Shown here: positions 1 to 64,000 of the stretch, piece after piece
How positions within the stretch are numbered: position 1 is the first letter of the stretch
Layout: each line of letters begins with the position of its first letter
From: an uncultured Planctomycetia bacterium
GTDB lineage: Bacteria > Planctomycetota > UBA8108 > UBA1146
DNA length: 64,000 nucleotides
Reading direction: 5' to 3'
Assembly (NCBI GenBank): GCA_964422295.1
Contig: CAYRAM010000002.1
Span: 24,052 to 88,051 of the forward strand
Program-made: the position numbers and the translations under genes
The notes under the pieces: model-generated
The model's input: the letters and a program-made list of their open reading frames with translations, nothing else
Told to the model about the DNA's origin: nothing
Databases searched by the model: none

Positions 1-12
1 CCCGCACCTGAA

Positions 13-996
13 GTGCTGTTCACGATCAATACCGAGGATGACGGTGTTGCTCCCCACGAAATCATTTTTGAGAGTCTTAGCAATGGAATGATCACGGATC
101 ACTTCTGGGACTTTGGAGACGGTCTAACGAGTACGGAATCATCGGGTACCCATGTCTACATCGAACCGGGACAGTACTTTGTGAGTCTTACGGTCACAGG
201 TCCTGGGGGCACAAGCTTCCAGCAAGCGACGCTGCCAGTTTCCGTGACCTCGCCCGACAACTACATGAAGTTTGCTGATATCTCAGTCTTCGGCGGTCAG
301 CCTGTATTCCACCCCGTTCTCGGAACCCACACCGATCCTCTTCAGGGCTACCAGATCGGTGTCGAATTCGATGGAACATTTCTGCAGATGAATGAAGTCT
401 CTATTGCGGGAACGCAAGCAGCTCAACTTTCCCCGGAGTTCATCATTTCCAATATTTTTGATACAGGGGCCGATTCCAGTCTCTACCTGGCAGTTATCTT
501 CGATACATTGCCGCCCTTTGACGGAAGGACTGTTAGTCCTGGAGTGAATCACACCCTGTGTACTCTGAATTATGATGTCGCGATGGGGTTACCATTGGGG
601 AGTTCGACAGAGTTGCGGTTTGCAAACGGTATCGGTTTTCCTCCCATCAACACCATCTACGCCATCGAGGGCGGGCTGGCTCTGGAACCCTATTTCATCC
701 AAGGGACCATCCTCGTATCTGAACAGCCCCAGTTCCTCTTCATCCGTGGCGATTCCACATATGATCAGAGCGTCAACATCGCAGATGCGATATTCCAACT
801 CGATTATCTCTTCACAGGTGGCCCACACTCCGTTTGCCCCGATGCAGCGGATTCCAACGACGATGGGGTGCTCAATATCGGGGATGCGGTATATACCCTC
901 TCGTACCTCTTCGCCGGCGGGGAAACCATTCCATACCCCTATCCCGGTTATGGCCTAGATCCCACAGAGGACTCTCTCGGTCCCTGTTTGCCGTGA
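13..996 (+). CDS. Secreted protein, 5'-truncated by the window edge. It has a PKD-like domain (WDFGDG...GxYxVxLxV) and a C-terminal dockerin-like twin Ca-binding repeat.
   Basis: The ORF runs from the window start, so the N-terminus is missing. A PKD signature 'HFWDFGDGLTSTESSGTHVYIEPGQYFVSLTVTG' is present. The C-terminus 'FIRGDSTYDQSVNIADAIFQLDYLF...DAADSNDDGVLNIGDAVYTLSYLFAGG' has two D-x-N-x-D-G/x-V-N loops, each followed by L..LF, which is typical of dockerin type I. Confidence 0.6.
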   Translation: MLFTINTEDDGVAPHEIIFESLSNGMITDHFWDFGDGLTSTESSGTHVYIEPGQYFVSLTVTGPGGTSFQQATLPVSVTSPDNYMKFADISVFGGQPVFHPVLGTHTDPLQGYQIGVEFDGTFLQMNEVSIAGTQAAQLSPEFIISNIFDTGADSSLYLAVIFDTLPPFDGRTVSPGVNHTLCTLNYDVAMGLPLGSSTELRFANGIGFPPINTIYAIEGGLALEPYFIQGTILVSEQPQFLFIRGDSTYDQSVNIADAIFQLDYLFTGGPHSVCPDAADSNDDGVLNIGDAVYTLSYLFAGGETIPYPYPGYGLDPTEDSLGPCLP

Positions 997-1163
997 CATG
1001 CGCAGGATTCCAAGGATCTCCTGACTCAAACGTACCTGAGCATACGTCTTCCCGAAATTGCCGATTGCATCCCCTTCTCTTCTGAATGGTGGATTCGCTT
1101 CACTCCGGTGTTTCTAATGTGTTCGATGTCAACAACCTGAACCGAGCACCATGGGAGGAACGG

Positions 1164-2723
1164 ATGAAGACCGTCAGAAGTTATACCGGTGAAAAGTGGC
1201 ACGCTGCAGAAGGTGGCAAGGGAGTCGAACTTCGGGATCCATCCACGGAGGAGCCTCTCGCCCACGTGTCTGCCGACGGTTTGAATATGGGGGACTTGGT
1301 TCAACACGCCAGAAATCAAGGCGGGGCTGCACTGCGAGAGTTGTCCCATGAGAGTCGTGGTGAATTGCTGGTGGGAATGTCTAAGGCGATACACGGGATC
1401 CGTGATGAGCTTCTTGAACTCTCCATGAAATCGTGTGGCACCACTCGCAAGGACTCCAAGTTTGACGTCGACGGGGCATCGGGGACTCTCTACCACTATG
1501 GTGCATTGGGCCAGGAATTGGGTTCGGGTGTTTTCCTTGAGGACGGGGATGGCGAGCAACTTGGCAGATCTTCCGTTTTTTGGGGGCGTCATGCGCGCGT
1601 ACCCCGAAATGGAGTTGCGATTCATATCAACGCATTCAATTTCCCTGCCTGGGGTTTTGCAGAAAAAGCTGCCGCTGCGATTCTTGCGGGAATGCCAGTG
1701 GTCACCAAGCCCGCCTCCAGCACGTGTCTCGTTACCGAGCGCTGCATCGAGGCGATCGTCGAAGCGGGGGTTCTTCCAGACGGAGTGTTGAGTCTGATTT
1801 GCGGTTCGGTAGGCGATCTGTTTGAACATCTGAATGAGCAGGATGTGGTTGCATTCACGGGATCCGCAGGCACGGCCCTGCGCATTCGCTCCCATGCCAA
1901 TCTGCTCGCGAAATCGATTCCGGTGAATGTGGAAGCGGACAGTCTGAATGCCGCTTTTCTTGCCGATGACATTGAACCCGGCTCGGAGACCTGGAATCTG
2001 ATGATTCGAGAAGTGGCCAGGGAAGTGACACAAAAGAGTGGTCAGAAGTGTACTGCGGTCAGAAGGATTTTTGTTCCGAACAGTCTCAGGGATGCATTTG
2101 TGGACGAGTTCATTGAAGAACTTGGTAACAGGGTAACCGGCACTCCTTACGCTGATTCAGTCAATATGGGCCCCTTGGCTACTGAAGATCAATTGGAGTC
2201 AGTACTCGAGGGGATCTCCCGATTGCGTGAAGTTGCGGATGTGATTCACGGGACCGGAGAGCGTTGTGATGGAGTCGGTGCAAAAGAAGGACAGGGATAT
2301 TTTGTCTCTCCGACTTTGCTGGAGGCTCGCGATGAGGGGGGTGATGAGATCATTCACGATCTCGAAGTGTTTGGCCCGGTTTCCACCCTGTGTCGCTACG
2401 ATGGGACTTCTGCCTCTGCTGCTTGTTTGAATAGCAGGGGAGCGGGAACCCTGGTGACTTCCATTTACAGCGACTCTGATGAATGGGTCCATGACTTCCT
2501 GCGGCGGGGGGGGTCATACAGTGGACGATTCTACCTCGCTTCCGAGCGAATGGCTCCCCAGGCTCCTGGATCAGGCCTGGCTCTACCCTCTTCTCTTCAT
2601 GGAGGACCTGGCAGGGCAGGGGGGGGAGAAGAATTGGGTGGATTGAGGGCGCTGGATCTCTATTCCCAGCGGATCGCACTTCAAGGAGCAAAGAGAACCG
2701 TTGAGACTTTTGTGCGCTCCTGA
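1164..2723 (+). CDS. Aldehyde dehydrogenase family protein of the PaaN/BoxD-like ring-cleavage semialdehyde dehydrogenase clade.
   Basis: The catalytic-Cys motif 'SGQKCTAVRRIFVP' is present, with 'AFTGS' and 'PFG'-type ALDH elements. The C-terminal 'HGGPGRAGGGEELGGLRAL' tail is characteristic of the PaaN/BoxD subgroup. The start was moved to the ATG at 1164, which is preceded by GGGAGG. Confidence 0.75.
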   Translation: MKTVRSYTGEKWHAAEGGKGVELRDPSTEEPLAHVSADGLNMGDLVQHARNQGGAALRELSHESRGELLVGMSKAIHGIRDELLELSMKSCGTTRKDSKFDVDGASGTLYHYGALGQELGSGVFLEDGDGEQLGRSSVFWGRHARVPRNGVAIHINAFNFPAWGFAEKAAAAILAGMPVVTKPASSTCLVTERCIEAIVEAGVLPDGVLSLICGSVGDLFEHLNEQDVVAFTGSAGTALRIRSHANLLAKSIPVNVEADSLNAAFLADDIEPGSETWNLMIREVAREVTQKSGQKCTAVRRIFVPNSLRDAFVDEFIEELGNRVTGTPYADSVNMGPLATEDQLESVLEGISRLREVADVIHGTGERCDGVGAKEGQGYFVSPTLLEARDEGGDEIIHDLEVFGPVSTLCRYDGTSASAACLNSRGAGTLVTSIYSDSDEWVHDFLRRGGSYSGRFYLASERMAPQAPGSGLALPSSLHGGPGRAGGGEELGGLRALDLYSQRIALQGAKRTVETFVRS

Positions 2724-2789
2724 CACTGACCGCTGGCATCGATGACTTTACGTCCATAAGTTGATCGGTCAATTGGGAATCGTAACAAG

Positions 2790-2833
2790 AAACGCCCGCA
2801 GGAATCATCCGATCCTGCGGGCGTTTCTGTTTC
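2790..2833. terminator. Bidirectional Rho-independent terminator between the convergent aldehyde dehydrogenase and EF-G genes.
   Basis: Perfect inverted repeat aaacgcccgcagga...tcctgcgggcgttt, followed by a T-run (ctgtttc). Confidence 0.5.
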
Positions 2834-2848
2834 AGTATCAGAAGAGAG

Positions 2849-4933
2849 TTACTTCTTCTGTTCCTGCTCTTTTTTGTATTCGCTGATCAACTCATCTTGA
2901 ATGTCCCGTGGTGCTGGAGAGTAACGGGCGAACTCCATGGTGAACTCAGCCTTGCCTTGGGTGGCGGAGCGAAGAACCGTGGAATAGCCGAACATCTCTG
3001 CGAGTGGAACATCCGCCTCGATGCGAACAAAACCGTCATCATCGAAAGTATCAGTCAGAATTCCGCGGCGCTGATTGAGGGTTCCGATCATGTCCCCCTG
3101 GAATTCACTGGGACCTTCCAGTGAAACCTTCATCAAGGGTTCCAAGACCTCAGGTTTACCCTTCATGTAGTACTCACGGAAACACCCCTTGGCGGCAGCC
3201 TGGAAGGCCATGTCGGAGGAGTCCACAGCATGGTAGTTGCCGTCATTCAAAGTAACGGAAAGACCATCGACGGGAGCACCGATCAATTGACCTTTGACGA
3301 TACTGGCTTTGAATCCTTTTTCGACGGAAGGGATGTACTCGCGGGGCACGTTACCTCCGGTGACCTTGCTATCAAACTCGAACTTTCCTTCTTCGTTCGG
3401 TCCAATCGCTCCAATGATCCGACCGAATTGCCCCGATCCACCCGTCTGTTTCTTGTGAGTAAAGTCGAACTCGGTGAGTTTGGTGATGCGCTCACGGTAA
3501 GCGACCTGCGGGGCTCCCACCTCAACCTCAGCTTTGAACTCACGCTTCATCCGCTCGACGTAGACTTCGAGGTGAAGTTCTCCCATTCCTGAGATAATGG
3601 TCTCACTGCTGACCGCATCGAAGCGGACGCGGAAGGTCGGATCCTCCTTGGTAAATCGTTGTAGTGCCTTCGACATATTGTCGGAGGCCTTCCGGTCGAC
3701 CGGATTGATCGCCAGGTGAATCACAGGCTCTGGCACGTGCATTGAATCGAGTACCAGATCCGTGTCGTTCGAGCGGAAGGTATCACCCGAAGCACAGTCG
3801 ATTCCGAACAATGCGACGATGTCTCCTGAACCTGCTTCATCGATATCATCCATGTTGTCAGCATGCATGCGGACGATTCGGCCGACTTTGACCTTCTTGT
3901 CCGTTCGGGCGTTATAGACGAATTCGCCCTTCACCAGTTTTCCCTGGTACACGCGAATATAGGTTAGCTGACCGTATGCCCCATCCTCCAGTTTGAACGC
4001 ATAGCTGAGCAGAGGATCTTCGGGGTGATTGGTAACCTCGTGACGTTCTTCTTCATTGCTGGGATTGATGGCGTAGTTCTTGATATCCACCGGGCTGGGA
4101 AGGAATGCGTTTACCGCATCCATGAGGGGCTGAACACCCTTGTTCTTATACGCAGAACCACAGAACACAGGGCAGAGCTCGAGAGAGATAACGCCACGAC
4201 GTGTCGCCTCTATGATGAGTTCTTCTGTGACATTCTCATCCAGCATCGCTTCGGTCAACTCGTCAGAGAACATCGAGATGGCATCGAGCATCATTTCCCT
4301 GCGCTCTTCCGCCTCGGCGGCCATGTCTTCCGGGATGTCCTCGTAGCGAAGATTTTCTCCATTGTCACCATCGAAGTAGATGGCCTTCATGGTGATCAAA
4401 TCGACGACGCCCTGGTGATCGTTTTCCAATCCTATGGGAAGTTGGAACATCACCGAGTTCAGCCGCAGCTTCTCTCTCAATTGGTCGCAAACTCTCAGTG
4501 GATCAGCTCCGGTTCGATCGCACTTGTTGACAAATGCCAGACGCGGAACGTTGTAGCGACGCATCTGCCGATCCACGGTGATGGACTGACTCTGAACTCC
4601 GGATACGGAACAGAGAACCAGGATCGCTCCATCCAGAACCCTCAAGGCGCGTTCCACTTCGACGGTAAAGTCGACGTGACCCGGGGTGTCGATGATATTG
4701 ATGTGCTTGTCTTTCCACTCAAGGTAAGTGGCAGCAGACTGGATCGTGATTCCACGTTCTCTTTCGAGTTCCATGGAGTCCATGGTGGCTCCGACGCCGT
4801 CTTTGCCACGCACTTCATGAATGGCATGGATGCGATCGGTGTAAAAGAGGATCCTCTCGGTGAGGGTCGTCTTTCCGCTATCAATATGTGCGCTGATGCC
4901 GATATTGCGCATCTGCGTGATGTCTTGGCTCAT
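2849..4933 (-). CDS. fusA: Translation elongation factor G.
   Basis: The N-terminus '[32 protein letters not shown]' has a G1 P-loop (AHIDSGKT), plus 'DTPGHVDF' and 'NKCDR' G-motifs. The full five-domain length is about 695 aa. The start is at the ATG preceded by GGAGAAGGA. Confidence 0.93.
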
Positions 4934-5104
4934 CTTCCTTCTCCTCGGGATCAATCCCGGCGTATGGGTGGGTCTGCAGTGGAAAAGCCACCTGACCCTC
5001 TTGGTAGGCTCCAAGGATATCGTCAGTGGATGGCCCTGTGGACAGATTCTGGAAGGATTCGGCAGGTTTCCCGAATGGCAAATCGGCGCTGGGGGAAGCC
5101 AAAT

Positions 5105-5488
5105 TCAAGGAGAAACGGCTGAATCGGGCGGGATAGGCCAATTTTTCTCGGCGAGGACGTTTTTTCCCGGCTGGCCAGGGGAGTAGCGCTTTGCATCGAG
5201 AAGTTCTTCCGGGAGATCTTCTTCACCCACCAACCAACCCCCAAGAGTGCTTCCATCCTCTGCCCTCATGCGGCAAAACCACTCCCCGGAAGGCTCCACT
5301 GCGACGACAGGCCCGTGGCCACACTGGGCAAGGCAACCGGATTTCACGACCCGTACGCGATGGGAATCTCCCGCTTGATAGATTTTTTCCCGAAGAGCAG
5401 AGCACACATCCATCGATCCCTGTCGAGGACAACTTTTTCCATGCACACAGACGAGAACCACCTGCTCGTATGGCCTGGAATCGGTCAT
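5105..5488 (-). CDS. Thioredoxin-like [2Fe-2S] ferredoxin.
   Basis: The Cys pattern 'VLVCVHGKSC...GCLAQCGHGPVVAV' is typical of NuoE-like or thioredoxin-like 2Fe-2S ferredoxins. It lies 5 bp from the upstream TPR/Trx-like gene, so the two are probably co-transcribed. Confidence 0.5.
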   Translation of the reverse strand: MTDSRPYEQVVLVCVHGKSCPRQGSMDVCSALREKIYQAGDSHRVRVVKSGCLAQCGHGPVVAVEPSGEWFCRMRAEDGSTLGGWLVGEEDLPEELLDAKRYSPGQPGKNVLAEKNWPIPPDSAVSP

Positions 5489-5492
5489 GGGA

Positions 5493-7097
5493 TCAGGAAC
5501 CTTCGGCCAGTAATCTGCGAATCACTGTCCTGTACAGGCCTTTGTCCCAGAACATGGGATCGATCAATTCCCAGCGGACCTTCTTTTCGGAATCGATCAA
5601 GAGCAGCAGAGTTCCACCGTGGGCAACGAGATGCCGATCGAGGACCCCTTTTTCCTGACCTGCCTGGATTCCATAGGTCCAACCCAGATTCTTTGAGGAG
5701 GCGATGCTTTTCATCGCTTCAATTTCCCGCCCTGATCGATCCCCTCTCAGAATGCCGCTGATCCAGACCACTGAGAGGCCCTCCGAAGAGAATTCCTGTT
5801 CCAGTTCCTTGGCAACATCCAGAAATCGGTTTTGGCGATTCTTGCCACGGCTACTGTCACAAAAAATTCGCATCTCCAATTTTGATTCAGCATCTGCAGG
5901 GTTTTTTTGAATCCAGGTCATTCCTTCGAGAGAAGGAGCTTGCTTGTCGTGTAATACATCGATTCGCTGAGCCATCGGAATCGATTGAAATTCGAAATAG
6001 GTCTTCGTGGGCATGGCAAGATCGGTGCCGCCATTGATGCGCTCATAGATTTCGTCGTTGAATTTGAGCAGCGCCTGCAATGCCGCTTCTTTCTCTCCAA
6101 GAGCCAACTGGTAGAACCCCTCATAGAATCTTTGCCGGTCCGCCATCATCGCAAAGTCAGTTTCTTTGCCATCGGGAATGACGTAGGGAGAGCCTTCCTC
6201 CTGTCCAGGCAGAGTGACTTCGGCACCTGCTTGACTCCCGGCGGTCAGGACCGGACCCCACTTGCGCCAGAGTTCTCGGCCTTGCGTCAATTTTCCCAGG
6301 TGTCGACATGCCTTGTGAGTGAAGTAGACCAGGTGTGGCAAGTAGGGGGATCTTGGATGGTTGTTCAGGCAATTGAAGCCGGCTTTCATCATCGCTTCGT
6401 AATCACCGGCCAATTCGAGGGCTTCCACCTCTTTGATGCGCAATTCATCCGCATCGAGGAGACTCGTATCGAGCTCAAGAGCACTGCGGAAGGCCTGTGA
6501 GGCTTCTACCGGCTTGCGGCATTTTAACAATGCATCCCCCAGGACCACTTGTGCACGACTGACTTGATCCGGGGGAAGATCCTCCTTGGCCAGAGCGATC
6601 TGGGCCAACTGGATGACCTCCTGAAGGTAGTAAACCTGTTCAGCCAATCTTTGATCGTTTGTGAATGGTGCGCCCGAGTCTTTGGCAGCTTGGGCCATCA
6701 TCCCGACATGGCGATCCACATTCAGAATCAAAAGGCGTCCCAGATCTATCGCAACCCGGGAGAAGTCCTTTCCTTTTGCGGAGAATCGCATGACGTAATC
6801 CCTGCCCGCATCGATTCCTTCATCGAGGGTGATGAATACGGCTGCCAAATCATCTCTTCGAAGAGTTCTCGGGTCAGGAATCGCTGCCAACTTCTCCCGC
6901 ACAGTCTTTGCAAGTGCCGCTGACTCCTCTGAAGAATCGTCGTTGCTGTCCAATTCAGGGAGCGTTGAGGCCTCCTTTGAAGAGGGGGGAGTCTCCGTTT
7001 GTCCCATCAATAGATCAGAACAGAGTGTGGGAATGAGGAGGCTGATCGCCAGGCTGAAGAAGCGGAATTGGGCACCCGCAATACCGAAGAAGGACAT
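5493..7097 (-). CDS. Secreted TPR-like repeat protein with a C-terminal thioredoxin-fold domain that lacks a canonical CxxC.
   Basis: N-terminal signal peptide 'FFSLAISLLIPTLCS'. The central region is rich in helical repeats. The last ~140 aa resemble the TlpA/redoxin fold ('KVRWELIDPMFWDKG'), but the active site has only a single Cys ('RIFCDSS'). Confidence 0.4.
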   Translation of the reverse strand: MSFFGIAGAQFRFFSLAISLLIPTLCSDLLMGQTETPPSSKEASTLPELDSNDDSSEESAALAKTVREKLAAIPDPRTLRRDDLAAVFITLDEGIDAGRDYVMRFSAKGKDFSRVAIDLGRLLILNVDRHVGMMAQAAKDSGAPFTNDQRLAEQVYYLQEVIQLAQIALAKEDLPPDQVSRAQVVLGDALLKCRKPVEASQAFRSALELDTSLLDADELRIKEVEALELAGDYEAMMKAGFNCLNNHPRSPYLPHLVYFTHKACRHLGKLTQGRELWRKWGPVLTAGSQAGAEVTLPGQEEGSPYVIPDGKETDFAMMADRQRFYEGFYQLALGEKEAALQALLKFNDEIYERINGGTDLAMPTKTYFEFQSIPMAQRIDVLHDKQAPSLEGMTWIQKNPADAESKLEMRIFCDSSRGKNRQNRFLDVAKELEQEFSSEGLSVVWISGILRGDRSGREIEAMKSIASSKNLGWTYGIQAGQEKGVLDRHLVAHGGTLLLLIDSEKKVRWELIDPMFWDKGLYRTVIRRLLAEGS

Positions 7098-7456
7098 GGT
7101 TTCTGATTCCTTTCATGTCCAGGCAGAAATATTTTCCTGGGCTCGTTGCGGGACTTTCTTTGACCGCCAATTGAGATCTCTGCCGTCGTTGGCCCGATCC
7201 CATCGCCATTTGCTGCATAGTACCACAGGGTTGCAGAGAATCGTAAACAGTCAGCCATTTCGCGACGCATGACTCGTTCTCACCATTCGATGGTATTCTT
7301 GGGGGTGAAGCCGTGAGTCCACGGATCCGGCACAGGAGCCGGGGAATTCCGTCGATCCTTCGGGGGGGAAGTGCGTGGTGATCCGAGGAGGAACCTGCGC
7401 CAAGTCCTGATCCCCGAAGACGACAGGAAAACGAGAGTTGATCCCCAGGAGGATGT

Positions 7457-8170
7457 ATGATGATGCAGCCATTGCTGATTTCCCTTTTCGCTCTGGGTTT
7501 GACAACCCAGGACCCGTCAACAGGGGCCGCAGGGGGCGCTGTGGCAGAAGAGATCCCCTACAAAAAAGTGGATCCCGAAAAGACGATCGGCATGAATATG
7601 CCGGGAATCGAAGTGATCGATCTTGAGGGCAAGAGTGTCGATCTCTCCCAGTTCTCAGAGAAGACGATGATCCTCGAATTTACTCTTCCCAGTTGCCGAT
7701 TTGCACAGCGGTTATACATCCAGAAGAGAGTTCAGCCGATGATTCAAAGATTGGCTCGGCAAGAAATCCTCTGGTTCAGTGTCGATTCCTCCTTTTTTGC
7801 GCATCCCGAACGGTGGCAAAACTGGGCGAAAAAGTACACTCTCAAGCACCAATTCATGCTCGACAATGAAGGTCGATTGGCAGAGGCCCTTGGAGTTAGG
7901 GTGAGCCCCACCTACATCATCGTCCACAAGGGAAAGATCATTTACCACGGATCTCTCGATGACGATATCTGGGGACAGGATCTCGATCGAACCGTCCTTC
8001 TCGATCAGGCTCTCAAGGCGGGCCTCGCCGGGGAGACGATTGAAAAGCCGTATGAAAAACCTTACGGGATGGCGATCAGGACCCGTCGGGTAGAAGAGAT
8101 TCGCCGCAAGGAGTTCGAAGAAGCTCGCAAGAAGGCATTGGGAGACTTCGACAAGCCCAAAGGCCAGTAG
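7457..8170 (+). CDS. Secreted redoxin / TlpA-like thioredoxin-fold protein with a non-canonical active site.
   Basis: Signal peptide 'LLISLFALGLTT'. Redoxin-like elements are present ('KTMILEFTLPSC', 'PTYIIVHKGKIIYHG'), with a single Cys in place of CxxC. Confidence 0.45.
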   Translation: MMMQPLLISLFALGLTTQDPSTGAAGGAVAEEIPYKKVDPEKTIGMNMPGIEVIDLEGKSVDLSQFSEKTMILEFTLPSCRFAQRLYIQKRVQPMIQRLARQEILWFSVDSSFFAHPERWQNWAKKYTLKHQFMLDNEGRLAEALGVRVSPTYIIVHKGKIIYHGSLDDDIWGQDLDRTVLLDQALKAGLAGETIEKPYEKPYGMAIRTRRVEEIRRKEFEEARKKALGDFDKPKGQ

Positions 8171-8319
8171 GCTCTCCGGCGGCAATCCAGCAGATCGAAC
8201 TCCCCATTCAATTGGTGTTCCCCTTTCCGGCGTGAGGCAACACGGATACCCTGTCACCACCCTGTTGATCGCCTTCGCAAAAGGCATGTCGCAAGCGCTC
8301 GGGGTGGGGGGATATTTCA

Positions 8320-9417
8320 TTGCTTTATTGGCTGGGAGAGAACTTCCGTGATCTCTGGGGGCCTCTTCGATTGCTCCAATCCCATCTGGTTCTCGCCTCT
8401 CTGGGAGCCGTTTTTTCCGTCATTGCGACCTTCTGGGTACTCCGCTATCGATTCATGCTTCTGCCCCTGGACCGGGGACGGGAGCATGCAACGCAGAGTG
8501 CCGTTTCCAAAGGGAAACCGACAGGAGCAGGGTTGCTTTTCATCCCTGTTCTGTTGGTCGTTTGCCTGCTGGTGGTTCCATGGGATCCCTATCAGGGAGT
8601 GATCTACATCGCGGTATTTCTGGCGATGATTGCGGGATATCTCGATGACCGCAGCGGGATCTCATGGGGAGAATGGAAAAAGGGAATTTTTGATGCGGTG
8701 ATCTGCGGAGTGGTCGCCTGGGCACTGATCCGTGGGCAGACACATATTGAAATCTGGTGGCCACTCTATGCCCCAAAAATGGGACCAGAAGCTGCACTTG
8801 ATGGGACGATGGGTTTACTGGCCCCAACACTCGTTTCCACATCGGTGTACTGGGTGATGGCGACCTTTTTGCTATTTCTCTCCATCAATACGACCAATTG
8901 TTCTGATGGGGTCGATGGATTATCCGGGAGTTTGTTGGCTGTGGCGTTTCTCGCATTGGGTGGAGTCTTGTATGGAGTCGTGGGGCACGTGGGGTCTGCG
9001 CGATACCTGTTGGTGCCCTACAATGAAATGGGCGCAAGTTGGGCCGTCGTTGTCGCCACCTCATTGGGAGCACTGGTTTCCTATCTTTGGTACAACGCTC
9101 ATCCTTCCCAATTGATGATGGGGGATGCCGGCTCACGTCCACTGGGTCTGCTTTTGGGAATCTTTTCCCTGGCAACAGGAAACCCGCTCCTGTTTTTTGT
9201 CGTTGGGTTCCTGATCATCGCCAATGGTGGAACAGGATTGGTCAAGTTGTTGCTGATTCGCATCTTCAGTTGGAGGGTGATCAAGGTGACCTGTCCTCTG
9301 CACGACCATTTCCTGAAGAATCACAATTGGTCACCGACCCAAGTCCTGGTTCGGATGGTCCTGATGCAGGCGATTCTCACCCCCCTACTGTTGGTGATCT
9401 TCCTCAAGATTCGGTAG
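8320..9417 (+). CDS. mraY: Phospho-N-acetylmuramoyl-pentapeptide transferase.
   Basis: N-terminus 'MLYWLGE' (compare MLVWLAE). The motifs 'NCSDGVDGL', 'MMGDAGSRPLG' and the MraY-specific His-rich loop 'PLHDHF' are present. It is about 365 aa with multiple TM segments. TTG start, preceded by GGGGTGGGGGG. Confidence 0.8.
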   Translation: MLYWLGENFRDLWGPLRLLQSHLVLASLGAVFSVIATFWVLRYRFMLLPLDRGREHATQSAVSKGKPTGAGLLFIPVLLVVCLLVVPWDPYQGVIYIAVFLAMIAGYLDDRSGISWGEWKKGIFDAVICGVVAWALIRGQTHIEIWWPLYAPKMGPEAALDGTMGLLAPTLVSTSVYWVMATFLLFLSINTTNCSDGVDGLSGSLLAVAFLALGGVLYGVVGHVGSARYLLVPYNEMGASWAVVVATSLGALVSYLWYNAHPSQLMMGDAGSRPLGLLLGIFSLATGNPLLFFVVGFLIIANGGTGLVKLLLIRIFSWRVIKVTCPLHDHFLKNHNWSPTQVLVRMVLMQAILTPLLLVIFLKIR

Positions 9418-9537
9418 GGATCTCCCTGAAAAGGCGAAGCGGGATGTCCAACGGTGTCCTTGGAAGAGTCGCAGACAGGTCCTGTCGTTTCAGAGGAGTT
9501 GTTGGAATCGGAAAGCAGAGGAGATACGAAAGCAAAA

Positions 9538-9573
9538 AAAAGCCCCGAAGGCTGCACGCCTTCGGGGCTTTTT
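9538..9573. terminator. Bidirectional Rho-independent terminator between the convergent mraY and secreted-protein genes.
   Basis: aaaagccccgaaggc...gccttcggggcttttt, a GC-rich stem with A and T tracts on both sides. Confidence 0.55.
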
Positions 9574-9592
9574 CCAAATCCAACCAGACTGA

Positions 9593-10297
9593 TTAGTAGT
9601 CGACCTGACGGAAGTTTCCACCATTCATGGCGGAAAGGTTCACGTAGAAGGACTGTTCACCAGAGTAGAACGCGCTGGTGAAGTAAATCGTGTGGATCGG
9701 CAGATTCTCAAAGTTCGCAGCAGTGATCGAATCGAGGCACATGTCGGCGTAACCGCCACCGCCTTCACCACCGCAGTAAGGCTCGCGAGCTCCACAAATG
9801 ATCACCTGCTTGTGTGATCCGGAAGACTGCTGAGCGAGACCCATTGCGACGAGGGCTGCATCGAGCAGGCAGTGGTTCTCAATCGGAGTCAGTCCTCCGA
9901 GCCATGCCTGGGCAGAAGCCTTGTTACCGGCGTTTGCACTGCAGCAATCCGGTCTCCAGATGTATGTCTGGGAGTTGTAAGCGACCACGGAAAAATCGAC
10001 CGCTGCCGAGAGTTGGTTCAGTGTTCCACTGACCTCTTGGCGAATGTTGTCGAAAATATCCGTTTCACCACAGAAGCCGTAAGCAGGAACGACGAAGACA
10101 AAGGTGTCACCCTCGAATTCTCCACCGTAAAAGTTGATGCTCTCAGGGGAGTCTTCTTCGTCGTCGTCATCTCCGGCTCCTCCTGATGGGAGGTCGAGAG
10201 GTTTGCGCAAACCATCTGCGGCATCAGAGATGGGGTAACCACCGATGATGAATCCCGCGAGTAGCAAGAAGAGAAGAGTTACAGAGCGAAGCGTCAT
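9593..10297 (-). CDS. Hypothetical secreted Cys-rich protein.
   Basis: Signal peptide 'VTLLFLLLAGFIIGG', an acidic stretch 'GAGDDDDEEDSPE', and several Cys residues. No family was recognised. Confidence 0.45.
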   Translation of the reverse strand: MTLRSVTLLFLLLAGFIIGGYPISDAADGLRKPLDLPSGGAGDDDDEEDSPESINFYGGEFEGDTFVFVVPAYGFCGETDIFDNIRQEVSGTLNQLSAAVDFSVVAYNSQTYIWRPDCCSANAGNKASAQAWLGGLTPIENHCLLDAALVAMGLAQQSSGSHKQVIICGAREPYCGGEGGGGYADMCLDSITAANFENLPIHTIYFTSAFYSGEQSFYVNLSAMNGGNFRQVDY

Positions 10298-10779
10298 CAG
10301 GGACCTTCTTTCTAAAATCTATCCGACTCAATGAGCACAAACCTCGGGGTTTCCCGTGGGTCGGCCATTGGCCAAACTTCATCGATCTTCCAACATTCTC
10401 AGGTTGACTCAGGTGGATGAGAAGCCCGGGGCTCAAGAGAACACCCGATCCGCAGCCTCATTCCCCATTCCCCAAGTACGAAAGGTACCCCGGACAACCG
10501 GAGACAGTAATCCAGAATACGGGATGAGACGCACTTTGGCCAGTATCGATTTTTGACCCCAGGAAGCCTGAAACCTCGAAATTCGTCTTTTTTGCCCGCT
10601 TGCCTGGGTCCTGGTATCGGATATCTTCTGATGATTGCTGGCTATTTTGCCGATCTTGGGGCCTGAACAGGTCCAGGAAGAGAGTTCCCGTCGAGGAAAG
10701 CCCAATCGTCAGGATGCGCCAGGCAAATCCTCTGGGACCGATTTTGACCACCATTTTCCATGGACAAAGGGGCCATTGA

Positions 10780-12105
10780 ATGAGCAGTCTGAGTGGATTT
10801 ACTGCAATATTGAGATCCTTGGTTTTTGCTTTGCTGTTTTGTGGTGGGGCAACCGGGATCAGTTTTGCTGAAGAGAGCCCTGTGGCCACCGCTACCTGGG
10901 AAGTGCGTGAGGTCAAAGGCGATGATGAGTCCCTTTACCAGATCACCATTTACCAAGTGGATTCCCCGGGGGGCACCCGCTGGATCTGGAGAGCGGTCGA
11001 TGAGGAGAATGGTACCTACCCGGGTGGTTTCCCCATCGGATCTCTGCGATTGGCGAAGCGTGGCAAACCGAGGCCGGAACTCTTCGACCCCCTCTCTCCG
11101 GGTGTGACCCAGGCGCTGATCGCAATCCATGCAGCGGTCGAGGCCCAGGCCGGAGAAGGGTGGGCGGATGGAAATGCGGTCGGGATTCGTCGCAATCTGC
11201 CGGTGATCCGAACCGATGTTGCCGCAGAGTCCGGCTTCATTCTCAAGGGCAGCCTGAGTGTCGAGGAAGTGGAAATTCGGGGGGGCAAGAAACCTCTCAA
11301 ATTGACTTCGCTCGAAGAGGAACTCCGTTACGACGAGAAGGGGGGGCTGACCGAAGCTCATTGGTCTGCTCGCATGACTCGTGGTGGTGAAAAGTCACCG
11401 GGACGCGAGCTCCACCTGGTTCGCAAGGCCGTTGCCCTTCTTGAGGAAGAAGAGGGTGTAGAGGTTCAGAGGGGTTTCGAATTTCTCAAGCCGGTGGTGT
11501 CTGTGCTGCGGAGAGGGATGTCGCTGAAGGCCGTCGAATTGGCGGAAGAGATGTTCAAAAAGCAGCGCAAGGAGTTTGAAAAGGGTCCACTGGGTGACGT
11601 CGTCAAGGATGTCGATGTGTTGCTCAAAGAAATCCGCGAGCTTGCAGCGCAACCGCTCAATCCCGATGAACGTGCCAAGAATCTCCTCGGCAAACCTGCT
11701 CCCGATTTCACTCTCGAAGATCTGGATGGGGAAGAGATCAATCTTTCAGATTATCTGGGCAAGACGGTTCTGGTTGCCTTTTGGGGCTACTCGTGAGGGA
11801 TCTGTCGTGCGGAGTCTCCGCACCTCAGCAAGATTCAGAAGGAGTATCGCAATCAGGGTGTCGTCGTTCTGGCAATAAATGCCGACAATGATGGGCGTTC
11901 AAGGATCCGAGAATACGTCGAGGAAGAGGGTCTCCAACAGAAAATGCTTCTGCAGGGGGACGGTGTTGGGTTTCAGCAGTATCATATTAAACGGATGCCC
12001 ACGGTCTATTTTGTCGATCGAAAGGGGATTCTGGTTTCAAGAAGTCCCGGATTTCAGGACTTTTCCGAGCTTGAGAAATCTCTGAAAAGTACTTTGCGAA
12101 GGTGA
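10780..12105 (+). CDS. Selenocysteine-containing TlpA/ResA-like thiol:disulfide oxidoreductase (U-G-I-C active site) with a large N-terminal secreted domain. The TGA at 11794-11796 is read as Sec.
   Basis: ORF 10780..11796 ends '...APDFTLEDLDGEEINLSDYLGKTVLVAFWGYS' followed by TGA. Reading on in the same frame gives 'GICRAESPHLSKIQKEYRNQGVVVLAINADNDGRSRIREYVEEEGLQQKMLLQGDGVGFQQYHIKRMPTVYFVDRKGILV...' up to a TGA at 12103-12105. This aligns with the TlpA consensus '[37 protein letters not shown]', with the TGA exactly at the first Cys. There is a signal peptide at the N-terminus. Confidence 0.7.
11807..11823 (+). promoter_or_regulatory. Candidate bacterial SECIS hairpin 10 nt downstream of the in-frame UGA.
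   Basis: gugcgg-AGUCU-ccgcac: a 6-bp GC-rich stem with a 5-nt loop containing GU. It begins 10 nt after UGA 11794-11796, which matches the spacing of bacterial SECIS elements. Confidence 0.45.
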
Positions 12106-12141
12106 GGCTTATCTGGTGCCAATTTCATCGTCTCGATGGAA

Positions 12142-12250
12142 GCCGAGAGGCCGAGAAGCCGAGAGGCCGAGAAGACGATGGAAGACGGATGGGAGACCGA
12201 AGTAGGTTTCTGGTGCACCATGCCGCATTGCAAACATGCCGCATCGCAAA
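12142..12250. repeat. Two short tandem direct-repeat blocks in the leader of the dockerin-protein gene.
   Basis: (gccgagag/gccgagaa)x4 lies at 12142-12173. Two adjacent 16-mers, catgccgcattgcaaa and catgccgcatcgcaaa, lie at 12219-12250, ending about 27 bp before the ATG at 12278. Confidence 0.5.
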
Positions 12251-12277
12251 GATGTAACAAATAGGGAGAGAGATCCC

Positions 12278-13387
12278 ATGACTATGTTTCGCTATAGTTT
12301 GATTTTGGTCTTTTTGCTGTGTCCAGGAGTTCATGTCTTCGGTCAGGGCACCTGTGATATCACTTATTTTCTGACCGTCTCCGAATCGGATGACCTTCTG
12401 AGAACAGTGGCAGCATCTTCGATGACGGTCGAAGAGACGGTTTCACTGTCGATTCCCGGTGCTTTTGAACTGGACGAAGTCAGAGGATTGGCGATCGACC
12501 CGGTATCGGGGCTGTACTACATGCTGGGAATCGGAACTTTGCCGCCGAATCCGCCTGCGACAGTTCCGATCCTGTTCTACTACGATCCCGTAGGCCTCTT
12601 TACCAATCCGGTCGGATCCACCCTGCTCGATTTCAATGACATCGCCTTTTTGCCCAGTGGAGAGATTCGTGCTATCACCAATGTTCTGTCCAATTCAGAA
12701 GTCAATTATTGTGACCTCAATCTGTTGACCGGTGGTCCCACTGATCTGTGTCAATTTCCCAACGGCGATTGTGGTGAGTCGATCGCCATCAGTGGGGCGG
12801 GCCAGTTGTTCCGTGGTACGGGAGGTTGTGCCTTTGGTGCCCGTTTGCAGATTCCGGATCCCACTGGAGCGGTCGCTTGTGATCTGGACACCACAAACAT
12901 CGATCAAGTACTGATCGATGAGCCGGTCAGAACGATCACTTGGTGGGAACAGGAACAAGGATTTGTATGGGTCATGGGAGACGCCAACAATTCCATCTAC
13001 TTCCTCGAACTCGATGGCACGGCCACATTGCTCGGAACTGCGGATCATTCGATCAACGGACTTGCGATCATTACCATCCAGGGGCCGTGTCCACCGGCGG
13101 ATGACATCTTTATCCGCGGTGATTGCAATCTCGACCTCGGCGTCAATGTCGCAGATGCGGTGTTCCTCCTCTCAAATCTCTTTGTTCCCCAATCACCACC
13201 CCTCGGTTGCCGCGATGCGGGAGATGCCAACGATGATGGAGGAGTCAACGTTGCCGATGCGGTATTCCTCTTGTCGAGCCTCTTCGTCCCTAATTCCGCT
13301 CCCGTGCCCTTCCCCAACATCACGGATGGTTGTGGTGAAGATCCGACCACCGATGGACTGGATTGCCAGACCACCGGCTGCCCCTGA
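12278..13387 (+). CDS. Secreted protein with a C-terminal dockerin-like module.
   Basis: The start was moved to the ATG at 12278 (GGGAGAG RBS). Signal peptide 'MTMFRYSLILVFLLCPGVHVFGQ'. The C-terminus 'IFIRGDCNLDLGVNVADAVFLLSNLF...DAGDANDDGGVNVADAVFLLSSLFVP...PFPNITDGCGEDPTTDGLDCQTTGCP' contains twin Ca-loop repeats. Confidence 0.6.
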   Translation: MTMFRYSLILVFLLCPGVHVFGQGTCDITYFLTVSESDDLLRTVAASSMTVEETVSLSIPGAFELDEVRGLAIDPVSGLYYMLGIGTLPPNPPATVPILFYYDPVGLFTNPVGSTLLDFNDIAFLPSGEIRAITNVLSNSEVNYCDLNLLTGGPTDLCQFPNGDCGESIAISGAGQLFRGTGGCAFGARLQIPDPTGAVACDLDTTNIDQVLIDEPVRTITWWEQEQGFVWVMGDANNSIYFLELDGTATLLGTADHSINGLAIITIQGPCPPADDIFIRGDCNLDLGVNVADAVFLLSNLFVPQSPPLGCRDAGDANDDGGVNVADAVFLLSSLFVPNSAPVPFPNITDGCGEDPTTDGLDCQTTGCP

Positions 13388-13504
13388 CCGATTGCACCCG
13401 ATCCGCCCCCTCCTTTTCGAGGAGGCGGATCGGGTGTGAGATCCTCCCTCTTCTGATACCATTTTTCACGGGTTGCTCGCAGGGAGAACCCAGTGAGGAA
13501 TGCC

Positions 13505-16500
13505 ATGTCGACATCCGATGAATCCCAAAATCACGGATTTGAATTTCCAGAGCCGGTGAGTGCTCCCGATTTTCCACAAATAGAGGCGGAAGTGCGTCGG
13601 TATTGGGATGAGCATTCGATCTATCAACAATCTCTGAAGTTGCGGGCGGGCGCGGAGAAGTATGTCTTCTTTGAAGGACCTCCTACGGCAAATGGGATGC
13701 CCCATCCGGGTCACGCATTGACCCGTGCGATGAAGGATCTGTTCCCCAGATATCAAACGATGCGGGGGCGTTTTTGCGAGCGCAAAGCGGGGTGGGACAC
13801 CCATGGATTGCCGGTCGAAATTGAAGTCTGCAAAGAGATGGGCATCCATTCCAAGGATGAGATTGAAGAGTACGGCATCGAGCCCTTCGTCAGACGGTGC
13901 CAAAAATCGGTTTTCCGATACGTGCAGGAATGGGAATCGATGACCCGGAACATTGGCTTTTGGGTCGATCTTGAAGATCCCTATGCGACTTACCACAAAT
14001 CATATGTGGAGAGTGTCTGGTGGGCGCTGAAGCGGCTGTTTGATGCGGGCCTGCTCTACCAGGGAGAGAAGATTGTCTGGTGGTGGGCACAAGGTGGGAC
14101 CGGCCTCTCTGCAGGGGAGGTGGGAGAAGGCTATCGCCAGGTGGATGACCCCAGTGTTTTCATAAAGTTGCCGGTCATCGACGATGCCGGACAGTCTACC
14201 GATGAATCTTTCGTTGCTTGGACGACGACACCATGGACCTTGCCCTCCAATCAATTTCTCGCCGTTCATCCGGAGGTGAAGTACTCACGATTACGAGATC
14301 AGGAATCCGGAGAAGTCCTGATCATCGCGAAGGATTTGGTGGAGTCCCTTTCGGCCAAATGGAAGGTGGAGTTTGAGGAGTTGGGGGAGGTCCCCGGTGT
14401 CGAACTGGTCGGTCGAAGATACCGACCACCCTTTGATGGGTTCTACAGCCAATACGGAGAAGTTTCCGCTGAATTGCAATCCGGTGGAACGGAACCGATT
14501 CTCTGGCGTGTCGTCGCTGCGGATTTTGTGACCACCGACAGTGGTACAGGAATCGTGCACCAGGCACCTGCATTTGGAGAAATCGATCACGATGTCCTGC
14601 TGTCAGAGAGGGCCCGATTCTCTGACAAGGGGGCGGTCCCTCTGTTGTGCGCCGTGGAACCCAATGGCTCCTTCAATGAGGCTGCGGGTTCCAGTTACAC
14701 CGACCGCTGGGTCAAGGACTGCGACAAGGAGATCACCCGGGAGTTGAAAGAGAAGGGATTGTTGGTTCATCAGGAGATGTACCGTCACGATTATCCCTAT
14801 TGTCCGAGGGCTCCCAAAGATGCCCTGATTCAGTACCCGCGTCATTCCTGGTTTATCCGGACGACGGAATTCGTCGATGACATGCTGGCAAACAACAGGG
14901 AAATCACTTGGTTACCAGAGCACATTCGTGATGGTCGTTTCGGCAAATATCTGGAATCGAATGTCGACTGGACCCTCTCAAGAGAGAGATTCTGGGGGAC
15001 TCCATTGCCGATCTGGGTTTGCCAGGAATCGGGTCAAATGGAGGCGATCGAGAGTTTCGATGAGCTGATGGGCAAGCCCGGAGTCTCGGGTCAGGAAGAA
15101 TTTGAGAAGGCCCGTGAAGCGGATCCCGATCTGGATGAGAACCTGAAAGTCCATCGACCATACATCGATGAGGTGACCTACGATTCACCCTTTGCAGATG
15201 GAGCTCGCATGCAGCGGGTTCAGGATGTGATCGACTGCTGGTTTGATGCGGGTTGCATGCCATTTGCCCAATGGGGATTCCCCCATCAAGGGACCGACAG
15301 ATTCGAAGCACAGTTTCCGGCGGATTTCATCAGTGAGGCGATCGATCAAACCAGAGGCTGGTTCTACGCCCTCCTTTCCATCTCGACGATTCTCTTTGGT
15401 CCGAAGGGAGCTGCCAGGGGTGACGATCGCGTATCTGAAGACTCGTTCAAGAATTGGCCGCTACCCTTCAAAACTTGCGTCGTTCTCGGGCATCTTCTCG
15501 GCGAGGACGGCGCCAAGATGTCAAAGTCCCTCAAAAATTACAAAACTCCTGAATACATCTTCGAAAATGAAGGTGCCGATGCCATGCGCTGGCTCTTTTA
15601 TGCAGGACAGGCTCCGTGGACCAGCCTGCGTTTTCAGGAACAAGCGATCACAGAAGGTCAAAGAGAGTTCCTCTTGAGACTGTGGAATGTGTACTCCTTT
15701 TTTTCCATCTACGCGCGGATCGATGGTTGGGTACCGAGTGGCGACCTGACCGCTGAGCCGGGAGAAGATTTGGAACTCTCAGATCTCGATCGTTGGGTTC
15801 TCGCCGAACTCAACTCGACCATCGGAAAGGTACGCATTGCTCTCGATGCCCACGATAACTTGACTGCCGCCACCGCGCTCAACGCATTTGTCGATGGGTT
15901 GTCCAATTGGTATGTCCGAAGAGGAAGAGATCGCTATTGGAGTTCGGGTATGAACAGCGACAAGGATGCTGCCCAAGCGACCCTCTACCATTGTCTCGTC
16001 ACCACCAGTTTGCTGGCCGCTCCCTTTGTTCCTTTTGTTACTGAACATTTGTATGGCGCATTGGTTCGATCTCGGGGAACCGAGTGGCCGCAATCGGTGC
16101 ACCTGTGTGATTACCCGCAGGTCAATGAACGATTCCACGATGAAGATCTTTGCCAGAGGATGGCGTTGATTCGCGAAATCGCTTCATTGGGACGTGCTTG
16201 TCGATCGCGTGAAAAGTTGCGTGTACGTCAACCGCTGCCTGCGGTGCGAATTGTCCTCGCTGATCCTGCATGGGCGCCCGCACTGGAGAAGGATGCGGAT
16301 CTGATCGCTGAAGAGTTGAATGTAAAGAGCGTCGAGTTTGTGCAAGACGCTTCGGAATACGTCTCCTATGAAGTGAAGCCGAATTTCAAGGCGATCGGTC
16401 CCCGATTCGGGGGCGCTGCACGCCACATCGCCGCTGCGCTGGCTTCTCACTCAGAGCCCGCTGCGATCGTGGAAGCCGCCAATTCGGGAGAAACGGTGGC

Positions 16501-16900
16501 GTTGACCATCGAAGGTGATCAGACGATCCATTTGGAAGCGTCGGATCTGGATATTCGCATTCACCAAAAAGAGGGCTGGAGCGCAGCGGAAGCCAAAGGA
16601 GTGGTCGTCGTCTTGTCGACGGAGATATCCCCACAACTCCATCGGGAGGGGCTGGTCAGGGAAGTGACGAGCCATGTTCAGGGAATCCGCAGGGAATTGG
16701 ATCTTTCATACGTCCAGAGAATTCGCTTATCTGTGGAGACAGTGGGGGAGTTGGCTCAAGCGGTGGAGGAGCATTCCAATCACCTGAAATCAGAGACCCT
16801 CGCAGAAGAGTTGGTTCTTCATGGAGAGAGTACCGGCGAGGTCAGAGAGTTTGAAATCGAGGGTTGCTCCGTGAAAATTGGCGTTGAACCCATCTCGTGA
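13505..16900 (+). CDS. ileS: Isoleucyl-tRNA synthetase of the type 2 (long, eukaryote-like) form.
   Basis: HIGH-class motif 'PTANGMPHPGHALTRAMKD' and KMSKS motif 'KMSKSLKNY'. It is about 1130 aa with editing-domain-like regions. The ATG at 13505 is preceded by GAGGAA. Confidence 0.93.
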   Translation: MSTSDESQNHGFEFPEPVSAPDFPQIEAEVRRYWDEHSIYQQSLKLRAGAEKYVFFEGPPTANGMPHPGHALTRAMKDLFPRYQTMRGRFCERKAGWDTHGLPVEIEVCKEMGIHSKDEIEEYGIEPFVRRCQKSVFRYVQEWESMTRNIGFWVDLEDPYATYHKSYVESVWWALKRLFDAGLLYQGEKIVWWWAQGGTGLSAGEVGEGYRQVDDPSVFIKLPVIDDAGQSTDESFVAWTTTPWTLPSNQFLAVHPEVKYSRLRDQESGEVLIIAKDLVESLSAKWKVEFEELGEVPGVELVGRRYRPPFDGFYSQYGEVSAELQSGGTEPILWRVVAADFVTTDSGTGIVHQAPAFGEIDHDVLLSERARFSDKGAVPLLCAVEPNGSFNEAAGSSYTDRWVKDCDKEITRELKEKGLLVHQEMYRHDYPYCPRAPKDALIQYPRHSWFIRTTEFVDDMLANNREITWLPEHIRDGRFGKYLESNVDWTLSRERFWGTPLPIWVCQESGQMEAIESFDELMGKPGVSGQEEFEKAREADPDLDENLKVHRPYIDEVTYDSPFADGARMQRVQDVIDCWFDAGCMPFAQWGFPHQGTDRFEAQFPADFISEAIDQTRGWFYALLSISTILFGPKGAARGDDRVSEDSFKNWPLPFKTCVVLGHLLGEDGAKMSKSLKNYKTPEYIFENEGADAMRWLFYAGQAPWTSLRFQEQAITEGQREFLLRLWNVYSFFSIYARIDGWVPSGDLTAEPGEDLELSDLDRWVLAELNSTIGKVRIALDAHDNLTAATALNAFVDGLSNWYVRRGRDRYWSSGMNSDKDAAQATLYHCLVTTSLLAAPFVPFVTEHLYGALVRSRGTEWPQSVHLCDYPQVNERFHDEDLCQRMALIREIASLGRACRSREKLRVRQPLPAVRIVLADPAWAPALEKDADLIAEELNVKSVEFVQDASEYVSYEVKPNFKAIGPRFGGAARHIAAALASHSEPAAIVEAANSGETVALTIEGDQTIHLEASDLDIRIHQKEGWSAAEAKGVVVVLSTEISPQLHREGLVREVTSHVQGIRRELDLSYVQRIRLSVETVGELAQAVEEHSNHLKSETLAEELVLHGESTGEVREFEIEGCSVKIGVEPIS

Positions 16901-16978
16901 CTGGGTCTGTAAACTTCAATAACGATCGGACTTGACTGCGGGGACAGGGACAAGCAGCAAACACGGAAGGAGAGAATC

Positions 16979-17563
16979 GTGGAGTGGTTTTCCAGCTTTG
17001 ATACTGCGTGTGAGTCTGCCCAGGAGGATTTGCGTCCTGTCCTTGTAATTTTGGAGGCGCCTGGCTGACTGGGGTGTAAAAGACTGGATGCCGTGACGTA
17101 TCCAGACCCTGAATTTCAAAAGGCAACTGCGGCGCTGGTCGCACCGATGCGCATCAATGTCACCGAAAGACACCCGGATTTCAGTGCTGTGGCAACGATG
17201 ACAAAAATACCCTACTCCCCCCGGATTCGTTTCTTCAGCAGCGATGGCAAGAGATTGCTTCGTGAGTGGACGGGCTGGTTGCCCACCAGCGAGTTTATTT
17301 CAGAAATGCACATTGCCCGTGCAATTGACCAACATGAACGCAAGGATCCGCTCGCTGCAGTGCAGGAATTTGGCATGGCATTGTCTGTCGCACCTGAAGG
17401 CCCCGCAGTAGCAGAGATTCTCTACCGCAGGGGAATGGCTTCATTCCTCGGAAACAAATTTGACATGGAGTTGCTGCGCAACGACTGGACCGCGGTCGTT
17501 GAAAACCACCCCGGAACACGCTGGGCTCTCTACGCCTCCGTCATCGAAGACGTGGATCGATAA
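16979..17563 (+). CDS. Selenocysteine-containing thioredoxin-like protein of the Thioredoxin_7 / DUF255-like family with a U-L-G-C active site. The TGA at 17066-17068 is read as Sec.
   Basis: A GTG at 16979 is preceded by GGAAGGAGAG and gives 'VEWFSSFDTACESAQEDLRPVLVILEAPG', then TGA. Reading on in the same frame gives 'LGCKRLDAVTYPDPEFQKATAALVAPMRINVTE...' (the same frame as the annotated ORF 17093..17563). It aligns residue-for-residue with the paralog at 36301-37308, which reads '...AKTEGKDIMINFTGSDWCSWCKKLDSEVFSKPGFDES...', with Sec in place of the first Cys. Confidence 0.6.
17084..17105 (+). promoter_or_regulatory. Candidate SECIS hairpin 15 nt downstream of UGA 17066.
   Basis: cuggaugc-CGUGAC-guauccag: an 8-bp stem including one G-U pair, with a 6-nt loop that contains GU. 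Confidence 0.35.
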
Positions 17564-17578
17564 CTTTCGACACCATCC

Positions 17579-20500
17579 TCAGAGACAATCGGGGAGATCT
17601 TCCTGGCACTCCAAATTGTCATCGGTGGGATCTTCTCCGCAATTGAAGGGGCCGGGATCAGGTGGTGGGGATTGTCCCATGAACAGATATCCCAGCAGAT
17701 TGATTCCGTCGGATAGATCCAGGGTTCCGTCGTCGTTGTAGTCACAGGCATCGAAGCATGCCGGTGGCTGCCCACCACCGAATTGGTAACCGAGGAGGAA
17801 CAAGACATCGCCCAGGTCCACCTGACCATCCTCGTTGCAAAGGCCCCTTTTGAATTGGGGTGCATCGGGAGGGGGTGGGGGGGCCTGAATGATTGCTCCG
17901 AGGATGGGGAATGGAGATGCCGCTTGGCTCTCCATGAAAACTTCCGCTGCGACCGGAGCGACATCGGCGACGAAACCGAAGTTGTACATCCACCCCCAGC
18001 GAAGGGGATTCGCCACCGATCCAGAATTCTCATCCCAAGTTTGCCAACGCAAGCCTGTGGCTGTTTGCTGAAACTCCCATGGTGTGTCTGAATAGAAGGG
18101 GGATCGAGTCAAAGGCGCATGAAAGATGGGGGAAGTAATCTCAACTCCTGGATCGAGGGGAATCTCGAATGCTCCGATGGCTGCACCAAAGTTGAGATTG
18201 TAGAGGGCATATTCATACTGCCAGGTTCCATTTCCCAAGTCGGTGACCTTTGAAGCGAGGTACAGATGGCCATCTCCGATGCCCGGCGGTGAAACAGTGA
18301 CGACTTGTGCGCCTGGCCAGGCATCCTGAACCGGAGAATTGACCGCTTCCGCAGTCATGTCGATGTTCCAGGTGCCGCCGGGAGAGCCGCTGATGGAGAC
18401 CGGTTCCCAGGCATGATTGGTGAAGGGATCGACATCCGCCGGTTGGATGACGTAGACCTCTGCCAACAATTGGGATCCGGGGTTTTGTTGCGGATCCAGA
18501 TCCGCATCTTCGACACTGAGGCGCTCCTCGATGGCATTCCATGGACCCGTATCCTGGGAGATGTAAGAGCCTTCCCAGGTAAATGAACCGGTCCAAGGTT
18601 CGATCTCTGATCGGGGACCCATATTGATCTGCGCAGCATTGCCAGAGGCACCGTAGGTGTCGGAACACCCGATCCCTGTCTCCTGATTGGTGGGACTGGG
18701 TTGACAGCCGAATCCGCAAGCGTCCGCCTGTGCAGAACTCCAGCCATGCTTCGCCCACGATCCGCCGATCTGAATGATCCTGTCGTCGTCCACACGGAAC
18801 ATATTGAAGATCATCATCGGATGACGGGGGTCTGGATTGGCATACCAGTGCAAGGGATCGGTACCACCGTTGCAGATCACCGACTCCATTCCAAAACTGG
18901 CGATGGACCCCTCCCTGGCGACTTGCACAACATTGTTGGCATTGCCGATGATCAAATCCTGACCGGATGCGGGGGTCGAAGTGGTATCAAAGAATCTGAG
19001 ACATGCGAGTTCCACTTCTCCGACCTGGCCGGCAACTTCATCGGAGATACGCAAGATCCACGTTCCGATTTGCAATGGGCCGGTGAAGGCATAGAGATTG
19101 CCACTGGAGGGTATCCAGTAACCGCCGTCGTCAAAAATTTGCCCTGGAGCAGATCCACTCATCCACCAAGTCAGATTCAATCCCGATCCCGCGGCATTTT
19201 GCGGCATGTTGTGGAGGACTTGAGTGGCACCGTTGGGTGCGGACAGTTCGACGATGAGTTGACTGGCATCCGGATGGGAGGTTTGCAGTTGCAATTGCAC
19301 ATCCAGAACACTCTGTGCCGGATCTCCGGAAACAAGGAGGGGGATCTCCAGCGGTTCTCCGGCATCCGGAATGCTGATGCTTGAAGGAGTTGCACAACTT
19401 TCGACCGTAATGGGGCCGAGCACCGCAGTGGACAAGCACTGGGCATAGCCGGTCTGTCCGCTGAAGAGGGGGGTCACACAAACTTCGATCGTCCCCGGAT
19501 TGGCTGCGGTGGGCATCGTCTCCGAGACGATATCGCCGGGGAAGAAGGGCCCGGAGACAGTGGTTTCGGAACCGGGCGCAGAGAAGGTCAAAGCGTCGCA
19601 CTCTCCCGAAAGTTCAGCGGTGACTTCCACCTCCCAAGAGCCCGGCACGGAGGTCGCGCTGATGGTGGAGATCACATCAGGTTCATACTCGAGCAAGAGA
19701 TCACCGGAGCCGAAGTCGTTGCCGCCCCAACCTCCGATTCGGAAGTGCAGAACTTCTCCCTCGAGGACGGAGAGATCCTCGATCCTGGAATTGTAGGAAG
19801 GCATTCCGTTCCCCTGAAGGGTGCAGTTGGACTCGTCCCCGCTGCAGGCACGCTGGCTCAAGTCATCACACTCTCCACTGTAGACGACCATATCCGTATC
19901 AAAGTCGACGATTTCACAAGTCTTCAGCGAAATGAAACCGGCCCCGGGACTGACCCAGCGGAACCAGACATCCGCGACCATTTGGCCGAGGGCATTGCAG
20001 CCGGTAATCGAAGAGTAAGGCTCTGGACTGGTGGTGGCACCGGTGGTGGACAACCGATTGAGTCCGAGGACTGCGCTGCGGGCGTCGAGACATTCATCAT
20101 GGTCGATGCCGGGAGGTGGAGGTGGAGGAGGTGGTGAGATGCTGACCTCAAAGGTGCCGCCTCCCAAATCTTGATCTCCCCAGCCACCGATGCGGATCAA
20201 CAGGGTTTCACCGACGACGACGGGGATGTCGACCAAAACTGTATTCCAAGAATTGGTGGTTCCCTGAACAAGGCAGGAGGGCGAATCACCATGGCAGGCG
20301 ATGGGGGTGAGATTGCCACAAGAACCGGAGTAAACGATGACGTCGGTATCAAAATTGACGGTGTCGCAGGTGGTGAGGGTCATCAGTCCTGTTTCGGGGA
20401 CAACCAGGGAGAACCACACGTCGAAGTAGGCTCCGCCCAAAAAGGTGCCGGGGCAAGTGTCTACCGGGATCGGATCTGTGCCTGTGGTCGCCTGGGTGGT

Positions 20501-20647
20501 GTCCACGGCTTGTACACCGGGAACGATACTGATCGCACCGGAGCATTCATCATTGATCGCCTGGGAGAAAAGCGTTGTTGGAACAGTCACTGCGACGACG
20601 CAACTGGTCAGAAGCAGGATCCAATAGAGGGACATCAATGGTTTCAC
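17579..20647 (-). CDS. Large secreted multidomain protein with a duplicated N-terminal Cys-containing domain, a proprotein-convertase-type P-domain and a C-terminal dockerin-like module.
   Basis: Signal peptide 'MKPLMSLYWILLLTSCVVA'. Two repeats of about 110 aa are present ('NDECSGAI...DVWFSL...LTTCD' and 'HDECLDAR...DVWFRW...LKTCE'). A poly-Pro run 'PPPPPPPPG' follows. The P-domain-like segment reads 'SISIPDAGEPLEIPLLVSGD...LQLQTSHPDASQLIVELSAPNGATQVL'. The C-terminus 'CNEDGQVDLGDVLFLLGYQF...CDYNDDGTLDLSDGINLLGYLF...PFNCGEDPTDDNLEC' matches the dockerin-like module. Confidence 0.65.
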   Translation of the reverse strand: MKPLMSLYWILLLTSCVVAVTVPTTLFSQAINDECSGAISIVPGVQAVDTTQATTGTDPIPVDTCPGTFLGGAYFDVWFSLVVPETGLMTLTTCDTVNFDTDVIVYSGSCGNLTPIACHGDSPSCLVQGTTNSWNTVLVDIPVVVGETLLIRIGGWGDQDLGGGTFEVSISPPPPPPPPGIDHDECLDARSAVLGLNRLSTTGATTSPEPYSSITGCNALGQMVADVWFRWVSPGAGFISLKTCEIVDFDTDMVVYSGECDDLSQRACSGDESNCTLQGNGMPSYNSRIEDLSVLEGEVLHFRIGGWGGNDFGSGDLLLEYEPDVISTISATSVPGSWEVEVTAELSGECDALTFSAPGSETTVSGPFFPGDIVSETMPTAANPGTIEVCVTPLFSGQTGYAQCLSTAVLGPITVESCATPSSISIPDAGEPLEIPLLVSGDPAQSVLDVQLQLQTSHPDASQLIVELSAPNGATQVLHNMPQNAAGSGLNLTWWMSGSAPGQIFDDGGYWIPSSGNLYAFTGPLQIGTWILRISDEVAGQVGEVELACLRFFDTTSTPASGQDLIIGNANNVVQVAREGSIASFGMESVICNGGTDPLHWYANPDPRHPMMIFNMFRVDDDRIIQIGGSWAKHGWSSAQADACGFGCQPSPTNQETGIGCSDTYGASGNAAQINMGPRSEIEPWTGSFTWEGSYISQDTGPWNAIEERLSVEDADLDPQQNPGSQLLAEVYVIQPADVDPFTNHAWEPVSISGSPGGTWNIDMTAEAVNSPVQDAWPGAQVVTVSPPGIGDGHLYLASKVTDLGNGTWQYEYALYNLNFGAAIGAFEIPLDPGVEITSPIFHAPLTRSPFYSDTPWEFQQTATGLRWQTWDENSGSVANPLRWGWMYNFGFVADVAPVAAEVFMESQAASPFPILGAIIQAPPPPPDAPQFKRGLCNEDGQVDLGDVLFLLGYQFGGGQPPACFDACDYNDDGTLDLSDGINLLGYLFMGQSPPPDPGPFNCGEDPTDDNLECQEDLPDCL

Positions 20648-20759
20648 AAGTCCTCCTCAAGTTCTTGATTCAGGTATTGTTCGACACGCACCAAGCCGGA
20701 TGCCATTCTACCCTCTCGTTGCCCCTACTTCGACTAGCGCAATTCTCCGAGGGAAATCG

Positions 20760-21926
20760 ATGAAGCCAGACAGTTTGACGATACTTGGTGCAGGGATCAT
20801 CGGCCTGTCGGCGGCGAGGGAAGCCCGTTTGCGTGGACTGGAGGTGAAAGTCTTCGATTCGCGCCCGTCAGGATCCGGGTGCAGTTATGCGGCGACCGGT
20901 GTACTGAAGGCTCCCGAGCATCGGAGATCTCCCTACCTGGATCTGCGTCATCGCAGTTGGGAAGAGTGGCCTGGTTTTGCAGAATCGCTGAAACAGGAGA
21001 GTGGCGGCATCGATGTCGGCTTCAGGAATTGTGGAGGGCTCGATCTACGGGATCAGACGACCCGGGATCCCCACCGCGCTGTCGATCAACTCTACGGTTC
21101 CGGTGGTGCAGTGAGGATCTTGGATTCGGATGAGCTGACAACTCTGCTTCCCGCGATGAAGAGAATTCCTCAGGCGGGAGTCTTCATCGAACATCAATCG
21201 GTGGTAGAGCCCTCCAGTTTGATGGCAGCAATGGAAAAGTCTTGCACCACTCTCGGCGTGGAGATTCACACCGATCAGGGAGAGATCGCTTTGCAGTCGC
21301 TGGGGGATGGACTGCGAGTCATCCGCAAAGACGGGGTGGAATTGGCAAAGGTGTGTGATCGTCACCCCGTAGTGTTGTCGGCGGGGTGGGAGACCTCCGT
21401 CCTCGTCGATCCCTTGCGAGAGAGTCCATTGCCCCTGGAGCCCGTGCGGGGGGAAGCGATTTCACTGAATGTTCCTGCTCCTCCCCACATCGTCACCTTC
21501 GATGCACAGTTGAGGAATGTCCCTGACCCGGCGGGGAACCGTAGCCGTTTCTCTTGGATCCCGGGTCCTCAAGGGGATTCCTGGTTCGGTAACAGTGTGG
21601 GTGAGATGGGTGAAGGCCGTGAGCCGTGTCCCCAACCTACAGCGACCGGTCGTGCACGCTTGGTGGAGGCGGCGGAGTCCTTTTTTGGAGACGGAATCGC
21701 CGACAAGATCACCGGTCACTGGGCAGGGCTTCGGCCCAAATCTCTTCGTCACGGCGGCCCCCTCCTGGGTCCCCTCGATGGGGATCGACGGGTGTGGATC
21801 GCCACGGGTCACTACCGCACAGGTTTGCTGATCGGCCCGTTGACCGCCCGCTGGCTGGTTGAGGATTTGCTGGGTGAGGGTGAAATCCCGGAGGCGTTTT
21901 CGATTCCGCAGGCAAAGCGGGATTGA
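20760..21926 (+). CDS. FAD-dependent oxidoreductase of the DAO family, glycine oxidase ThiO-like.
   Basis: An N-terminal Rossmann dinucleotide motif 'ILGAGIIGLSAAREA' is present, along with a C-terminal DAO-family motif 'GLRP...IATGHYRTGLLIGP'. Confidence 0.7.
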   Translation: MKPDSLTILGAGIIGLSAAREARLRGLEVKVFDSRPSGSGCSYAATGVLKAPEHRRSPYLDLRHRSWEEWPGFAESLKQESGGIDVGFRNCGGLDLRDQTTRDPHRAVDQLYGSGGAVRILDSDELTTLLPAMKRIPQAGVFIEHQSVVEPSSLMAAMEKSCTTLGVEIHTDQGEIALQSLGDGLRVIRKDGVELAKVCDRHPVVLSAGWETSVLVDPLRESPLPLEPVRGEAISLNVPAPPHIVTFDAQLRNVPDPAGNRSRFSWIPGPQGDSWFGNSVGEMGEGREPCPQPTATGRARLVEAAESFFGDGIADKITGHWAGLRPKSLRHGGPLLGPLDGDRRVWIATGHYRTGLLIGPLTARWLVEDLLGEGEIPEAFSIPQAKRD

Positions 21927-21937
21927 TCAGGAGGGGG

Positions 21938-23119
21938 TCAGGAGTCGGACCTCTTCAATTCCTTCAACACGCAGGCTTCAATCTTCTGTCCCCTGCGCAG
22001 AAGAGCGAGGATCCACTCGCCCGCCTCGCCGGAAAATCTGCGTCGTAAGCGGGCAGGGTCCTCCTTGACTCCGCGGGTCTTGATACTGGCCGGTGCGCAT
22101 CCCTGCTGTCGGAACCATTCAACGATCTTCTTTTCATGCCAGCCCATCTGGGCGACAACTGAAAAACTTCTGAACCACGGGCTGGTACGCTGCTCATCCC
22201 CCGCCAGCCAACCGAGTCCCGGATACCACTCCCCTGCAGAGATTTCCGATTGCAGGTGTCCGATGAGGCCGGAGCGCTCGATTGCGGGGCGAGGTTCATG
22301 CAGAAATGCAGGTTGCTTCAACGAACTCTGTTCAAGAGGTTGTAACTCACCACTGATCGTCAAATCGAGATCGACGATGGTTGCCGAACGACGCGAGCCG
22401 GTGGCCAAATCCCCACACCACAAAGTTGCCTCCACGAGGTCAGATCCATCCTGGATCCATTCGACTTCTCCATGAGGAAGTTTTTCTGCATCGATGCCGG
22501 GGCCGCACTTCAATGCCATCGATTTGTGTCGGTCGATCAACTCTTCGATGACTTGGGGACCCGGGATCATGTCTTCATAGGAGTGGAGCCTGTTAGATCC
22601 CTGTCGTCGGGAAGGATCGAGATGCAGTGGATAGGGGGGGAGAGGGAGGGATTCAGCTGTTGCGACCAATGGGTGGATCTGCCCATGCTGAAGATGGCAT
22701 TGAGCGAGATTGAAGCGGGCCAACATCACTCTCAGCGGGTTGCGATCGACATAGATCAGGGGGCCCCCTTCTGCGAGAGCTGCGGCGTCGCTGCCAATTC
22801 CGCAACAGAGATCGATGATGGGGTCGTCGCCGACCTGTCGCCGCAACTTTGCAGCTTTATATTCGGCGACCGTGGATCTTGTTGCTTGTTCTGCCCCCTC
22901 CCGGTCCATGAGCCAGGAGTTCGCATTCTTGAGTCTTCTCTTCGACTTCCTCCTTGCATCCATCACCTCAAGAACGACAGAAACTTCCTCAAGTGTCCCA
23001 GCCTTGCGCAATCGTGATATGGCGGAGACGTCCCCGGGGGGGATGTCCTGGGCCAGCTCCAGAAGCGGAGACAGGTTGCCGCGGATGAGTTTTCTCCAAG
23101 CTTCATTCATGGCAAGCAT
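21938..23119 (-). CDS. Class I SAM-dependent methyltransferase (THUMP-like / RNA methyltransferase-like).
   Basis: SAM motif I 'IIDLCCGIGSDAAALA' and a downstream acidic motif II 'IYVDRNP'. Confidence 0.5.
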   Translation of the reverse strand: MLAMNEAWRKLIRGNLSPLLELAQDIPPGDVSAISRLRKAGTLEEVSVVLEVMDARRKSKRRLKNANSWLMDREGAEQATRSTVAEYKAAKLRRQVGDDPIIDLCCGIGSDAAALAEGGPLIYVDRNPLRVMLARFNLAQCHLQHGQIHPLVATAESLPLPPYPLHLDPSRRQGSNRLHSYEDMIPGPQVIEELIDRHKSMALKCGPGIDAEKLPHGEVEWIQDGSDLVEATLWCGDLATGSRRSATIVDLDLTISGELQPLEQSSLKQPAFLHEPRPAIERSGLIGHLQSEISAGEWYPGLGWLAGDEQRTSPWFRSFSVVAQMGWHEKKIVEWFRQQGCAPASIKTRGVKEDPARLRRRFSGEAGEWILALLRRGQKIEACVLKELKRSDS

Positions 23120-23166
23120 CCTAGAGAAGGACTCATCAATTGAAACAATTTGGTGTCAATTCACTT

Positions 23167-23182
23167 TGTTTGGCTTGCCAAA
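23167..23182. promoter_or_regulatory. Palindromic operator-like site GTTTGGCTTGCCAAAC (copy 1) in the divergent region upstream of the porin-like gene.
   Basis: Perfect 7-2-7 inverted repeat. It is the same motif as at 24540 and 30914. Confidence 0.4.
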
Positions 23183-23277
23183 CAACAGGGGTCAGATTTA
23201 CGCTCTCCCCATCGGCGTCATCCGAGGGTCGCCGGTTTCATTATTTTCAGGACAGGCAGCGAGAGGATCAGCGTTCG

Positions 23278-24417
23278 ATGACGATGCAAAACCTACTGAG
23301 TGGACTTGTTTGCGCACTGATGATCGTGGGAGCTTTCCAAAGTGTCGAAGCGCAGGCAGATCGGAATGACGGCCGCCCTGCTGCCGAAGATGATCGGGAT
23401 ATCCGGGTGGGTGGATACCTCGATCTTGAGTTGTTCATGAATGGAGATCGATTCGATTTCAAGCAGCATCGGTTGGTCCCCATGCTGGATGCCAACATCA
23501 GCGAGAATGTCAGTTTCTCGGCAGAAATCGAGTTTGAGTACGGGGGAGCGAGTGCAGCCCGTGGAGACGGGGAAACCAAGGTGGAGTATGCCTTCGCAGA
23601 TATTGACTTCGATGGCTGGACCCTGAGATCGGGAGCCATCCTGATTCCTCTGGGTTCGACCAATCTCTATCACGATTCTCCGATGCGGCAATTGACCCAG
23701 CGCCCATTTGTTGCAAGAACCATCGTTCCATCGACTCTGACCAGCGCAGGGATGGGGGGAGTCTGGGGAGCCAGTGATGGAACCTGGAATGCGGAAGTTT
23801 ATCTGGTCAACGGGTTTCAGGGGGAGGATGGAGCGGGGGGTTATCTGTTTGATGCCTCCAGTGGAATCCGTGGGGGAAGGCCGAGCCTGAAAACAAATCT
23901 TGGGGATCGTGCTGCGAGTTTTGTTGGCAGATTTGCCTATAGCCCCGCGTTGGGCACCGAAGTCGGTTTCTCGATGTGGAATGGCCCCTGGGATGAAGCA
24001 GGGGATCTGGATTTGGGTATCCAAGTCATCGACATCTCCACAGATCTTGGAACTTGGGCGGACTCCCTGGGGTCGACGATCCTCAATTTTGAAATGGGGC
24101 AGGTTTCCATCGATCGGGATGCTGCGGCGATCGCAGGAGGAGTTCCTGAAACACTGGGCGCCACCTCCCTGGAGATCTCAAAAAGGATGTTCCCTGATTT
24201 TGTCACTCGACTCTGGGGCGAAGATTCCTCCTGCGCATTGACGATACGTTGGGAAGAGGAGGACTTGTCTGGACCGGTCAAGAATCGCATGACTTATGGC
24301 TTCAACATGAGGCCCACCGACGAAACCGTGCTCAAATTCGATTACGAACAGGAATCTGTCGACGGCTCTGAAGATCCGGACGCCACCTTTATCGTCTCCG
24401 CTGCGACCTACTTCTAG
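23278..24417 (+). CDS. Putative outer-membrane beta-barrel porin-like protein.
   Basis: Signal peptide 'LLSGLVCALMIVGAFQSVEA'. The composition alternates hydrophobic and polar residues and is Gly, Asp and Asn rich. It has a C-terminal aromatic end '...SAATYF', typical of an OMP beta-barrel terminal Phe. Confidence 0.45.
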   Translation: MTMQNLLSGLVCALMIVGAFQSVEAQADRNDGRPAAEDDRDIRVGGYLDLELFMNGDRFDFKQHRLVPMLDANISENVSFSAEIEFEYGGASAARGDGETKVEYAFADIDFDGWTLRSGAILIPLGSTNLYHDSPMRQLTQRPFVARTIVPSTLTSAGMGGVWGASDGTWNAEVYLVNGFQGEDGAGGYLFDASSGIRGGRPSLKTNLGDRAASFVGRFAYSPALGTEVGFSMWNGPWDEAGDLDLGIQVIDISTDLGTWADSLGSTILNFEMGQVSIDRDAAAIAGGVPETLGATSLEISKRMFPDFVTRLWGEDSSCALTIRWEEEDLSGPVKNRMTYGFNMRPTDETVLKFDYEQESVDGSEDPDATFIVSAATYF

Positions 24418-24539
24418 GCGGGTTCGACGGCACCTGTAAAGGCATTCAAGGGGCGAATTGACCTCGAATCGCGGTGCTTCAGCCAATTTCAGGGGGGCTG
24501 GAGTAAGAATTCGATCAAAAGCATGGAGTCAAGTCGTTT

Positions 24540-24555
24540 GTTTGGGTTGCCAAAC
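24540..24555. promoter_or_regulatory. Palindromic operator-like site GTTTGGGTTGCCAAAC (copy 2) upstream of the FMN_bind-ApbE / feoB operon.
   Basis: 15 of 16 positions match copy 1. It lies about 80 bp upstream of the ORF at 24633. Confidence 0.4.
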
Positions 24556-24632
24556 GGTACCAATTCGGTTCTATTTGCCTCGGGTTCGCCGATCGGCGCC
24601 CCAAGGATTCATCCCCCCGTGAAAGTTGCTTC

Positions 24633-26270
24633 ATGCGGACCGCATCACACCGTGTCAATTCGACTCACGAACCGTTGTACCCGTGCCGGCTACTTCGGGC
24701 AGGGTCGCAATTGCTATGGGTGAGCATCGTGCTCTTTGCGACTCTGGGGGACACCCGTGCGATGGAATCGATGGTCCCTTCTGAATCGGAACGGAAACCC
24801 GGTGAACTGATTCTCCCCGAGAAGACGTCAGGGAAATTCGATCGAGAAATCCTGCAAGAATTGTGGCCAGGAGAAATCCTCGTCGAAAAGTGTATTGTTC
24901 CAATTGAAGGAGAATTGAAGAGGGCGATCGTTCAGAGATGCAGAGTCAAGACGACGGATCACCTCAGTACGATCTTCAGAATTCGCGATGCCAAGAGTCA
25001 GGAATTGGGACACGTGGTGATTCTTGATGAGATTGGCAAATATCGGCCAATCACCTTTTTTGTTGCCCTCGATGCAAGAGATCATGTCCTCGATCTTCAG
25101 GTATTGGTGTACCGGGAACATATTGGCAAGGAGATTGAGTCTGCACGATTCACACGCCAATTCAGGGATAAACGATCTTCCAGCATCCTGAAATTGCATC
25201 GGGATATCCGCAATTTGTCAGGGGCAACATTGTCGGCTCGCGCTGCAGTTCGAGCGGTGAGAAGAGCCTTGGCCACCGTGGAAGAGGCCGTGCGTGCAGA
25301 CGATGGGCTCCTCTGGCAACGCCATTCGGGACCTGTTCTCACTTACGGAGACCTCGGGGGAGGGGAGCCCTTCTCTGCCTCCGGGATGGAGCCATCGCCT
25401 CCCGCCGAGCAGGAAATCGGCAAGACCTCCGGCAGTACCGTGTCTTTCCGAAACGGTGAAGAGAAATTGATCCAGAGGGCGCGGCCGGCGATGGGAACGA
25501 TCCTGAAAATCGACGTTTTTGGAGATCACGCCCTCGCGGCAGTCGATGCCGCTTTTGCTGAAGTGGAACGCATCGAATCCCTTCACAGCCGTTGGCGACG
25601 CGACAGTGATGTTTGCAAGGTTGAGGCCGCTTCCACCGGGCAAGCCGTCAAAGTTTCTGCTGAGACGATCGAAGTGGTCGAGAGAGCGTTACAAATGTCA
25701 CGGGAGAGTGGCGGCGCTTTCGACCTGACTCTGAAAAAAGACGGATACAAATCGGTCAAGATCGATGCGCACGAGCAAACGATTACTCTGTTGAAGCCTG
25801 AGTTGATCCTCGACCTTGGCGGCATTGGCAAAGGCTATGCCCTCGATAGAGCGGCTGCCATTCTTGAATCTTATGGTTGCTCCAGTGCGCTCCTCGACTT
25901 TGGTGGACAGTTGCTCGCATTGGATCCTCCTCCGGGTGAAGAGGCGTGGCCAGTGGGTATCTTCGACCCACGTGATGGCAGGACGGTCTTGCATCAGTTG
26001 CCTCTGGTGAGGTCATCCCTCGCCACCACGGCGAACTATGAACGAGGAGACCACCTCGTCCATCTCCTCGACAGAGAATCAAGCCACCGTGTTCTGACCA
26101 CGTCAGTCATCTCTGAGAGTGCTACTCAAGCGGACTTGCTCAGTACCACGGTTGCTCTTCTCGATCAGGATCGGGCTCAGATGGTTCTCAACAGTCAGCC
26201 CGGTGCTTCTGCGGTTCTCCTGATTGAAGGAGAGGATGAGCCCAGGTTCATGGGTCGCTCCAAGCGCTGA
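24633..26270 (+). CDS. Membrane-anchored fusion of an FMN-binding domain (flavinylation target) with an ApbE-type FAD:protein FMN transferase.
   Basis: N-terminal TM 'LLWVSIVLFATLG'. The FMN_bind domain carries the flavinylation motif 'DIRNLSGATLSARA'. The C-terminal half has ApbE signatures ('ILDLGGIGKGYALDRAA', 'ALLDFGGQLLAL', 'TSVISESATQADLLSTT'). Confidence 0.7.
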   Translation: MRTASHRVNSTHEPLYPCRLLRAGSQLLWVSIVLFATLGDTRAMESMVPSESERKPGELILPEKTSGKFDREILQELWPGEILVEKCIVPIEGELKRAIVQRCRVKTTDHLSTIFRIRDAKSQELGHVVILDEIGKYRPITFFVALDARDHVLDLQVLVYREHIGKEIESARFTRQFRDKRSSSILKLHRDIRNLSGATLSARAAVRAVRRALATVEEAVRADDGLLWQRHSGPVLTYGDLGGGEPFSASGMEPSPPAEQEIGKTSGSTVSFRNGEEKLIQRARPAMGTILKIDVFGDHALAAVDAAFAEVERIESLHSRWRRDSDVCKVEAASTGQAVKVSAETIEVVERALQMSRESGGAFDLTLKKDGYKSVKIDAHEQTITLLKPELILDLGGIGKGYALDRAAAILESYGCSSALLDFGGQLLALDPPPGEEAWPVGIFDPRDGRTVLHQLPLVRSSLATTANYERGDHLVHLLDRESSHRVLTTSVISESATQADLLSTTVALLDQDRAQMVLNSQPGASAVLLIEGEDEPRFMGRSKR

Positions 26271-26304
26271 TATCAAGGGGACCATCAAACAGGAGGTGGA
26301 GTCG

Positions 26305-28245
26305 ATGAACAGGGAACAGGGCAGAGATACGCTCCGTATCTCCATCGCCGGAAATCCCAATGTCGGCAAATCGACCCTCTTCAATGCCCTCGTTTCGGGG
26401 CGGGCACGAGTTTCCAACTATCCCGGAATCACCGCCGAAGCATTAATCGGCAGAGGGACGTGGGGCGACGTCCAGGTTGAGGTCACCGATCTCCCCGGTT
26501 GTTACGGCATGCAACTCGATCTACCTGAGTCACGGCTCTGTAAAGAACACTTGTCTTCACCGCAAAGACCAGACCTCATCGTCAATTTGATCGATGCGGT
26601 CAGTTTGCGTCGCAACTTGAACATGCTTGCAGAGTGTCTTCAGGAAAATAGTTCTCACATCGTCATGGTGACCCGCACCGATGAGGCCCGACTGAGGGGG
26701 ATCGAGATCGACTTCGACCGCTTCAGCGAGTTGGTCGGCGTGCCGGTGATCGAGTTGGCTCACAGGAGTTCTCACAAGCAAGAACCATTGAAGGAGATAC
26801 TGCTCGAAGCAGCAAACTCTGCTCCTGCAAGGATCGAAGTGGGTGACCCCTCTGAGTGGGGTGACGATGTTGCTGCTGCAGTCACTCGACCCGTCAATCC
26901 CGAAGAAGCCCGCAAGAGGAGAAAGAGGGAGGATCGACTCGATGGTCTTTTGCTGCATCCGATTTGGGGATTGGGATCTTTTCTTCTCATCATGGGATTG
27001 CTTTTTGCCAGCGTATTTTGGTTGGCACAATTTCCCATGGAGTGGCTCGATACTTTCTTTGCGTCAGTCTCGTCGTGGGTGGGATCCAGTATGCCCGAGG
27101 GCGAGGTCAGGGATTTGGTCACGGAGGGAATCATCGGCGGAGTTTCGGGAACGCTGATTTTTCTGCCGCAAGTCTTGCTGCTCTTCTTTCTGATCAGTCT
27201 GCTCGAAGAAACCGGATATTTGGCCAGGGCGGCACTCGTTGCAGACCGCTGGCTGAGACCCTTTGGTTTGCCAGGTCACTCCTTCGTTCCATTGCTCTCC
27301 AGTCATGCCTGTGCCATCCCTGGCATCCTCTGTACCCGGCTCATCCCCGATCGCCGGGACCGATTGGCTGCGATTCTGGTGGCGCCATTCCTCTCATGTT
27401 CAGCGCGGTTGCCGGTATACCAACTCCTGGTGGGATTGCTCTTTCCCGGAAATCCACTCGTCGCAGGAATGGCGTTTGTGGGCTGTTATCTCCTGGGCGC
27501 ATTGGCCGCCATCATGACCGCGTTTCTGGTCCGTCAGTTTTTGCTTCCAGGACGCAGCCCCAATCTCATTCTTGAGCTTCCTCCCTTCCAGAGGCCATCG
27601 ATGTTGGGCTCCCTCCATACCGCTGGGCACCGGGGCTGGCTCTTCATCAAAAATGCGGGAAGCGTCATCCTGTTGATGTGCATCATATTGTGGTGGTTGG
27701 GGAGTTACCCAAAGGTGGGAGAGAGTCCCCAGGTGGTCGATTTACGTGCGCAAGCGGCGGCGACCGCCACAGCAGAGGACGCACTTGCGGTAGGGATGGA
27801 AGCGGATGCTCTTGCCGCAAAAGAGAGTACTTCCGCTTCATACCTGGGACAGATCGGAAAAACAGTGGAGCCGATCTTTGCACCGATCGGTGCCGATTGG
27901 CAATTGTCGATCTCGGTGATGGCGAGTTTTGCGGCTCGGGAAGTGTTCGTATCAGCCACAAGCGTTATTCTCGGCACAGGCGAGGAAGGTGATGCGCAAA
28001 CATTGATGGAGAAGATCGAAAATTCAACAAGAGACGATGGTGCACCCCTTCTGACTCCTTCAGCGGCAGCGGGACTGCTGGTGTTCTTTGTGCTCGCGAT
28101 GCAGTGTCTGCCGACCCTCGCAGTGACCCGCAAGGAGGCGGGTGGATGGAAGTGGGCATTACTGCAATTCTTGTGGATGAGTGTCCTTGCTTGGAGCTTG
28201 GCAGCATTGACCCGGGGTATTCTCAAGTTTTCAGGAGTGGAATAA
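26305..28245 (+). CDS. feoB: Ferrous iron transport protein B.
   Basis: G-domain 'ISIAGNPNVGKSTLFNALVSG', 'DLPGCY' and 'NLID' motifs, followed by the polytopic membrane domain. The ATG at 26305 is preceded by AGGAGGTGGA. Confidence 0.9.
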   Translation: MNREQGRDTLRISIAGNPNVGKSTLFNALVSGRARVSNYPGITAEALIGRGTWGDVQVEVTDLPGCYGMQLDLPESRLCKEHLSSPQRPDLIVNLIDAVSLRRNLNMLAECLQENSSHIVMVTRTDEARLRGIEIDFDRFSELVGVPVIELAHRSSHKQEPLKEILLEAANSAPARIEVGDPSEWGDDVAAAVTRPVNPEEARKRRKREDRLDGLLLHPIWGLGSFLLIMGLLFASVFWLAQFPMEWLDTFFASVSSWVGSSMPEGEVRDLVTEGIIGGVSGTLIFLPQVLLLFFLISLLEETGYLARAALVADRWLRPFGLPGHSFVPLLSSHACAIPGILCTRLIPDRRDRLAAILVAPFLSCSARLPVYQLLVGLLFPGNPLVAGMAFVGCYLLGALAAIMTAFLVRQFLLPGRSPNLILELPPFQRPSMLGSLHTAGHRGWLFIKNAGSVILLMCIILWWLGSYPKVGESPQVVDLRAQAAATATAEDALAVGMEADALAAKESTSASYLGQIGKTVEPIFAPIGADWQLSISVMASFAAREVFVSATSVILGTGEEGDAQTLMEKIENSTRDDGAPLLTPSAAAGLLVFFVLAMQCLPTLAVTRKEAGGWKWALLQFLWMSVLAWSLAALTRGILKFSGVE

Positions 28246-28250
28246 TCACA

Positions 28251-28367
28251 GTGACCTTCGATGATCCGCAGTTCATATTTGTGACGCTATTGGCCATTGT
28301 TGCAGTGGTAGTTCTCTTATGGAGACGGGGTGGTGGTTCATCCGACGATTGCGGTTCCTGCTCTTAA
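28251..28367 (+). CDS. FeoB-associated Cys-rich small membrane protein (tentative).
   Basis: About 38 aa immediately after feoB: one TM 'FIFVTLLAIVAVVVLLW' followed by 'RRGGGSSDDCGSCS'. GTG start with a modest RBS. Confidence 0.35.
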   Translation: MTFDDPQFIFVTLLAIVAVVVLLWRRGGGSSDDCGSCS

Positions 28368-28464
28368 TGAAACGTGATTCCTCGCGGTCGTATGGTATCG
28401 TATCCGTGGTCAGGTTGCCCCGAGGGGCCTGATCTCAGCAAGTTGATATTGAGAAAGGAATCCC

Positions 28465-29619
28465 ATGCTTCCAATTAGGTTAGTGAATCTCGCCTTTGCC
28501 CTGTTGTTACTGGGCACTGCGGCGTTGATTGCAGCGCCTCCTGATTCTGCAGACAAAATCGATCAGAAGCAGGAAGAGGAGGCAAAAAAGGCTTTTGATT
28601 CCATCTACGAAAAGATGAATGAAGCACAAGATGCTTACTACAAGCCCTTCATCGATGCCCGGGAGAAGGGATTGAGCCCGGAGGAAATGGACAAAATCGA
28701 ACTCGATCCGGAACTTGAGCCGGTCAAAATCGTGGGTCCGGAACTGTTGCGTGGAATCGAGAAATTTGCCGGGACTGAGGCCGCACTCCAGGCTTGTGAC
28801 CGGCTGATGGGGATGGCAGGCAGAAGCGATACCCAGGGGTGGATGGTCGAAAAGGTAGTCGCTGTTCTCAAAGCCCATTATCTCAAGAATCCAAACTTGT
28901 TGAATGTGGTACGCTTCGCCCATTACGGCAGTGACGCTCCGGTGATGAAGGAGTTCCTCGGTACAGTGGTGAGTGAGTCCCCCCATAGGGAGGTACAGGC
29001 CGCAAGCTGCTACTCGCTGGCAAAGATGCTGGGCAAGAAAGAGGAAACCCGGGGTGAAGGTTTGGCGATGCTGAAAAAGGTGCAAACCGACTTTGGGGAT
29101 GTCCCATACAGGGGGGATCGTGTCTATGCGGACAAGGTCAAGGGCGACCTCTTCGAAATGGAAAATCTGCAAATCGGATGCGTGGCACCGGAAATCATCG
29201 GCAAAGAGATCTCAGGAAGTTTAATGCAGCTTTCTGCCTTCAGGGGCAAAGTGGTGCTACTCGATTTCTGGGGAGACTGGTGAGGACCTTGCAGGGCGAT
29301 GTACCCACACGAGCGGTCGCTCGTAGAAAAATACTCAGCAGATACATTTGCCATCGTCGGCATTAATTCCGACTCCACGATTGAAAAAGCCAGGGAAGTG
29401 GTCAAAGAGAACAAACTCAACTGGCTCAACTTCTACGATGGAGGCACCGATGGTCCCATTGCGACGCGGTGGAATGTCAGTGGTTGGCCAACGATCTACC
29501 TCATCGATGCCAAAGGAGTGATTCGATTCAAGGATGTTCGTGGCAAGAAGTTGGATGCGGCCATCGAGGTGCTGTTGAATGAAACGAAAGCTGAAAAAGC
29601 AGTAGAGGCTGGCAAGTAG
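28465..29619 (+). CDS. Selenocysteine-containing TlpA-like thiol:disulfide oxidoreductase with a U-G-P-C active site. The TGA at 29281-29283 is read as Sec.
   Basis: ORF 28465..29283 ends '...GKVVLLDFWGDW', then TGA. Reading on in the same frame gives 'GPCRAMYPHERSLVEKYSADTFAIVGINSDSTIEKAREVVKENKLNWLNFYDGG...GWPTIYLIDAKGVI' (ORF 29299..29619 is in the same frame). This reproduces the TlpA consensus 'FWASWCGPCR', with Sec at the first Cys. Signal peptide at the N-terminus. Confidence 0.7.
29309..29324 (+). promoter_or_regulatory. Candidate SECIS apical hairpin with a GGUC loop, 25 nt downstream of UGA 29281.
   Basis: acgagc-GGUC-gcucgu: a 6-bp stem with the loop GGUC, the same apical-loop sequence as the E. 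coli fdhF SECIS. A lower helix is possible with the 5' flank. Confidence 0.35.
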
Positions 29620-29647
29620 TTTTCGCATCTTCGAATCGCGATCAGGT

Positions 29648-30334
29648 TTATCCTGGAGATTCTTCTTTCGAAGAATCTCCAGGATTTTTTTCGTCGGTTC
29701 CAAAACCCATTGGGCACCCACCTGAGGAGGATTTCTCATCTGAGTTCTTTTTAGGAAACAGGGGAGCTTGGGGTGGAGGGTCAGCTTCGCCTTTTCCACG
29801 CCTGCGAAGTGGTGCCCACCACAGTTCATCGAGACAAGCCAAAGAACCGAGTGAGAGTGTCAGCAGCAGGAGTGATCCACCGAGAATTTGGGAAAAGAGA
29901 GCCAGGGTACTCCCCGAGGCGATCATCAAAGGCGAAAAGAGAAGCCCTGCCAGGCTGCCATATCCCGTAAACGCGAGGGTGACCTTGATGGAGGTCGACC
30001 AGGGAGTCAGTTCAAAGAGATGGAGGATGACGAAGAGGAGCATCGCCAAAGAAAAGATGTGATCGTGGATGAATGCGAGCAATTCACGGGGTGTCTTCTC
30101 TGACATCATTTCTTCCGCATCGAGATCGTTCTCATTGCCGAGAACCCATTCACGGGCATTTTCAGGTGTAAATCCTCCCGCACTGCTGGAGTATTGGAGA
30201 GTTGCCACAAAGCACCCTCCAATGACCGATAGCAGAAAGAGTGTCAGCAGCCAGCGAGTGGAGGTGTTTGCTCGGGCGAGAGTGAAACCGGCCTGTTTGT
30301 AGAACTGGGTCAAGTCAGCGCTCCCCATCCTCAC
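29648..30334 (-). CDS. Hypothetical polytopic membrane protein.
   Basis: About 5 predicted TM helices. No family was recognised. The 3' end overlaps the terminator hairpin. Confidence 0.4.
   Translation of the reverse strand: MRMGSADLTQFYKQAGFTLARANTSTRWLLTLFLLSVIGGCFVATLQYSSSAGGFTPENAREWVLGNENDLDAEEMMSEKTPRELLAFIHDHIFSLAMLLFVILHLFELTPWSTSIKVTLAFTGYGSLAGLLFSPLMIASGSTLALFSQILGGSLLLLTLSLGSLACLDELWWAPLRRRGKGEADPPPQAPLFPKKNSDEKSSSGGCPMGFGTDEKNPGDSSKEESPG
29653..29693. terminator. Rho-independent terminator after the selenoprotein gene.
   Basis: cctggagattcttctttcgaagaatctccagg followed by attttttt. Confidence 0.55.
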
Positions 30335-30389
30335 GATGACAGATGACTTTGATTTTGGTCAGGACTGATAGGCTCAATGAGAATGCCGC

Positions 30390-30623
30390 TCAGCAATTCA
30401 GAGGAACAACTCTCAGTGTCGCTGCGATGTCTTCGCTGAGTCCCAGCCGTTGGCCTTTGATCTCAAGGACACAGGTACCGGAGTTGTGACAAACACGCAG
30501 TTCACAATCGTCACACAATCCCATCGATTCAAGGAGAGGGCGTTGATCGTGGGGAATCGATTCGGCGATGAGTCTACCGCTTTCACCCTGCTGCATATCG
30601 AAGAGTGAACGCATGCGGGACAT
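30390..30623 (-). CDS. feoA: FeoA-family small protein.
   Basis: An SH3-like FeoA pattern 'LFDMQQGESGRLIAESIPHDQRPLLESMGLCDDCELRVCHNSGTCVLEIKGQRLGLSEDIAATLRVV'. The start was taken at the internal ATG (MSRMRSL). Confidence 0.55.
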   Translation of the reverse strand: MSRMRSLFDMQQGESGRLIAESIPHDQRPLLESMGLCDDCELRVCHNSGTCVLEIKGQRLGLSEDIAATLRVVPLNC

Positions 30624-30913
30624 CGTCTCGTTGGCTGCGGCTTCAAGGTTTGAGGCCCCGGAAGCGGGTGTGGGCTGGGAATGAGGGTAATAAGGTGATT
30701 CTTGATCGGCCTTCATGACTCTCCAGCAAAGGTGACTTCAGGTACTACCAACAGTGTCCGCCTCGACACAGAAACACCCATCGCTGCCGAAAGGTATCTT
30801 CCCTGATCGGATAGGAGACTTGTTATCGAAGGGGAGCGGCATTAACCTGCCCTCCGGTTTACAAAGTCGCCCAAGAGAGTAGTTGTACCGGTTGTTTAAG
30901 GAACCGTCAACCT

Positions 30914-30929
30914 GTTTGGGTAGCCAAAC
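30914..30929. promoter_or_regulatory. Palindromic operator-like site GTTTGGGTAGCCAAAC (copy 3) in the divergent feoA / DtxR-family promoter region.
   Basis: 14 of 16 positions match copy 1. It sits just upstream of the predicted regulator start, consistent with autoregulation. Confidence 0.4.
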
Positions 30930-30942
30930 GAATGGGGTCTCA

Positions 30943-31503
30943 TTGATTGATTGGCGTGAGTTTGACCAGAATCCGGTGAGCCACTCCGCTGCCCACCACC
31001 TGACTTCGATTCAGCAGTTGCTGGATGAGCAGGGGTACGCGCGCGTCTCAGATGTTGCCCGCAAACTGGGGATCACCCGGGGGAGTGTCTCGGTGACCCT
31101 GAAAGGTCTGAGGCAACGGGGTCTCGTGATCGAGGATCAGCACAAACATCTGGGACTCTCGGATGAGGGGCTGAGAATTGCCCGTGGGATTCACACAAAG
31201 AGGATCCTCTTCAAGGCATTTCTCCAGGACTCCTTGGGTCTGCCTGCTGAGTTGGCAGAGTTGGACGCTTGCAAGGTGGAACATCTGGTGAGCGATGTGA
31301 CTGCGGAGGCTTTGGCAATCTATATGGAGCGTAATGGAATCGGCGAGGGTGCTTCCAAAGACCGCAAGGAACAAGTAAAGGCATTGGAAGTCAGTATCAA
31401 AGATGGTCGCATCGATGCTTTCCCTGGTGAAGATGTTGAGGCATTTTCAGAACAGTTGCAAAGCAGGAGTGATGCGGGAAGCAAGGGGCAAACAGATGAG
31501 TAG
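30943..31503 (+). CDS. DtxR/MntR-family metal-dependent transcriptional regulator.
   Basis: 'HHLTSIQQLLDEQGYARVSDVARKLGITRGSVSVTLKGLRQRGLV' matches the DtxR winged-HTH, followed by a dimerisation/metal-binding region. The start is uncertain (TTG 30943 or GTG 30976). The ORF track starts at 30883, but that would place the palindrome inside the ORF. Confidence 0.7.
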   Translation: MIDWREFDQNPVSHSAAHHLTSIQQLLDEQGYARVSDVARKLGITRGSVSVTLKGLRQRGLVIEDQHKHLGLSDEGLRIARGIHTKRILFKAFLQDSLGLPAELAELDACKVEHLVSDVTAEALAIYMERNGIGEGASKDRKEQVKALEVSIKDGRIDAFPGEDVEAFSEQLQSRSDAGSKGQTDE

Positions 31504-31945
31504 TTATTCCCGTGAAGACGCTTTGCGTCGTTTGAATGAGTTGTTGGCCGAAGAGTTGGAAGCATCGATCCGTTACTTGCATTTGAGTACACTCGTGCAG
31601 GGCATCGACCGACTGGTGATTCAAAAAGTTCTTCAAGAGAATCACGAGGAGACGATTGAGCATGCGCAACAGGTTTCAGAAAAGATCATTCAGGTCGGTG
31701 GAGTACCACAACCGAAAATCAATCTGGAGTTGACCGGGAACAAGTGCACCGGGATCGAAGCTCTTCAGATCGCACTGCTCTTTGAGCAGGCTGCCTTGGA
31801 CGCTTACGGAGAATTTCTTGAAGTAGTCGAGGGCAGCGGGGATGTGATCCTCGAAGAATTCGCTCGTCAACAAGTGGCAATCGAATCGGAGCATGTCTCA
31901 GAATTGCAAATGCTCATAGGAGATACCACCGTTGGCAGCAAGTGA
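31496..31945 (+). CDS. Ferritin-like diiron-carboxylate protein (bacterioferritin/Dps-like).
   Basis: Ferroxidase-type motifs 'EELEASIRYLH', 'ENHEETIEHAQ' and 'ESEHVSEL'. It is about 149 aa. Its ATG overlaps the regulator stop, so it forms an operon with the DtxR-family gene. Confidence 0.6.
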   Translation: MSSYSREDALRRLNELLAEELEASIRYLHLSTLVQGIDRLVIQKVLQENHEETIEHAQQVSEKIIQVGGVPQPKINLELTGNKCTGIEALQIALLFEQAALDAYGEFLEVVEGSGDVILEEFARQQVAIESEHVSELQMLIGDTTVGSK

Positions 31946-32420
31946 TCGTCCAGGTGGACTGACGGCACTGACAGTGCTCAATGGCTTCTTTGCTCTCAAT
32001 GTCGGCGGGACGACGATCCAGCGCTTCATCACCTCCTATGAGCTTATGAATGTCGCCGAATCAGGTGTTCAGGGGAGCCCCTGGCGCAGGAGATATCTTC
32101 AATCCCTCCTGGATGAAGGTCTCAGTGCATGGGAGCTGCAAGTTATCGCACTCATAGGTTTGGCTGCCACATTGCTCTTGCTGGTTTCGATTTGGGGATT
32201 GCTGAAACGCAGTAACCTGATTGGGAGGTGGCTTGGCACCCTGGGAGCAGTATCTCTCGCAATCTTTTACCTGCTCAACATCAATTGGCTTCCCGAGACG
32301 ATTTTACGGGGAAGCGGTTTGTCGATCGCACGCCAACTCTTTTATCCTGTTTTTCTGATCTTCATGCTCCATGTGATCTTCCGCAGGGACTTTCTGTTTC
32401 AACCGGGGAGGTCCGGATGA
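31932..32420 (+). CDS. Hypothetical small membrane protein (start uncertain).
   Basis: Hydrophobic segments are present. Its stop overlaps the ATG of the downstream permease (ATGA). A TTG start overlaps the ferritin-like gene. An alternative start is the ATG at 32046. Confidence 0.3.
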   Translation: MAASDRPGGLTALTVLNGFFALNVGGTTIQRFITSYELMNVAESGVQGSPWRRRYLQSLLDEGLSAWELQVIALIGLAATLLLLVSIWGLLKRSNLIGRWLGTLGAVSLAIFYLLNINWLPETILRGSGLSIARQLFYPVFLIFMLHVIFRRDFLFQPGRSG

Positions 32421-33325
32421 GTCAGGCAAGGCACATCCTGCTACACGCCAAGAAGTTGATCGTCCATTCCCTGCGAACCGGGTCCGGGGTGGCTTTCATT
32501 TTTCTGACGATTCTTATTGGTCTCTCTTTGGCCAATTTGTCGATTGCCCCCGTGGAATTGGAATTGACCACCGCCGATGCGTTCAGGGAAAATGCCAGCC
32601 AGGCGATCGGTATCGCTCTCGCCACCGCTACTCTGCGTTTGGGAGCAGACGATCAGGATTTTCTATCGCGTATGGAGACAGGGGATTTGATCGATCTGGG
32701 GATGTGGGCACGATTCCTCGTGATCGAAAATCCGATGTTACTGTCAATCACAGTTCTTTTATTGGGACTGGCCTTGCCGATTCTGTTGCCACTGGGATCC
32801 TTTACTGCCATCTCCAGCGATGTCCAACACAGGACAGTACGCTATCTTCTTCCCAGAACCACGCGCTATTCCTTATTGCTGGGGCGCTGGTTGGGAACCC
32901 TGATTTTGTCGTGGGTGTTGATTTTTCTGCTCTTGTCATCGGTCGTCTTTTATCTGTCGATCATGATCACGACAGAATCCACTGAATCGATGATTCCATG
33001 GGCGGCCCGGTGCCTGCTGGCGCTCTGTTGCCTATCGATGCCTTACGTGTCATTGGGGATCCTGTGTTCGGCGACATTCAGGGTACCGATGGTTGCGCTG
33101 CTGGCCGCAGTGGGAGTCACTGTGGGGGTTCCACTCCTCGCTCTCAGTCTGCAAGAGGCGTGGGAACCTTTGGGAAAGATTCTCTACATTCTTCCATGGG
33201 GATATTCCCATGAGTTGCTCTCACCGGATGCAGGCAAAGTCAGTCGCGCTGTTCTCTATTCATTGGGACACAGTGCCCTCTTCATGACTCTGGCGGCGTG
33301 GAAATTCAGGAGGGCGGATCTATGA
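32417..33325 (+). CDS. ABC-2 type transporter permease.
   Basis: Six hydrophobic helices. The ATG at 32417 is preceded by GGGAGG. It is translationally coupled to the ATPase (ATGA overlap). Confidence 0.6.
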   Translation: MSQARHILLHAKKLIVHSLRTGSGVAFIFLTILIGLSLANLSIAPVELELTTADAFRENASQAIGIALATATLRLGADDQDFLSRMETGDLIDLGMWARFLVIENPMLLSITVLLLGLALPILLPLGSFTAISSDVQHRTVRYLLPRTTRYSLLLGRWLGTLILSWVLIFLLLSSVVFYLSIMITTESTESMIPWAARCLLALCCLSMPYVSLGILCSATFRVPMVALLAAVGVTVGVPLLALSLQEAWEPLGKILYILPWGYSHELLSPDAGKVSRAVLYSLGHSALFMTLAAWKFRRADL

Positions 33326-34284
33326 ACAGCCCACCTGAAGCAGCAATTGAAAATGCGATCCGCATCGAGGGATTGAGTCACAACTTTGGAATCAAGCAGG
33401 CTCTGCGAAACATCGATTGGCAACTTCCCGGTAAGGGAGTCGTTGGCTTGGTTGGGCCCAATGGAGCGGGAAAGACGACGCTGTTCTCGCTCATCGCAGG
33501 ATTTCTGACACTCCAAAAGGGCAAGATATCTGTGCTTGGTCAATCGAGTCCGGTGTCTCCTGCACTCATGGGTCGGGTGGGGGTGATGCCCCAGGATGCC
33601 ATCTTTGCGAGAGACATCTCGATACTGGATCAATTGCTGTTCCTGTTGCGTCTCGAAGGGATTCACGGAAAAGAGGCGGAATCCAGGGCACGAACGGTGA
33701 TGCAGCAGGTGGGTCTTGAAACAGAACTTCACCGTGGTGCGGCGGTACTCTCCCACGGGATGGGAAAGAGATTGGGTGTTGCCCAATCGATCCTTGGCAG
33801 TCCTGAAGTGGTTCTTCTCGATGAACCCACTGCAGGGCTTGATCCTGCCAATGCGCGACAGATCAGAGGATTGATACGGGAGTTGGGCAGTCGGTCGTTG
33901 GTCATCGTTTCATCGCACAATTTGCTGGAGTTGCAGGATCTCATCGACGAGGTGGGGGTCATCGTCAACGGAGAGTTGGTTGCCAGTGGAACGGTGGAGG
34001 AGGTCACTCGTAGAGAACGGCGATTCGAGCTGATCCTTGACACGGAAGTGACTCCGGAATTGGTTGTGGAATTGAAGAAACTGTCACAGGTGAGCAGCGT
34101 CGAATTCGATGGGTATCAACTGACGGTCGATCTCGATGCTGAGAGTGAGGAGGGGATCAATGGTGCTCTATCCCAGTTATATCTCTTCCTCGTTGAGCAC
34201 GGGGTTCCACCCCATGAATTGCGCGAAGGTGCGAGCTTGGAGCAGGCGTACCTGAGACTCACCGGCGAGGATCAATCGCCCTGA
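33322..34284 (+). CDS. ABC transporter ATP-binding protein.
   Basis: Walker A 'GPNGAGKTT', signature 'LSHGMGKRLGVAQ', Walker B 'VVLLDEPTAGLD' and H-loop 'SSHNL'. Confidence 0.85.
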   Translation: MNSPPEAAIENAIRIEGLSHNFGIKQALRNIDWQLPGKGVVGLVGPNGAGKTTLFSLIAGFLTLQKGKISVLGQSSPVSPALMGRVGVMPQDAIFARDISILDQLLFLLRLEGIHGKEAESRARTVMQQVGLETELHRGAAVLSHGMGKRLGVAQSILGSPEVVLLDEPTAGLDPANARQIRGLIRELGSRSLVIVSSHNLLELQDLIDEVGVIVNGELVASGTVEEVTRRERRFELILDTEVTPELVVELKKLSQVSSVEFDGYQLTVDLDAESEEGINGALSQLYLFLVEHGVPPHELREGASLEQAYLRLTGEDQSP

Positions 34285-36197
34285 GATCCCTGCGGCGAGT
34301 TGTTGGGGATTCCCCCGGTGGACCTGACAGTCGCAATCCTCGTGCGCATCTCGATGACTTCAGCACTGGGTGGAGCTGAGTCGAGCAACCGATCGATATC
34401 GTCGAGCAATCCGGGGTTCAAACCGATCCACGGGATTAATGCTTCGAGATGTCTTGCCGCCGCAAAGTGATTGCCTGCCTGAATCGATGCGGTGGCCTGT
34501 TTCTGACCCAGCAACCCACGCAAGGTTACCAACGGTGTCAAGAGTCCCCAACGTTCTCTGGAGGTGTCCAGCCACTCAGAAAGGGTGCGTGGACCATCCT
34601 GCTTCTCGATCAGTTGGCCAAATCTCAGCAGCAGGTCATGACTTGGTTGCGCTGATTCCGTCAATGCGATACTCCACCACTCTTTGGCGGCATCCAAATC
34701 TCCCGAGACCGCACACATGTAGCCCAATCTCTCCTCCAGACGGGTCCCTTTTGGTTCGAAGAGTGCCCAGCCTCCCCGATGGATGCCGAGTTGTGGTTTG
34801 AGGGCAGCGATGGCGTTGACGGAAGCACGTCTGATTTCTTCGGGTACCGGCGGTTTCCCGGGCAATAGCACCTGATCGAGGTTGACGGCGGCTTGATCCA
34901 TCCAGTGGGATGATTGCTGCAGATCCCAACGGGATTTTCCGGCTGAAATCGTCAGCCCGATGCAGAAGATGGCGATGACGAAGACTCCTGCTCCTGCGCG
35001 TGTCCAATTCCCTCCCCGTCGCAGTGAATATTGTTGCAGTGAGACTTCCCGATCGCGAAGCAACTGAGTCGCTTTCCAAGCAAGAAAGGTCACCATCAAG
35101 GCGATCCCCGTTGCCATCAACAGCGGGATCTGCTCGTAGACGCCACGCCAACTGAACCAGGTGAGAGTGAATACCGCTGCGATGAGCAACTCTCCGATCC
35201 AGGAGAGTTGTGACCGACGACGAATCCTGGTTGATGCCGGGTTGAATGCGGTGACAAGGCTCTGTTTGTTGACACCGAGGGAAAGCACTCCATTCGGACA
35301 AACATCCACGCAGTCGAGGCACTTCATGCATCCCGGGTCGACCACCTGTTGATGAACCTTGATCTCCCGGGAAATTTGCACATTGGAGGTGCAGTTCGCA
35401 GTGCATAGACCACAGGATTCACATTTGGACATGTCGGCGACGATCCCCATGAGGGAGACTCGATCAGCGATATTGAAGAACGCACCGTAGGGGCATCCGT
35501 AAGTGCAAAATCCCTTGGAGCCGAGGAGATACACCACGAAAAATCCGCAGATCAGAAGAAAGGGAATCGCCACGATGACGGTTGGGAAGGTCGCCCAAAA
35601 TTCTTCGACGATGAGGTGGTTGGTGAATCCCGGCCACGCTTTGGCGGGAGCAAACCAATTCGTCAGTCCAGGCACCACGGATTCCACCCAGGGGAAGACT
35701 ATCCGTTTGAAGGTGGGCCACAGAAACATGTAGAACGCAAGGATGAAGGGGACTGCGGCGAGCAGCCTGCTGCGGAAGGGTCGTGGCGTGATTCCCGCCT
35801 TTTTCATCAGCCAACCGCAAAGATCCTGCAAAGCCACCATATGGCAGGCCCAACCGCAGAACCAGCGACCGAAAATGGCGGTCGCCAAAATGGCAACAAT
35901 GAAAAAGACGAAGCCGGCATTCACCTGTCCGTTTTCGAGGGTGTACATACTTTCGGATGGCTCGACAGGGGAGAGGGTTCTGCCCGTGATCCACCAGTGC
36001 AACAGGTGCCCTGCGATGAGGACATGGACGAGACCGAGAGCCAAGGCCCGACGGCGTCCAGAGCGCCCCGGATATCGTTCGCCTGTACGGCGATCTTCTT
36101 CACAACCGGGTTTTGGCTTGGATCGCTTCGGCACCGATGTTCTCCCTCTTCTGAATTCATCATACCGAATTGACCCGATATCGAGAATGGTGATCAC
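34272..36197 (-). CDS. Membrane-bound polyferredoxin (CcoG/NapH/RdxA-like 4Fe-4S protein) with a C-terminal helical-repeat domain.
   Basis: Cys clusters 'FCGWACHMVAL', 'CTYGCPYGAFFNI', 'CESCGLCTANC' and 'CMKCLDCVDVCPNG', with several TM helices. Confidence 0.6.
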   Translation of the reverse strand: MITILDIGSIRYDEFRRGRTSVPKRSKPKPGCEEDRRTGERYPGRSGRRRALALGLVHVLIAGHLLHWWITGRTLSPVEPSESMYTLENGQVNAGFVFFIVAILATAIFGRWFCGWACHMVALQDLCGWLMKKAGITPRPFRSRLLAAVPFILAFYMFLWPTFKRIVFPWVESVVPGLTNWFAPAKAWPGFTNHLIVEEFWATFPTVIVAIPFLLICGFFVVYLLGSKGFCTYGCPYGAFFNIADRVSLMGIVADMSKCESCGLCTANCTSNVQISREIKVHQQVVDPGCMKCLDCVDVCPNGVLSLGVNKQSLVTAFNPASTRIRRRSQLSWIGELLIAAVFTLTWFSWRGVYEQIPLLMATGIALMVTFLAWKATQLLRDREVSLQQYSLRRGGNWTRAGAGVFVIAIFCIGLTISAGKSRWDLQQSSHWMDQAAVNLDQVLLPGKPPVPEEIRRASVNAIAALKPQLGIHRGGWALFEPKGTRLEERLGYMCAVSGDLDAAKEWWSIALTESAQPSHDLLLRFGQLIEKQDGPRTLSEWLDTSRERWGLLTPLVTLRGLLGQKQATASIQAGNHFAAARHLEALIPWIGLNPGLLDDIDRLLDSAPPSAEVIEMRTRIATVRSTGGIPNNSPQGSQGD

Positions 36198-36300
36198 ATC
36201 GATTCATGCCCAGTCGTAGTTTTCCTTGCAGACCGCAATAAAAACGGAGGGTGGACCATACAGATCCACCCTCCGTTTTTGAAGTTCAAGATTTCAATGA

Positions 36301-37308
36301 TTAGTGATCAGGAACGCCATCTCCGTCGTGATCATGATTTCCTTCGGAGTGGTCCAGATTGATGATCGCTTGCTCGATCATCTTTTTGCCTTGGGGGTTT
36401 TCGGCAACGAGGGGATCAGCGAGCATGCGCTCAAGAAACTTGCGAGCCTCAGGCTTGCGATCCTGCTCAGTGAGCCACTGTTGACAGAACCAGAGGGCAT
36501 TTAGCGTATCGGGCCCGGAAATCCCCGGATTTTCGCTCAGAAATGCTACCAGCGTCGGATAATTGGGTTCGCTGGTGTTCAGCAATTCTCTCAGGCGCAT
36601 GCTCGCCTTGTGAGATGCGACCAATTTTTTCAACTCCTCGTTCTCTGACTTTTCCGCCATCTCCAGGTACTTGGAGTAACCGGGGTAGCCGAGAAGTTCA
36701 TTTTTGGTCATGACCCCAAAGACATCGCTGAGCATGGTCGAAGCTTCTTCATCTTTGGAGGAGAGGAGCTTTTTCAGTTTTTCACCATCGGTGCGCAACT
36801 CGGTGAGATTCTTGAGGTAAGCTTCCGGACCTCCTGGAAGGTAGCCGGTTCTCCCGTAGGGGCGCATCTCTGCATCGGCGAGAATGATGGTGGGGTAGCC
36901 GCTGACACTCATTTCATCGCGGTGCTTGTCATTCAATTCCGGGGAAACCACTTTGGCTTTCAGTTCTTCCGCCTGGGGGAAATCCAGAAACAGGTAGATG
37001 AACTGCTTTCCTGCAGACTCATCAAATCCGGGTTTGGAAAAGACCTCACTGTCGAGTTTCTTGCACCAACTGCACCAGTCACTGCCGGTGAAATTGATCA
37101 TGATGTCTTTTCCTTCAGTCTTGGCCTTCTTCATGGCTGCGGAAATATCCGTCTCCCACGTGAGGCCTGGATGCTCAGCAGTGTCAGTCTGCTCCTCACC
37201 GGAGGATTCTTCCTTTTTTCCAGCGGGTTCCTCTTGTGCGGGAATGTATGGTGCAGCGAAGAGTGTCAAAACAAATAATATCAGGGCCCCGATCAGCGGC
37301 GACTTCAT
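36301..37308 (-). CDS. Secreted thioredoxin-like protein of the Thioredoxin_7 / DUF255-like family with a CxxC.
   Basis: Signal peptide 'LIGALILFVLTLFAAP' and active site 'INFTGSDWCSWCKKLDSEVF'. It is a paralog of the Sec protein at 16979. Confidence 0.7.
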   Translation of the reverse strand: MKSPLIGALILFVLTLFAAPYIPAQEEPAGKKEESSGEEQTDTAEHPGLTWETDISAAMKKAKTEGKDIMINFTGSDWCSWCKKLDSEVFSKPGFDESAGKQFIYLFLDFPQAEELKAKVVSPELNDKHRDEMSVSGYPTIILADAEMRPYGRTGYLPGGPEAYLKNLTELRTDGEKLKKLLSSKDEEASTMLSDVFGVMTKNELLGYPGYSKYLEMAEKSENEELKKLVASHKASMRLRELLNTSEPNYPTLVAFLSENPGISGPDTLNALWFCQQWLTEQDRKPEARKFLERMLADPLVAENPQGKKMIEQAIINLDHSEGNHDHDGDGVPDH

Positions 37309-37520
37309 GGGTTCTCCTTCTTGGACTTGATCCTTCAGGACAGGGAAGATCTCCGCGACAGGAGATCAAAAAATGTCTGATCGACGCTCTCGCCAGTACA
37401 GACCATGATTGAAACCTTGAGACTATCCGATGGGCCGACCTGCAGGAAGGACGTTTGGATCCTCCAGTGGGGTGAAATCACTGCTTTATTAAAATTACCG
37501 GAGGATCAAATATTTGCGAT

Positions 37521-39134
37521 TCAAGCCAAAGGGCGACAGATGACGCAGGCGTTGATCCCGCCCACACCCATCGAAAGTTTACCTGCGAGTCCCTCTGGTA
37601 AGGGGACGGCCGTTTTACCGGTGAAGTTCCGATGGACCTCGGAAATCTGTGGATTGATTTCCGTACCTTCCAGGGAGGTGGGAGCGATCTGACCCGATTC
37701 ACCTGCCAGCATCTGGGCGGTCAATTCCCAGCCGCCACAAACTCCCATTCCGTGTCCAAAGGTACCCTTGCGGGCAGTCATCAGGATGTGATCGGGGAAG
37801 AGTTTGCGGGCGTTTTCCACTTCCAGGTAATCACCCGGTGTGGCTGTGCAATGGAGATCCCATGTCGAAATCGAATCCGGTTCTGCGCAAGCAGCTTTGA
37901 GGGCGGAATGAATCGAGGCGGTCGGTCCCTCCTCACTGGGAGTGATGATGTGGTCCGCATCCGAAGTCAATCCAACGCCGACCGGCTCCATCCCCAGGGG
38001 TTGATAACCGCGAGCCTGCATCTTCTCCATGTCACCGATGATCCACACACAGGAACCCCCACTGATATGGGTTCCTCGTAAACCGGTCAAAGGTTTGGAA
38101 ACCTCGCCGTCATTGGAGAGGACGCGGGCTGCGTTGAACGCACCGACGACCATCGGGTGGGGAGGCGGATCCGATGCTCCGATCACCACCGCTTCTGCTT
38201 CACCCCGGTAAATGGCATCCATCCCCAATTTCAGGGCGACCCCAAAGGTGGAACAGGCGGCGACAGGTGAAAAACAGGGTCCGGTGATCTTGCCCATCAT
38301 GGTGATCTGTGTGGCGACTGAACTGTGGATGTTCCACAAGAGATTCGGCGAAACGGCGTTCCAAGGTTCTACAGGTGCTCCCCAATCCTTGCGCAATTGG
38401 GCAGCCTTTTTCATCTTCCCGCGGATCACCGCAGCTTTGTTGCTCTCGACTTCACCGGTGATGCTCTCGCCCTCGATCTGGCGACTCTCTTCGAGGTATT
38501 CTGCGAGTCGGGTCGATTTTCCCGCCCAGTAGCGATTCCAAACCCTGCGCACCTCATCCCGCGCTTCGGGAGCGACCTTGTCGGGATCTTCCGGCATCCC
38601 TGCCAGAGTATCGGGGCTTGCATCTCCGGCGTTGAAGGCGGCACGGGCGGGGCAGTTTTCGGCACTGGCCCAAAACTCATCCCATTGAGACTGGGCGCGA
38701 TCGGCGGTGATCGCCACATCGGAGATCGTCGTCAAATCTCCCAGACCTGTGCCGACATAGACGTGCGCAGAATTCCCCAACTCCTGAAGCGTGTTTTCGA
38801 TACCCGGATTTTGGTCGAGTGCCTGGATGAAACTGCCGACAGCCATCAGCGTGGGATTTCCCATCTTGCTTTGCAATTGGCCGAAGCGATTGGGAGGGAA
38901 TCGATCGTCGATCCAGGAGTGGTAATCCTCAAAGTCGAATTCAGGTTCACCGACAAGGAAGTTGTTGGGCCCGAAGCCATCAAATTGCTGGAGCCATGAC
39001 CCGCCGGAGTAGAGCTTCTCCCGAAAGGTGTCGACTGTGGCGCAGCCCGGTGCGATCACTCCCCAGCCAAAGATACCGACTCGGGGCCGTGAATTCTTTT
39101 CGGCTTCAGTATTGTGCGAATCAGTCATGCTCAT
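37521..39134 (-). CDS. Beta-ketoacyl synthase family protein (FabF/FabB-like) with a ~130-aa insertion before the active-site Cys.
   Basis: Active-site 'GPCFSPVAACSTFGVALKLG', His motifs 'DHIITP' and 'TFGHGMGVCGG', and a C-terminal 'GGINACVI'. The N-terminal Gly-rich 'RVGIFGWGVIAPG' is present. The inserted segment 'WDEFWASAENCPARAAF...KDWGAPVEPWN' is not seen in canonical KAS. Confidence 0.65.
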   Translation of the reverse strand: MSMTDSHNTEAEKNSRPRVGIFGWGVIAPGCATVDTFREKLYSGGSWLQQFDGFGPNNFLVGEPEFDFEDYHSWIDDRFPPNRFGQLQSKMGNPTLMAVGSFIQALDQNPGIENTLQELGNSAHVYVGTGLGDLTTISDVAITADRAQSQWDEFWASAENCPARAAFNAGDASPDTLAGMPEDPDKVAPEARDEVRRVWNRYWAGKSTRLAEYLEESRQIEGESITGEVESNKAAVIRGKMKKAAQLRKDWGAPVEPWNAVSPNLLWNIHSSVATQITMMGKITGPCFSPVAACSTFGVALKLGMDAIYRGEAEAVVIGASDPPPHPMVVGAFNAARVLSNDGEVSKPLTGLRGTHISGGSCVWIIGDMEKMQARGYQPLGMEPVGVGLTSDADHIITPSEEGPTASIHSALKAACAEPDSISTWDLHCTATPGDYLEVENARKLFPDHILMTARKGTFGHGMGVCGGWELTAQMLAGESGQIAPTSLEGTEINPQISEVHRNFTGKTAVPLPEGLAGKLSMGVGGINACVICRPLA

Positions 39135-39315
39135 CTCCTAGACAGGAATCGCCGGTTTCGGGATCTTCCCTGACAATCTCCATGTTCCCGCCTTCAGGGA
39201 GATTTTTCTAGCGAATATCGACGGGTGAAGACCCACCGCAGCCCCGCAGTCGGGGGTTGCGGCGCTTTCGATCCCCCGGGATGATTCGCCATCAGAGGAG
39301 GATTTAAGGTTCGCC

Positions 39316-40380
39316 ATGTCCAGCAAGTCCAATCCACATACGTCGATGAGGTTGCCAAAGATCTGGTATTCGCTCCTCTGGCTGCATCTGTGCGGGTGCA
39401 TTGCGGGGTGTCAGGGATTTGGCCCTCAAGGTCGCGAGTTTTCCCAGGAATTGATGGAAGAACGCCTGAAGCACGGCCCGCTGCAGGCGGTGGCGAGTCC
39501 CCCTGAGTACATCCTTCTCGACGGTTATCCTCCGAAGTACAGGGATGCCATCGCGGAAGGGATTGATGCGGCACGCAGTTTCTTGGGGGAGTACGGGCCT
39601 GTGCGAGTCTATATCTTGGGTCAAACCGACGATGGGCCCGGCACCGAGATCGGCACCGAGACTGGTACCGAGGAAGGGCGTCAACTGTTTTTGGAAAGGT
39701 ATTGCCAGCCGCGCCGTCTCTCTGCACCTGATGGATACTCTGAAGATTGCGCGGGAGGACCGGGGCAACGACTGTTGGACGTGGCCAGTTCCGGCGGACA
39801 GGAAGCGTACCAATCACTCGTCATTCATACCGACCCACCGTATTCGGAATTGGTATTCATCAATGCTCACGATTGGGGAGCGACGGACATGCCGCTCAGG
39901 GGAATCCACGAATACTATCATGCATTTCAGTGTTCCCACCGCGAGGCCCCGGGTTGGTTGATGGAAGGGGGCGCAGTTTTTCACGAAGTCTGGATCGGCG
40001 CACAACATGGTTGGGTCGACTCCACACAAGCGATGCGCCGGTCCCTCAACAATGCACTGGAAGCGGTTGCCTTGGGAAAAGAGTTGTCGGACATGGAATA
40101 CACTCGTGATGTCCCCGCCGACATGGAGCCGTTTCACAGGCAAGTGGCCTATGACATGGGTTGTTGGGCGGTTGCATTCATGATCGGAAATTCAGAAGAG
40201 CGCAGTGTGGCCCAATTCAGGGACCAATTTTATCCACTGCTTCAAAAGTCGGGTTGGCGCAGCGCGGTTGCCGAGTATTGCGGGAGAGAGTCCCTGGCAA
40301 AGTTCTATCGTGACTTTGAGGTGTTCTTGCAACGACCGACTGCCGATCATATGGATCTCTATCGTAGCCTGCGCCCCTGA
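39316..40380 (+). CDS. Putative lipoprotein with an HExxH zinc-metallopeptidase-like motif.
   Basis: Lipobox-like 'LHLCGCIAGCQG' and an 'IHEYYHAFQ' HExxH motif. No further family assignment. Confidence 0.4.
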   Translation: MSSKSNPHTSMRLPKIWYSLLWLHLCGCIAGCQGFGPQGREFSQELMEERLKHGPLQAVASPPEYILLDGYPPKYRDAIAEGIDAARSFLGEYGPVRVYILGQTDDGPGTEIGTETGTEEGRQLFLERYCQPRRLSAPDGYSEDCAGGPGQRLLDVASSGGQEAYQSLVIHTDPPYSELVFINAHDWGATDMPLRGIHEYYHAFQCSHREAPGWLMEGGAVFHEVWIGAQHGWVDSTQAMRRSLNNALEAVALGKELSDMEYTRDVPADMEPFHRQVAYDMGCWAVAFMIGNSEERSVAQFRDQFYPLLQKSGWRSAVAEYCGRESLAKFYRDFEVFLQRPTADHMDLYRSLRP

Positions 40381-40450
40381 ATATAGTCCCTGAATCGCGG
40401 CACTGAATTCTTGCTTCCTTGAATTCCTGCGTCCGATCGAGACGGACTCT

Positions 40451-41023
40451 TTAAATTCCCAGAAACCAGCGGTGAAGTCGGAGATCGGATGTCAACTCGG
40501 GGTGAAAGCAGCAAGCAACACATCGATCCTGCTGCACGGCGACAGCTTCTCCATCTCTTTGTGCGAGAATGTTGACGCCGGTGCCGATTCGGGTGAAGCG
40601 GGGTGCGCGGATGAAGACTCCTTCACCGGTTCCTGGGCCCGGTCCCGCCTGCCATTCCACCTCACCGATAAATGAGTGGATCTGGCGACCGTAGGCATTG
40701 CGGTCGACATCCACATCGATCAGGTCGAAGCGCGGAGGCAATTGACCCGGGTATTTCCCCATCAATATCGCCCCGGCACAGGTTCCCATCAGCGCAAGAG
40801 TCCCGTCCTTGACACGACTTGGAATCTGCTGGTCGAGATCTTGGGCTTTCAACAAGTGGTGCAGTGTGGTGCTTTCGCCACCAGGGATTACCAGGTGGCT
40901 GACTCCTTCGAGGTGCGCAGGTTTGCGCACTTCAACAGGATCTGCCCCTGCCGCATGCAAAGATTTGAGATGGGGTTCGACGGAACCCTGAAGTGCGAGG
41001 ACACCTGCGTAGACCTTGGACAA
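40451..41023 (-). CDS. pdxT: Pyridoxal 5'-phosphate synthase glutaminase subunit.
   Basis: 'VLALQGSVEPH', 'LVIPGGESTT' and catalytic 'GTCAGAI'. It is about 190 aa. TTG start adjacent to the pdxS stop. Confidence 0.9.
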   Translation of the reverse strand: MSKVYAGVLALQGSVEPHLKSLHAAGADPVEVRKPAHLEGVSHLVIPGGESTTLHHLLKAQDLDQQIPSRVKDGTLALMGTCAGAILMGKYPGQLPPRFDLIDVDVDRNAYGRQIHSFIGEVEWQAGPGPGTGEGVFIRAPRFTRIGTGVNILAQRDGEAVAVQQDRCVACCFHPELTSDLRLHRWFLGI

Positions 41024-41026
41024 TGA

Positions 41027-41944
41027 TTACCAACCCCGATCCTGAAGCCGCTCCTCTTGCGGAAGTTTGGTCGCGTCGATGCCCGGCATCGCCTCACCGA
41101 GATCCCTTGAGGCATCGGCGATCTCCGACGCGTCCTCAAAATGGGCTGTCGCATGAACGATGGCCTTGGCGGTACGCAGGGGATCGGTCGACTTGAAGAT
41201 TCCCGAACCGACGAAGACCGCTTCCGCACCCAGACGCATGGCGAGAGCAGCATCCGCAGGAGTGGCAATCCCCCCGGCGGCAAAGTTCGGAACCGGCAAT
41301 CGTCCCTCGGAGGCAACCTGGCGAATCAGGGAATATGGCGCTCCATGATCCGTGGCGAGGGTCATCCATTCTTCTTCCGGGGCAGTGGTCAGTTGGCGGA
41401 TTTGAGTGTGAATCGCCCTCAGGTGACGTACCGCTTCGGTAATATCTCCGGTTCCTGCCTCACCCTTGGTGCGCAGCATCGCGGCACCTTCGCCGATGCG
41501 ACGCAGTGCTTCCCCGAGGTTCGTTGCACCGCAGACGAAAGGAACCTTGAAGCGATTTTTGTCGATGTGATGGGCATGATCCGCAGGGGTCAGGACTTCC
41601 GATTCGTCGATGAAGTCGACTTCCAGCGCTTGCAAAATTTCTGCTTCGACGAAGTGGCCGATCCTGGCCTTGGCCATCACTGGAATCGAGCAGATCTTCT
41701 GGATCTCCTCGACCTTCTCCACGGGTGACATGCGGGCGACACCGCCATCACGGCGGATGTCGGAGGGAACCCGTTCCAATGCCATGACTGCCACCGCTCC
41801 CGCCTCTTGGGCCACATGGGCCTCTTCTACAGAGGTAACGTCCATGATGACCCCTCCGCGGAGCATTTCTGCCAAGCCGATTCGGGTTCTGTGGTCGTCT
41901 GAGAGGCCCTCTCCGCGCAGGGGAGGCTGGTATCGGTCATTCAT
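41027..41944 (-). CDS. pdxS: Pyridoxal 5'-phosphate synthase lyase subunit.
   Basis: '[14 protein letters not shown]', '[32 protein letters not shown]', 'RTKGEAGTG' and '[31 protein letters not shown]'. The start is at the ATG preceded by GGAAGGA. Confidence 0.95.
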
Positions 41945-42537
41945 GCGTTTGAATCCTTCCAGGCGGATGAACGGGGAGAAGGAACGATGCCCCCCGTGCA
42001 GCGGCCAGCGGTGTTGAGTTTGCACCCGGATTCTGAGCGATGCGAGCAGATCGAAGCGACTCTACGGGTTTCCCGGGGCGATTCTGGTGGTTATTCTGGG
42101 GGGCGACCTGCGGGAAATTCGGGGATATGAATCGCGGGGATACCTCTGGGCCCATTTCTACGTGGTCCCGGTGGGTGGGGGAATTAAGTGTGAGTGGATC
42201 GGCCGTTGCCAGGAACCACCTGTGGTGATTCCACAAGGGACCGATCATTTCCAGCGGGGTATTCAAGCGTCTGATGGGAGTCAATTCCTGACCGACCAGC
42301 CCTGAGTGTACATTTTGAATCACTGGCGGTTTCACGGCCCGTTCGGTTCCGATGTACAGGGGAACCGGATTCGGGGCTCGAAGAGACAGCCATCGAGGGA
42401 GAACCGAACACTGTGTTTGCGGCGACATTGCGAACCAGGGTTAGGCGTGAACGAACATTGGATGGATCGATGAACATCGTTGTGGAAACGACTCTGGCAA
42501 GGAGTCCCGTTTCCTGCCCGGAAAAGAGCCAAGCTAT

Positions 42538-43869
42538 ATGACTTCAACAAAACTGTGGCTGATGATATTTCTTCTGCTGTGTCCGGGATGGGTCCATGGC
42601 CAATTGTTTGAGCGCCCTGTCGTACTCGAAGGAGTGAGTGCGATCTCTCCGGGTTCAACACAGGAGAATTTGACCATCACCATCCGGGGCGGTCGAATCA
42701 CCGAGATCTCTCAAACCGCAGACGTTCCGCTGATGGCCAAGAAAATCCCTGCCCAGGGCCTCTTCGCCACCGCCGGTCTCGTCGATCACGCATCAAACCT
42801 GACTCTTCCCGTCGGCGGAGCAGGTGCAGCGGAACAGTGGAGTTGGGATGGTTTTGACCGCTATTCGAGGGATGCCATCGAAGCCGTGCTCGCTGCGGGA
42901 GTGACGCGGGTTCACCTGGTCCCGGCGAGGGGCGAGGGAATCAGTGGCAGATCCTGCTGGGTATCGCTGAAAAATTCCCAAGGTGGGGGACACGGTGTTC
43001 TCATCGAAGAGGAAACAGCGCTGTGCGTCAATCTTGCAGCCGGGACTCCCGCCAACAGAATCCGATCCTACGCCAAAATCGTCGCCGCGTTTCGCGGTGC
43101 CCGCGATCGCAGGGACGCACTCGACAGTTACGAATCAGACCTGGAGGAATACCTCGAGGAACTCAAGAAATGGATTGAGGAGAATGACTCCGCAGAGGGT
43201 GACGAAGAAAAGGATGAAGAAAAGATGGACGGCGATGACGGGGACAAGGAGAAGTCGGATGATTCCGATAAAGCCCCTGAAAAGCCACGCCGACCCGATC
43301 TGGATGCCACCTCGGATATCCTGCTGCGCGCCGTCAATCACGAATTGCCGGTATTGATCACCGCCAGAAAGTCTGCGGATCTGATCAATGCCTGTGAACT
43401 GATCCGCGACTACGAACTGGATGCCATCATCCACGGTGCCGATGAGGCTGAGTTGGTGATCGATCAACTCAAAGAGTTGGAGGACGTTTCTTTCATCATC
43501 GATGAACCAGCCATGCCATTGGAGTCCTCGGGGTCGGGAGTCTTCACTTCCAGGCCTCGTCGCCCGTCCAGTCTGACGAAAGTTCTCGATGACCATGATT
43601 TTGATTGGGTCATCGGCAGTGGTGGATCGGGATCGGGATTATGGAGGATGACCCGCAAGATGACCGGGGGTGAGGCTCTCGCCAGTGCCCAGTCCACCAA
43701 CCTGCGTGGACTCAAGAGCCGAAGGGATTGGCTCAGGCCCGGCCAAAGGCACATCGTTTTGTGGAGTACCAATCCGGCAACGGATGCCTCAGCACGTCCA
43801 GTAAAAGTCCTCATCGACGGGGACGTGGTGTGGGAAGAAACCTCAGCAGCGAGAGGGGGACGTTTCTGA
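42538..43869 (+). CDS. Secreted amidohydrolase-superfamily paralog 1 of 8 (metal-binding HxH replaced by 'DHA').
   Basis: Signal peptide 'LWLMIFLLLCPGWVHG'. The N-terminal beta-sandwich 'ITIRGGRITEI', the HxH-region 'ATAGLVDHASN' and a C-terminal 'VKVLIDGDVVWEE' are present. An acidic KE-rich insert 'EENDSAEGDEEKDEEKMDGDDGDKEKSDDSDK' is in the middle. Confidence 0.6.
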   Translation: MTSTKLWLMIFLLLCPGWVHGQLFERPVVLEGVSAISPGSTQENLTITIRGGRITEISQTADVPLMAKKIPAQGLFATAGLVDHASNLTLPVGGAGAAEQWSWDGFDRYSRDAIEAVLAAGVTRVHLVPARGEGISGRSCWVSLKNSQGGGHGVLIEEETALCVNLAAGTPANRIRSYAKIVAAFRGARDRRDALDSYESDLEEYLEELKKWIEENDSAEGDEEKDEEKMDGDDGDKEKSDDSDKAPEKPRRPDLDATSDILLRAVNHELPVLITARKSADLINACELIRDYELDAIIHGADEAELVIDQLKELEDVSFIIDEPAMPLESSGSGVFTSRPRRPSSLTKVLDDHDFDWVIGSGGSGSGLWRMTRKMTGGEALASAQSTNLRGLKSRRDWLRPGQRHIVLWSTNPATDASARPVKVLIDGDVVWEETSAARGGRF

Positions 43870-45086
43870 TGCAGATCAAAACGATCCGACGTCACTGTTT
43901 CACACTACCGCAGCGTACTCAGGCGTCATTGCTGTTGATCACTTTGGCAGTTTTGTGGGTGATCGGTCAGCCTTTCGCTTTCGCCGGCAAACCGATGACG
44001 GTCATCACCGGGGCCGCCGTTCTGCTGCCGGATGGAACCGTCGAAGATAACTGGGCAGTATCGGTGGGCCCGGATGGCACCATCAGCGCCTTGCTTCCGG
44101 CCGAATCTTTCGATGACGATGTCGAGGAATGGATCACCTATCAGGCACCGGCTGGATCGGTATTGACACCGGGATTGCATGATTTGATGGGAGCGCTCGG
44201 GACAAGAGGGAAGCCTGGATCCCTGCGGGCAGGGAAGCTGCTCATCGATCCTGAATTGGATGCGGGTCACAGCTTTGACAGCAGTGATCCCTGGCTCGAT
44301 GAAGCTGCCAAACACGGGGTCCTCTACACCACACTGGCGGCTCAGCCACTGGGAGTGGTGAACGGAAAAAGCGCAACCTTCCTTTGCCAGACTTCTGGCG
44401 CAGCAAAGAGGCTCTCCGATGGAAAGACGATGCTGGCATTGGGAGATTCGGTTCTCTCGAATGATCGGATGCCCACCAGCAGAACTTCACTGCTGTCGAT
44501 TTGGCGCGAATGGATCGCTAGTCAGCCCTCGATTCTGAATTCCCCCGGAATCCTTTACGTCGCGGAGGGGATGGATCTCCGCCAAGCGCTGGGTCTGACG
44601 TGGTCAAAGGCGGCGATTCCGGTGTTTATTCACACCGGTGGCGATGCGCGTTCACCCCTGGAGCTATTGGGCAGGCTTGGCAAACAGTCCGGTCCTGTCC
44701 ACATGGTCGTGGGCCCCTTTCTCGAAGGGGGAGATCGGGCGCATCTGATGATGGCGGTGAGCGCTTCCCGGCAAGGAGTGGAATTGAGTTTTGCTGGAGG
44801 TCTTCCGGCGGGCCCCACGGATCACCTGCGTGGAAGTGCCGCGCTGGCGGTTGCAGCGGGAATGGATTCTACCGCAGCACGGAGAGCACTCTTCAGCAAT
44901 CCTGCCCACGTATCAGGAGCCTCTGATACCGGTGTGATTGCCGCAGGAAACAGGGCTGACATGGTGCTCTTCTCCGGAGATCCTCTCGACCCGGCCTCCG
45001 AGGTCATACACGTGTGGCGCGGGGGGCAGGGGATGCGAGTGGCCCTTCCCGGTGAAGTCGAAGAAATGGAGACGATCAGAAGATGA
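43869..45086 (+). CDS. Secreted amidohydrolase-superfamily paralog 2 ('LHD' in place of HxH).
   Basis: ATG 43869 overlaps the upstream TGA (TGATG). Signal peptide 'LLLITLAVLWVIGQPFAFA'. 'LTPGLHDLMGAL' and a C-terminal 'ADMVLFSGDPLDPASEVIHVWRGG' are present. Confidence 0.6.
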   Translation: MQIKTIRRHCFTLPQRTQASLLLITLAVLWVIGQPFAFAGKPMTVITGAAVLLPDGTVEDNWAVSVGPDGTISALLPAESFDDDVEEWITYQAPAGSVLTPGLHDLMGALGTRGKPGSLRAGKLLIDPELDAGHSFDSSDPWLDEAAKHGVLYTTLAAQPLGVVNGKSATFLCQTSGAAKRLSDGKTMLALGDSVLSNDRMPTSRTSLLSIWREWIASQPSILNSPGILYVAEGMDLRQALGLTWSKAAIPVFIHTGGDARSPLELLGRLGKQSGPVHMVVGPFLEGGDRAHLMMAVSASRQGVELSFAGGLPAGPTDHLRGSAALAVAAGMDSTAARRALFSNPAHVSGASDTGVIAAGNRADMVLFSGDPLDPASEVIHVWRGGQGMRVALPGEVEEMETIRR

Positions 45087-46621
45087 ACAATGCGCAACTG
45101 AACAGATATACACAGGTGATCCTGGCACTCGTTGTCATTTTGGGAGTGGCCCACGGGTCCGTCCACGGGAATGCCCAGGATTCCACTGATCCGGTCAACT
45201 CCTATGCAGTCAAGGCTGCCAAGGCTCATCTGGGTAATGGTCAAGTCGTCGAAAATGCCCTGATTGTCGTGCGCGATGGGCGTATCGAAAGCGTCACCGC
45301 CGGTGGAAGTGCTCCCGATGGGCTGACATTGATAGAAGTGACGGAAGTTACACCGGGACTGATCGATGCCAACGCCAAGATCGATGTCATGGATGCACTT
45401 CTTTATCCCACGGAGGACCCGCGGCTGACGATTCTCAGAGCGCTGGGGATGGCAGATCAATACCACGGCGGCGACGTTTGCCCCTGCGGTACGGTGTGTC
45501 CTGCGGTGACTTTGCACCGCCACGATGAAAGTTGCCTCTTCTGCGGTTATCCAGAGCATGATCCCCACTCCCATGCACACGATGAGGAGGAGGAGGAAGA
45601 AGAACTCCTGGAACTTGAGAAGCAGGCGATGGCCGCAGGAGTTCCTGCAGAGAGCGGACTGGTTACCGATCAGTCCAGTGAAGTGGTTCCCCAATTTGAA
45701 ATCATGGATGGCATCGATCACGGTTCCAAAGACTTCGATCGTTTGCTGAAGGAAGGTGTGACGACCGTCTACATCAGCCCCGATGGATCCGCCGTGATCG
45801 GATCACGGGGTGCGACGATGAAAACCGGTGGCCCGGTGCTGGACAGGTACATGGGAATCGGCTCGGTGAAAACCGTTGTTGGAAGTGACTCCTATCGCTA
45901 CGGAACGCGTAATCGCAGTCCCTTCCGTGGCTTTGTCACGATTTACACTCGCCGTCCCGATTCCAGAATGGGCGTGGGCTGGGTCTTCCGCAGGGCATTT
46001 TATGATGCCCTCCTGAGAGCCCGCGGTTTGGAGCCGATCGGGGCGGACAAGACCTCGGCGGAAGCATCGAAAGTCTTGCAGGGAGTCCTCGCCGGTGAAA
46101 TTCCGATGCGAATTCAGGCCCGTACCGGCAGCGACATCGAGACGGCTTACCGTTTCGCCAAGGAGTTCGGTGTTTCCTTCACCCTGGAAGACCCGGTTGA
46201 AGCGTGGAAGCGTGTCGATCTCCTCAAGGAAGCGGGGACACCCGTGGTCTTCGGGCCGATTTTCGACCAGCCCAGCGGGATTACCGCCGGGTCCGGAGAG
46301 ATGCGGAATCGTCGTTTGCATACGGTTCGAGATCTTTCCAATGCCGGAATCCCAATGGCGTTGAGTGCCCAGGACCTGCGTGGTGAAGAAGGTCTGGCCC
46401 GGCAGGCGATGCTGGCGATTCGTTATGGAGTGGATCCGCAAGAAGCGCTGCGCATGGTGACCCAATATCCCGCTCAGTTATTGGGAATAGAAGATGAAGT
46501 GGGAACTTTGGAATCGGGCCGCAGAGCGGACCTGGTTTTCTGGAATGGTTCCCCATTCTCGGCATTGACCAGGATCGAAAAGGTCATGCTGGACGGCGTA
46601 ATTTCATACGAAAGAAACTGA
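45083..46621 (+). CDS. Secreted amidohydrolase-superfamily paralog 3 ('IDA').
   Basis: ATGA overlap with paralog 2. Signal peptide 'VILALVVILGVAHGSVHG'. 'VTPGLIDANAKID', a poly-Glu insert 'HDEEEEEEELLELEK' and a C-terminal 'ADLVFWNGSPFSALTRIEKVMLDGVI' are present. Confidence 0.6.
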   Translation: MNNAQLNRYTQVILALVVILGVAHGSVHGNAQDSTDPVNSYAVKAAKAHLGNGQVVENALIVVRDGRIESVTAGGSAPDGLTLIEVTEVTPGLIDANAKIDVMDALLYPTEDPRLTILRALGMADQYHGGDVCPCGTVCPAVTLHRHDESCLFCGYPEHDPHSHAHDEEEEEEELLELEKQAMAAGVPAESGLVTDQSSEVVPQFEIMDGIDHGSKDFDRLLKEGVTTVYISPDGSAVIGSRGATMKTGGPVLDRYMGIGSVKTVVGSDSYRYGTRNRSPFRGFVTIYTRRPDSRMGVGWVFRRAFYDALLRARGLEPIGADKTSAEASKVLQGVLAGEIPMRIQARTGSDIETAYRFAKEFGVSFTLEDPVEAWKRVDLLKEAGTPVVFGPIFDQPSGITAGSGEMRNRRLHTVRDLSNAGIPMALSAQDLRGEEGLARQAMLAIRYGVDPQEALRMVTQYPAQLLGIEDEVGTLESGRRADLVFWNGSPFSALTRIEKVMLDGVISYERN

Positions 46622-46670
46622 TGATTTTCCCGCCATCGAAGTGGCGGGTGCATTGAAACCGAGGTATTCG

Positions 46671-48212
46671 ATGTCGACCTTGATGAACAAACTTCTGGCC
46701 CTGGTGACTGCACTGCTATTGATATGCCAGCATGGCACACTGGAGGCACAATCCTCTCCCAAGGTCGCCTTGACCGGGGGCAAAATTTTGACCGTCTCCG
46801 GGGCTCCTGTCGTCGACGGCACCATCCTGATCGAAAACGGGATCATTCAGGCTGTCGGCGATGGATCGATGGCGATTCCCTACGATGCCATGGAAGTGGA
46901 TTGCAGCGGGATGATCCTTGCACCCGGGTTGGTCGATGCCCACAACCCGGCAGGGCTGGATATCCCCAATGAAAATCTGTCGGTAGCACCCTTTGTCGAC
47001 GTCTATGACGCCATCGATCCCTCCCGCTTCTTCTTTGAAAATTCCCTGCGCAATGGCGTTTCTACGGTTCATGTCATGCAAGGCAACAACTGTGTTGTCG
47101 GGGGAGTCAGTCGGGTCGTTCACCCCATCGGACTGTCTCCAGACGAGATGACCCGTTTGCCAGGGATTGCTCTCAAGATGTCGGTATCCCCCAAGGGAGG
47201 ATACGACCGTCTGAGACAGCGCGCAGAGCTTCGGGAAGTCTTCAGCGAGTTTGATCGTTGGCATCAGGATCTTGCCGAAACCCGTTACGGCCAGGAAGCG
47301 GAAAACAGTGATGAGCTGGATCCTCTGCCACCTGCGGAAGCCCGTGAAAAGGGCAAGTCGTTGATTCGGGAAGAGGACCTGGATGACCGCCATCGCCATC
47401 TGGCTTACCTCAGTGATGGAAAACTCGGTGCCTGGCTGCACTGTGGTTCAGCGACGGATGTGGCTCCCGCCCTCGAGATGATCGAGCAGAGGGGGTGGAC
47501 AGGCAGGGCTGTCCTTGTCCTGTCGGGAGATGCCCCCCTCGCCGCCGACGAAATCGCGGCGGCAAAGGTTCCCGTCGTATTGGACAGCAACCTGATCCAC
47601 CGGGAGCGGGATGCCATCAGTGGAGAAGTTGAGGAGACCTTCATTCCTGAGGTGATGCGCAGAAAGCGGATTCGATTTGCTCTTCAGAGTGGACGCAGCA
47701 ATGTCATTCCTGAAAATCTTCTGACCTACCAGGCTGCTCGCCTCGTCCGCAACGGCATGTCCCAGGAGCGGGCGCTTCGGGTGATCACTCTCGGTGCCGC
47801 AGAGATCTGTGGAGTGGCTGATCAATACGGCTCCATCGACCAGGGCAAAGTCGCAAATATCGTCATGTGGACCGGCAATCCTCTCGAGATGACCTCTTGG
47901 GTTCAGAAGGTCTGGATCGAAGGAATCCTCGCCTACGACCGGGAGAAGGACGCACGGCTGGAGAGACTTTTCCCCGATGCCCCTGAAATAGAGGCTGTCG
48001 GTGAGCCCCTTGCAGAGGATGAAACTGCCGCCGAGACACCTGCGGAGGCACCTGAAGGAGATGGGGAAGAGGGAGAAGCGGCCGAGGATGGGTCCAAGTC
48101 CGATGGAGAAGATGGAGCAGAGCCCCTGAAAAAGGATCGCAAGAGTGGTGAGGATTCTCCGAAGCCGACCCCAGCTCCCGAACCGGACTCCGGAAACAAG
48201 GGAGGCCTCTAG
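46671..48212 (+). CDS. Secreted amidohydrolase-superfamily paralog 4 ('DAHN', one His retained).
   Basis: ATG 46671 is preceded by GAGGT. Signal peptide 'LLALVTALLLICQHG'. 'LAPGLVDAHNPAG' and a C-terminal 'ANIVMWTGNPLEMTSWVQKVWIEGIL', followed by an acidic tail 'EDETAAETPAEAPEGDGEEGEAAEDGSKSDGEDG'. Confidence 0.6.
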   Translation: MSTLMNKLLALVTALLLICQHGTLEAQSSPKVALTGGKILTVSGAPVVDGTILIENGIIQAVGDGSMAIPYDAMEVDCSGMILAPGLVDAHNPAGLDIPNENLSVAPFVDVYDAIDPSRFFFENSLRNGVSTVHVMQGNNCVVGGVSRVVHPIGLSPDEMTRLPGIALKMSVSPKGGYDRLRQRAELREVFSEFDRWHQDLAETRYGQEAENSDELDPLPPAEAREKGKSLIREEDLDDRHRHLAYLSDGKLGAWLHCGSATDVAPALEMIEQRGWTGRAVLVLSGDAPLAADEIAAAKVPVVLDSNLIHRERDAISGEVEETFIPEVMRRKRIRFALQSGRSNVIPENLLTYQAARLVRNGMSQERALRVITLGAAEICGVADQYGSIDQGKVANIVMWTGNPLEMTSWVQKVWIEGILAYDREKDARLERLFPDAPEIEAVGEPLAEDETAAETPAEAPEGDGEEGEAAEDGSKSDGEDGAEPLKKDRKSGEDSPKPTPAPEPDSGNKGGL

Positions 48213-48213
48213 G

Positions 48214-50943
48214 ATGCTGACAGGCAAGTGGACCCGGCTGACCGGGTACCTTCTTTTCTTCGCATGGGTGTCCCTGTTTCCTGCGGGGGAGTTGCTGGCT
48301 GGCGGTGACTTCGTTCTGCGGGCGGGTCATCTGCACACGGGGCAGCAAGGGATCGTCGATGGAGCCATCGTCGTTCGCGACGGCAAGGTTGTTGCGAGTG
48401 GGCCTTGGCAAGAGGTGTCATCCCAATTGCCGGGAGATCTGCCGGTGATGCACTGGCCCGATGCCTATGTCACCCCGGGAATCGTCGCCGCGTCCAGTGC
48501 TGTCGTGGGACCTCACCGGGGTCAAGAGTCGATTTCGGCGGAGTATCGTGCGGTGGATGGATACGACACTTATGGCGATCACCGCCCGCTGCTCGAAACC
48601 GGGGTCACCACCATTCATGTCAATCCCGGTGAGCATCGCTTGATGTCGGGCCAAGGTGGTGTCGTCAAATTGGTCGGCGCTCCGTCAGAGCGGGTTTTGT
48701 CCAGGTCCTCCGATCTGTCGATCTCCCTGAGGGATCAGGTGGACAGTCCCGATCCCCTGCTGGAGATCCCCTTCCCGGCTTCCAGTGACGTTCAGATAGA
48801 ACCACCCACTGCGCAGAGGCCCGGAAGTAGAATCGATCGTCTTCTCGCATTGAAAGAGGCGCTCGACGAGGCCAAGGAGGATCGTTGGGCCCATGGCCAC
48901 TTGGCGGATCATTGGCAGTCCGGAGTTCCCTTGCGGATCTCCGCCGACGCCACTCCCGACATTCAGGGGATTTTGCAGATGCTGGAAACGGAAGATCGCA
49001 ACGGATATCTGGTGACCGATGCCGTCATCCAGGGAATGGAAGACCGGCTTGCCGCCGCAGGGGTCCCCGTCGTTTTGCGAATGAGTGGTCCCCAGGGAGA
49101 TGTTCCCAATGGGGGAGTCCTCAAGCCCCATGGCTTTCCAAAGTTGAATGGAAATCCTCCATGGGCATTGGCCCCCCCCGGGGATGACCTCTCGAGCATG
49201 GGGTGGGCGATCACCGAAGCGGCTGCCCACATGGAATCCCCCGAATCGGTGATCCCGTGGGTGACCCACAATGCAGCAACCATCCTCGGAGTCGCCGATC
49301 GGGTCGGCCATCTGGAGGTGGGGGCCGATGCGGATGTCGTCGTCTGGAATGATGCTCCGTGGGAGATTCATGCCCGACCCCTCGAAGTTTTCATCGACGG
49401 TTTGCGGGCGTGGCAGCCGGATGAAGGAAGTGCGACGGTGATCAGTGCGGACACCATCTGGATCTCACCACAGGAGCAGATCACCGGTGGTCAAGTACTG
49501 CTGGAGGATGGCAAGATCACCGCTGTCGGCCACATGGTTCCGCATCCACCCCATTGTCAAATTATCGATGCCGGCCCGGGCAGTTTTATGACTCCCGGAT
49601 TCATCGACTGCTACGGACATCTGGGATTGGACGGGGAAACGGCTTCGATGGGTACCGGTGATCGACTCCATCGTCTGCTTGGAGTGACCGGTCCCCGGGA
49701 GCACAGCGTCGCACTCGCAGGAGTCACCAGCCAACTTATGGCACCGCGTCGATTGCAGAGGGGGGCCGGGATCGGTGTTCTGGCGAAGACCTCCGGCTCC
49801 AGTCGTGCACAACGGATCGCCGATGATTATTCGATTCTCCTGCTGGAGATCTCCGATTCGGGCTTCAGTGCTACCAAACGGCTTTTCGATCAGGGTGCTA
49901 AGTACCTAGAGACGTGGCAAAAGTACGAGAAAGATCTTGCCGAGTGGAAGAAGAAGAAGGCCGCAGGGGAAAAGATCGAAAAGAGCAAAGAGGAGGAGGT
50001 CGAGGAGGTTCCCGAAGAGAAAGAGGATGATCCTTTGACCGGAATCTGGGAGATGACCGTCAGTGGAGGTCCGATTCCAGAACCTGAGACGGCAACGATT
50101 TCGATCACGCTGAACGGATCAGAGTGGGAAGGCAGGGTCATCGAACCCGTACCCCCGGTCCAGATCAGGATTGTCGGTACCCTCGAAGGGACGACTCTCG
50201 TGGGAACCATCGAAGTTCCCGACGGTGACCTGCCCGATACCCCAAAGATCGAGGCTGAACTTTCAGGAGAAGATTCACTCACGGGAAAGATTTCGATCCT
50301 GACCTTTTCTGCCGATCTCACGGGAGTGCGAACGAGCAAGGAAGCGAAGACTTTCAAAGTCACCCGTCGCAAGAAGCAGGCGGACGACGGCAGACCGATG
50401 CCTCCGCGGGTGAGGGACACCCTGGAACCGATCCGCACGGTTCTGGAGAAGAAGACCCCCGTACTCGTGGCAGTTCGGGGATTCAACTCTTTGCCTGCGG
50501 TCATCGACTATTTCACGGAGAAAAAAATCCCGTTTGCGGTCCAACTCGATGAAAACATGAGATTCCACAGGGACCTGCTGATTGAGAAAAAAGTCCCGGT
50601 CCTGCTTCCTGAGGAGATGAGTTTCGAGGCCGCGGATAACTCCTATATGCCTTCGACGTTCCTGGGCAGGGCGGGGGTCACAGTGGGCTTCAGAAGTTCT
50701 GCAGGAGATGGTGCCCGACGCTTGCCATTCCGTGTCTGGAATGAGGTTGCCAATGGCATGGCTCCTGATGCAGCACTCACCGCGCTGACGACGGGCGCAG
50801 CCCATGTCGTGGGAGCGCATGATCGAATCGGCCAAATCCGCGAGGGATTGGCTGCGGATCTCCTGATTTGGAAGGGGCACCCCTTCGAAGCGGGAAGTCA
50901 TCTCGAAAGGGTCTTTGTCAACGGAGAGGAGGTCCACCGATGA
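48214..50943 (+). CDS. Secreted tandem double-module amidohydrolase-superfamily paralog 5 (909 aa).
   Basis: The ATG at 48214 is 2 nt after the upstream TAG. RBS AAGGGAGG. Signal peptide 'LLFFAWVSLFPAG'. Module 1 has 'VTPGIVAASSAV', module 2 has 'MTPGFIDCYGHLGLDG', and the C-terminus reads 'ADLLIWKGHPFEAGSHLERVFVNGEEV'. Confidence 0.6.
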   Translation: MLTGKWTRLTGYLLFFAWVSLFPAGELLAGGDFVLRAGHLHTGQQGIVDGAIVVRDGKVVASGPWQEVSSQLPGDLPVMHWPDAYVTPGIVAASSAVVGPHRGQESISAEYRAVDGYDTYGDHRPLLETGVTTIHVNPGEHRLMSGQGGVVKLVGAPSERVLSRSSDLSISLRDQVDSPDPLLEIPFPASSDVQIEPPTAQRPGSRIDRLLALKEALDEAKEDRWAHGHLADHWQSGVPLRISADATPDIQGILQMLETEDRNGYLVTDAVIQGMEDRLAAAGVPVVLRMSGPQGDVPNGGVLKPHGFPKLNGNPPWALAPPGDDLSSMGWAITEAAAHMESPESVIPWVTHNAATILGVADRVGHLEVGADADVVVWNDAPWEIHARPLEVFIDGLRAWQPDEGSATVISADTIWISPQEQITGGQVLLEDGKITAVGHMVPHPPHCQIIDAGPGSFMTPGFIDCYGHLGLDGETASMGTGDRLHRLLGVTGPREHSVALAGVTSQLMAPRRLQRGAGIGVLAKTSGSSRAQRIADDYSILLLEISDSGFSATKRLFDQGAKYLETWQKYEKDLAEWKKKKAAGEKIEKSKEEEVEEVPEEKEDDPLTGIWEMTVSGGPIPEPETATISITLNGSEWEGRVIEPVPPVQIRIVGTLEGTTLVGTIEVPDGDLPDTPKIEAELSGEDSLTGKISILTFSADLTGVRTSKEAKTFKVTRRKKQADDGRPMPPRVRDTLEPIRTVLEKKTPVLVAVRGFNSLPAVIDYFTEKKIPFAVQLDENMRFHRDLLIEKKVPVLLPEEMSFEAADNSYMPSTFLGRAGVTVGFRSSAGDGARRLPFRVWNEVANGMAPDAALTALTTGAAHVVGAHDRIGQIREGLAADLLIWKGHPFEAGSHLERVFVNGEEVHR

Positions 50944-52181
50944 GGATCTCTACAGTCATGAATTGCCTGATCCTGTTGCTCTTTATCTTCGGTGTTCCAG
51001 CCGGCTTGGTCCACGGGGATACCTTGGCCTTCAAAGTCGGCAAGGTGGTGACCTTCGATGACGACGAGCGGGTGATCAACAATGCCACCGTCATCGTCAA
51101 GGATGGCAAGATCGCAGAGCTGGGCAAAACCAAGGACATCCAAATCCCGGCGGGTGCACGAGTGATCGAGCACCCGGACTTGTGGCTGGTTCCCGGATTT
51201 GTCGAGTGCCACAACCACACCGGTGGCGGCTCCCCCGATCTGCACGATTACGTTTATCTGACCAATCCCGGCTTGCGAACCCTTGAATCGATCGTTCCCG
51301 ACAACCCGGAGATGATTCGCGCCCGCGCCGGAGGAGTGACCACCGTGCTGACGATCCCGGGAAGCGGCAACAACATGTCCGGCTTCGGAACGATTTTGAA
51401 GACGGCGGGTGGTTCGGTGGAGGAGTCGGTGCTCAAGGCGCCCGGCTCGTTGAAGATCGCCCAGGCAGGGAACCCGGAGCGTTACTTTTACGGTGTCGGT
51501 CGATCCTTCATGAACTTCAATACTCGGCAGACTCTTCGTAAAGCCAAAGACTACCATTTGGCCAGAACCGAGTGGGAGGAGGGCAGGCTCGCCGTGGAGC
51601 CCGCCTTCAATCTGAACTGGGAAGAATTCCGTCCCCTCTTCCGTCGGGAGACTGTGGCTTCGGTTCACACCCAGATTTATCAGGTATTGATGACCACCGT
51701 CAAAATGGTGGCGGGTGAGTTCAACATCCGAACGGTGCTGGATCACTCGACCTTTGACGCATGGAAAGTGGCCCCGCTGGTCAATGCGGATGAGTCGATC
51801 TACACCATCAATGGCCCTCGACAGTTGCACTATGACCGCACACAGAGAAGGCTGATGGGAAATGCTGCTCGCTGGTGGCAAGGTGGAGTCCGTAAACTGG
51901 GGATCAACACCGACTCGCCAGTGGTTCCCCAGGAAGAACTCGCTTATCAGGCGAGCATGGCTTGTTACTACGGTTGGAAGCCTTACGAAGCTCTGAAAGG
52001 CATCACCCGAATCCCTGCAGAAGCACTGATGCTGGAACATCGTCTCGGAAGTATTTCTGTCGGTCTGGATGCCGATTTCTGCCTGTGGACCGGGGATCCC
52101 ATCGATCCGAGATCTTCCTGTGAGGTGACTGTCATCGATGGTGAAGTCACCTACGAGGCCAGTGAGAAGAGGGTCTTCTAA
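50940..52181 (+). CDS. Secreted amidohydrolase-superfamily paralog 6, the only one with an intact H-x-H metal-binding motif.
   Basis: ATGA overlap. Signal peptide 'LILLLFIFGVPAGLVHG'. 'LVPGFVECHNHTGGG' (H-x-H) and a C-terminal 'ADFCLWTGDPIDPRSSCEVTVIDGEVTY'. Confidence 0.65.
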   Translation: MRISTVMNCLILLLFIFGVPAGLVHGDTLAFKVGKVVTFDDDERVINNATVIVKDGKIAELGKTKDIQIPAGARVIEHPDLWLVPGFVECHNHTGGGSPDLHDYVYLTNPGLRTLESIVPDNPEMIRARAGGVTTVLTIPGSGNNMSGFGTILKTAGGSVEESVLKAPGSLKIAQAGNPERYFYGVGRSFMNFNTRQTLRKAKDYHLARTEWEEGRLAVEPAFNLNWEEFRPLFRRETVASVHTQIYQVLMTTVKMVAGEFNIRTVLDHSTFDAWKVAPLVNADESIYTINGPRQLHYDRTQRRLMGNAARWWQGGVRKLGINTDSPVVPQEELAYQASMACYYGWKPYEALKGITRIPAEALMLEHRLGSISVGLDADFCLWTGDPIDPRSSCEVTVIDGEVTYEASEKRVF

Positions 52182-53476
52182 TGAAATTCAGCAGATTCGC
52201 CCTGGTTCTTCCCCTCCTGTGCCTGATCAGCATTGAAGCGTTTGCCAGTGATCGTGTAACCGTGATCAAGGCGGGTTCGGTGATCACAGGGACCGGTGAA
52301 ACGATCAGTCCCGGAGAAGTCGTCATCGAAGATGGCAAAATCACGCTGGTCGGATCCCAATTGGAGATTCCTGATAACGCCAGGATCATCGACGCCCGCA
52401 ATCAAACATTGATGCCTGGGTTGGTCCTTGCACAAACCAGCCAAGGCTTGCTCGGCGGCAGGGTCAGTGGGGTCGGTTGTGATCAAACCGTACTTACACG
52501 GTGGGTCGAATCGGAAATGGATTGGGAAGCATTTCTCGAAGCAGGCGTGGTGGCTGCAGCGTTCGTTCCTGCTGGAACCGGTTTTCATGGACAGGCAATC
52601 GTTGTTCATACCGGTCCCGAAGGGGGAGATCGAATCCTTCGCGAGTCCGTTTACTTGCCCTTGGCGGTGACCGGTTCAACATCCTTGCATCGGACGGTCC
52701 AACAGGCTTTCGATGGGGCCAGGGGTGAGATCGAGAAGGTCAAGAAAGCGCGCGAAAAATGGGATAAGGAGCAGGAGGAGGCCAAGAAAAAAGCGAAAGA
52801 GGAAAAGGAGTCAGAAGAGGATGCCGCTGCGGACTCCAAGGAAAAAGAGAAAGAGGAACCAAAGGAGTTCAAGGCCCCGGAAATCCGACCTTCCCTGAAA
52901 CCGCTGGTAGCGATTTTGGAAGAGAAATCCACCGCCATGCCGATGGTGGTGTCCATCAGTTCTCCCGGGGCGATGTTGCATGTCGATGCTGCCCTGGAAA
53001 GTGTCAAAGAATTGGAAGACCGGGACCCCCAAGCCATCTTTGTCCTTCCCGGCAGCAGAAACGGTGCGTTTCACGTAGTTGTCGATCAGTTGATCGAGCG
53101 CAAAGCGACGGTGTTGATCCCACCCGGAATGAGTGCATTGCCCGATACTTATTTCCGTTACCATGTTCCGGCGGCACTCTCGAGGGGGGGCTGTGACGTG
53201 ATCACCCTTCCGCGATCGGATAATCCCGGCGGCATGAGAGAACTCCCCGGTTTTCTTGCGGAACAGGTTCGTTATGGCATGTCGGCGGAAGACGCCATCG
53301 CCTCACTGACTTCCAAGCCGGCCAAGTTCCTTGGCCTGGGTGACCGCATGGGAACCATCGAAGAGGGCAAGGATGCCCATTTGATTGTGCTCAATGGATC
53401 GCTTCTTGATCCAGGGGCCCATGTCATGAAAACCATCATCTCCGGTAAAGTTGTCTGGGATCGGGAGGATCGATAA
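52181..53476 (+). CDS. Secreted amidohydrolase-superfamily paralog 7 (no His in the HxH region).
   Basis: TAATG overlap. Signal peptide 'FALVLPLLCLISIEAFA'. 'LMPGLVLAQTSQG', a KE-rich insert 'KAREKWDKEQEEAKKKAKEEKESEEDAAADSKEKEKEEPKE' and a C-terminal 'AHLIVLNGSLLDPGAHVMKTIISGKVVW'. Confidence 0.6.
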   Translation: MKFSRFALVLPLLCLISIEAFASDRVTVIKAGSVITGTGETISPGEVVIEDGKITLVGSQLEIPDNARIIDARNQTLMPGLVLAQTSQGLLGGRVSGVGCDQTVLTRWVESEMDWEAFLEAGVVAAAFVPAGTGFHGQAIVVHTGPEGGDRILRESVYLPLAVTGSTSLHRTVQQAFDGARGEIEKVKKAREKWDKEQEEAKKKAKEEKESEEDAAADSKEKEKEEPKEFKAPEIRPSLKPLVAILEEKSTAMPMVVSISSPGAMLHVDAALESVKELEDRDPQAIFVLPGSRNGAFHVVVDQLIERKATVLIPPGMSALPDTYFRYHVPAALSRGGCDVITLPRSDNPGGMRELPGFLAEQVRYGMSAEDAIASLTSKPAKFLGLGDRMGTIEEGKDAHLIVLNGSLLDPGAHVMKTIISGKVVWDREDR

Positions 53477-54876
53477 TGACACGCCCTATTCGCACCCTTA
53501 CGGCCATGCTCGCGTTCGTCATCGTATTCACGGATTTTCCTGTGATTCCAGGTGGATTCAGTCTCTCCGGAAGTATCTGTGAAGCTCAGGATCCGCCTCG
53601 ACGCCGCAGAGGTCGTCGCAGGCCGACCCCTCCTCCGACTCCTGCTCCCGAACCTGAGAAGAAGGAAGTCATCGCTTCCGATTCGGAAGATGAATACCTC
53701 GTCATCAAGGGAGCAACCATTCACACGGTGACTGGTGGAACTCATAGGAATGGAACCCTGATCAGCAAAAACGGCAAGATCTATCAAATCGTTGCCGGTC
53801 CCGTTGATGCTCCAGAGGGGGCAGAGATCATCGAAGCGGCGGGCCATCACATTTATCCCGGACTCGTGGCTTTCCGATCATCCGGTCTCGTCGGATCGGG
53901 AGAGGCTGAGAAGAGCCAGGATCCTTTTGGCCTCAACACCACCATGGGTTTGGCAGCAGGGATCACTTCTACATGGAACGGATCCCGAGTTACCAAATTG
54001 GTTCATGGTAGCCTCGAAGATCTGACGATCCGCCCAAAGTCCTTCAGCAGGATCAATTACAGTTATCGTAATTCGCGCGGGCGCAAGGATCTGCGGCAGG
54101 CGTTTGACCGGGTGCTGGAACATCTGCGTGCTCTGGAGCGCCATGAGGAGGAGAAGAAGGAGAACCCCGAGGCAAAGCCGCCGGAGGACAAATGGATCAA
54201 GGGGGTCTTTGCCGTCGTCCGCAGTTTGCTGACAGGGGAGAGTAAGGCTTTGGTGCGAACGAGATCGATCGCAGAGATTCGAGAGTATTCTTCCCTGGCC
54301 CGGAAATACGGCTTTGACATCGTTTTTGAAGGTGCCGAAGAGGGGTGGATCGATCCCGGAGCCCTCTCCCGATGCGGGGCAAGTGCCATTATTTCACCGC
54401 GTTCCCGTGTGAATGCCGACGATGAACTGAATCGGGAGAGTGGATCGAGCATCGAGAATGGAAAGATTCTACACGATGCCGGTGTTCCTCTTGTGATCAT
54501 CCCTGGCAGTACCGGAATTGCCCTTTGGGGTCTCGCCGGCAGGGATCTGTCCCACCTTCCCCTCGAGGCCGCTTTCGCCGTCCGTGGAGGGTTGCCGGAA
54601 CAGGTCGCCATCGAGGCGATCACCATCGAGCCGGCGAGGCTGCTCGGAGTTGCCGATCGGGTGGGTTCTCTCGAAGTGGGAAAAGATTCCGACTTTATCA
54701 TCACCGATGGGGATCTGCTCGATTACATGACCTTGGTTCGGTGGGCGATCGTCAATGGCAAGATTCAATACGACAAGGAAAAAGAAGGCATTCTGGACCA
54801 CATTAGACCGGGTGGTGATCAAGACGCTCCTGCGCCCGATGACCATTGGCCTCGGCGCTTGGGTGATCCCCTCTAG
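53476..54876 (+). CDS. Secreted amidohydrolase-superfamily paralog 8 (no His in the HxH region).
   Basis: TAATG overlap. RBS GGGAGGA. Signal peptide 'LTAMLAFVIVFTDF', followed by a basic/Pro-rich 'PPRRRRGRRRPTPPPTPAPEPE'. 'IYPGLVAFRSSGL' and a C-terminal 'SDFIITDGDLLDYMTLVRWAIVNGKIQY'. Confidence 0.6.
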   Translation: MTRPIRTLTAMLAFVIVFTDFPVIPGGFSLSGSICEAQDPPRRRRGRRRPTPPPTPAPEPEKKEVIASDSEDEYLVIKGATIHTVTGGTHRNGTLISKNGKIYQIVAGPVDAPEGAEIIEAAGHHIYPGLVAFRSSGLVGSGEAEKSQDPFGLNTTMGLAAGITSTWNGSRVTKLVHGSLEDLTIRPKSFSRINYSYRNSRGRKDLRQAFDRVLEHLRALERHEEEKKENPEAKPPEDKWIKGVFAVVRSLLTGESKALVRTRSIAEIREYSSLARKYGFDIVFEGAEEGWIDPGALSRCGASAIISPRSRVNADDELNRESGSSIENGKILHDAGVPLVIIPGSTGIALWGLAGRDLSHLPLEAAFAVRGGLPEQVAIEAITIEPARLLGVADRVGSLEVGKDSDFIITDGDLLDYMTLVRWAIVNGKIQYDKEKEGILDHIRPGGDQDAPAPDDHWPRRLGDPL

Positions 54877-55010
54877 GAGGCGATCTCCCTTTCCTGACAT
54901 AAGTTCTTTGACCCTTCTTCCGGGATTGACACTTTTGGAGGAAAGGCAAGAATTGAACTCACAGATGTACCCCTGCTACCTTGCCATCCTCTGTGAGAAA
55001 TGGTCCCTGA

Positions 55011-57056
55011 ATGCACTCCCCAAATCCCCGGATACTCCGGTTTTTTGCCCTGATTCTGTGCCTATGGGCTTGGAATCCGTATGGCGAGGTTTGCGGCCAG
55101 TGTGTTGAAGAAGACCTTCCTGTTTTCGGGATCAATCCTGGTGATCGGGTGGGCCGTTCGGTTGCGGTCAGCGGCGGAAGGATCTTCGTTGGAGCGATAG
55201 GGGATGATGGGGGTGGATTCCTCAGTGGAAGCGTCAGGTCCTTTGTGCGCTCAACATCAGGGTATCAACTGGAACACAATTTCAATGGCCAATCAGGAGC
55301 AGAATACGGAACTTCCATCGCCGCTGATGGAAATTGGCTGGCGATCGGAGCTGCGGGCCAGGGCTATATCGAGATGTGGAAAAGGGATCGATTCGGATGG
55401 AACCATCACTCCACAATTATCGATTGGAATGGTCACGACGGCGACGGATTTGCCAGCAGCCTTGACTTTAATGATGACCTGCTCGCTGTAGGGAGCCCCA
55501 CGTACATGACAGACATCGGTGAAGCAGGATGTGTGACGATCTGGCGCAGAAACGCCATGGGATTTTGGCTCCTGGAGGAGCGGCTCCTGGTGGATGATCG
55601 AATCGAAGGAGATGACTTTGGAACTTCGGTATCGCTCGACCCCAACGAGGGACTGCTGGTGGGAGCACCGGGGAGAGATGCCAATGGAATCGACAGCGGA
55701 ATCGCAATCCTCTACAACGGGGGACCCGATGGCTGGTCAGAGTCCTCCCGATTTGGTTCCACCGTCGTCAATCCCGGAGACCGATTTGGCACATCGGTGA
55801 GTTTGCGTTCAAATCATGCTCTCATCGGAAGTCCGTACTCCAATTTTGCAGGCCCACTTGCGGGCAAAGTCATTTCCTATCGCAAAGCCGGCTCCATTTG
55901 GATTCTGCTTCCCTATTTGACCCCTGAGCCGGGATCAACCGGCACCGGATTCGGAGCGACCTTGGCGATCGACGGTAATCTGTTGGTCGTGGGAGCACCG
56001 ATGGATACCGGGAATGAAGCGATGCCATCGGGGAGTATAAATATCTACCGATACAATCAGGACTGGATATTGGAAAGCACCCACCAAGGCAATCTCGGTT
56101 CATTTTTGGGGACTGCATTGGCTCTTCACAAAGGAGTTGTTGTTGCAGGAGCACCGATGGACTCCACAGCAGCCGCACTTGGGGGTGGCGTCAAGTACGT
56201 CGTTTCGGGGGACAATGACTGTGACGGCGATGGGGAAAAAGATACCTGTGAGATCTTCAGTGGTGGTGAGCAGGATTGTGATCTCGATGGGATACCGGAT
56301 CAATGCGCGATAAGCCAAGGGCTTGTTGCCGATTGCGATAATGATCTCATCCCTGACAGTTGCTCAACACTTTCCGGGGGTGTTTCTGACTGTGATGCGG
56401 ATGGGGTCCCTGATTCTTGCTCGACAGTTCTGGGGCTGGTCTCGGATTGCAACGAGGATCAAATCCCCGATGTATGCCAGGAAGACTGCAATCAAAATGG
56501 TGATCCGGATGTTTGTGAAGTAATGCACGAAATTGCGGATTGTGATCAAAATGGTTTGGTTGATGAATGTGAAATCGCGGATGGCGGTCTCTCGGATTGT
56601 GATGGAAACGGACTTCCCGACATTTGTGAAGAAGACTGCGATGAAGACGGTTTACCCGACATTTGTGCGGTACTCTCGGGAATCGTAGAGGACTGCAATG
56701 ATAATGAGATTCCGGATGAGTGTGATCTATTGGATCCGCTTCTGAACTCAAACGGGAATGAACTTGTCGATGAGTGTGAGCCCCAATTTATTCGGGGAGA
56801 TGCGGATGGAGATCCGGGTGTCAGATTGGCTGATGCGATTCTGTTGCTCTCGCGGGTCTTTGGGGAAGTCTCCATTCCCGATTGTGACGAAGCCGCAGAT
56901 GCGAATGGAGATGGGGCTTTGGATATCTCCGATGGACTGTATCTGTTGTTTTATGAGTTTGCGGCTGGGGAGGCTCCTCCCGCGCCCTTTCCCGACTGCG
57001 GGATAGCACCTCCGGAGGCGCAACTCCCCTGCACGGAGCATCCGTCCTGCCCTTGA
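55011..57056 (+). CDS. Secreted protein with FG-GAP-like beta-propeller repeats, about 10 tandem TSP3-like Ca-binding 'DCDxDGIPDxC' repeats and a C-terminal dockerin-like module.
   Basis: Signal peptide 'FFALILCLWAWNP'. FG-GAP-like units 'FGTSVSLDPNEGLLVGAPGRDANGIDSGIAILY' and 'FGATLAIDGNLLVVGAPMD'. A repeat array from about 56205 to 56760 reads 'DCDGDGEKDTCE...DCDLDGIPDQCA...DCDNDLIPDSCS...DCDADGVPDSCS...'. The C-terminus reads 'FIRGDADGDPGVRLADAILLLSRVF...ADANGDGALDISDGLYLLFYEF...PFPDCGIAPPEAQLPC'. Confidence 0.65.
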   Translation: MHSPNPRILRFFALILCLWAWNPYGEVCGQCVEEDLPVFGINPGDRVGRSVAVSGGRIFVGAIGDDGGGFLSGSVRSFVRSTSGYQLEHNFNGQSGAEYGTSIAADGNWLAIGAAGQGYIEMWKRDRFGWNHHSTIIDWNGHDGDGFASSLDFNDDLLAVGSPTYMTDIGEAGCVTIWRRNAMGFWLLEERLLVDDRIEGDDFGTSVSLDPNEGLLVGAPGRDANGIDSGIAILYNGGPDGWSESSRFGSTVVNPGDRFGTSVSLRSNHALIGSPYSNFAGPLAGKVISYRKAGSIWILLPYLTPEPGSTGTGFGATLAIDGNLLVVGAPMDTGNEAMPSGSINIYRYNQDWILESTHQGNLGSFLGTALALHKGVVVAGAPMDSTAAALGGGVKYVVSGDNDCDGDGEKDTCEIFSGGEQDCDLDGIPDQCAISQGLVADCDNDLIPDSCSTLSGGVSDCDADGVPDSCSTVLGLVSDCNEDQIPDVCQEDCNQNGDPDVCEVMHEIADCDQNGLVDECEIADGGLSDCDGNGLPDICEEDCDEDGLPDICAVLSGIVEDCNDNEIPDECDLLDPLLNSNGNELVDECEPQFIRGDADGDPGVRLADAILLLSRVFGEVSIPDCDEAADANGDGALDISDGLYLLFYEFAAGEAPPAPFPDCGIAPPEAQLPCTEHPSCP

Positions 57057-57066
57057 AGCAGATCGT

Positions 57067-60000
57067 CTAACGGGAGATGGTCATCGAAGAGACGGTCCCC
57101 GAGTTCACATGGGCAATGCGTAGATCAATGTCATCCACCGATATACCCCAGCCTTCACATACTGCGGTGCAGTAGGTCTCCAATTGGGATTGATACCGAT
57201 CCAGCAATTCAGAAGCATCGCTGGCAGAGATGTCTGTTTTGAAATCCACGATTTCTGCAGATGTTACCCGATCGCCGGATCTCCTGAGGATCAACCGGTC
57301 TATGACTCCGTGAAATTCCCTGCCCGCAATCCGTGACAGGATTGGTACTTCTACCTCCAGAAGAAGATCGTCTGAATCTTCATAACCGAGCCTCTGGCGG
57401 GACTCATGTAAATCGAACAAGTTCCGGAACTGATCACAGTCCCTTGCGTGAATCAGGTCTGAGATGACCGCAGAATACAGTTGCACATCTCTGGGAAACT
57501 CGGCTTTCAGGATGCTCTCCGCCTGTTTCTTGTCGATCATGTCCCAATGACAATTTTCAAGAAGCGTGTGAATGAGTTCACCCTTGCGAAGTGCCAATCG
57601 TCTCTCCTCTGTGAGGTGAGAGGCTCTTTTGGAAGCGATGGCGGGACTGTCGACAGGCGAATCCGATGCCAGTTTTCTCTCAACGGCAACCGACCTTTTG
57701 ATCACTGATCCCGACTCGTCTGAATAGTCCCCGGGGGATCCACACTGATAGAGCGTTTGCCCAGGGACCCTTTCAACATCAGGGCCAAGCTGTGATACGA
57801 GAAGGGAAGCGTAGGATGCGTCGGGATATTCGCCACTTTCTCCCGGAGGAGGAAGCAACATCGTCAAAGTATGTTTTGCGCGAGTCATAGCGACGTAAAG
57901 CAGGCACAAGGTCTCACTGAGTCGCTGATTTCGAGATTGTTGGTGCATTTGCGGGTAAGGATCACCCACCAAGTTGAGTTGTTTCTCACCGACATACCTC
58001 GACAAGTGAAGAGGCTGGTGATTTTCCTCCAGGCTAAGGAGATCTGGAGTGGGGGAAAACCAGCGGAAAGCGAGTTCGGGCAAGATCACCGCATCAAATT
58101 CCAGGCCCTTCGCCTGGTGAATCGTCATCACCTGGACTGGAGATCCTCCGGGGCGGGGGACTGACCGCTGTCGCAAACCCTGGATCAGATCTGCCAAGCG
58201 AAGTCCATGGAAGCCGATGGTTCGCAGCTGTTCCATCAGTTGGCCAATTCTCACCTGGTCTTCCATGGCACAGAGAGAAGAGAGGGAGTCGCAGATTGGA
58301 CCAAATACTTCGGTAACCCCTTTGGTGAACACTTGCTTGCGCAAGTCTGAAATCACTTCCTCCCACGGTTGATCCCCATTCCAACCGAGGATCTGAGGCA
58401 GAGGGGATCTTTCTACGGCCAACTTCATTGTCGCGTCTCCAGGATGTTCGATCGCCTCAAGCAAGGCCAATAGCCTGCCGACAGCAGGTGAATCGGTGAG
58501 CGGATTGCCGCGCTCTTCACTGGCTTCGATCCCCCGTGATTTCAGGGCGTCCACCAAGTGGGAGATCTGTTGGTTCTTGCGCACGAGGATGGCGATACTG
58601 CCTTTTGGAGACAGTCGTTGCAGTCTCTCCACTTCCTCCAGCGTGTCCAAATATGGCCACACCTTCGATGATTTGTCGGCGTACTCCTGGGCGATCCGCA
58701 GAGTCACATGTCCTTCGGGTTTCGGTTCGATGGGGGCTGCAACCTTGTGTTTGTCAAAGAGGGAGGCCCAATTGTCGACGGAAGACTGGTCTCCGGGTTT
58801 CGGTGCCAATGCAGACATGTTGCTGAAGGTCTGATTGACGGTGCTGATAACCGGATCCGATGATCTCCAAGATTCGTCGAAACGGATCTCTGAATCGGGG
58901 AGCAATTTTTCTGCGAAGAGATCCATGACCTCTGCACGTCCTCCTCGCCAGCCATAAATTGCCTGTTTGCTGTCTCCCACACAGAATAGGGTTCGGCCAT
59001 CCGAGCTGTCCGCTGCCAATTCATCAATCAGGGGAGCGAGGACAGCAAACTGAATGAATGAAGTGTCTTGGAACTCATCGAGAAGCATATGACGGACCGA
59101 TGCATCCATACGATCATCGATCAATCCGGGTTGACCAAAGATTCGTGCGTTGAGCAGTGCGACGGGGACATCTCCATAATTGAGTCCACCCTGCTCTTTG
59201 AGTCCCTGGCTTCTGAACTGATCGTACTGTTCAAGGAGATTGCCAGTTGCAGCATTTTGTGCACGGATTAGGGTGCAGTACTCGCTGCGGATTTGATCGA
59301 GAAAAACACCGATCAATTGGCAGAGATCATCGGGGATTTCCCGGCGGTTGAAACTCAGGTCACCACTAAGGACTTTTGCCACCAGCCCTGTTTTGCAGAC
59401 CTCCAGCTTCTTTGGCAGATCCTCACCCCAGGCTAGACGCAGTTTGAGTAATGAATCTTCCCATGTTTTGAGAGGGCCGCCTGTTTTCTTCTCGGGGCAT
59501 CGATACTCTTCGAGTTCAGCTAATACTCGGTCCAGAGTGTTCTTTCCCGGACCCTGGAAAATGGACGGCAACTCCCATGCAGAGAGTGGATACTCACGCC
59601 ACTTGTCATGAAATTGGTTGACCCAACGTTCCAGGTCTGCAGCCACCTGACTGCCCAGGCTGCCCTTGTTGAGGCGGTGCATCAATTGGCGGGCACCCTG
59701 ACTGCCCTGAACCCCAAGAATCTTTTGAATTGCCCCAGAACGGACTTTGGCAAGGATTTCCTCGTCCAGAATTTTCCATCCAGGTGCGAGATCGCATTCG
59801 TAGGTAAACCCCGTCGCAATTTTTGAAAAGAATGCATCGAGGGTTGATACCTGAGACTTGTGCAACTGTGATAACAAATTTGAAAGTGCAGGCAGTACCC
59901 ACTGATCTCGCGCTTCTTCGGGGGAGACTGATTGCAACGAGTCTGCAAGGTCGGTGAATCCTTCCGATTGAAGAGCAGCTGTCAAGTCAAGCAGTCCCTT

Positions 60001-60195
60001 GGTTTCCAGTGCGGCGAGAAGTCGTTCTAGGATTCGCTCCATGATTTCACCGGCAGCGGAGCGAGTGAATGTGACCGCCAAGATGGAATCAGGAGATTCT
60101 CCACAGAGAATCAAACCGATGTAGCGGGTGGTCAAAGCGTAGGTTTTTCCAGAACCGGCACTGGCGCGGATCAGACGGTGATAGGGGAAGGTCAC
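57067..60195 (-). CDS. addA: AddA-like ATP-dependent helicase/nuclease (UvrD-family helicase with a C-terminal PD-(D/E)xK nuclease).
   Basis: Walker A 'ASAGSGKTYALT' and UvrD motifs ('TFTRSAAGEI', 'LLDEFQDTS', 'TIHQAKGLEFD'). The C-terminal nuclease motif is 'EIVDFKTD'. The GTG start at 60195 overlaps the upstream TGA (GTGA). Confidence 0.75.
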   Translation of the reverse strand: MTFPYHRLIRASAGSGKTYALTTRYIGLILCGESPDSILAVTFTRSAAGEIMERILERLLAALETKGLLDLTAALQSEGFTDLADSLQSVSPEEARDQWVLPALSNLLSQLHKSQVSTLDAFFSKIATGFTYECDLAPGWKILDEEILAKVRSGAIQKILGVQGSQGARQLMHRLNKGSLGSQVAADLERWVNQFHDKWREYPLSAWELPSIFQGPGKNTLDRVLAELEEYRCPEKKTGGPLKTWEDSLLKLRLAWGEDLPKKLEVCKTGLVAKVLSGDLSFNRREIPDDLCQLIGVFLDQIRSEYCTLIRAQNAATGNLLEQYDQFRSQGLKEQGGLNYGDVPVALLNARIFGQPGLIDDRMDASVRHMLLDEFQDTSFIQFAVLAPLIDELAADSSDGRTLFCVGDSKQAIYGWRGGRAEVMDLFAEKLLPDSEIRFDESWRSSDPVISTVNQTFSNMSALAPKPGDQSSVDNWASLFDKHKVAAPIEPKPEGHVTLRIAQEYADKSSKVWPYLDTLEEVERLQRLSPKGSIAILVRKNQQISHLVDALKSRGIEASEERGNPLTDSPAVGRLLALLEAIEHPGDATMKLAVERSPLPQILGWNGDQPWEEVISDLRKQVFTKGVTEVFGPICDSLSSLCAMEDQVRIGQLMEQLRTIGFHGLRLADLIQGLRQRSVPRPGGSPVQVMTIHQAKGLEFDAVILPELAFRWFSPTPDLLSLEENHQPLHLSRYVGEKQLNLVGDPYPQMHQQSRNQRLSETLCLLYVAMTRAKHTLTMLLPPPGESGEYPDASYASLLVSQLGPDVERVPGQTLYQCGSPGDYSDESGSVIKRSVAVERKLASDSPVDSPAIASKRASHLTEERRLALRKGELIHTLLENCHWDMIDKKQAESILKAEFPRDVQLYSAVISDLIHARDCDQFRNLFDLHESRQRLGYEDSDDLLLEVEVPILSRIAGREFHGVIDRLILRRSGDRVTSAEIVDFKTDISASDASELLDRYQSQLETYCTAVCEGWGISVDDIDLRIAHVNSGTVSSMTISR

Positions 60196-63002
60196 GATTC
60201 CGATCCTTCCCCGGTGGAATCTTCCACCATCGCAGAAAGGCTTGATTCTGCATCGATGACGACTCCCGCAAACGCACGATTCCATGGCGCAGGAAGTCTC
60301 TGAATCAACCAATCCTCCGGATCGAGCATTTCTGAAGCGATCTCATGGGCCAATTCGAGGGCGTCCTCGTAATCCTCGTCGGTCCATTGGGCGATCTGAA
60401 CAGAATGGGCAGAAGTCTTGCCCGGCAAGAGAAAGAAACCGACTTCTGCATCCGCAGGGATCGATTTGCCATCGATCAGCAGTGTGGGTGCAAAGTGACG
60501 ATAAATTGGCAATTGCAGGTTTTTCCACTCCTGATGTTTGCCCGCTTTTCTGCCGTGGTCCACTTCCGGAGATGGGCCCTGATCACTGGTTTTGTAATCG
60601 AGGATTCGCCATCTGTTTTCAGTTTCATTGTAGTCGATGCGATCGATGCGTCCCGACACTCCCAAAGTTCCATCAGGGACTTTCAGTTTGCATGACTGGG
60701 GATCCAATCGCATTTCGGTGGCCATGATGCGCCAACCTTGATGCATCAATTTCGACTGTTCCACCGCCCAGATCTCCAGGCGGGCACGAGCCTGTTCGAT
60801 TTGCACGAGCACCGCTGCCCGAGGGTGTTGGGCCAGTTTTCTATTGCGGTATTGCAAAAGCAATTCATCGATGGCCGCGAGGATTTGATCCGATTCTTCG
60901 AGGATTCGGTATTGAGAAGATTTGCCATATTTTTCGAGGACCCAGTGGACCATGTTTCCGAAGGCAAGCGGATTCAACTGTCGATCCCGGTCGTGGCATT
61001 CGGAATATCCGAGTTCCCTCTCCAATTGGAAAAGAACAGGATCTGTGATCCAGCGAGCAAACCCTGTCACGGAGACGTGGGCGGGGGCGGGAGTGTCGAT
61101 GCGTACCGGAGGTCCGAGATCCGCCGGTTCACCCTCGGGCGCGTTGATCGGTTCCTCGAGGCGAATCCGTTTTTCAGGATCGAGAAAGTGTTGCAATCGT
61201 TGGATCCCCGAATCTCCACGAAGGAGCAGTCGAGAAGGAAGTAGTGGATTCCCTTGTGAATCTCTGGCAGCAATCGCGAGAACAGTCTGTCGGTGGCCAT
61301 CGAAGAGAGTGTGAAGCAGATGGGTGTCCCTGGCGACACGCTCCTCATAACCGGGAATCTTCAATTCCCTGCGCAATGACTCAGGAAGGAGAGGATCGGA
61401 CAGGTGAGATCCGGAGACCTTTCCTTCACTGATGCCCGTCAAGACGAGGTGGGAGGAAGCATCCATCGCCAACTCGAGCCAGCCGAGGCCCTCGATCGAA
61501 TCGGGTTCCGCGTTGTCAGGGAGTGGTGTTTCAGAAGTCAGGTCACACACGAGGCTGGAAAGGCCTTCAGCGGAGACGTTTACCGAAGAGCCGAAGCCAC
61601 ATTCCCGCAATTTGTCCAAAGTGGTCATCACGATTTCTGCTTCCCCATCGGGTAGATCTGGAAGCCCATCGTCGTCACTTCCGACGAGATTGATCATGAC
61701 TTCAAGAAATTGATCGACCCTTTGCTGAAGCTGATCCTCGCCACTCTGGAGGGGCAACAGTTGTTGGAGCAGATGCTTGAGTGCCGGTGGAGCATCGGAG
61801 TCCTCAGCAAGAATCGGTTGCCGATTTGTGCTCCAACGATCGAAATCGCTGAGGACGTCGATATCATTTCCATCCTGATCCTGCCTCTGTGGCAATCGCC
61901 GGAGGATGTCCGGGTGCCTCGCCAATGCCGCAAAGGCGGCAAATGAACCGCTCGAGATCGCCTCCCGGATTCCTTCCAGTAGCCTCCCGCTGGAGGTCTG
62001 GGAGTGCAGTTTTCCTGTGGCGATATGGAGACCCATTCCCCTGCGGCGCAGAGATTCTGATAGGGGTGGAACAAGATCTTCATCGAGGATACCGAGGGTG
62101 ACATCCGAGACCTTTTCAATCGATGATTGTTTCGAAATATGGTCGAGGATTGCCAGGGACAAATCTCTGGGCTGATCTGCAATGATGAGAGGGACCGTAT
62201 CCGGGACGGCGACGCTTTCCCACAGTTCGGGGATCGGCTGTCCCCATTCGTCATACCGATCTGCAATTGACGAATCTGCATCGATCCAAGTTTGACAGCG
62301 GCAATTTTCATCGAGCCACTCGCGGATGTTGGAAGGCAGTTCAGAAATACCGACGAGTATCACCTGCCGTCCGGGAAGGCGCGGGAGAGCATCGACAAAT
62401 CCGCTCGGCTGAACTCCCCAATCTCGCAACAGATCCAACCTGCGATTCTCAAGATCTTCAAGAGCTCGCAAGCGCATCGCTGCGGCAGTGTCCCTGGGAG
62501 CAATCAAATGGGCTGCAGCACCGGGGTTCGATCCTTCCTGCTTCAGGTGGCGGATGGTGCGGGCATACAATTGACTCATTTTGAGAAGGCCTGCAATACC
62601 CCCGTTGGTCTCATCATCCATCCCCAATTGTTGCTTCTCTGCAGATGTGGCACCTTGAAGTGCCAGAAGCCAGGAGAGTCTCTCCTCGGCCTGAGTAACG
62701 AGAGGCAACTTTCCCTGGGCGAGCACCGTTTCCAATTGTCCTGGAGTGATGATTTCAGGGGGCAGAACGCCCGCATTGCGGGTGTGACTTTGTTCGGACA
62801 GTTGTCTGATGAGAAGCCGACATGCCCTGCTTCCCGGAAGAACCACCAGGTATTCCCGGAGGTCGAGGGGGCCATCTGCGGAGTTTTGGGCTGCAAGGTC
62901 CAGCAATCGGTCCGAGGTCGCTCTCAGAACCGGCTGTGATTTTCCCAGAAATACACGCTGAAATTTGCTCAATCGACCTGCTTTCTTCCCTCTCCTACGC
63001 AA
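60192..63002 (-). CDS. addB: AddB-like double-strand-break repair protein (inactive helicase scaffold with a C-terminal PD-(D/E)xK nuclease).
   Basis: It lies upstream of addA and is translationally coupled to it. It is about 936 aa and has no canonical Walker A. The C-terminal RecB-family nuclease motif is 'RWRILDYKTS'. Confidence 0.6.
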   Translation of the reverse strand: MRRRGKKAGRLSKFQRVFLGKSQPVLRATSDRLLDLAAQNSADGPLDLREYLVVLPGSRACRLLIRQLSEQSHTRNAGVLPPEIITPGQLETVLAQGKLPLVTQAEERLSWLLALQGATSAEKQQLGMDDETNGGIAGLLKMSQLYARTIRHLKQEGSNPGAAAHLIAPRDTAAAMRLRALEDLENRRLDLLRDWGVQPSGFVDALPRLPGRQVILVGISELPSNIREWLDENCRCQTWIDADSSIADRYDEWGQPIPELWESVAVPDTVPLIIADQPRDLSLAILDHISKQSSIEKVSDVTLGILDEDLVPPLSESLRRRGMGLHIATGKLHSQTSSGRLLEGIREAISSGSFAAFAALARHPDILRRLPQRQDQDGNDIDVLSDFDRWSTNRQPILAEDSDAPPALKHLLQQLLPLQSGEDQLQQRVDQFLEVMINLVGSDDDGLPDLPDGEAEIVMTTLDKLRECGFGSSVNVSAEGLSSLVCDLTSETPLPDNAEPDSIEGLGWLELAMDASSHLVLTGISEGKVSGSHLSDPLLPESLRRELKIPGYEERVARDTHLLHTLFDGHRQTVLAIAARDSQGNPLLPSRLLLRGDSGIQRLQHFLDPEKRIRLEEPINAPEGEPADLGPPVRIDTPAPAHVSVTGFARWITDPVLFQLERELGYSECHDRDRQLNPLAFGNMVHWVLEKYGKSSQYRILEESDQILAAIDELLLQYRNRKLAQHPRAAVLVQIEQARARLEIWAVEQSKLMHQGWRIMATEMRLDPQSCKLKVPDGTLGVSGRIDRIDYNETENRWRILDYKTSDQGPSPEVDHGRKAGKHQEWKNLQLPIYRHFAPTLLIDGKSIPADAEVGFFLLPGKTSAHSVQIAQWTDEDYEDALELAHEIASEMLDPEDWLIQRLPAPWNRAFAGVVIDAESSLSAMVEDSTGEGSES

Positions 63003-63106
63003 AGTACTCCCGGAACTGACAAGATCTGAACTTGAGGCCTGAAAACTTCCCCGTCAAGGGCGTCTCTTTCATGGCCTGAGACCCTTCCCAAGGTTAAATT
63101 CCACCT

Positions 63107-63990
63107 ATGGCTTCCCGAACCGACCCCTCCTACGGATTCGTTATCGACAATCGCCGTTGCATCGGCTGCCATGCGTGTACGGTAGCGTGCAAGACGGAGC
63201 ACTCTGATCCTGTGGGCATCAACAAGACTTGGGTCCAATACCTGGAAAAAGGGGTCCATCCCAAGGCTGAACGCGCTTTCCACGTGCTCAGGTGCAATCA
63301 TTGTGCCGAGGCCCCCTGCGTGGAGATTTGTCCAACGTCATCGTTGTCAGTGCGCAAGGATGCCATCGTCGATTTTGATTCTTCCCGTTGCATCGGCTGT
63401 AAGGCTTGCATGCAGGCATGTCCCTACGATGCCATCGATATTCATCCGGAAACAGGCACTGCAACCAAGTGTAACTATTGCAGTCACAGGGTCGATGCCG
63501 GTCGTGAACCTGCGTGTGCTGTAGTGTGTCCAACGGGGGCCATCGTAACGGGTGACATGGCTGATCCGGGGAGCAGGATCTCTCGCCTCGTTGCAGGAGA
63601 GCCGACGATGGTTCGGAAACCAGAAAAAGGAACGCGGCCGAAGATCCATTACATCGAAGGCCATGTGGAAGCGCTCGATCCACTCGCCAGTCATCGACCA
63701 GTCACCACACTTTGGGGCCAGCGGAAGCCGGATGGAACAGATGACAGCGCGGGAGCAGTGGAGGTCCCGCGCGGGGCACCGACGAGATCCTATGACATCC
63801 ATCAGCGCCATGCGCTCAGTTGGGGCTGGAAGGTCAGTGCGTACTTGTGGACCAAATCCATCGCCGCAGGAGTATTGATGGTCCCTGCTCTGCTTTTGCC
63901 CTTTGAACGGCGGAGCCTTGTCGATGGTGCGATGAACCTCGCCTGGCCTCTGGCACTGATTTTCATGGCGATCACAGGGGTACTTCTGGT
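63107..63990 (+). CDS. Four-cluster 4Fe-4S ferredoxin-type electron-transfer subunit (DmsB/PsrB/NrfC-like), 3'-truncated by the window edge and entering a membrane domain.
   Basis: Hand-translated from the ATG at 63107 with no stop before the window end. Cys clusters are 'CIGCHACTVACK', 'CNHCAEAPCVEICPT', 'CIGCKACMQACPYDAI' and 'CNYCSHR...CAVVCPTGAI', followed by hydrophobic helices 'IAAGVLMVPALLLPF...LALIFMAITGVLLVADL'. It is absent from the ORF track because it has no stop inside the window. Confidence 0.6.
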
Positions 63991-64000
63991 GGCGGATCTC

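Follow-up and report, generated by a model that had tools for sequence, protein, structure and literature searches.

A predicted TlpA-like selenoprotein with a helical-repeat N-terminal domain, encoded beside feoB in a Planctomycetota genome

The stretch of DNA analyzed here, referred to as the window, is 64 kb long and contains, at positions 28465–29619, what is best explained as one gene for an exported selenoprotein. In this explanation, to which we assign a probability of roughly 0.85, an in-frame UGA is recoded as selenocysteine (Sec), a hairpin at 29309–29324 most likely recruits SelB, and the product is a thiol/selenol-disulfide exchange enzyme. The single product of 384 residues would begin with a signal-like segment, continue with a helical-repeat domain, and end in a thioredoxin fold of the TlpA/ResA type, and the attacking residue of its CxxC motif would be Sec (DFWGDW-U-GPC-R). 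The UGA at 29281–29283 would be recoded during translation, most likely through recruitment of SelB and Sec-tRNA(Sec) by the mRNA hairpin, which carries a GGUC loop 31 nt past the UGA, and the enzyme would perform its exchange reactions outside the cytoplasm.

The complete selenoprotein coding sequence (28465..29619, forward strand, as are all features of the gene and its flanking signals) was defined by translation, domain content, and comparison with 34 loci. The encoded protein is 384 residues long, residue 273 being Sec (U), and the stop codon is TAG at 29617–29619. Read conventionally, it starts as an ORF of 272 aa (28465..29283), whose C-terminal end, 'GKVVLLDFWGDW' (i.e., '...LLDFWGDW'), is followed by TGA at 29281–29283. 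This TGA is the predicted Sec codon and would provide residue 1 of a U-G-P-C redox motif (29281–29292). The frame after the TGA stays open ('GPCRAMYPHERSLV...') until TAG 29617–29619, and its translation reads 'GPCRAMYPHERSLVEKYSADTFAIVGINSD...GWPTIYLIDAKGVI...'. A mechanically called ORF in this part, 29299..29619, has its start Met six codons past the TGA, and the codons that link the TGA to this ATG (29284..29298) encode G-P-C-R-A and are, judging by codon conservation, translated in frame. A Shine–Dalgarno-like AAGGA (28455..28459) can be read from the sequence 5 nt 5' of the ATG at 28465, and a terminator-like 16-bp hairpin with a T run (29650..29691) lies 31 nt past the TAG stop. A terminator scan found no such sites from the TGA at 29281 to the stop at 29617.

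The N-terminal segment MLPIRLVNLAFALLLLGTAALIAAPP (28465..28542) is hydrophobic and, as read from the sequence, resembles a signal peptide without a lipobox cysteine. The structure model, which covers residues 1–272, i.e., the part upstream of the TGA, has a helix at residues 3–17 followed by a low-confidence linker. As predicted from such features, the selenoprotein is probably exported and would act outside the cytoplasm. Residues about 34–234 (28564..29166) form an all-alpha helical-repeat domain, and no Pfam or NCBIfam family matched these ~200 residues. The TlpA/ResA/DsbE-like thioredoxin-fold domain, defined by Pfam and by relatives in the PDB, spans residues 237–360 (29173..29544) and has the TGA inside it. 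In a Pfam search with the fused protein, Thioredoxin_8, AhpC-TSA, and Redoxin covered residues 237–360 across the TGA (E-values from 7.6e-17 to 4e-14), with 61.9, 59.8, and 53 bits versus curated cut-offs of 27, 26, and 26.6, respectively. Relatives of this domain in the PDB are 2lrn, 3gl3, ResA (4nmu/1st9), and TlpA (1jfu), with E-values from 7e-17 to 5e-12; in the solved TlpA/DsbE-like structure 3gl3, the position of the TGA codon is occupied by the first Cys of WCGPC. A G-W-P-T motif read from the sequence at 29482..29493 corresponds to the cis-proline loop that is typical of thioredoxin-fold active sites, and it aligns with GFP and GMPT of the PDB relatives. With its W-U-G-P-C active site, where the TlpA-like family (cd02966) has W-C-x-x-C at the N-terminus of helix 1, and its cis-Pro loop, the protein shows the active-site features of this family. 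None of the specific NCBIfam models reached its own cut-off (ResA, 70 versus 170; TlpA, 62 versus 230; DsbE, 52 versus 123). The ResA-like WAxxUGC selenoprotein model (NF041054) was considered and rejected, with 34 bits versus a cut-off of 300; the motif found here, WGDW-U-GPC, is of the UxxC and not the UGC type.

In 34 other genome loci, mostly from Planctomycetota, this codon is likewise TGA, with the downstream thioredoxin domain intact and in frame, and the codon is TGC or TGT (Cys) in seven more distant homologs. These two observations bear out the sequence-only reading of the gene as encoding a TlpA-like oxidoreductase with Sec at the first Cys; the coordinates and sequence statements given there (the ORFs, the TGA at 29281–29283, and the hairpin at 29309–29324) all hold. 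That reading had also named a frameshift or stop in close relatives as an observation that would count against it, and no frameshifts or extra stops were seen. Downstream domain identity in the orthologs amounts to 67–93%, above that of the upstream part (in locus L013, for example, 68% downstream versus 43% upstream). The best 19 database homologs (41–73% identity) all terminate exactly at DFWG[DN]W. Likewise, of the 150 protein clusters (50% identity) with this N-domain that were listed within the reach of HMMER, 128 end in FWGxW. On such comparative evidence, the TGA codon is evidently translated and equivalent to Cys in the homologs, and the occurrence of an in-frame TGA within this conserved domain appears to be far beyond chance.

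Two other ways of accounting for the TGA were weighed against these data. In a split gene, the TGA would be a true stop, and a 272-residue helical protein would be followed by a separate 106-residue thioredoxin-like protein starting from ATG 29299. Gene calls in related contigs, where a 277-aa gene lies next to a 106-aa gene, agree with this idea, as does the Met encoded six codons past the TGA, which is kept in 27/27 sequences. We nevertheless regard it as highly improbable. The amino acids G-P-C-R-A are retained in 25–27 of 27 sequences while two to four synonymous codons are used per position, so that these codons must be translated, which argues for read-through instead of re-initiation and in effect rules out a split. 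In addition, dividing the gene here would break up the thioredoxin fold: one polypeptide would contain strand 1 ('VVLLDFW') together with the nucleophile, and the second would contain the resolving Cys. The full-length Cys homologs with the same architecture, in contrast, are single proteins (...DFWGDWCGPCRAMYPHERSLV...). Both the frame and the zero-nucleotide spacing at the TGA are maintained in 34/34 loci. The other possibility, a pseudogene or sequencing error, i.e., a nonsense mutation or base-call error in a Cys-type TlpA-like gene, is effectively refuted, and the chance that it applies is negligible. A single window could by itself harbor an error, and a metagenomic relative (L048) with CGA at the Sec codon position indicates that this position can mutate. 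However, the TGA recurs in 34 independent assemblies that are 38–73% identical, without downstream frameshifts or extra stops; the part downstream of the TGA is better conserved than the part upstream, and most of the listed clusters stop exactly there.

The candidate SECIS element, supported by folding and by bSECIS criteria, is a hairpin at 29309..29324 with the stem ACGAGC/GCUCGU and the loop GGUC at 29315–29318. The distance from the UGA is 25 nt to the start of the hairpin and 31 nt to the loop. Published bSECIS criteria (PMC13188914) call for a loop of 3–9 nt with a G in the first two loop positions, a stem of 4–16 bp, a dG of -7.5 or lower, and a spacing from the UGA of 16–37 nt. The hairpin has a loop of 4 nt starting with GG, a stem of 6 bp, a spacing of 31 nt, and a dG of -7.9, the last value barely clearing -7.5 because the window carries GTA where relatives have GTG, which creates a C.A mismatch at the base of the hairpin. 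The hairpin of the relatives has 7 bp (equivalent to 29308–29325) and a dG of -10.5. As a background, 13 of 180 in-frame TGAs with long open flanks in the window (~7%) pass the same simple SECIS criteria. Folding energies are at chance level (z-scores of 0.04 and 0.06 versus shuffles, for 29281–29340 and 29270–29370, respectively), and since these scores are not significant, folding energy was left out of the evidence. Searches with Rfam, covering the whole window at gathering thresholds and 29200–29450 at E<=10, yielded no SECIS family. The lone Rfam match was a chance snoRNA on the other strand.

The sequence-only reading had treated the hairpin as a tentative SECIS and had proposed folding it and comparing it with SECIS models. 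Of that check, the fold was confirmed, whereas the energy is unremarkable and a match to an Rfam SECIS model was not obtained. The assignment itself has gained strength, since 31 nt lies within the published range of 16–37 nt, the hairpin agrees with all four bSECIS constraints, and its synonymous sites are frozen in the Sec forms. Codons +9 to +13 (CAC GAG CGG TCG CTC) are represented by one codon each in 27/27 unique Sec sequences, whereas two to six codons are in use at 22 of the 23 further conserved degenerate positions in the vicinity. The same amino acids vary freely in codon choice outside the hairpin, with six codons for the R at -13 and five for the S at -16. In 21 loci, the hairpin block matches that of the window at 17/18 nt each, compared with a third-position identity of 43% elsewhere. 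The peptide encoded here, HERSLV, is also encoded by five Cys-form homologs, which means that part of the nucleotide conservation of the hairpin reflects protein-level constraint. Three of these five differ at three synonymous sites each, so that the hairpin is destroyed; the remaining two, which are close relatives of each other, keep it. Comparison of the Sec and Cys forms suggests RNA-level constraint on the hairpin only where the TGA is present.

The conserved 18-nt block might alternatively not be a SECIS, but reflect codon preference, another RNA- or protein-binding site, or a peptide constraint, with the real SECIS located elsewhere. Compatible with this are the missing Rfam match, the unremarkable energy, the conservation of HERSLV in Cys forms, two of which keep the block, and the lack of covariation: RNAalifold recovered the hairpin from 24 sequences with zero compensatory changes, because the stem never varies. 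Under strict scanning, some distant Sec-form loci, namely L024, L027, L028, L030, and L033 yielded no simple hairpin or SECIS. We consider this alternative unlikely. Synonymous invariance is limited to exactly the hairpin codons, and in three of the five Cys forms the block has been lost through synonymous differences alone. The hairpin agrees with the bSECIS model in position and loop, and it ranked best in a single-sequence scan of every locus with the conserved block. Apart from the hairpin, RNAalifold predicted just two short helices, both of which lacked compensatory changes, and the lower stems it suggested were unsupported. The hairpin at 29309–29324 remains the favored SECIS candidate and probably binds SelB. 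The enterobacterial fdhF SECIS is a coding-region hairpin with a GGUC apical loop located 18 nt after the UGA and a bulged U in its stem (PMC4489274). The hairpin described here is likewise located within the coding region, 3' of the UGA, and has the loop GGUC; it differs in its spacing of 31 nt and in its perfect stem of 6–7 bp without a bulge, and so does not conform to the fdhF type.

Reading of the UGA as Sec requires that other forms of recoding be considered, for instance delivery of Cys by a tRNA(Cys) that resembles tRNA-Sec and works with a SelB-like factor, or near-cognate read-through that inserts Trp or Cys. Such tRNA(Cys) systems are known from a few bacteria. In line with this alternative, no selA, selB, selD, or tRNA-Sec was found within the 64-kb window or its flanks: ARAGORN detected no tRNA-Sec in the window or in the 34 loci, and Pfam annotation revealed no SelA, SelB, or SelD among the about 40 window genes. 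An EF-G gene at 2849–5014 was examined as a possible part of the Sec machinery and proved to be an ordinary EF-G. Insertion of a residue other than Sec is nonetheless very unlikely, since Sec/Cys pairing at a catalytic CxxC together with a bSECIS-type hairpin is the classical Sec signature, and Sec-insertion genes have been reported in several Planctomycetes (PMC4807772). TGA is moreover the ordinary stop for many window genes, e.g., 10780–12105 (ending at 12103) and 20700–21926, which argues against a general codon reassignment. The inserted residue is thus probably Sec. Two more UxxC thioredoxin-fold genes in the window have in-frame TGAs, at 11794 and 17066, accompanied by SECIS-like hairpins, and the genome therefore seems to use Sec repeatedly. 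Some other TGAs that look like parts of CxxU or UxxC motifs were discarded as probable chance occurrences. Those at 994–996 and 7517–7519 (minus strand) have extensions that overlap other genes; the one at 17579–17581 (minus strand) is the ordinary stop of a gene of 1022 aa, with an extension that overlaps another gene.

TlpA-like selenoproteins whose CxxC motif carries Sec are already known, and the subfamily with the helical N-domain adds a new member to them. The closest known proteins are UxxC selenoproteins of the TlpA-like (cd02966) or thiol-disulfide isomerase-like kind, along with Prx-like and Trx-like UxxC selenoproteins from marine metagenomes. The family was described from the Sargasso Sea in 2005 (PMC1088965) and in the GOS survey of 2008 (PMC2398784), and it is entered in the table of a 2026 review (PMC13188914). 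The window protein shares with these marine proteins the TlpA/redoxin-type thioredoxin fold, Sec as the first residue of UxxC, the existence of Cys homologs, and a marine origin; unlike them, it has a helical-repeat N-domain of ~200 residues and a fixed location beside feoB. TlpA of Bradyrhizobium, ResA of Bacillus subtilis, and DsbE/CcmG resemble it in fold, in the position of their W-C-x-P-C-type active site, and in the cis-Pro loop, and they work outside the cytoplasm, as the protein studied here probably does. They differ in that they are anchored single-domain proteins that use Cys instead of Sec and function in cytochrome maturation; no cytochrome-maturation context was found in the window. 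Within the reach of the N-domain, Sec forms greatly outnumber Cys forms among the clusters listed. In NCBI records, the relatives are represented by the upstream piece only, under the name 'hypothetical proteins,' and nothing on Planctomycetes and TlpA was found in BSepDB and the deep-Sep papers.

The gene lies immediately downstream of feoB, which encodes a ferrous iron transporter (26224..28245, forward strand; Pfam FeoB_N, Gate, and FeoB_C) and is syntenic in 21/21 orthologous loci. A gene for a fusion of an FMN-binding domain and an ApbE flavin transferase is located 5' of feoB (24633..26270, forward strand; Pfam and NCBIfam) and occurs in 15 of the 21 orthologous loci. Based on Pfam and synteny, the other side of the locus contains a convergent gene for a membrane protein (29648–30334, minus strand), feoA (30390–30716, minus strand), and a gene for a DtxR-type iron repressor (30883–31503, forward strand), next to which a ferritin-like gene is found. 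Synteny with feoB, feoA, DtxR, and ferritin extends over all 21 orthologous loci, the selenoprotein gene following feoB in each, and the Pfam-annotated gene calls of locus L051 include Ferritin and Aq_1264_TM. Judging by gene neighborhood alone, we tentatively suggest, at somewhat less than even odds, that the selenoprotein could be a redox partner in a Feo-type module for iron uptake or iron homeostasis.

Thioredoxin-like proteins have been found in iron-uptake clusters before (PMC8238504; PMC10783030). In Campylobacter jejuni, the periplasmic thioredoxin-fold oxidoreductases FetE and FetF are jointly needed for iron-limited growth (PMC10783030; PMC8238504). These proteins and the thioredoxin-like genes of P19/FTR1 clusters resemble the present case in that a thioredoxin-fold gene resides inside an iron-uptake cluster. 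They differ in that the transporter is FetMP/P19 and not FeoB, in their Cys active sites, and in having no helical N-domain; the common fold is the only homology to the window protein that has been shown, and any functional analogy would follow from gene neighborhood. On a broader scale, it is possible but doubtful that the window protein is the founding example of a large, Sec-dominated, unannotated family that combines a helical-repeat domain with a U-G-P-C TlpA-like domain and of which at least 128 clusters at 50% identity end at the Sec codon. In one marine Planctomycetota clade, the orthologs of the protein would then belong invariably to the Feo locus. This locus would comprise genes for a porin, FMN-bind/ApbE, FeoB, the selenoprotein, FeoA, DtxR, and ferritin.

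In the public assemblies examined, the gene is split into two called genes, with the upstream piece designated 'hypothetical protein' where it is named. Since 128 of the 150 clusters listed stop at this one position, it appears that a sizeable selenoprotein family is systematically missed by annotation pipelines. The case goes beyond a routine addition to known selenoproteins in that Sec forms dominate strongly over Cys forms, the position beside feoB is invariant, and an 18-nt SECIS-like block has stayed frozen among lineages in which synonymous sites are otherwise near saturation. Together, the Sec dominance, the frozen block, and the feoB position lead to a testable hypothesis, namely that selenium use is tied to iron uptake in marine Planctomycetota. 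If this reading of the Feo locus is true, iron acquisition would include a redox step outside the cytoplasm that requires selenium. Such a step could keep Fe(II) or transporter thiols reduced, or reduce Fe(III) together with the flavinylated protein, and the selenium and iron economies would be linked in the ocean.

The ORF at 28465..29283 (forward strand) encodes 272 residues, terminating in ...GKVVLLDFWGDW, and closes with TGA 29281–29283; past this codon, the same frame reads GPCRAMYPHERSLVEKYSADTFAIVGINSD...NVSGWPTIYLIDAKGVIRFKD... up to TAG 29617–29619, as the sequence-only reading had proposed. A Pfam search with the fused protein, in which Cys was substituted at the TGA, showed that Thioredoxin_8, AhpC-TSA, and Redoxin cover residues 237–360 and thus span the TGA, all well over the curated cutoffs. 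The nearest solved structures are periplasmic thiol-disulfide oxidoreductases of the TlpA/ResA/DsbE type. The TGA pairs with the leading Cys of the WCxPC motif in these enzymes, which is where Sec had been placed from sequence, and GWPT pairs with the cis-Pro loop. A strong terminator-like hairpin (29650–29691) follows the TAG, and no comparable hairpin follows the TGA.

The best 19 matches in a search of 5.8 billion proteins have 271 to 277 residues, are 41 to 73% identical, come from Planctomycetota MAGs, and without exception end in ...DFWG[DN]W. Relatives' DNA, drawn from 185,579 species genomes, yielded 44 loci. TGA directly follows that Trp in 34 of them, and next comes a complete, conserved in-frame thioredoxin domain uninterrupted by any other stop. 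In seven homologs that are more distant, this codon is TGC or TGT, and Cys-bearing full-length homologs with the same architecture were found (e.g., ...DFWGDWCGPCRAMYPHERSLVKRL...). Comparison with relatives, therefore, came out in favor of Sec at this codon. Public gene callers instead read a split gene with a restart at ATG 29299. Between the TGA and that ATG, the amino acids G-P-C-R-A are kept in 25 to 27 of 27 unique sequences while being written with two to four synonymous codons each, a pattern that we take as the signature of translation in the TGA frame and that excludes a two-gene restart. In the 21 orthologous loci, conservation is also higher past the TGA than ahead of it (e.g., 68–77% versus 40–46%). 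Since TGA is the ordinary stop of many other genes in the window, the genetic code is standard and the recoding site specific. We consider the UGA to be recoded, most probably as Sec, with a probability of roughly 0.85 to 0.9.

Residues 1 to 26 look like a signal peptide. For residues 34 to 234, the model shows, at high confidence (mean pLDDT of 89), an all-α helical-repeat domain, which has no Pfam or NCBIfam family match and only generic TPR, HEAT, and designed-repeat proteins as structural neighbors; it is plausible that this domain serves as a docking surface. An exhaustive HMMER search with the domain against 1.84 billion cluster representatives gave 152 clusters at E ≤ 1e-3. Among the 150 clusters listed, 128 have exactly the terminal FWGxW and only three continue as FW..WCxxC; of 110 that could be scored, 102 have precisely 36 residues beyond the domain. 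Hence, the family within HMMER reach of this domain is overwhelmingly of the type that stops at the Sec codon, the stop being confirmed as TGA in the 34 genome loci only.

The candidate SECIS, ACGAGC-GGUC-GCUCGU, lies at 29309–29324 (forward strand) and starts 25 nt after the UGA, its position, loop, and distance being as first described. Published bSECIS criteria include an upper stem of 4 to 16 bp, a UGA-to-loop distance of 16 to 37 nt, and a dG of −7.5 kcal/mol or lower (PMC13188914). The hairpin folds within these limits (6 bp, 31 nt, dG −7.9), but folding z-scores for the region are about 0 and no Rfam family matches it. Among 180 in-frame TGAs of comparable kind within the window, 13 pass the same criteria, and the fit taken alone is weak evidence. 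In relatives, the hairpin has 7 bp and a dG of −10.5; the window has GTA for GTG, which leaves a C.A mismatch at the stem base. The likeness to the enterobacterial fdhF SECIS holds for the GGUC loop but not in detail, because the fdhF loop starts 18 nt after the UGA, as compared with 31 nt here, and its stem has a bulged U (PMC4489274).

The weight of the case for a SECIS lies in the comparative signal. Each residue of H-E-R-S-L is written with a single codon (CAC GAG CGG TCG CTC) throughout the 27 unique sequences of the Sec form, even though three of these residues (Arg, Ser, and Leu) are sixfold degenerate. Of 23 other conserved positions with degenerate codons, up to 30 codons away in either direction, 22 use two to six codons, an invariant Arg at codon −13 from the TGA using all six. 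Third-position identity to the window averages 43% at conserved fourfold and sixfold residues outside the hairpin; within it, 17 of 18 nucleotides are identical in each locus. As a control, we used five Cys-form homologs with an identical HERSLV peptide. Three (L046, L047, and L050) carry three synonymous differences each and have lost the hairpin; in L045 and L049, closely related to each other and plausibly recent Sec-to-Cys conversions, it is still present. The stem shows no covariation across the aligned Sec forms because it never varies, so the structure itself stands as a prediction. Overall, the hairpin is likely to be a SECIS.

Some homologs deserve separate mention. L045:1001-2113 and L049:1001-2119 have TGC at the Sec position and keep the complete 18-nt hairpin CACGAGCGGTCGCTCGTG, which looks like a "fossil SECIS" after recent Sec-to-Cys replacement. 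In L048:1001-2122 (protein P0080), CGA (Arg) replaces TGA, giving DFWGDW-R-GPCR, with the hairpin intact; on this single metagenomic contig, CGA would be an inactivating point mutation or, alternatively, a sequencing variant. The distant Sec forms L029 and L031 are without the GGUC hairpin. Each has, 38 nt after the UGA, a different hairpin (AGGCGCU-CGUGA-AGCGCCU and AGACGCU-CGUGA-AGCGUCU, respectively), and the two differ by one compensatory change, G-C to A-U. No simple hairpin was seen in the distant Sec forms L024, L027, L028, L030, and L033, among which are Armatimonas MAGs.

Marine metagenomes yielded UxxC Sec proteins of TlpA-like, thiol-disulfide-isomerase-like, and Prx-like types as early as 2005 to 2008 (PMC1088965, PMC2398784), and these are included in the current prokaryotic selenoprotein catalogue (PMC13188914). 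At the domain level, our protein agrees with this kind. All NCBIfam scores are far under the cutoffs, which rules out a TlpA, ResA, or DsbE ortholog and membership in the WAxxUGC family. Neither selA, selB, and selD nor tRNA-Sec was found in the 64-kb window and fetched flanks; several Planctomycetes are documented to have complete sets of Sec-insertion genes (PMC4807772). Two further thioredoxin-fold genes in the window speak indirectly for Sec decoding in this genome, having an in-frame TGA as the first position of UxxC, each with a SECIS-like hairpin. One, TlpA/Redoxin-like (10780–12105, forward strand; TGA 11794–11796), reads LVAFWGYS-U-GICRAESPH, has AhpC-TSA and Redoxin Pfam matches that span the TGA, differs from our gene in its N-terminal domain, and carries a canonical hairpin, GUGCGGA-GUC-UCCGCAC, 17 nt after the UGA (dG −9.9). 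The other (about 16913–17563, forward strand; TGA 17066–17068) is a probable further selenoprotein. Its PVLVILEAPG-U-LGCKRLD site resembles the FTGSDWCSWCKKLD site of a Cys-containing Thioredoxin_7 paralog at 36301–37308, and its hairpin, CUGGAUGC-CGUGAC-GUAUCCAG (dG −10.2), comes 23 nt past the UGA.

In 21 of 21 orthologous loci, feoB is the gene's immediate upstream neighbor and shares its strand. Most of these loci also have, on the upstream side, a porin and a fusion of FMN-binding and ApbE domains. On the downstream side come a convergent membrane protein (Aq_1264_TM type), feoA, an iron repressor of the DtxR type, a ferritin-like gene (about 31529–31990), a gene for a 365-residue protein, and an ABC system (ABC ATPase). 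Together, these form a conserved iron-homeostasis locus (window 23140–34284 and L002–L021). Near it on the reverse strand (34272–37308), a NapH-like polyferredoxin membrane protein (641 residues, Fer4_5) neighbors a secreted Thioredoxin_7/DsbH-like protein (335 residues, WCSWC); these may be another extracytoplasmic electron-transfer pair. At 42538–54876 (forward strand), eight same-strand genes follow in succession, seven with amidohydrolase-type C-terminal domains (Amidohydro_1/Amidohydro_3) and the first (42538–43869) with no Pfam match.

Comparative genomics ties extracytoplasmic thioredoxin-like and flavinylated proteins to iron-assimilation clusters (PMC8238504), and growth of Campylobacter under iron limitation needs the periplasmic thioredoxins FetE and FetF jointly (PMC10783030). 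From these precedents and the feoB-linked neighborhood, we tentatively suggest that the selenoprotein could be a thiol/selenol redox component of a Feo-centered iron-uptake module. The notable features of its subfamily are the dominance of Sec, a frozen SECIS-like block, and a fixed linkage to feoB.

Follow-up and report, generated by a model that had tools for sequence, protein, structure and literature searches.

A conserved operon of nine diverged amidohydrolase modules with a single complete metal-binding site in uncultured Planctomycetota

Bacterial complexes composed of many diverged and mostly inactive enzyme paralogs are rare, and textbook cases in which a homo-oligomer became a hetero-oligomer of fixed composition are mostly eukaryotic. 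In the window (the whole stretch of 64,000 nucleotides analysed here), eight same-strand ORFs located at 42538-54876, all intact at the positions first assigned to them, encode nine full-length paralogous amidohydrolase modules. Their closest structural relative is 3OOQ, a structural-genomics entry for an amidohydrolase of Thermotoga maritima MSB8 that has no assigned function. This locus raises the question of how many of the modules are still enzymes and of whether their products act separately or as parts of one particle. No account of such a system was found in the literature, in agreement with the initial annotation, which did not recognise the arrangement as a described one.

Organisation of the locus

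The features of the array are as follows, catalytic status being predicted from the metal ligands described below.

A1: 42538-43869, + strand, 443 aa; signal peptide (ca. residues 1-21), non-catalytic 3OOQ-type module, central K/E/D-rich insert (ca. residues 197-255)
A2: 43869-45086, + strand, 405 aa; signal peptide, non-catalytic module
A3: 45083-46621, + strand, 512 aa; signal peptide, non-catalytic module, Cys/His-rich insert
A4: 46671-48212, + strand, 513 aa; signal peptide, non-catalytic module, acidic C-terminal tail
A5: 48214-50943, + strand, 909 aa; two modules, A5a and A5b
A5a: 48214-49419, + strand, residues 1-402 of A5; sole signal peptide of A5, non-catalytic
A5b: 49420-50943, + strand, residues 403-909 of A5; non-catalytic
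A6: 50940-52181, + strand, 413 aa; signal peptide, all ligands of a binuclear metal site, as in no other module
A7: 52181-53476, + strand, 431 aa; signal peptide, non-catalytic, central K/E-rich insert (ca. residues 180-235)
A8: 53476-54876, + strand, 466 aa; signal peptide, then Arg/Pro-rich linker; non-catalytic

From A1 to A8, successive genes are spaced by -1 (TGATG), -4 (ATGA), +49, +1, -4 (ATGA), -1 (TAATG) and -1 nt (TAATG), and a GAGG motif occurs 8 nt upstream of the A4 ATG. The tight coupling initially reported was recovered, with two corrections: the A4/A5 gap is of 1 nt and not 2, and the junctions total seven and not eight. Across 80 related loci, a start codon was found no more than 5 nt from the preceding stop at A1/A2 (50/59), A2/A3 (45/62), A4/A5 (60/66), A5/A6 (73/76), A6/A7 (49/79) and A7/A8 (75/76), and at A3/A4 in 17 of 64, where the median gap is 45 nt; in these counts the nearest start codon was chosen, a rule that is biased toward small gaps. 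When compared to the window, the public copy of the contig has 14 single-base insertions and 8 substitutions or Ns. Several of these insertions break A4 and A5, and the lengths of the orthologs agree with the version found in the window.

By sequence inspection, all eight proteins begin with a positive n-region, a hydrophobic core of 10-15 residues and an AxA-like site, so that the signal peptide of Sec type proposed for each of them was seen in 8/8; by the same heuristic, the hydrophobic-core criterion is satisfied in 79-96% of the orthologs, depending on the family. No membrane anchor, lipobox or sorting domain was seen in the products on inspection. The eight proteins are thus predicted to be Sec-exported and to be either periplasmic or secreted, presumably the former.

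All nine modules resemble a single amidohydrolase

The Pfam models Amidohydro_1/3 recognise A3-A8 above and A2 below the gathering cut-off, their matches spanning only the C-terminal ca. 60 residues, and A1 has no Pfam match. Profile-profile comparison with hhalign links all nine modules to one another across 306-396 columns with a probability of 99.8-100%. This supports the initial assignment of every product to the amidohydrolase fold, here defined as a (beta/alpha)8 barrel with a composite beta-sandwich formed by N- and C-terminal segments, and not to unrelated folds; the PG(L/F)(V/I)D strand and the C-terminal G.DAD.V.W motif are also present as described. Structural matches of the AlphaFold2 models computed for A6 and A5 are amidohydrolases only, the top Foldseek match of the A5 model (pLDDT 89.1, pTM 0.76) being 3OOQ (E=4e-21). 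A4 matches 3OOQ over its full length when compared to the PDB (E=1.3e-29), and the 3OOQ sequence is scored by the HMM of every family, including that of A1 (E=6e-60). Taking as a definition a full-length similarity to 3OOQ clearly above that to other amidohydrolase families, sequence comparison places all nine modules in the 3OOQ subfamily. Two more specific assignments were rejected, namely the Caulobacter-type Xaa-Pro dipeptidase (NCBIfam NF051886), for which the best score was that of A6 with 71.3 bits against a cut-off of 500, and the imidazolonepropionase HutI (TIGR01224), for which A5 scored best with 59 bits against a cut-off of 298. The "imidazolonepropionase-like" labels found in source annotations are generic.

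The paralogs are ca. 22-27% identical and differ in their insertions. A central acidic Lys/Glu-rich insert, initially ascribed to most of them, is strong and central in A1, A5b and A7 and is lacking in A2, A3 and A6, while the K/E/D-rich segment of A4 forms a C-terminal tail and that of A8 is moderate. A3 carries, after strand beta1 (roughly 45380-45652), a variable Cys/His-rich insert in which a CxxCG motif (57-58 of 66 orthologs), His145 (61/66) and Cys139 (46/66) are conserved. In the AlphaFold2 model, A5b displays a long helix (residues 551-583) and, besides a charged linker, a beta domain inserted at residues 610-708 (nt 50041-50337).

A single module type retains the complete metal site

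A competent binuclear site was defined by an HxH after strand 1, a Lys after strand 4, a His after each of strands 5 and 6 and an Asp after strand 8. These six ligands occur together in A6 only, as H91 and H93 (51210-51218), K172 (51453-51455), H243 (51666-51668), H269 (51744-51746) and D325 (51912-51914); they align with the ligands of 3OOQ and are invariant in 81/81 orthologs. A6 is therefore the presumed catalytic subunit as judged from its residues, and no complete set was found in the orthologs of A1-A5b, A7 and A8, in any family or lineage. The initial description of the array as mostly pseudo-enzymatic can accordingly be sharpened to exactly one module type with a full ligand set. None of the six ligands is found in A1, A5a, A7 and A8. 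A3 keeps the beta4 Lys (47/66) and the beta8 Asp/Glu (66/66), A4 only the first His (60/69) and the beta4 Lys (64/69), and A5b only the second His of the HxH (71/72).

These partial sets, together with the A2 counterpart of a sister lineage in which A1-A3 are fused (see below) and which retains the HxH and the Lys, would be expected if several of the apparently dead modules were real enzymes with non-canonical or mononuclear sites, taking part in a multi-step or multi-substrate hydrolytic pathway. We regard this as improbable, since no module besides A6 exceeds two or three of the six ligands and four have none at all. To our knowledge, the sets found in A3, A4 and A5b are unlike those of every known amidohydrolase subtype (I-IX).

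The other extreme is a chiefly structural assembly, such as a scaffold in the periplasm or cell envelope that uses the amidohydrolase fold merely to build with; the activity of A6 would then be secondary and serve, for instance, maturation or turnover of the scaffold. Eight of the nine modules being non-catalytic, the common occurrence of long charged low-complexity inserts and tails and the secreted FG-GAP/dockerin-like protein that often follows the operon are in line with such a role. It is nonetheless improbable. No subunit is more conserved than A6, whose ligands do not vary at all, and this argues that catalysis is what selection has maintained; moreover, the products have none of the anchoring signals mentioned above. 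A6 is the slowest-evolving subunit and A4 the second most conserved; the non-catalytic modules are still 31-50% identical at the deepest comparison, which indicates purifying selection. As only one module can still be an enzyme, an undescribed periplasmic complex is suggested, in which this enzyme would be joined by eight "dead" versions of itself.

The block is ancient and its order fixed

The order A1-A2-A3-A4-A5(a+b)-A6-A7-A8, with one ortholog per family, is identical in 56 of the 80 related loci, and a further 21 are interrupted by contig ends. The genes are clustered and not scattered in other genomes, as the initial annotation implied. These loci come from Phycisphaerae, Pirellulales and other Planctomycetota, and the carriers are all uncultured MAGs. 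Each family is monophyletic, which, together with the low identity between paralogs, upholds the view that they are highly diverged and not the outcome of recent local duplication. With positional orthologs in more than 80 genomes and 22-27% identity between paralogs, an artefact, a recent tandem duplication or chance ORFs, for which no supporting observation was found, can practically be dismissed. The flanks consist of unrelated housekeeping genes that differ between lineages, indicating that the block is self-contained. Overall, comparative data describe an ancient, fixed block that is vertically inherited in Planctomycetota.

Two fusions were observed. A5a and A5b are fused in every locus covering A5, and over 100 cluster representatives, 900-1000 aa long, have this fusion too; the pTM of A5, which covers all 909 residues, suggests that its two modules adopt a definite position relative to each other. 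In a sister lineage, A1-A2-A3 occur as a single protein of 1262-1343 aa with one N-terminal signal peptide, seen in two independent contigs that show 50% identity to each other. Since fusions join neighbouring genes only, they are evidence for co-function more than for a specific interface.

These data bear on a further explanation, namely that the operon encodes a set of co-regulated periplasmic proteins that work independently and share no particle, in which A6 would stand alone, probably as a homo-oligomer, and the dead modules would be separate ligand-binding proteins, for instance peptide or amide binders feeding one pathway. Separate export of each protein by its own signal peptide fits this scheme, as do the divergence of the paralogs and their distinct inserts (the Cys-rich loop of A3, the beta domain of A5b and the charged segments of A1, A5b and A7), which could reflect different ligands, and the homo-oligomeric state of the relatives Cc2672 and the Sargasso-Sea prolidases. 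Batteries of binding proteins or enzymes, however, normally vary in membership between lineages, whereas here neither copy number nor order changes between Phycisphaerae and Pirellulales; two- and three-module fusions occur and the 3OOQ architecture is retained full-length in all modules. Independent proteins are thus a rather unlikely explanation, and one ortholog per family in a fixed order is the pattern of an obligate complex and not that of substrate-diversified paralogs.

A putative periplasmic hetero-oligomer

The explanation that we favour, with slightly better than even confidence, is that the eight products co-assemble as an obligate periplasmic hetero-oligomer derived from a homo-oligomeric ancestor, A6 being its sole enzyme. 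Translational coupling, one-to-one orthology, the A5a-A5b and A1-A2-A3 fusions and the existence of a 10-chain homolog together support one assembly of fixed stoichiometry, and co-assembly itself is inferred from them. 3OOQ has 10 chains and is included, as a homomer with dihedral symmetry, in a benchmark of complexes of 10-30 chains, which indicates that large oligomers are ancestral in the subfamily. Under the favoured scenario, the chains would first be exported and then join a single particle, which would have arisen from a 3OOQ-like homo-oligomer as genes were duplicated and active sites lost. A6 would be a working binuclear-metal hydrolase whose site comprises the HxH, a Lys expected to be carboxylated, two His and an Asp. 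The remaining eight modules would have lost catalysis and become obligate subunits with a role in structure, substrate binding or regulation. As carboxypeptidases and prolidases are the closest relatives of characterised function, the reaction is most likely the hydrolysis of a C-N bond in an amide or peptide. Since the eight chains are exported separately by the Sec route, assembly must follow translocation and coupling cannot act via co-translational assembly; it may simply reflect operon compaction.

Three observations do not fit easily with a single particle: a D5 decamer has ten positions but the array only nine modules, A3, A4 and A5b with their partial ligand sets could themselves be active, and the locus of one chromosome-level MAG (L051) appears to hold A4-A8 only. 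A more specific version, in which a 3OOQ-type homodecamer would have become a pseudo-D5 decamer-like ring of paralogs at fixed positions with catalysis at A6 only, is unlikely. Such a ring could be filled, for example, by four heterodimers, including the covalently fused A5a-A5b, and a pair of A6. If it exists, it would be a prokaryotic counterpart to the diversification of proteasome and chaperonin rings, assembled outside the cytoplasm and with pseudo-enzymes as eight of its nine module types.

Should the modules co-assemble, the array would offer a tractable model in bacteria for the entrenchment of pseudo-enzyme subunits, for the way in which a particle of many paralogs is put together after Sec export and for the benefit that eight dead neighbours bring to a single active site. 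It would also provide a role for a large and widespread group of "amidohydrolase family protein" annotations in marine Planctomycetota and a biological context for the orphan structure 3OOQ.

Comparison with known systems

3OOQ itself is one protein forming a homo-oligomer with an intact active site in every subunit, whereas the array comprises nine paralogs of which eight have no complete site. Its alignment begins at the start of mature A6, indicating that it has no signal peptide, while the proteins of the window are all predicted to be exported. Carboxypeptidases and prolidases of the COG1228 type, such as Caulobacter Cc2672 (3MTW), the Sargasso-Sea proteins Sgx9260b and Sgx9260c (3MKV, 3FEQ, 3N2C) and ochratoxinase (4C5Y), are homo-oligomers of active subunits, and their specificity is not transferable to A6. 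Animal CRMP/DPYSL proteins are dihydropyrimidinase-like pseudo-enzymes but, unlike the array, they are eukaryotic and cytosolic, belong to the dihydropyrimidinase subfamily and have neither a catalytic partner subunit nor an operon. Inactive dihydroorotase-like domains are found in PyrC' of Pseudomonas, associated with aspartate transcarbamoylase, and in a fungal CAD-like protein (PDB 5NNL); there, a single cytoplasmic pseudo-subunit has an unrelated enzyme as partner, while in the array the partner would be an active paralog, A6. The beta ring of the 20S proteasome and CCT/TRiC follow the logic proposed here, from homo-oligomer to a hetero-oligomer of paralogs at fixed positions, with catalytic sites retained in only some subunits. 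Their folds are unrelated, they are eukaryotic or archaeal and their assembly is experimentally established, whereas that of the array is inferred.

Leader region and downstream gene

The neighbouring genes were confirmed as pdxS and pdxT. The leader of 512 bp initially reported holds when measured from the longest pdxS ORF and becomes 593 nt with the start annotated in the public contig. It contains one candidate feature:

Candidate structured RNA: 42022-42186, + strand; in the leader between pdxS and A1, conserved in relatives

Its consensus fold reaches -34.7 kcal/mol on the + strand against -14.8 on the - strand, with 90.9% of cells paired versus 82.3% in shuffles (0/500 shuffles reach the observed value), and its covariance model retrieved 13 loci, belonging to two clades, in which the match is full-length and shares position and strand. 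No relevant Rfam family was found at E<=1 within 41800-42700, so that this element does not correspond to a known cis-regulatory RNA in that database. It may be part of the 5' leader of the operon, and this unclassified candidate could supply a regulatory handle.

Downstream of A8, one gene was noted:

Secreted FG-GAP repeat protein with dockerin-like Asp-rich repeats: 55011-57056, + strand; Pfam FG-GAP_2, 2e-35

This gene is missing from most Phycisphaerae loci and lies outside the conserved core. Full-length homologs occur less than 700 nt past A8 in 19 of the 80 loci, two of them being distant (34-36% identity).

Structure of the eight-gene array

The eight genes A1 to A8 are all intact open reading frames carried by the same strand:

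42538-43869, + strand, A1
43869-45086, + strand, A2
45083-46621, + strand, A3
46671-48212, + strand, A4
48214-50943, + strand, A5, with two modules (A5a and A5b)
50940-52181, + strand, A6
52181-53476, + strand, A7
53476-54876, + strand, A8

The seven successive junctions measure -1, -4, +49, +1, -4, -1 and -1 nt, in agreement with the tight coupling described in the initial annotation except for the A4/A5 gap, which is of 1 nt and not 2. In relatives, stop/start overlaps occur at matching positions and the A3/A4 gap is typically ca. 45 nt. Each product had also been proposed to carry its own signal peptide and, indeed, a signal is predicted at all eight N-termini, with a positive segment, a hydrophobic core of 10-15 residues and an AxA-like site without lipobox; similar N-termini are found across all eight families. 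These predicted export signals, devoid of anchors, point to products located in the periplasm or released from the cell.

A public metagenome contig of 267 kb (JGI 3300002231, referred to as L001) is essentially identical in sequence to the window. When compared to positions 43226-60456, L001 has 14 extra single bases, mostly A or G, together with a few Ns or substitutions, and several of the inserted bases break A4 and A5 in public gene calls. The product lengths derived from the window version agree with those of orthologs.

A radiation from a 3OOQ-type amidohydrolase

Proteins of this type are publicly annotated only as "amidohydrolase family protein" or "imidazolonepropionase-like". Pfam detected Amidohydro_1/3 in A2 to A8, confined to the last ca. 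60 residues, and gave no match for A1, while none of the curated NCBIfam models came near its cut-off for any of the eight products. Profile-profile comparison of ortholog alignments established the common fold expected from the initial annotation, all nine modules being mutually homologous over 306-396 columns with a probability of 99.8-100%. A6 matched the Thermotoga maritima amidohydrolase of PDB entry 3OOQ over its full length (E=6e-42) and the A4 sequence matched it at 1e-29. From the modelled structure of A5, which comprises both of its modules (pLDDT 89, pTM 0.76), Foldseek retrieved the same entry at 4e-21, the next match being at 6e-10. Conversely, the 3OOQ sequence scored roughly equally on the A1 to A6 family HMMs (166-212 bits) and lower on those of A7 and A8. 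The A1-A8 set is thus a radiation from a 3OOQ-type ancestor.

Conservation of the block in Planctomycetota

Few A1 homologs are detectable and all come from Planctomycetota MAGs, in contigs where all eight genes are present and unchanged in size, even where A1 identity falls to 31%; the block is also kept beside a different upstream gene. The synteny search proposed in the initial annotation was performed by scanning the A6 alignment against one genome per species, which revealed 174 relatives, and by assigning every ORF of the best 80 loci against reference modules. These best 80 are MAGs labelled Phycisphaerae/Phycisphaerales, Pirellulales/Pirellulaceae, Planctomycetia or Planctomycetota, two of the bins being probably mislabelled, and every carrier with a name is a MAG. 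In 56 of the 80 loci the genes follow each other on a single strand as A1-A2-A3-A4-A5(a+b)-A6-A7-A8, and in 21 more the block is cut by contig ends; of the three exceptions, one corresponds to a read-through of A4 into A5.

In a tree built from eight divergent genomes each family is monophyletic, with paralogs that are only 22-27% identical, as anticipated from their reported high divergence, indicating that the duplications took place before the major classes of the phylum diverged. Recent tandem duplication is ruled out by the same data, and an artefact as the source of the array is likewise excluded. Pairs of the alpha/beta type were sought in a neighbour-joining tree of the nine modules, which is star-like; hhalign yielded weak groupings (A3 with A5a, A4 with A7, A5b with A7), and no tenth paralog occurs within the 64-kb window.

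A locus in a MAG labelled Gemmatimonadota (L051, CP070666.1, 5740-14385) contains A4 to A8 only, preceded by two + strand ORFs unrelated to A1-A3, and its A8 homolog matches only to profile position 384. It may represent a real truncated variant, or else an assembly or binning problem.

A single module with a complete set of metal ligands

In a joint alignment, A6 residues H91 and H93 (HxH), K172, H243, H269 and D325 line up with the ligands of 3OOQ, and the six are invariant in 81 of 81 A6 orthologs. From these residues, the set is predicted to be of the binuclear amidohydrolase type with a carboxylated lysine. The full set is absent from every non-A6 module family in all lineages compared, which bears out the description of the array as mostly pseudo-enzymatic. 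A3 retains the Lys and the acidic strand-8 residue, A4 the first His and the Lys, and A5b the second His, while A1, A5a, A7 and A8 retain none. It is considered improbable that A3, A4 or A5b have kept some non-canonical catalysis, to which such remnants might be ascribed.

The characterised proteins nearest to A6 cleave C-terminal amide or peptide bonds but, with 18-21% identity and scores far below curated cut-offs, a substrate is not assignable to A6.

In the deepest of the first comparisons, identity reached 60% for A6, 50% for A4, 41% for A3, 38% for A5 and A7, and 31% for A1 and A2. A6 is therefore the slowest-evolving subunit, and the modules lacking metal ligands ("dead" modules) are conserved, although less than A6. 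A chiefly structural role of the putative assembly appears very improbable given that the most constrained subunit is the predicted catalytic one.

Dead modules also display extra segments that are conserved within lineages. A1, A5b and A7 contain charged, K/E/D-rich inserts; A4 has an acidic tail. In A3, residues ca. 100-190 (45380-45652) form a variable Cys/His-rich insertion immediately after the strand that normally bears HxH, with a CxxCG motif in 57-58 of 66 orthologs, His145 in 61 and Cys139 in 46; it may form a loop that binds metal or holds a disulfide at the mouth of the former active site. Residues 610-708 of A5 (50041-50337) correspond to a confidently modelled all-beta domain of ca. 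100 residues within the second module, preceded by a 33-residue helix and then a charged disordered linker. Some A5 homologs (about 820-860 aa), whose matches fall into two stretches, are devoid of this domain, and others have expanded charged linkers. These extras could serve binding, gating or assembly.

Gene fusions and putative co-assembly

A5 is composed of two modules at all loci, and so are well over a hundred representatives of 50%-identity clusters. The confident whole-chain model of A5 suggests that A5a and A5b are held in a fixed mutual arrangement. An exhaustive profile search further detected three-module proteins of 1262 and 1343 aa that are colinear with A1, A2 and A3, with one signal peptide, at the N-terminus, and linkers rich in Pro, Ala and Ser at the expected positions of the internal ones. 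Downstream are found an A4-like gene and then an A5-like two-module gene, in the compact operon of a sister lineage:

L088, 4759-12613, contig ending after the A5-like gene
L089, 3556-11751, contig ending after the A5-like gene

The A2-like module of this lineage still has HxH and the Lys. The two examples share 50% identity and were obtained from independent sources, so the A1-A2-A3 fusion is real. Scanning metagenomes with an alignment of both fusions gave no match; a single-sequence scan gave one locus (L090). In a related metagenome contig the eight genes are unfused and A6 still has its full set of ligands.

The 3OOQ entry has 10 chains, and a benchmark that takes only complexes of 10-30 chains lists it as homomeric with dihedral symmetry. 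Together these imply a D5 decamer and hence a large oligomer as the ancestral state. Considered jointly, the strict one-to-one orthology of the genes, their coupling, their fusions and their descent from an oligomer are best explained by a putative obligate hetero-oligomer of A1-A8. Nine modules have no simple mapping onto ten decamer positions; a particle with A6 present twice would be an attractive, if speculative, model. Alternatively, the operon could encode co-regulated, independent binding proteins plus one enzyme that share no particle, a possible but rather doubtful reading that sits uneasily with the fusions and the invariant gene content.

Full-text literature searches found no published description of the operon, no published biochemistry for 3OOQ and no bacterial multi-paralog amidohydrolase pseudo-enzyme assembly or hetero-oligomer. 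Neither the fold nor the probable chemistry is new; what is new in A1-A8 is their organisation, with nine fixed paralogs, a single one predicted to be active and all with export signals, kept across the phylum.

Leader region and flanking genes

As initially annotated, pdxS and pdxT lie upstream of A1 in divergent orientation. The pdxS-A1 spacer is 512 nt long from the longest pdxS ORF, or 593 nt from the start called in the public contig, and its conserved part is a candidate structured RNA:

42022-42186, + strand, leader element

Its consensus fold reaches -34.7 kcal/mol on the + strand versus -14.8 on the - strand, and the + strand fold contains invariant G-U pairs whose counterparts on the opposite strand would be A-C mismatches. 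In an 11-sequence alignment, 90.9% of the cells pair versus 82.3% in shuffles (at most 71% with slid partners), and covariation is 0.35 versus 0.21 (0/500 shuffles). With a covariance model, the element was matched over its whole length in another, more distantly related clade, where its position and strand are unchanged. Because the sequences come from two clades only, independent covariation events are few and covariation support for this candidate is modest. Rfam gave no match to the leader. The element may regulate the operon or pdxS, or be an independent small RNA.

A functional tie to pdxST or other neighbours was rejected, pdxST adjoining the block in only 19 loci from related clades. 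At other loci the block is bordered by MlaE, PilZ/S8 peptidase, ScpB, KARI or MgtE. The flanking genes are housekeeping genes that differ between lineages, and the block is an autonomous unit. Scans for promoters and terminators gave counts at or below shuffled expectation.

Finally, other features were observed around the block:

39316-40380, + strand, 354-aa ORF with a signal-peptide-like N-terminus and no Pfam match
54926-54953, sigma-70-like hexamer pair between A8 and the next gene
55011-57056, + strand, secreted beta-propeller protein of the FG-GAP type, containing many CDxDGxPDxC-like repeats and dockerin-like at its C-terminus
57067-63002, - strand, AddA/AddB-like pair (UvrD-type helicase with PD-(D/E)XK nuclease, then a PD-(D/E)XK protein)

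The FG-GAP gene follows A8 on the same strand, and full-length homologs lie directly after A8 in 19 of the 80 loci, two of them distant (34-36% identity). Synteny of the AddA/AddB-like pair extends to the close clade.

Follow-up and report, generated by a model that had tools for sequence, protein, structure and literature searches.

One ligand-complete module among the nine homologous amidohydrolase modules encoded by a conserved planctomycetal operon

The window analysed here, a 64,000-nucleotide stretch of planctomycetal DNA, carries between positions 42538 and 54876 of the plus strand eight translationally coupled genes (A1-A8) that encode nine amidohydrolase modules, A5 being a fusion of two. 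A6 alone retains the complete set of binuclear-metal ligands (H91-x-H93, K172, H243, H269 and D325), and because this pattern recurs across orthologues, we conclude that it is a fixed, lineage-wide feature and not the product of chance. In the reading that we favour, and hold to be moderately probable, A1-A8 form a periplasmic hetero-oligomer composed of a single kind of catalytic subunit, A6, and non-catalytic paralogous partners. The nine modules would be ancient duplicates of one binuclear-metal amidohydrolase similar to the protein in PDB entry 3OOQ; hydrolysis would be performed by A6, as it alone can build the canonical metal centre from these six residues, and A1-A5, A7 and A8 would have lost the centre, kept the barrel-plus-sandwich fold and each acquired a conserved surface, insert or tail of its own. 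Together with A6, the ligand-less proteins would build one large hetero-oligomer, each in a fixed place that no other could take and with a structural, regulatory or substrate-binding role.

All eight reading frames are intact in translation, and their starts are preceded by purine-rich stretches (Table 1). From A1 to A8 the intergenic distances are -1, -4, +49, +1, -4, -1 and -1 nucleotides; the A1 stop and the A2 ATG share one nucleotide in the junction TGATG, and between the A2 stop and the A3 start the overlap is 4 nucleotides (A2 residues are numbered from the codon at 43866, i.e. +1 relative to the ATG at 43869). The interval singled out in the preliminary description of this DNA, 50940-52181, coincides exactly with the A6 gene, ATG and TAA stop included. 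Judged by hydrophobicity, each of the eight proteins begins with a signal-peptide-like segment, in keeping with the earlier statement that secretion signals are retained, and none of A1-A8 contains a second membrane-spanning candidate beyond it. All eight are predicted to be exported to the periplasm.

Table 1. Positions of the A1-A8 genes, modules and selected features in the window.
Feature	Position	Strand	Description
A1	42538..43869	+	443 aa; putative exported amidohydrolase-fold pseudoenzyme; most divergent paralogue
A2	43869..45086	+	405 aa; putative exported pseudoenzyme
A3	45083..46621	+	512 aa; putative exported pseudoenzyme
A3 Cys/His-rich insertion	45485..45544	+	just after β1; C135, C139, H145, C151, C154
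A4	46671..48212	+	513 aa; putative exported pseudoenzyme; alternative GTG start at 46641
A5 module 1	48214..49428	+	aa 1-405; amidohydrolase module without ligands, joined to module 2
A5 module 2	49429..50943	+	aa 406-909; putative pseudoenzyme module
A5 module 2, inserted all-β domain	50029..50343	+	~aa 606-710 (AF2 secondary structure)
A6	50940..52181	+	413 aa; sole module with the complete binuclear-metal ligand set
A6 H91 codon	51210-51212	+	metal ligand
A6 H93 codon	51216-51218	+	metal ligand
A6 K172 codon	51453-51455	+	metal ligand
A6 H243 codon	51666-51668	+	metal ligand
A6 H269 codon	51744-51746	+	metal ligand
A6 D325 codon	51912-51914	+	metal ligand
A7	52181..53476	+	431 aa; putative exported pseudoenzyme
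A8	53476..54876	+	466 aa; putative exported pseudoenzyme

The nine modules are homologous to one another and to 3OOQ. A6 matches 3OOQ over its full length (E 6e-42), every ligand residue being aligned, and the eight other orthologue-group profiles align with the A6 profile in hhalign at probabilities of 99.9-100% over 363-393 columns (99.94% for A1, for which Pfam yields nothing above E 0.1 except noise). The AF2 models of A5 (pLDDT 86, pTM 0.73) and A7 (pLDDT 84.5, pTM 0.81) both have 3OOQ as their top PDB match, in the case of A7 with E 3e-24 and TM 0.67/0.75, and the two A5 modules and A7 match dozens of further amidohydrolase structures; the A7 family profile also aligns with 3OOQ at full length (E 1e-51), with R-T-S lying under its H-S-H. 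These predicted structures cover three of the eight ligand-less modules (both from A5, and A7), and the remaining five rest on profile alignments; the comparisons argue that the ligand-less modules keep the amidohydrolase sandwich-plus-barrel fold, as had been proposed. The dihydropyrimidinase-related CRMP/DPYSL proteins are also among the PDB matches, with similarity confined to the N-terminal sandwich and the β1 region.

Curated families capture the proteins only in part. A3-A8 score 38-62 bits against Pfam Amidohydro_1 (cut-off 25), through only about their last 45-90 residues, A2 reaches 17-21 bits against Amidohydro_1/Amidohydro_3, under the cut-off, and A1 has no match. No A1-A8 protein attains the curated cut-off of a named NCBIfam equivalog (NF051886, HutI, PhnM, NagA and others): A6 scores 71 bits against NF051886, the Caulobacter-type Xaa-Pro dipeptidase (cut-off 500), and the other matches lie 5- to 20-fold under the cut-offs and involve N- or C-terminal ends only. 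We found no curated family or paper that describes the eight-gene system. The preliminary description had likened the proteins to urease accessory-like subunits, which is inapt: NCBIfam returned no urease accessory-protein match for A1-A8, the urease alpha subunit gave weak local matches of the C-terminal amidohydrolase motif (15-24 bits against cut-offs of 354-907), and no urease accessory protein is known to us to be a pseudoenzyme with the amidohydrolase fold.

The β1 strand carries the first two metal-binding histidines, and the nine motifs previously quoted for it are all found in the translations. In A6 it reads VPGFVECHNHTGG, with H-x-H intact; the others are AGLVDHASN (A1), PGLHDLMG (A2), PGLIDANAK (A3), PGLVDAHNP (A4), PGIVAASSA (A5 module 1), PGFIDCYGH (A5 module 2), PGLVLAQTS (A7) and PGLVAFRSS (A8). 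The register was anchored on the conserved (P/A)G, from which the two histidine positions of each module lie five and seven residues after the glycine (G+5 and G+7). In profile-profile alignments against the A6 group, seven of the other eight modules have the motif opposite A6 H91/H93; because an insert displaces the profile alignment of A3, its positions were taken from the PG anchor instead. The anchor, the profile alignments, the alignment to 3OOQ and the AF2 strands that end at the ligand positions (A5 90-95 and 463-468, A7 81-86) agree in identifying the segments under comparison as the metal-binding strand.

At the anchored positions H-x-H is present in 74/74 A6 orthologues and in 15/76 orthologues of A5 module 2, and the orthologue alignments of A1, A2, A3, A4, A5 module 1, A7 and A8 contain no sequence with both histidines; among the nine modules of the window, only A6 keeps the pair, as first reported. 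The Lys after β4, the His residues of β5 and β6 and the Asp of β8 are complete and invariant only in A6, with the reservation that some β5-β8 positions were aligned with low per-residue confidence in the profile alignments. The Lys and both distal His are absent from all 15 A5-module-2 orthologues that have H-x-H. All six A6 ligands are invariant in the 74 orthologues and in 22 diverse homologues; K172 is presumably carboxylated, and the C-terminus (R411-x-F413) is also conserved. Each histidine of the window proteins was in addition scored within its own orthologue-group alignment, which is independent of the alignment between paralogues: A6 has five histidines conserved at ≥90%, four of them ligands, and no other paralogue has three or more, the rest having at most two. 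By this scoring and by the alignments, no complete ligand set is hidden elsewhere in the other eight modules. They are probably non-catalytic, because only A6 keeps the metal-binding catalytic residues.

Ligand remnants outside the full set are A3 K263 at the β4 Lys position, A4 K169 (97% conserved), A2 H256 at β6 (74%; the single ligand-position residue kept in A2) and A7 D347, the β8 Asp (93%). The six positions read A/N/C/T/G/S in A1 (A85/N87 in β1), whose orthologue alignment contains no His conserved at ≥90%, and S/A/S/S/-/P in A5 module 1, which scores 589 bits against its own profile and is predicted by AF2 to form a unit of β-sandwich and barrel whose strand 90-95 ends at S94/A96; A8 keeps none of the six. 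The β1 positions are M108/A110 in A2, with no His there in any of 61 aligned A2 sequences, and N97/K99 in A3. A4 retains one β1 His, H91 (83%), its alignment showing W/A/S/P at the second position, and has R279 and R342 at β6 and β8, where most orthologues carry R and P; A5 module 2 keeps only the second His of the pair, H469 (75/76 sequences). The strongly conserved polar residues are H91, H134 and K169 in A4, H135 and H141 in A5 module 1, and H267 (invariant) and D347 in A7; of these, A4 H134 (100%) and A5 module 1 H135 and H141 (>90%) lie at the end of β2. Many Asp/Glu are also strongly conserved in A4.

Conserved polar residues of several ligand-less modules could form a non-canonical site, and some or all of these modules might be enzymes of that kind, metal-independent or reliant on new residues, in an operon that encodes a multi-step pathway. 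Metal-independent members of the superfamily exist, e.g. LigI, and the new β2-end histidines of A4 and A5 module 1 would suit such a pathway, as would the kept residues A4 H91/K169, A7 D347 with H267, and A5 module 2 H469. However, the β8 Asp, which to our knowledge even metal-independent members keep, is absent from 6/8 non-A6 modules and variable in A5 module 2, no module except A6 has more than two conserved His, and the NCBIfam matches are all far under family cut-offs. We regard the pathway explanation as quite unlikely.

A scan of a collection of species-representative genomes matched relatives of A6 in 457 stretches. Within the 80 loci that we examined, which are labelled mostly Planctomycetia, Pirellulales and Phycisphaerae, they sit in an A1-A8 operon, and the order A1-A2-A3-A4-A5-A6-A7-A8 is found in 57. 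About 19 of the remaining 23 end inside the cluster at a contig end, and in three loci A1 or A3 is divided between two ORFs. One locus, L046, is incompatible with the full order, showing A4-A8 only within the 21.5 kb retrieved, and therefore not every position may be indispensable. The orthologue groups are clearly separate (median best-to-second profile score ratio 3.4-6.1), the two-module A5 fusion is present in all orthologues, and the genes flanking the operon are conserved in close relatives only. At unsaturated dS, dN/dS is 0.006-0.18 for all eight genes, and strong purifying selection acts on the ligand-less genes. Catalytic residues are gone in 8/9 modules, as would befit recent duplicates in decay, pseudogenes in the making, but this explanation, to which we assign virtually no probability, is refuted by the conserved order across loci and by dN/dS values of 0.02-0.18; the paralogues are, moreover, just ~21-41% identical in pairwise local alignments, have same-position orthologues in loci bearing the three labels above and retain intact reading frames. 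The ligands, fold, export signals, purifying selection and conserved order match what would be expected under the preliminary description's proposal of one catalytic subunit plus pseudoenzyme partners.

In distant operon variants the A6 type alone is duplicated: L083 has two copies and L085 three, all of them with the six ligands, and the other modules are single; L084 is a two-gene version that encodes one ligand-complete and one ligand-less protein. A single catalytic subunit holds for the window and the 80 genome loci; in distant variants there are two or three genes of the A6 type.

Several ligand-less proteins carry additions to the common fold. The Cys/His-rich insertion of A3, conserved among 66 aligned sequences at C135 in 39, C139 in 47, H145 in 60, C151 in 57 and C154 in 58, is probably a small knuckle that binds a structural metal, not the catalytic site. 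In A5 module 2, AF2 predicts a long charged helix (aa 551-583) ahead of the all-β insert, in which D606, G610 and W612 are invariant and for which Pfam gives no match. Charged helices occur in A1, A5 and A7, the last with 48 residues (aa 166-213) between β4 and β5; A4 has an acidic C-terminal tail, and A8 a Pro/Arg-rich linker after its signal segment. With their group-specific conserved residues, inserts (the A3 knuckle, the A5 β domain, the charged helices) and export signals on all eight proteins, the ligand-less modules might instead be independent non-catalytic periplasmic binders, lectin-like or solute-binding, that are co-regulated with A6 and form no defined complex with it. We think this unlikely: the fixed gene order and the 1-4 nucleotide overlaps point to stoichiometric co-production, the two A5 modules are permanently joined, the nearest homologue forms a large homo-oligomer, and it would be unusual for eight distinct binders never to be singly lost or shuffled in the fetched loci (except L046). 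For the hetero-oligomer that we favour, we infer physical association from the coupled translation and synteny of the genes, the fusion in A5 and the oligomeric state of the closest solved homologue.

3OOQ is an uncharacterised amidohydrolase from Thermotoga maritima, solved as a structural-genomics entry. Like A6, it has HxH, Lys, His, His and Asp at the same positions; it is, however, a homomer of one active-type chain with no assigned function, whereas the nine modules of A1-A8 have diverged, eight of them lack the ligands, and the proteins all carry export signals and have inserts particular to the lineage. The entry has 10 chains, and a benchmark of complexes with 10-30 chains handles it as a dihedral homomer. 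A more specific model, possible but doubtful, is an obligate fixed-position hetero-oligomer derived from a 3OOQ-like dihedral homodecamer, in which eight non-catalytic modules act as gates or substrate-binding walls and A6 is an exchangeable catalytic cartridge. Such a particle would be a periplasmic bacterial counterpart of a 'paralogue ring' in the style of the eukaryotic proteasome or CCT. A6, present once here, would possibly fill two positions and occur as two or three isoforms in other lineages; nine modules and a second A6 copy would make ten, and L083 would encode ten modules if its cut-off first gene is an A1 orthologue.

Ligand-less amidohydrolase folds kept as structural partners are known from Pseudomonas PyrC', an inactive dihydroorotase-like protein that supports aspartate transcarbamoylase, and from the DHOase-like domain of yeast Ura2, and the earlier analogy to inactive dihydroorotase domains is apt in this respect. 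These are single dead copies with a non-homologous enzyme partner in the cytoplasm, whereas A1-A8 would place eight dead modules beside a homologous active paralogue in the periplasm. The CRMP/DPYSL proteins of animals, amidohydrolase-fold paralogues without a functional metal centre, form homo- and hetero-oligomers; unlike A1-A8, they are eukaryotic, act in cytosolic signalling and the cytoskeleton, and have no active paralogue in the same complex. In the eukaryotic 20S proteasome β ring, a homomeric ancestor was duplicated and some paralogues without catalytic residues share one particle with the others. Plant PDX1.2 with PDX1 likewise resembles the A1-A8 proposal as a duplicated homomer with catalytic residues lost in paralogues and co-assembly. 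Both systems differ from A1-A8 in fold, and for A1-A8 the assembly is a proposal. We know of no bacterial example with eight distinct dead positions in one operon.

The best functionally characterised relatives of A6, Cc2672 (3MTW, an L-Arg/L-Lys carboxypeptidase; E 1e-12, local match) and the NF051886 Xaa-Pro dipeptidase, act on peptide-type amide bonds, and A6 has a ligand set of the same type. Cc2672 and the Caulobacter-type Xaa-Pro dipeptidase (cog1228-type) use binuclear HxH/Lys/His/His/Asp sites. Their substrates are not transferable to A6, because its score is far under the cut-off and the matches are only local; the chemistry of A6 and the roles of the ligand-less modules are inferred. 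If the assembly is real, it would be among the most elaborate paralogue-built, operon-encoded enzyme complexes of bacteria, with nine modules and one kind of active site, and would provide a natural series for the evolution of a homomer into an obligate heteromer, with the Thermotoga homomer at one end, the two-gene pair of an active and an inactive protein in between and the operon of eight or nine genes at the other. Strong purifying selection and the fixed-order retention of all eight genes point to an important role in the periplasm of a phylum whose envelope biology is unusual. Databases label relatives of A1-A8 only as 'amidohydrolase family protein' or 'hypothetical protein', and the former label misleads for seven of the eight genes.

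The eight genes A1 to A8, which encode exported amidohydrolase-fold proteins, are consecutive open reading frames separated by -1, -4, +49, +1, -4, -1 and -1 nt, and their starts in the window are preceded by purine-rich stretches; judged from sequence, this combination of junction spacing and upstream composition is typical of translational coupling. The products are paralogues that share ~21-41% mutual identity in local alignments (all-against-all BLASTP), and the rest of the 64-kb window contains no further A-type paralogue. Pfam Amidohydro_1/3 detects most of the proteins through roughly their last 45-90 residues only, A1 is without a Pfam match and A2 is sub-threshold, while all NCBIfam matches fall far under the curated cut-offs. 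In a scan of 41900-55200 for promoters and terminators, the number of sites did not exceed that in shuffled sequence. A sigma-70-like hexamer pair lies in the gap between A8 and the FG-GAP gene. The 380-aa antisense frame opposite A6 most likely results from codon composition.

Features of the A operon and of comparison loci. Positions refer to the window unless a genome locus (L) is named. Residues are those at the metal-ligand positions; β4-β8 residues of modules other than A6 were read from profile alignment, with low per-residue confidence at several β5-β8 positions, except that A7 β5 and β6 were taken from the 3OOQ alignment and AF2 strand positions. A2 residues are counted from codon 43866, so each number is one higher than if counted from the ATG at 43869.
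Feature	Location	Strand	β1 pair	β1 His in orthologues	β4	β5	β6	β8
Operon A1-A8	42538-54876	+
A1	42538-43869	+	A/N	both 0	C163	T275	G300	S364
A2	43869-45086	+	M/A	both 0	M189	Y231	H256 (74%)	G312
A3	45083-46621	+	N/K	both 0	K263	Q345	D370	A426
A4	46671-48212	+	H91/P93	first 57/69, both never	K169 (97%)	H257 (Tyr in most orthologues)	R279	R342
A5 (909 aa, two modules)	48214-50943	+
A5 module 1			S/A	both 0	S169	S243	gap	P316
A5 module 2			Y467/H469	second 75/76, both 15/76	L543	A753	L778	S829
A6	50940-52181	+	H91/H93	both 74/74	K172	H243	H269	D325
A7	52181-53476	+	Q/S (R/R in most orthologues)	both 0	P160	S258	R293	D347 (93%)
A8	53476-54876	+	R/S	both 0	R192	R261	gap	gap
A1 β4-β5 insert, aa ~195-255
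A3 Cys/His insert, aa 135-154	45485-45544
A4 H134	47070-47072
A4 C-terminal tail	47960-48212
A5 module 1 H135/H141	48616-48636
A5 β4-β5 insert, aa 551-583
A5 module 2 all-β insert, aa ~606-710	50029-50343
A6 C-terminal R-x-F	52170-52178
A7 β4-β5 insert, aa 166-213	52676-52819
A8 Arg/Pro-rich linker	53590-53670
Antisense frame opposite A6	50898-52040	-
Sigma-70-like hexamer pair	54926-54953
FG-GAP gene	55011-57056	+
L046, A4-A8	1-14388
L083, two A6-type genes	7422-9991
L084, ligand-complete and ligand-less genes	8595-11293
L085, three A6-type genes	1884-5756

The window derives from a marine Planctomycetota genome. The A6 protein, whose closest relatives are encoded by Planctomycetota MAGs (80-96% identity), is matched over its full length by the uncharacterised Thermotoga maritima amidohydrolase 3OOQ (E 6e-42), with FVECHNH, SLKIA, SVHT, LDHS and NTDSP of A6 aligned to FVDAHSH, GLKMA, RMHA, IEHG and MCDHP, respectively. 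Its six ligand residues show no variation among 74 orthologues from genome loci or among 22 diverse homologues, and we take them to be the ligand set that is classical for binuclear-metal members of the amidohydrolase superfamily. By sequence comparison, the nearest characterised relatives of A6 are peptide-bond amidohydrolases (Cc2672, Xaa-Pro dipeptidase), at scores far below those of family membership.

The preliminary description had proposed, from nine short motifs, that A6 alone retains the β1 H-x-H pair, and all nine motifs were found in the translations. In every module a (P/A)G dipeptide precedes the two His positions, by five and seven residues respectively, and this anchor was used to count H-x-H over the sequences of each orthologue-group alignment. 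Three independent lines show that the anchored register is the true, metal-binding β1 strand. First, when the profile of each orthologue group is aligned with the A6 profile (probabilities 99.9-100%, 363-393 columns), the motif falls on H91/H93 of A6 for all modules but A3, whose β1 region is displaced in the global hhalign alignment by a Cys/His insert. Second, an A7-family HMM aligns to 3OOQ over its full length (E 1e-51), with R-T-S beneath H-S-H. Third, AF2 strands end at the motif residues in A5 (90-95 and 463-468) and A7 (81-86). For the β1 region of A3 and the β5 position of A7, the PG anchor, the HMMER alignment to 3OOQ and AF2 strand positions took the place of hhalign. With this register, H-x-H is confined to A6 among the nine window modules, and among orthologues it recurs only in a minority of A5 module 2 sequences; the single β1 histidines ascribed to A4 and A5 module 2 are also present, and most orthologues keep them.

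The remaining ligand positions of the eight dead modules (those other than A6) are likewise incomplete. hhalign offered H267 as the β5 histidine of A7 at low confidence, and this candidate was rejected, as the invariant H267 lies some nine residues past the β5 position, where the next helix begins. For a check that is free of paralogue alignment, each window histidine was scored within its own orthologue group. At most two histidines are conserved at ≥90% in any group other than A6, so a site composed of HxH and two further histidines is impossible however the paralogues are aligned, and no complete ligand set is held elsewhere in these proteins. The 15 A5 module 2 orthologues that have H-x-H lack the lysine and both distal histidines.

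Fold and secretion signals are retained, as had been anticipated. AF2 models of A5 (pLDDT 86, pTM 0.73) and A7 (pLDDT 84.5, pTM 0.81) are confident and find 3OOQ as their best PDB match (E 1e-20 and 3e-24; TM up to 0.70-0.75); every other amidohydrolase ranks well behind it, and the profile alignments agree. A signal-peptide-like hydrophobic segment stands at the N-terminus of all eight proteins (Kyte-Doolittle mean over 12 residues, 2.0-3.4), and no further membrane-spanning candidate was found in any of them. In comparisons of close relatives whose dS is unsaturated (0.08-0.35), the eight genes all have dN/dS values of 0.006-0.18. The part of the Planctopirus limnophila essential-gene table that was covered lists no run of amidohydrolase genes, which says nothing either way about essentiality. 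On the grounds of the models, the dN/dS values and the signal-like N-termini, the ligand-less modules are functional proteins.

As a less likely alternative, these modules may be non-canonical enzymes, a reading supported by conserved residues in A4 (H134/H91/K169), A5 (H135/H141) and A7 (H267/D347). Newly conserved histidines stand at the end of β2 in A4 (H134, 100%) and A5 module 1 (H135/H141, >90%), a position occupied by Leu in A6 and by Met in 3OOQ; they might form a non-canonical site or an interface. Several dead modules also carry Lys/Glu-rich long helices or low-complexity inserts between β4 and β5, a region that is short in A6 and 3OOQ. The A3 insertion just after β1 contains a Cys/His cluster (C135, C139, H145, C151, C154) whose residues are each conserved in 39-60 members of the 66-sequence A3 alignment; it resembles a small metal-binding knuckle with a structural role. 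Module 2 of A5 bears an all-β domain inserted after a long charged helix, with D606, G610 and W612 invariant and no Pfam match.

To assess conservation of the operon, one genome per GTDB species was scanned. A6 relatives turned up in 457 stretches, of which the best 80 were taken with 10-kb flanks and scored using profiles of each orthologue group. Orthologue assignment by these profiles was unambiguous (median ratio of best to second score 3.4-6.1). The exact order A1-A2-A3-A4-A5(two modules)-A6-A7-A8 occurs in 57 of these best 80 loci, whose labels include Planctomycetia, Pirellulales, Planctomycetaceae and Phycisphaerae; in ~19 of the other 23 a contig end truncates the cluster. A1 or A3 is split into two ORFs in three of the 23, one of which also has A4 and A5 as a single ORF. 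Locus L046, on the chromosome CP070666.1 labelled Gemmatimonadota, contains A4-A8 only within the 21.5 kb fetched, A1-A3 being absent upstream, and represents either a wrong taxonomic label or a reduced operon variant. The synteny and the selection values contradict, and thereby refute, the notion that the array consists of decaying duplicates. The flanking genes, PdxS/PdxT upstream and an FG-GAP protein and an AddAB-like helicase-nuclease pair downstream, are common to close relatives only, so the eight A genes constitute the conserved unit, and the flanks give no clue to its function. The FG-GAP protein has a signal peptide followed by FG-GAP repeats and then many Cys/Asp-rich repeats of the CD.DG.PD type.

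Distant variants (L083-L086) were located through the genomic contexts of remote A7 homologues. These contexts show the same operon architecture, with more catalytic genes in L083 (two of the A6 type) and L085 (three). These genes, each with all six ligands, sit between A5 and A7. A single A6-type gene is present in L086. L084 is a minimal two-gene pair, in which a ligand-complete protein (469 aa) is followed by a ligand-less one (430 aa), adjoining TonB-receptor-like genes. Duplication in these variants is restricted to the A6 type, and profile-profile scores place the eight dead modules nearer to each other than to A6; these scores suggest an early divergence of the catalytic and non-catalytic lineages.

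The proposal of one catalytic subunit with pseudoenzyme partners is thus supported by sequence, fold, selection and synteny, the partnership itself being putative. The eight proteins would be translated together and exported, and would then form a hetero-oligomer with A6 as the sole source of a metal centre; the dead modules may act as walls, gates, substrate binders or anchors. We infer assembly from the fixed gene order and translational coupling, from the permanent two-module fusion in A5, a hint of the Rosetta-stone type, and from the oligomeric state of 3OOQ, the nearest solved relative; that the dead modules are instead independent binding proteins was considered as a less likely reading. 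Pseudoenzymes of the amidohydrolase fold are known, including the inactive dihydroorotase-like PyrC' and Ura2 domain, and CRMPs. Outside this fold, enzymes are known to assemble with pseudoenzyme paralogues, as in PDX1.2/PDX1. Neither the literature searched nor the curated family libraries yielded a conserved operon in which eight distinct dead modules accompany a single active paralogue. The PDB entry 3OOQ contains 10 chains, and a benchmark of 10-30-chain complexes treats it as a dihedral homomer. Equating these ten chains with the nine modules plus a second A6 is speculative, and is weakened by the three A6-type genes in L085.

Some termini are distinctive as well. The last ~80 residues of A4 form a low-complexity tail that is acidic and rich in Pro, and the Arg/Pro-rich linker behind the N-terminal hydrophobic segment of A8 reads RRRRGRRRPTPPPTPAPEP. 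A6 is alone among the paralogues in having a conserved C-terminus, R-x-F in the window, with an aromatic final residue in 74/74 orthologues and Arg at -3 in 72/74, which could be a docking or autoregulatory tail.
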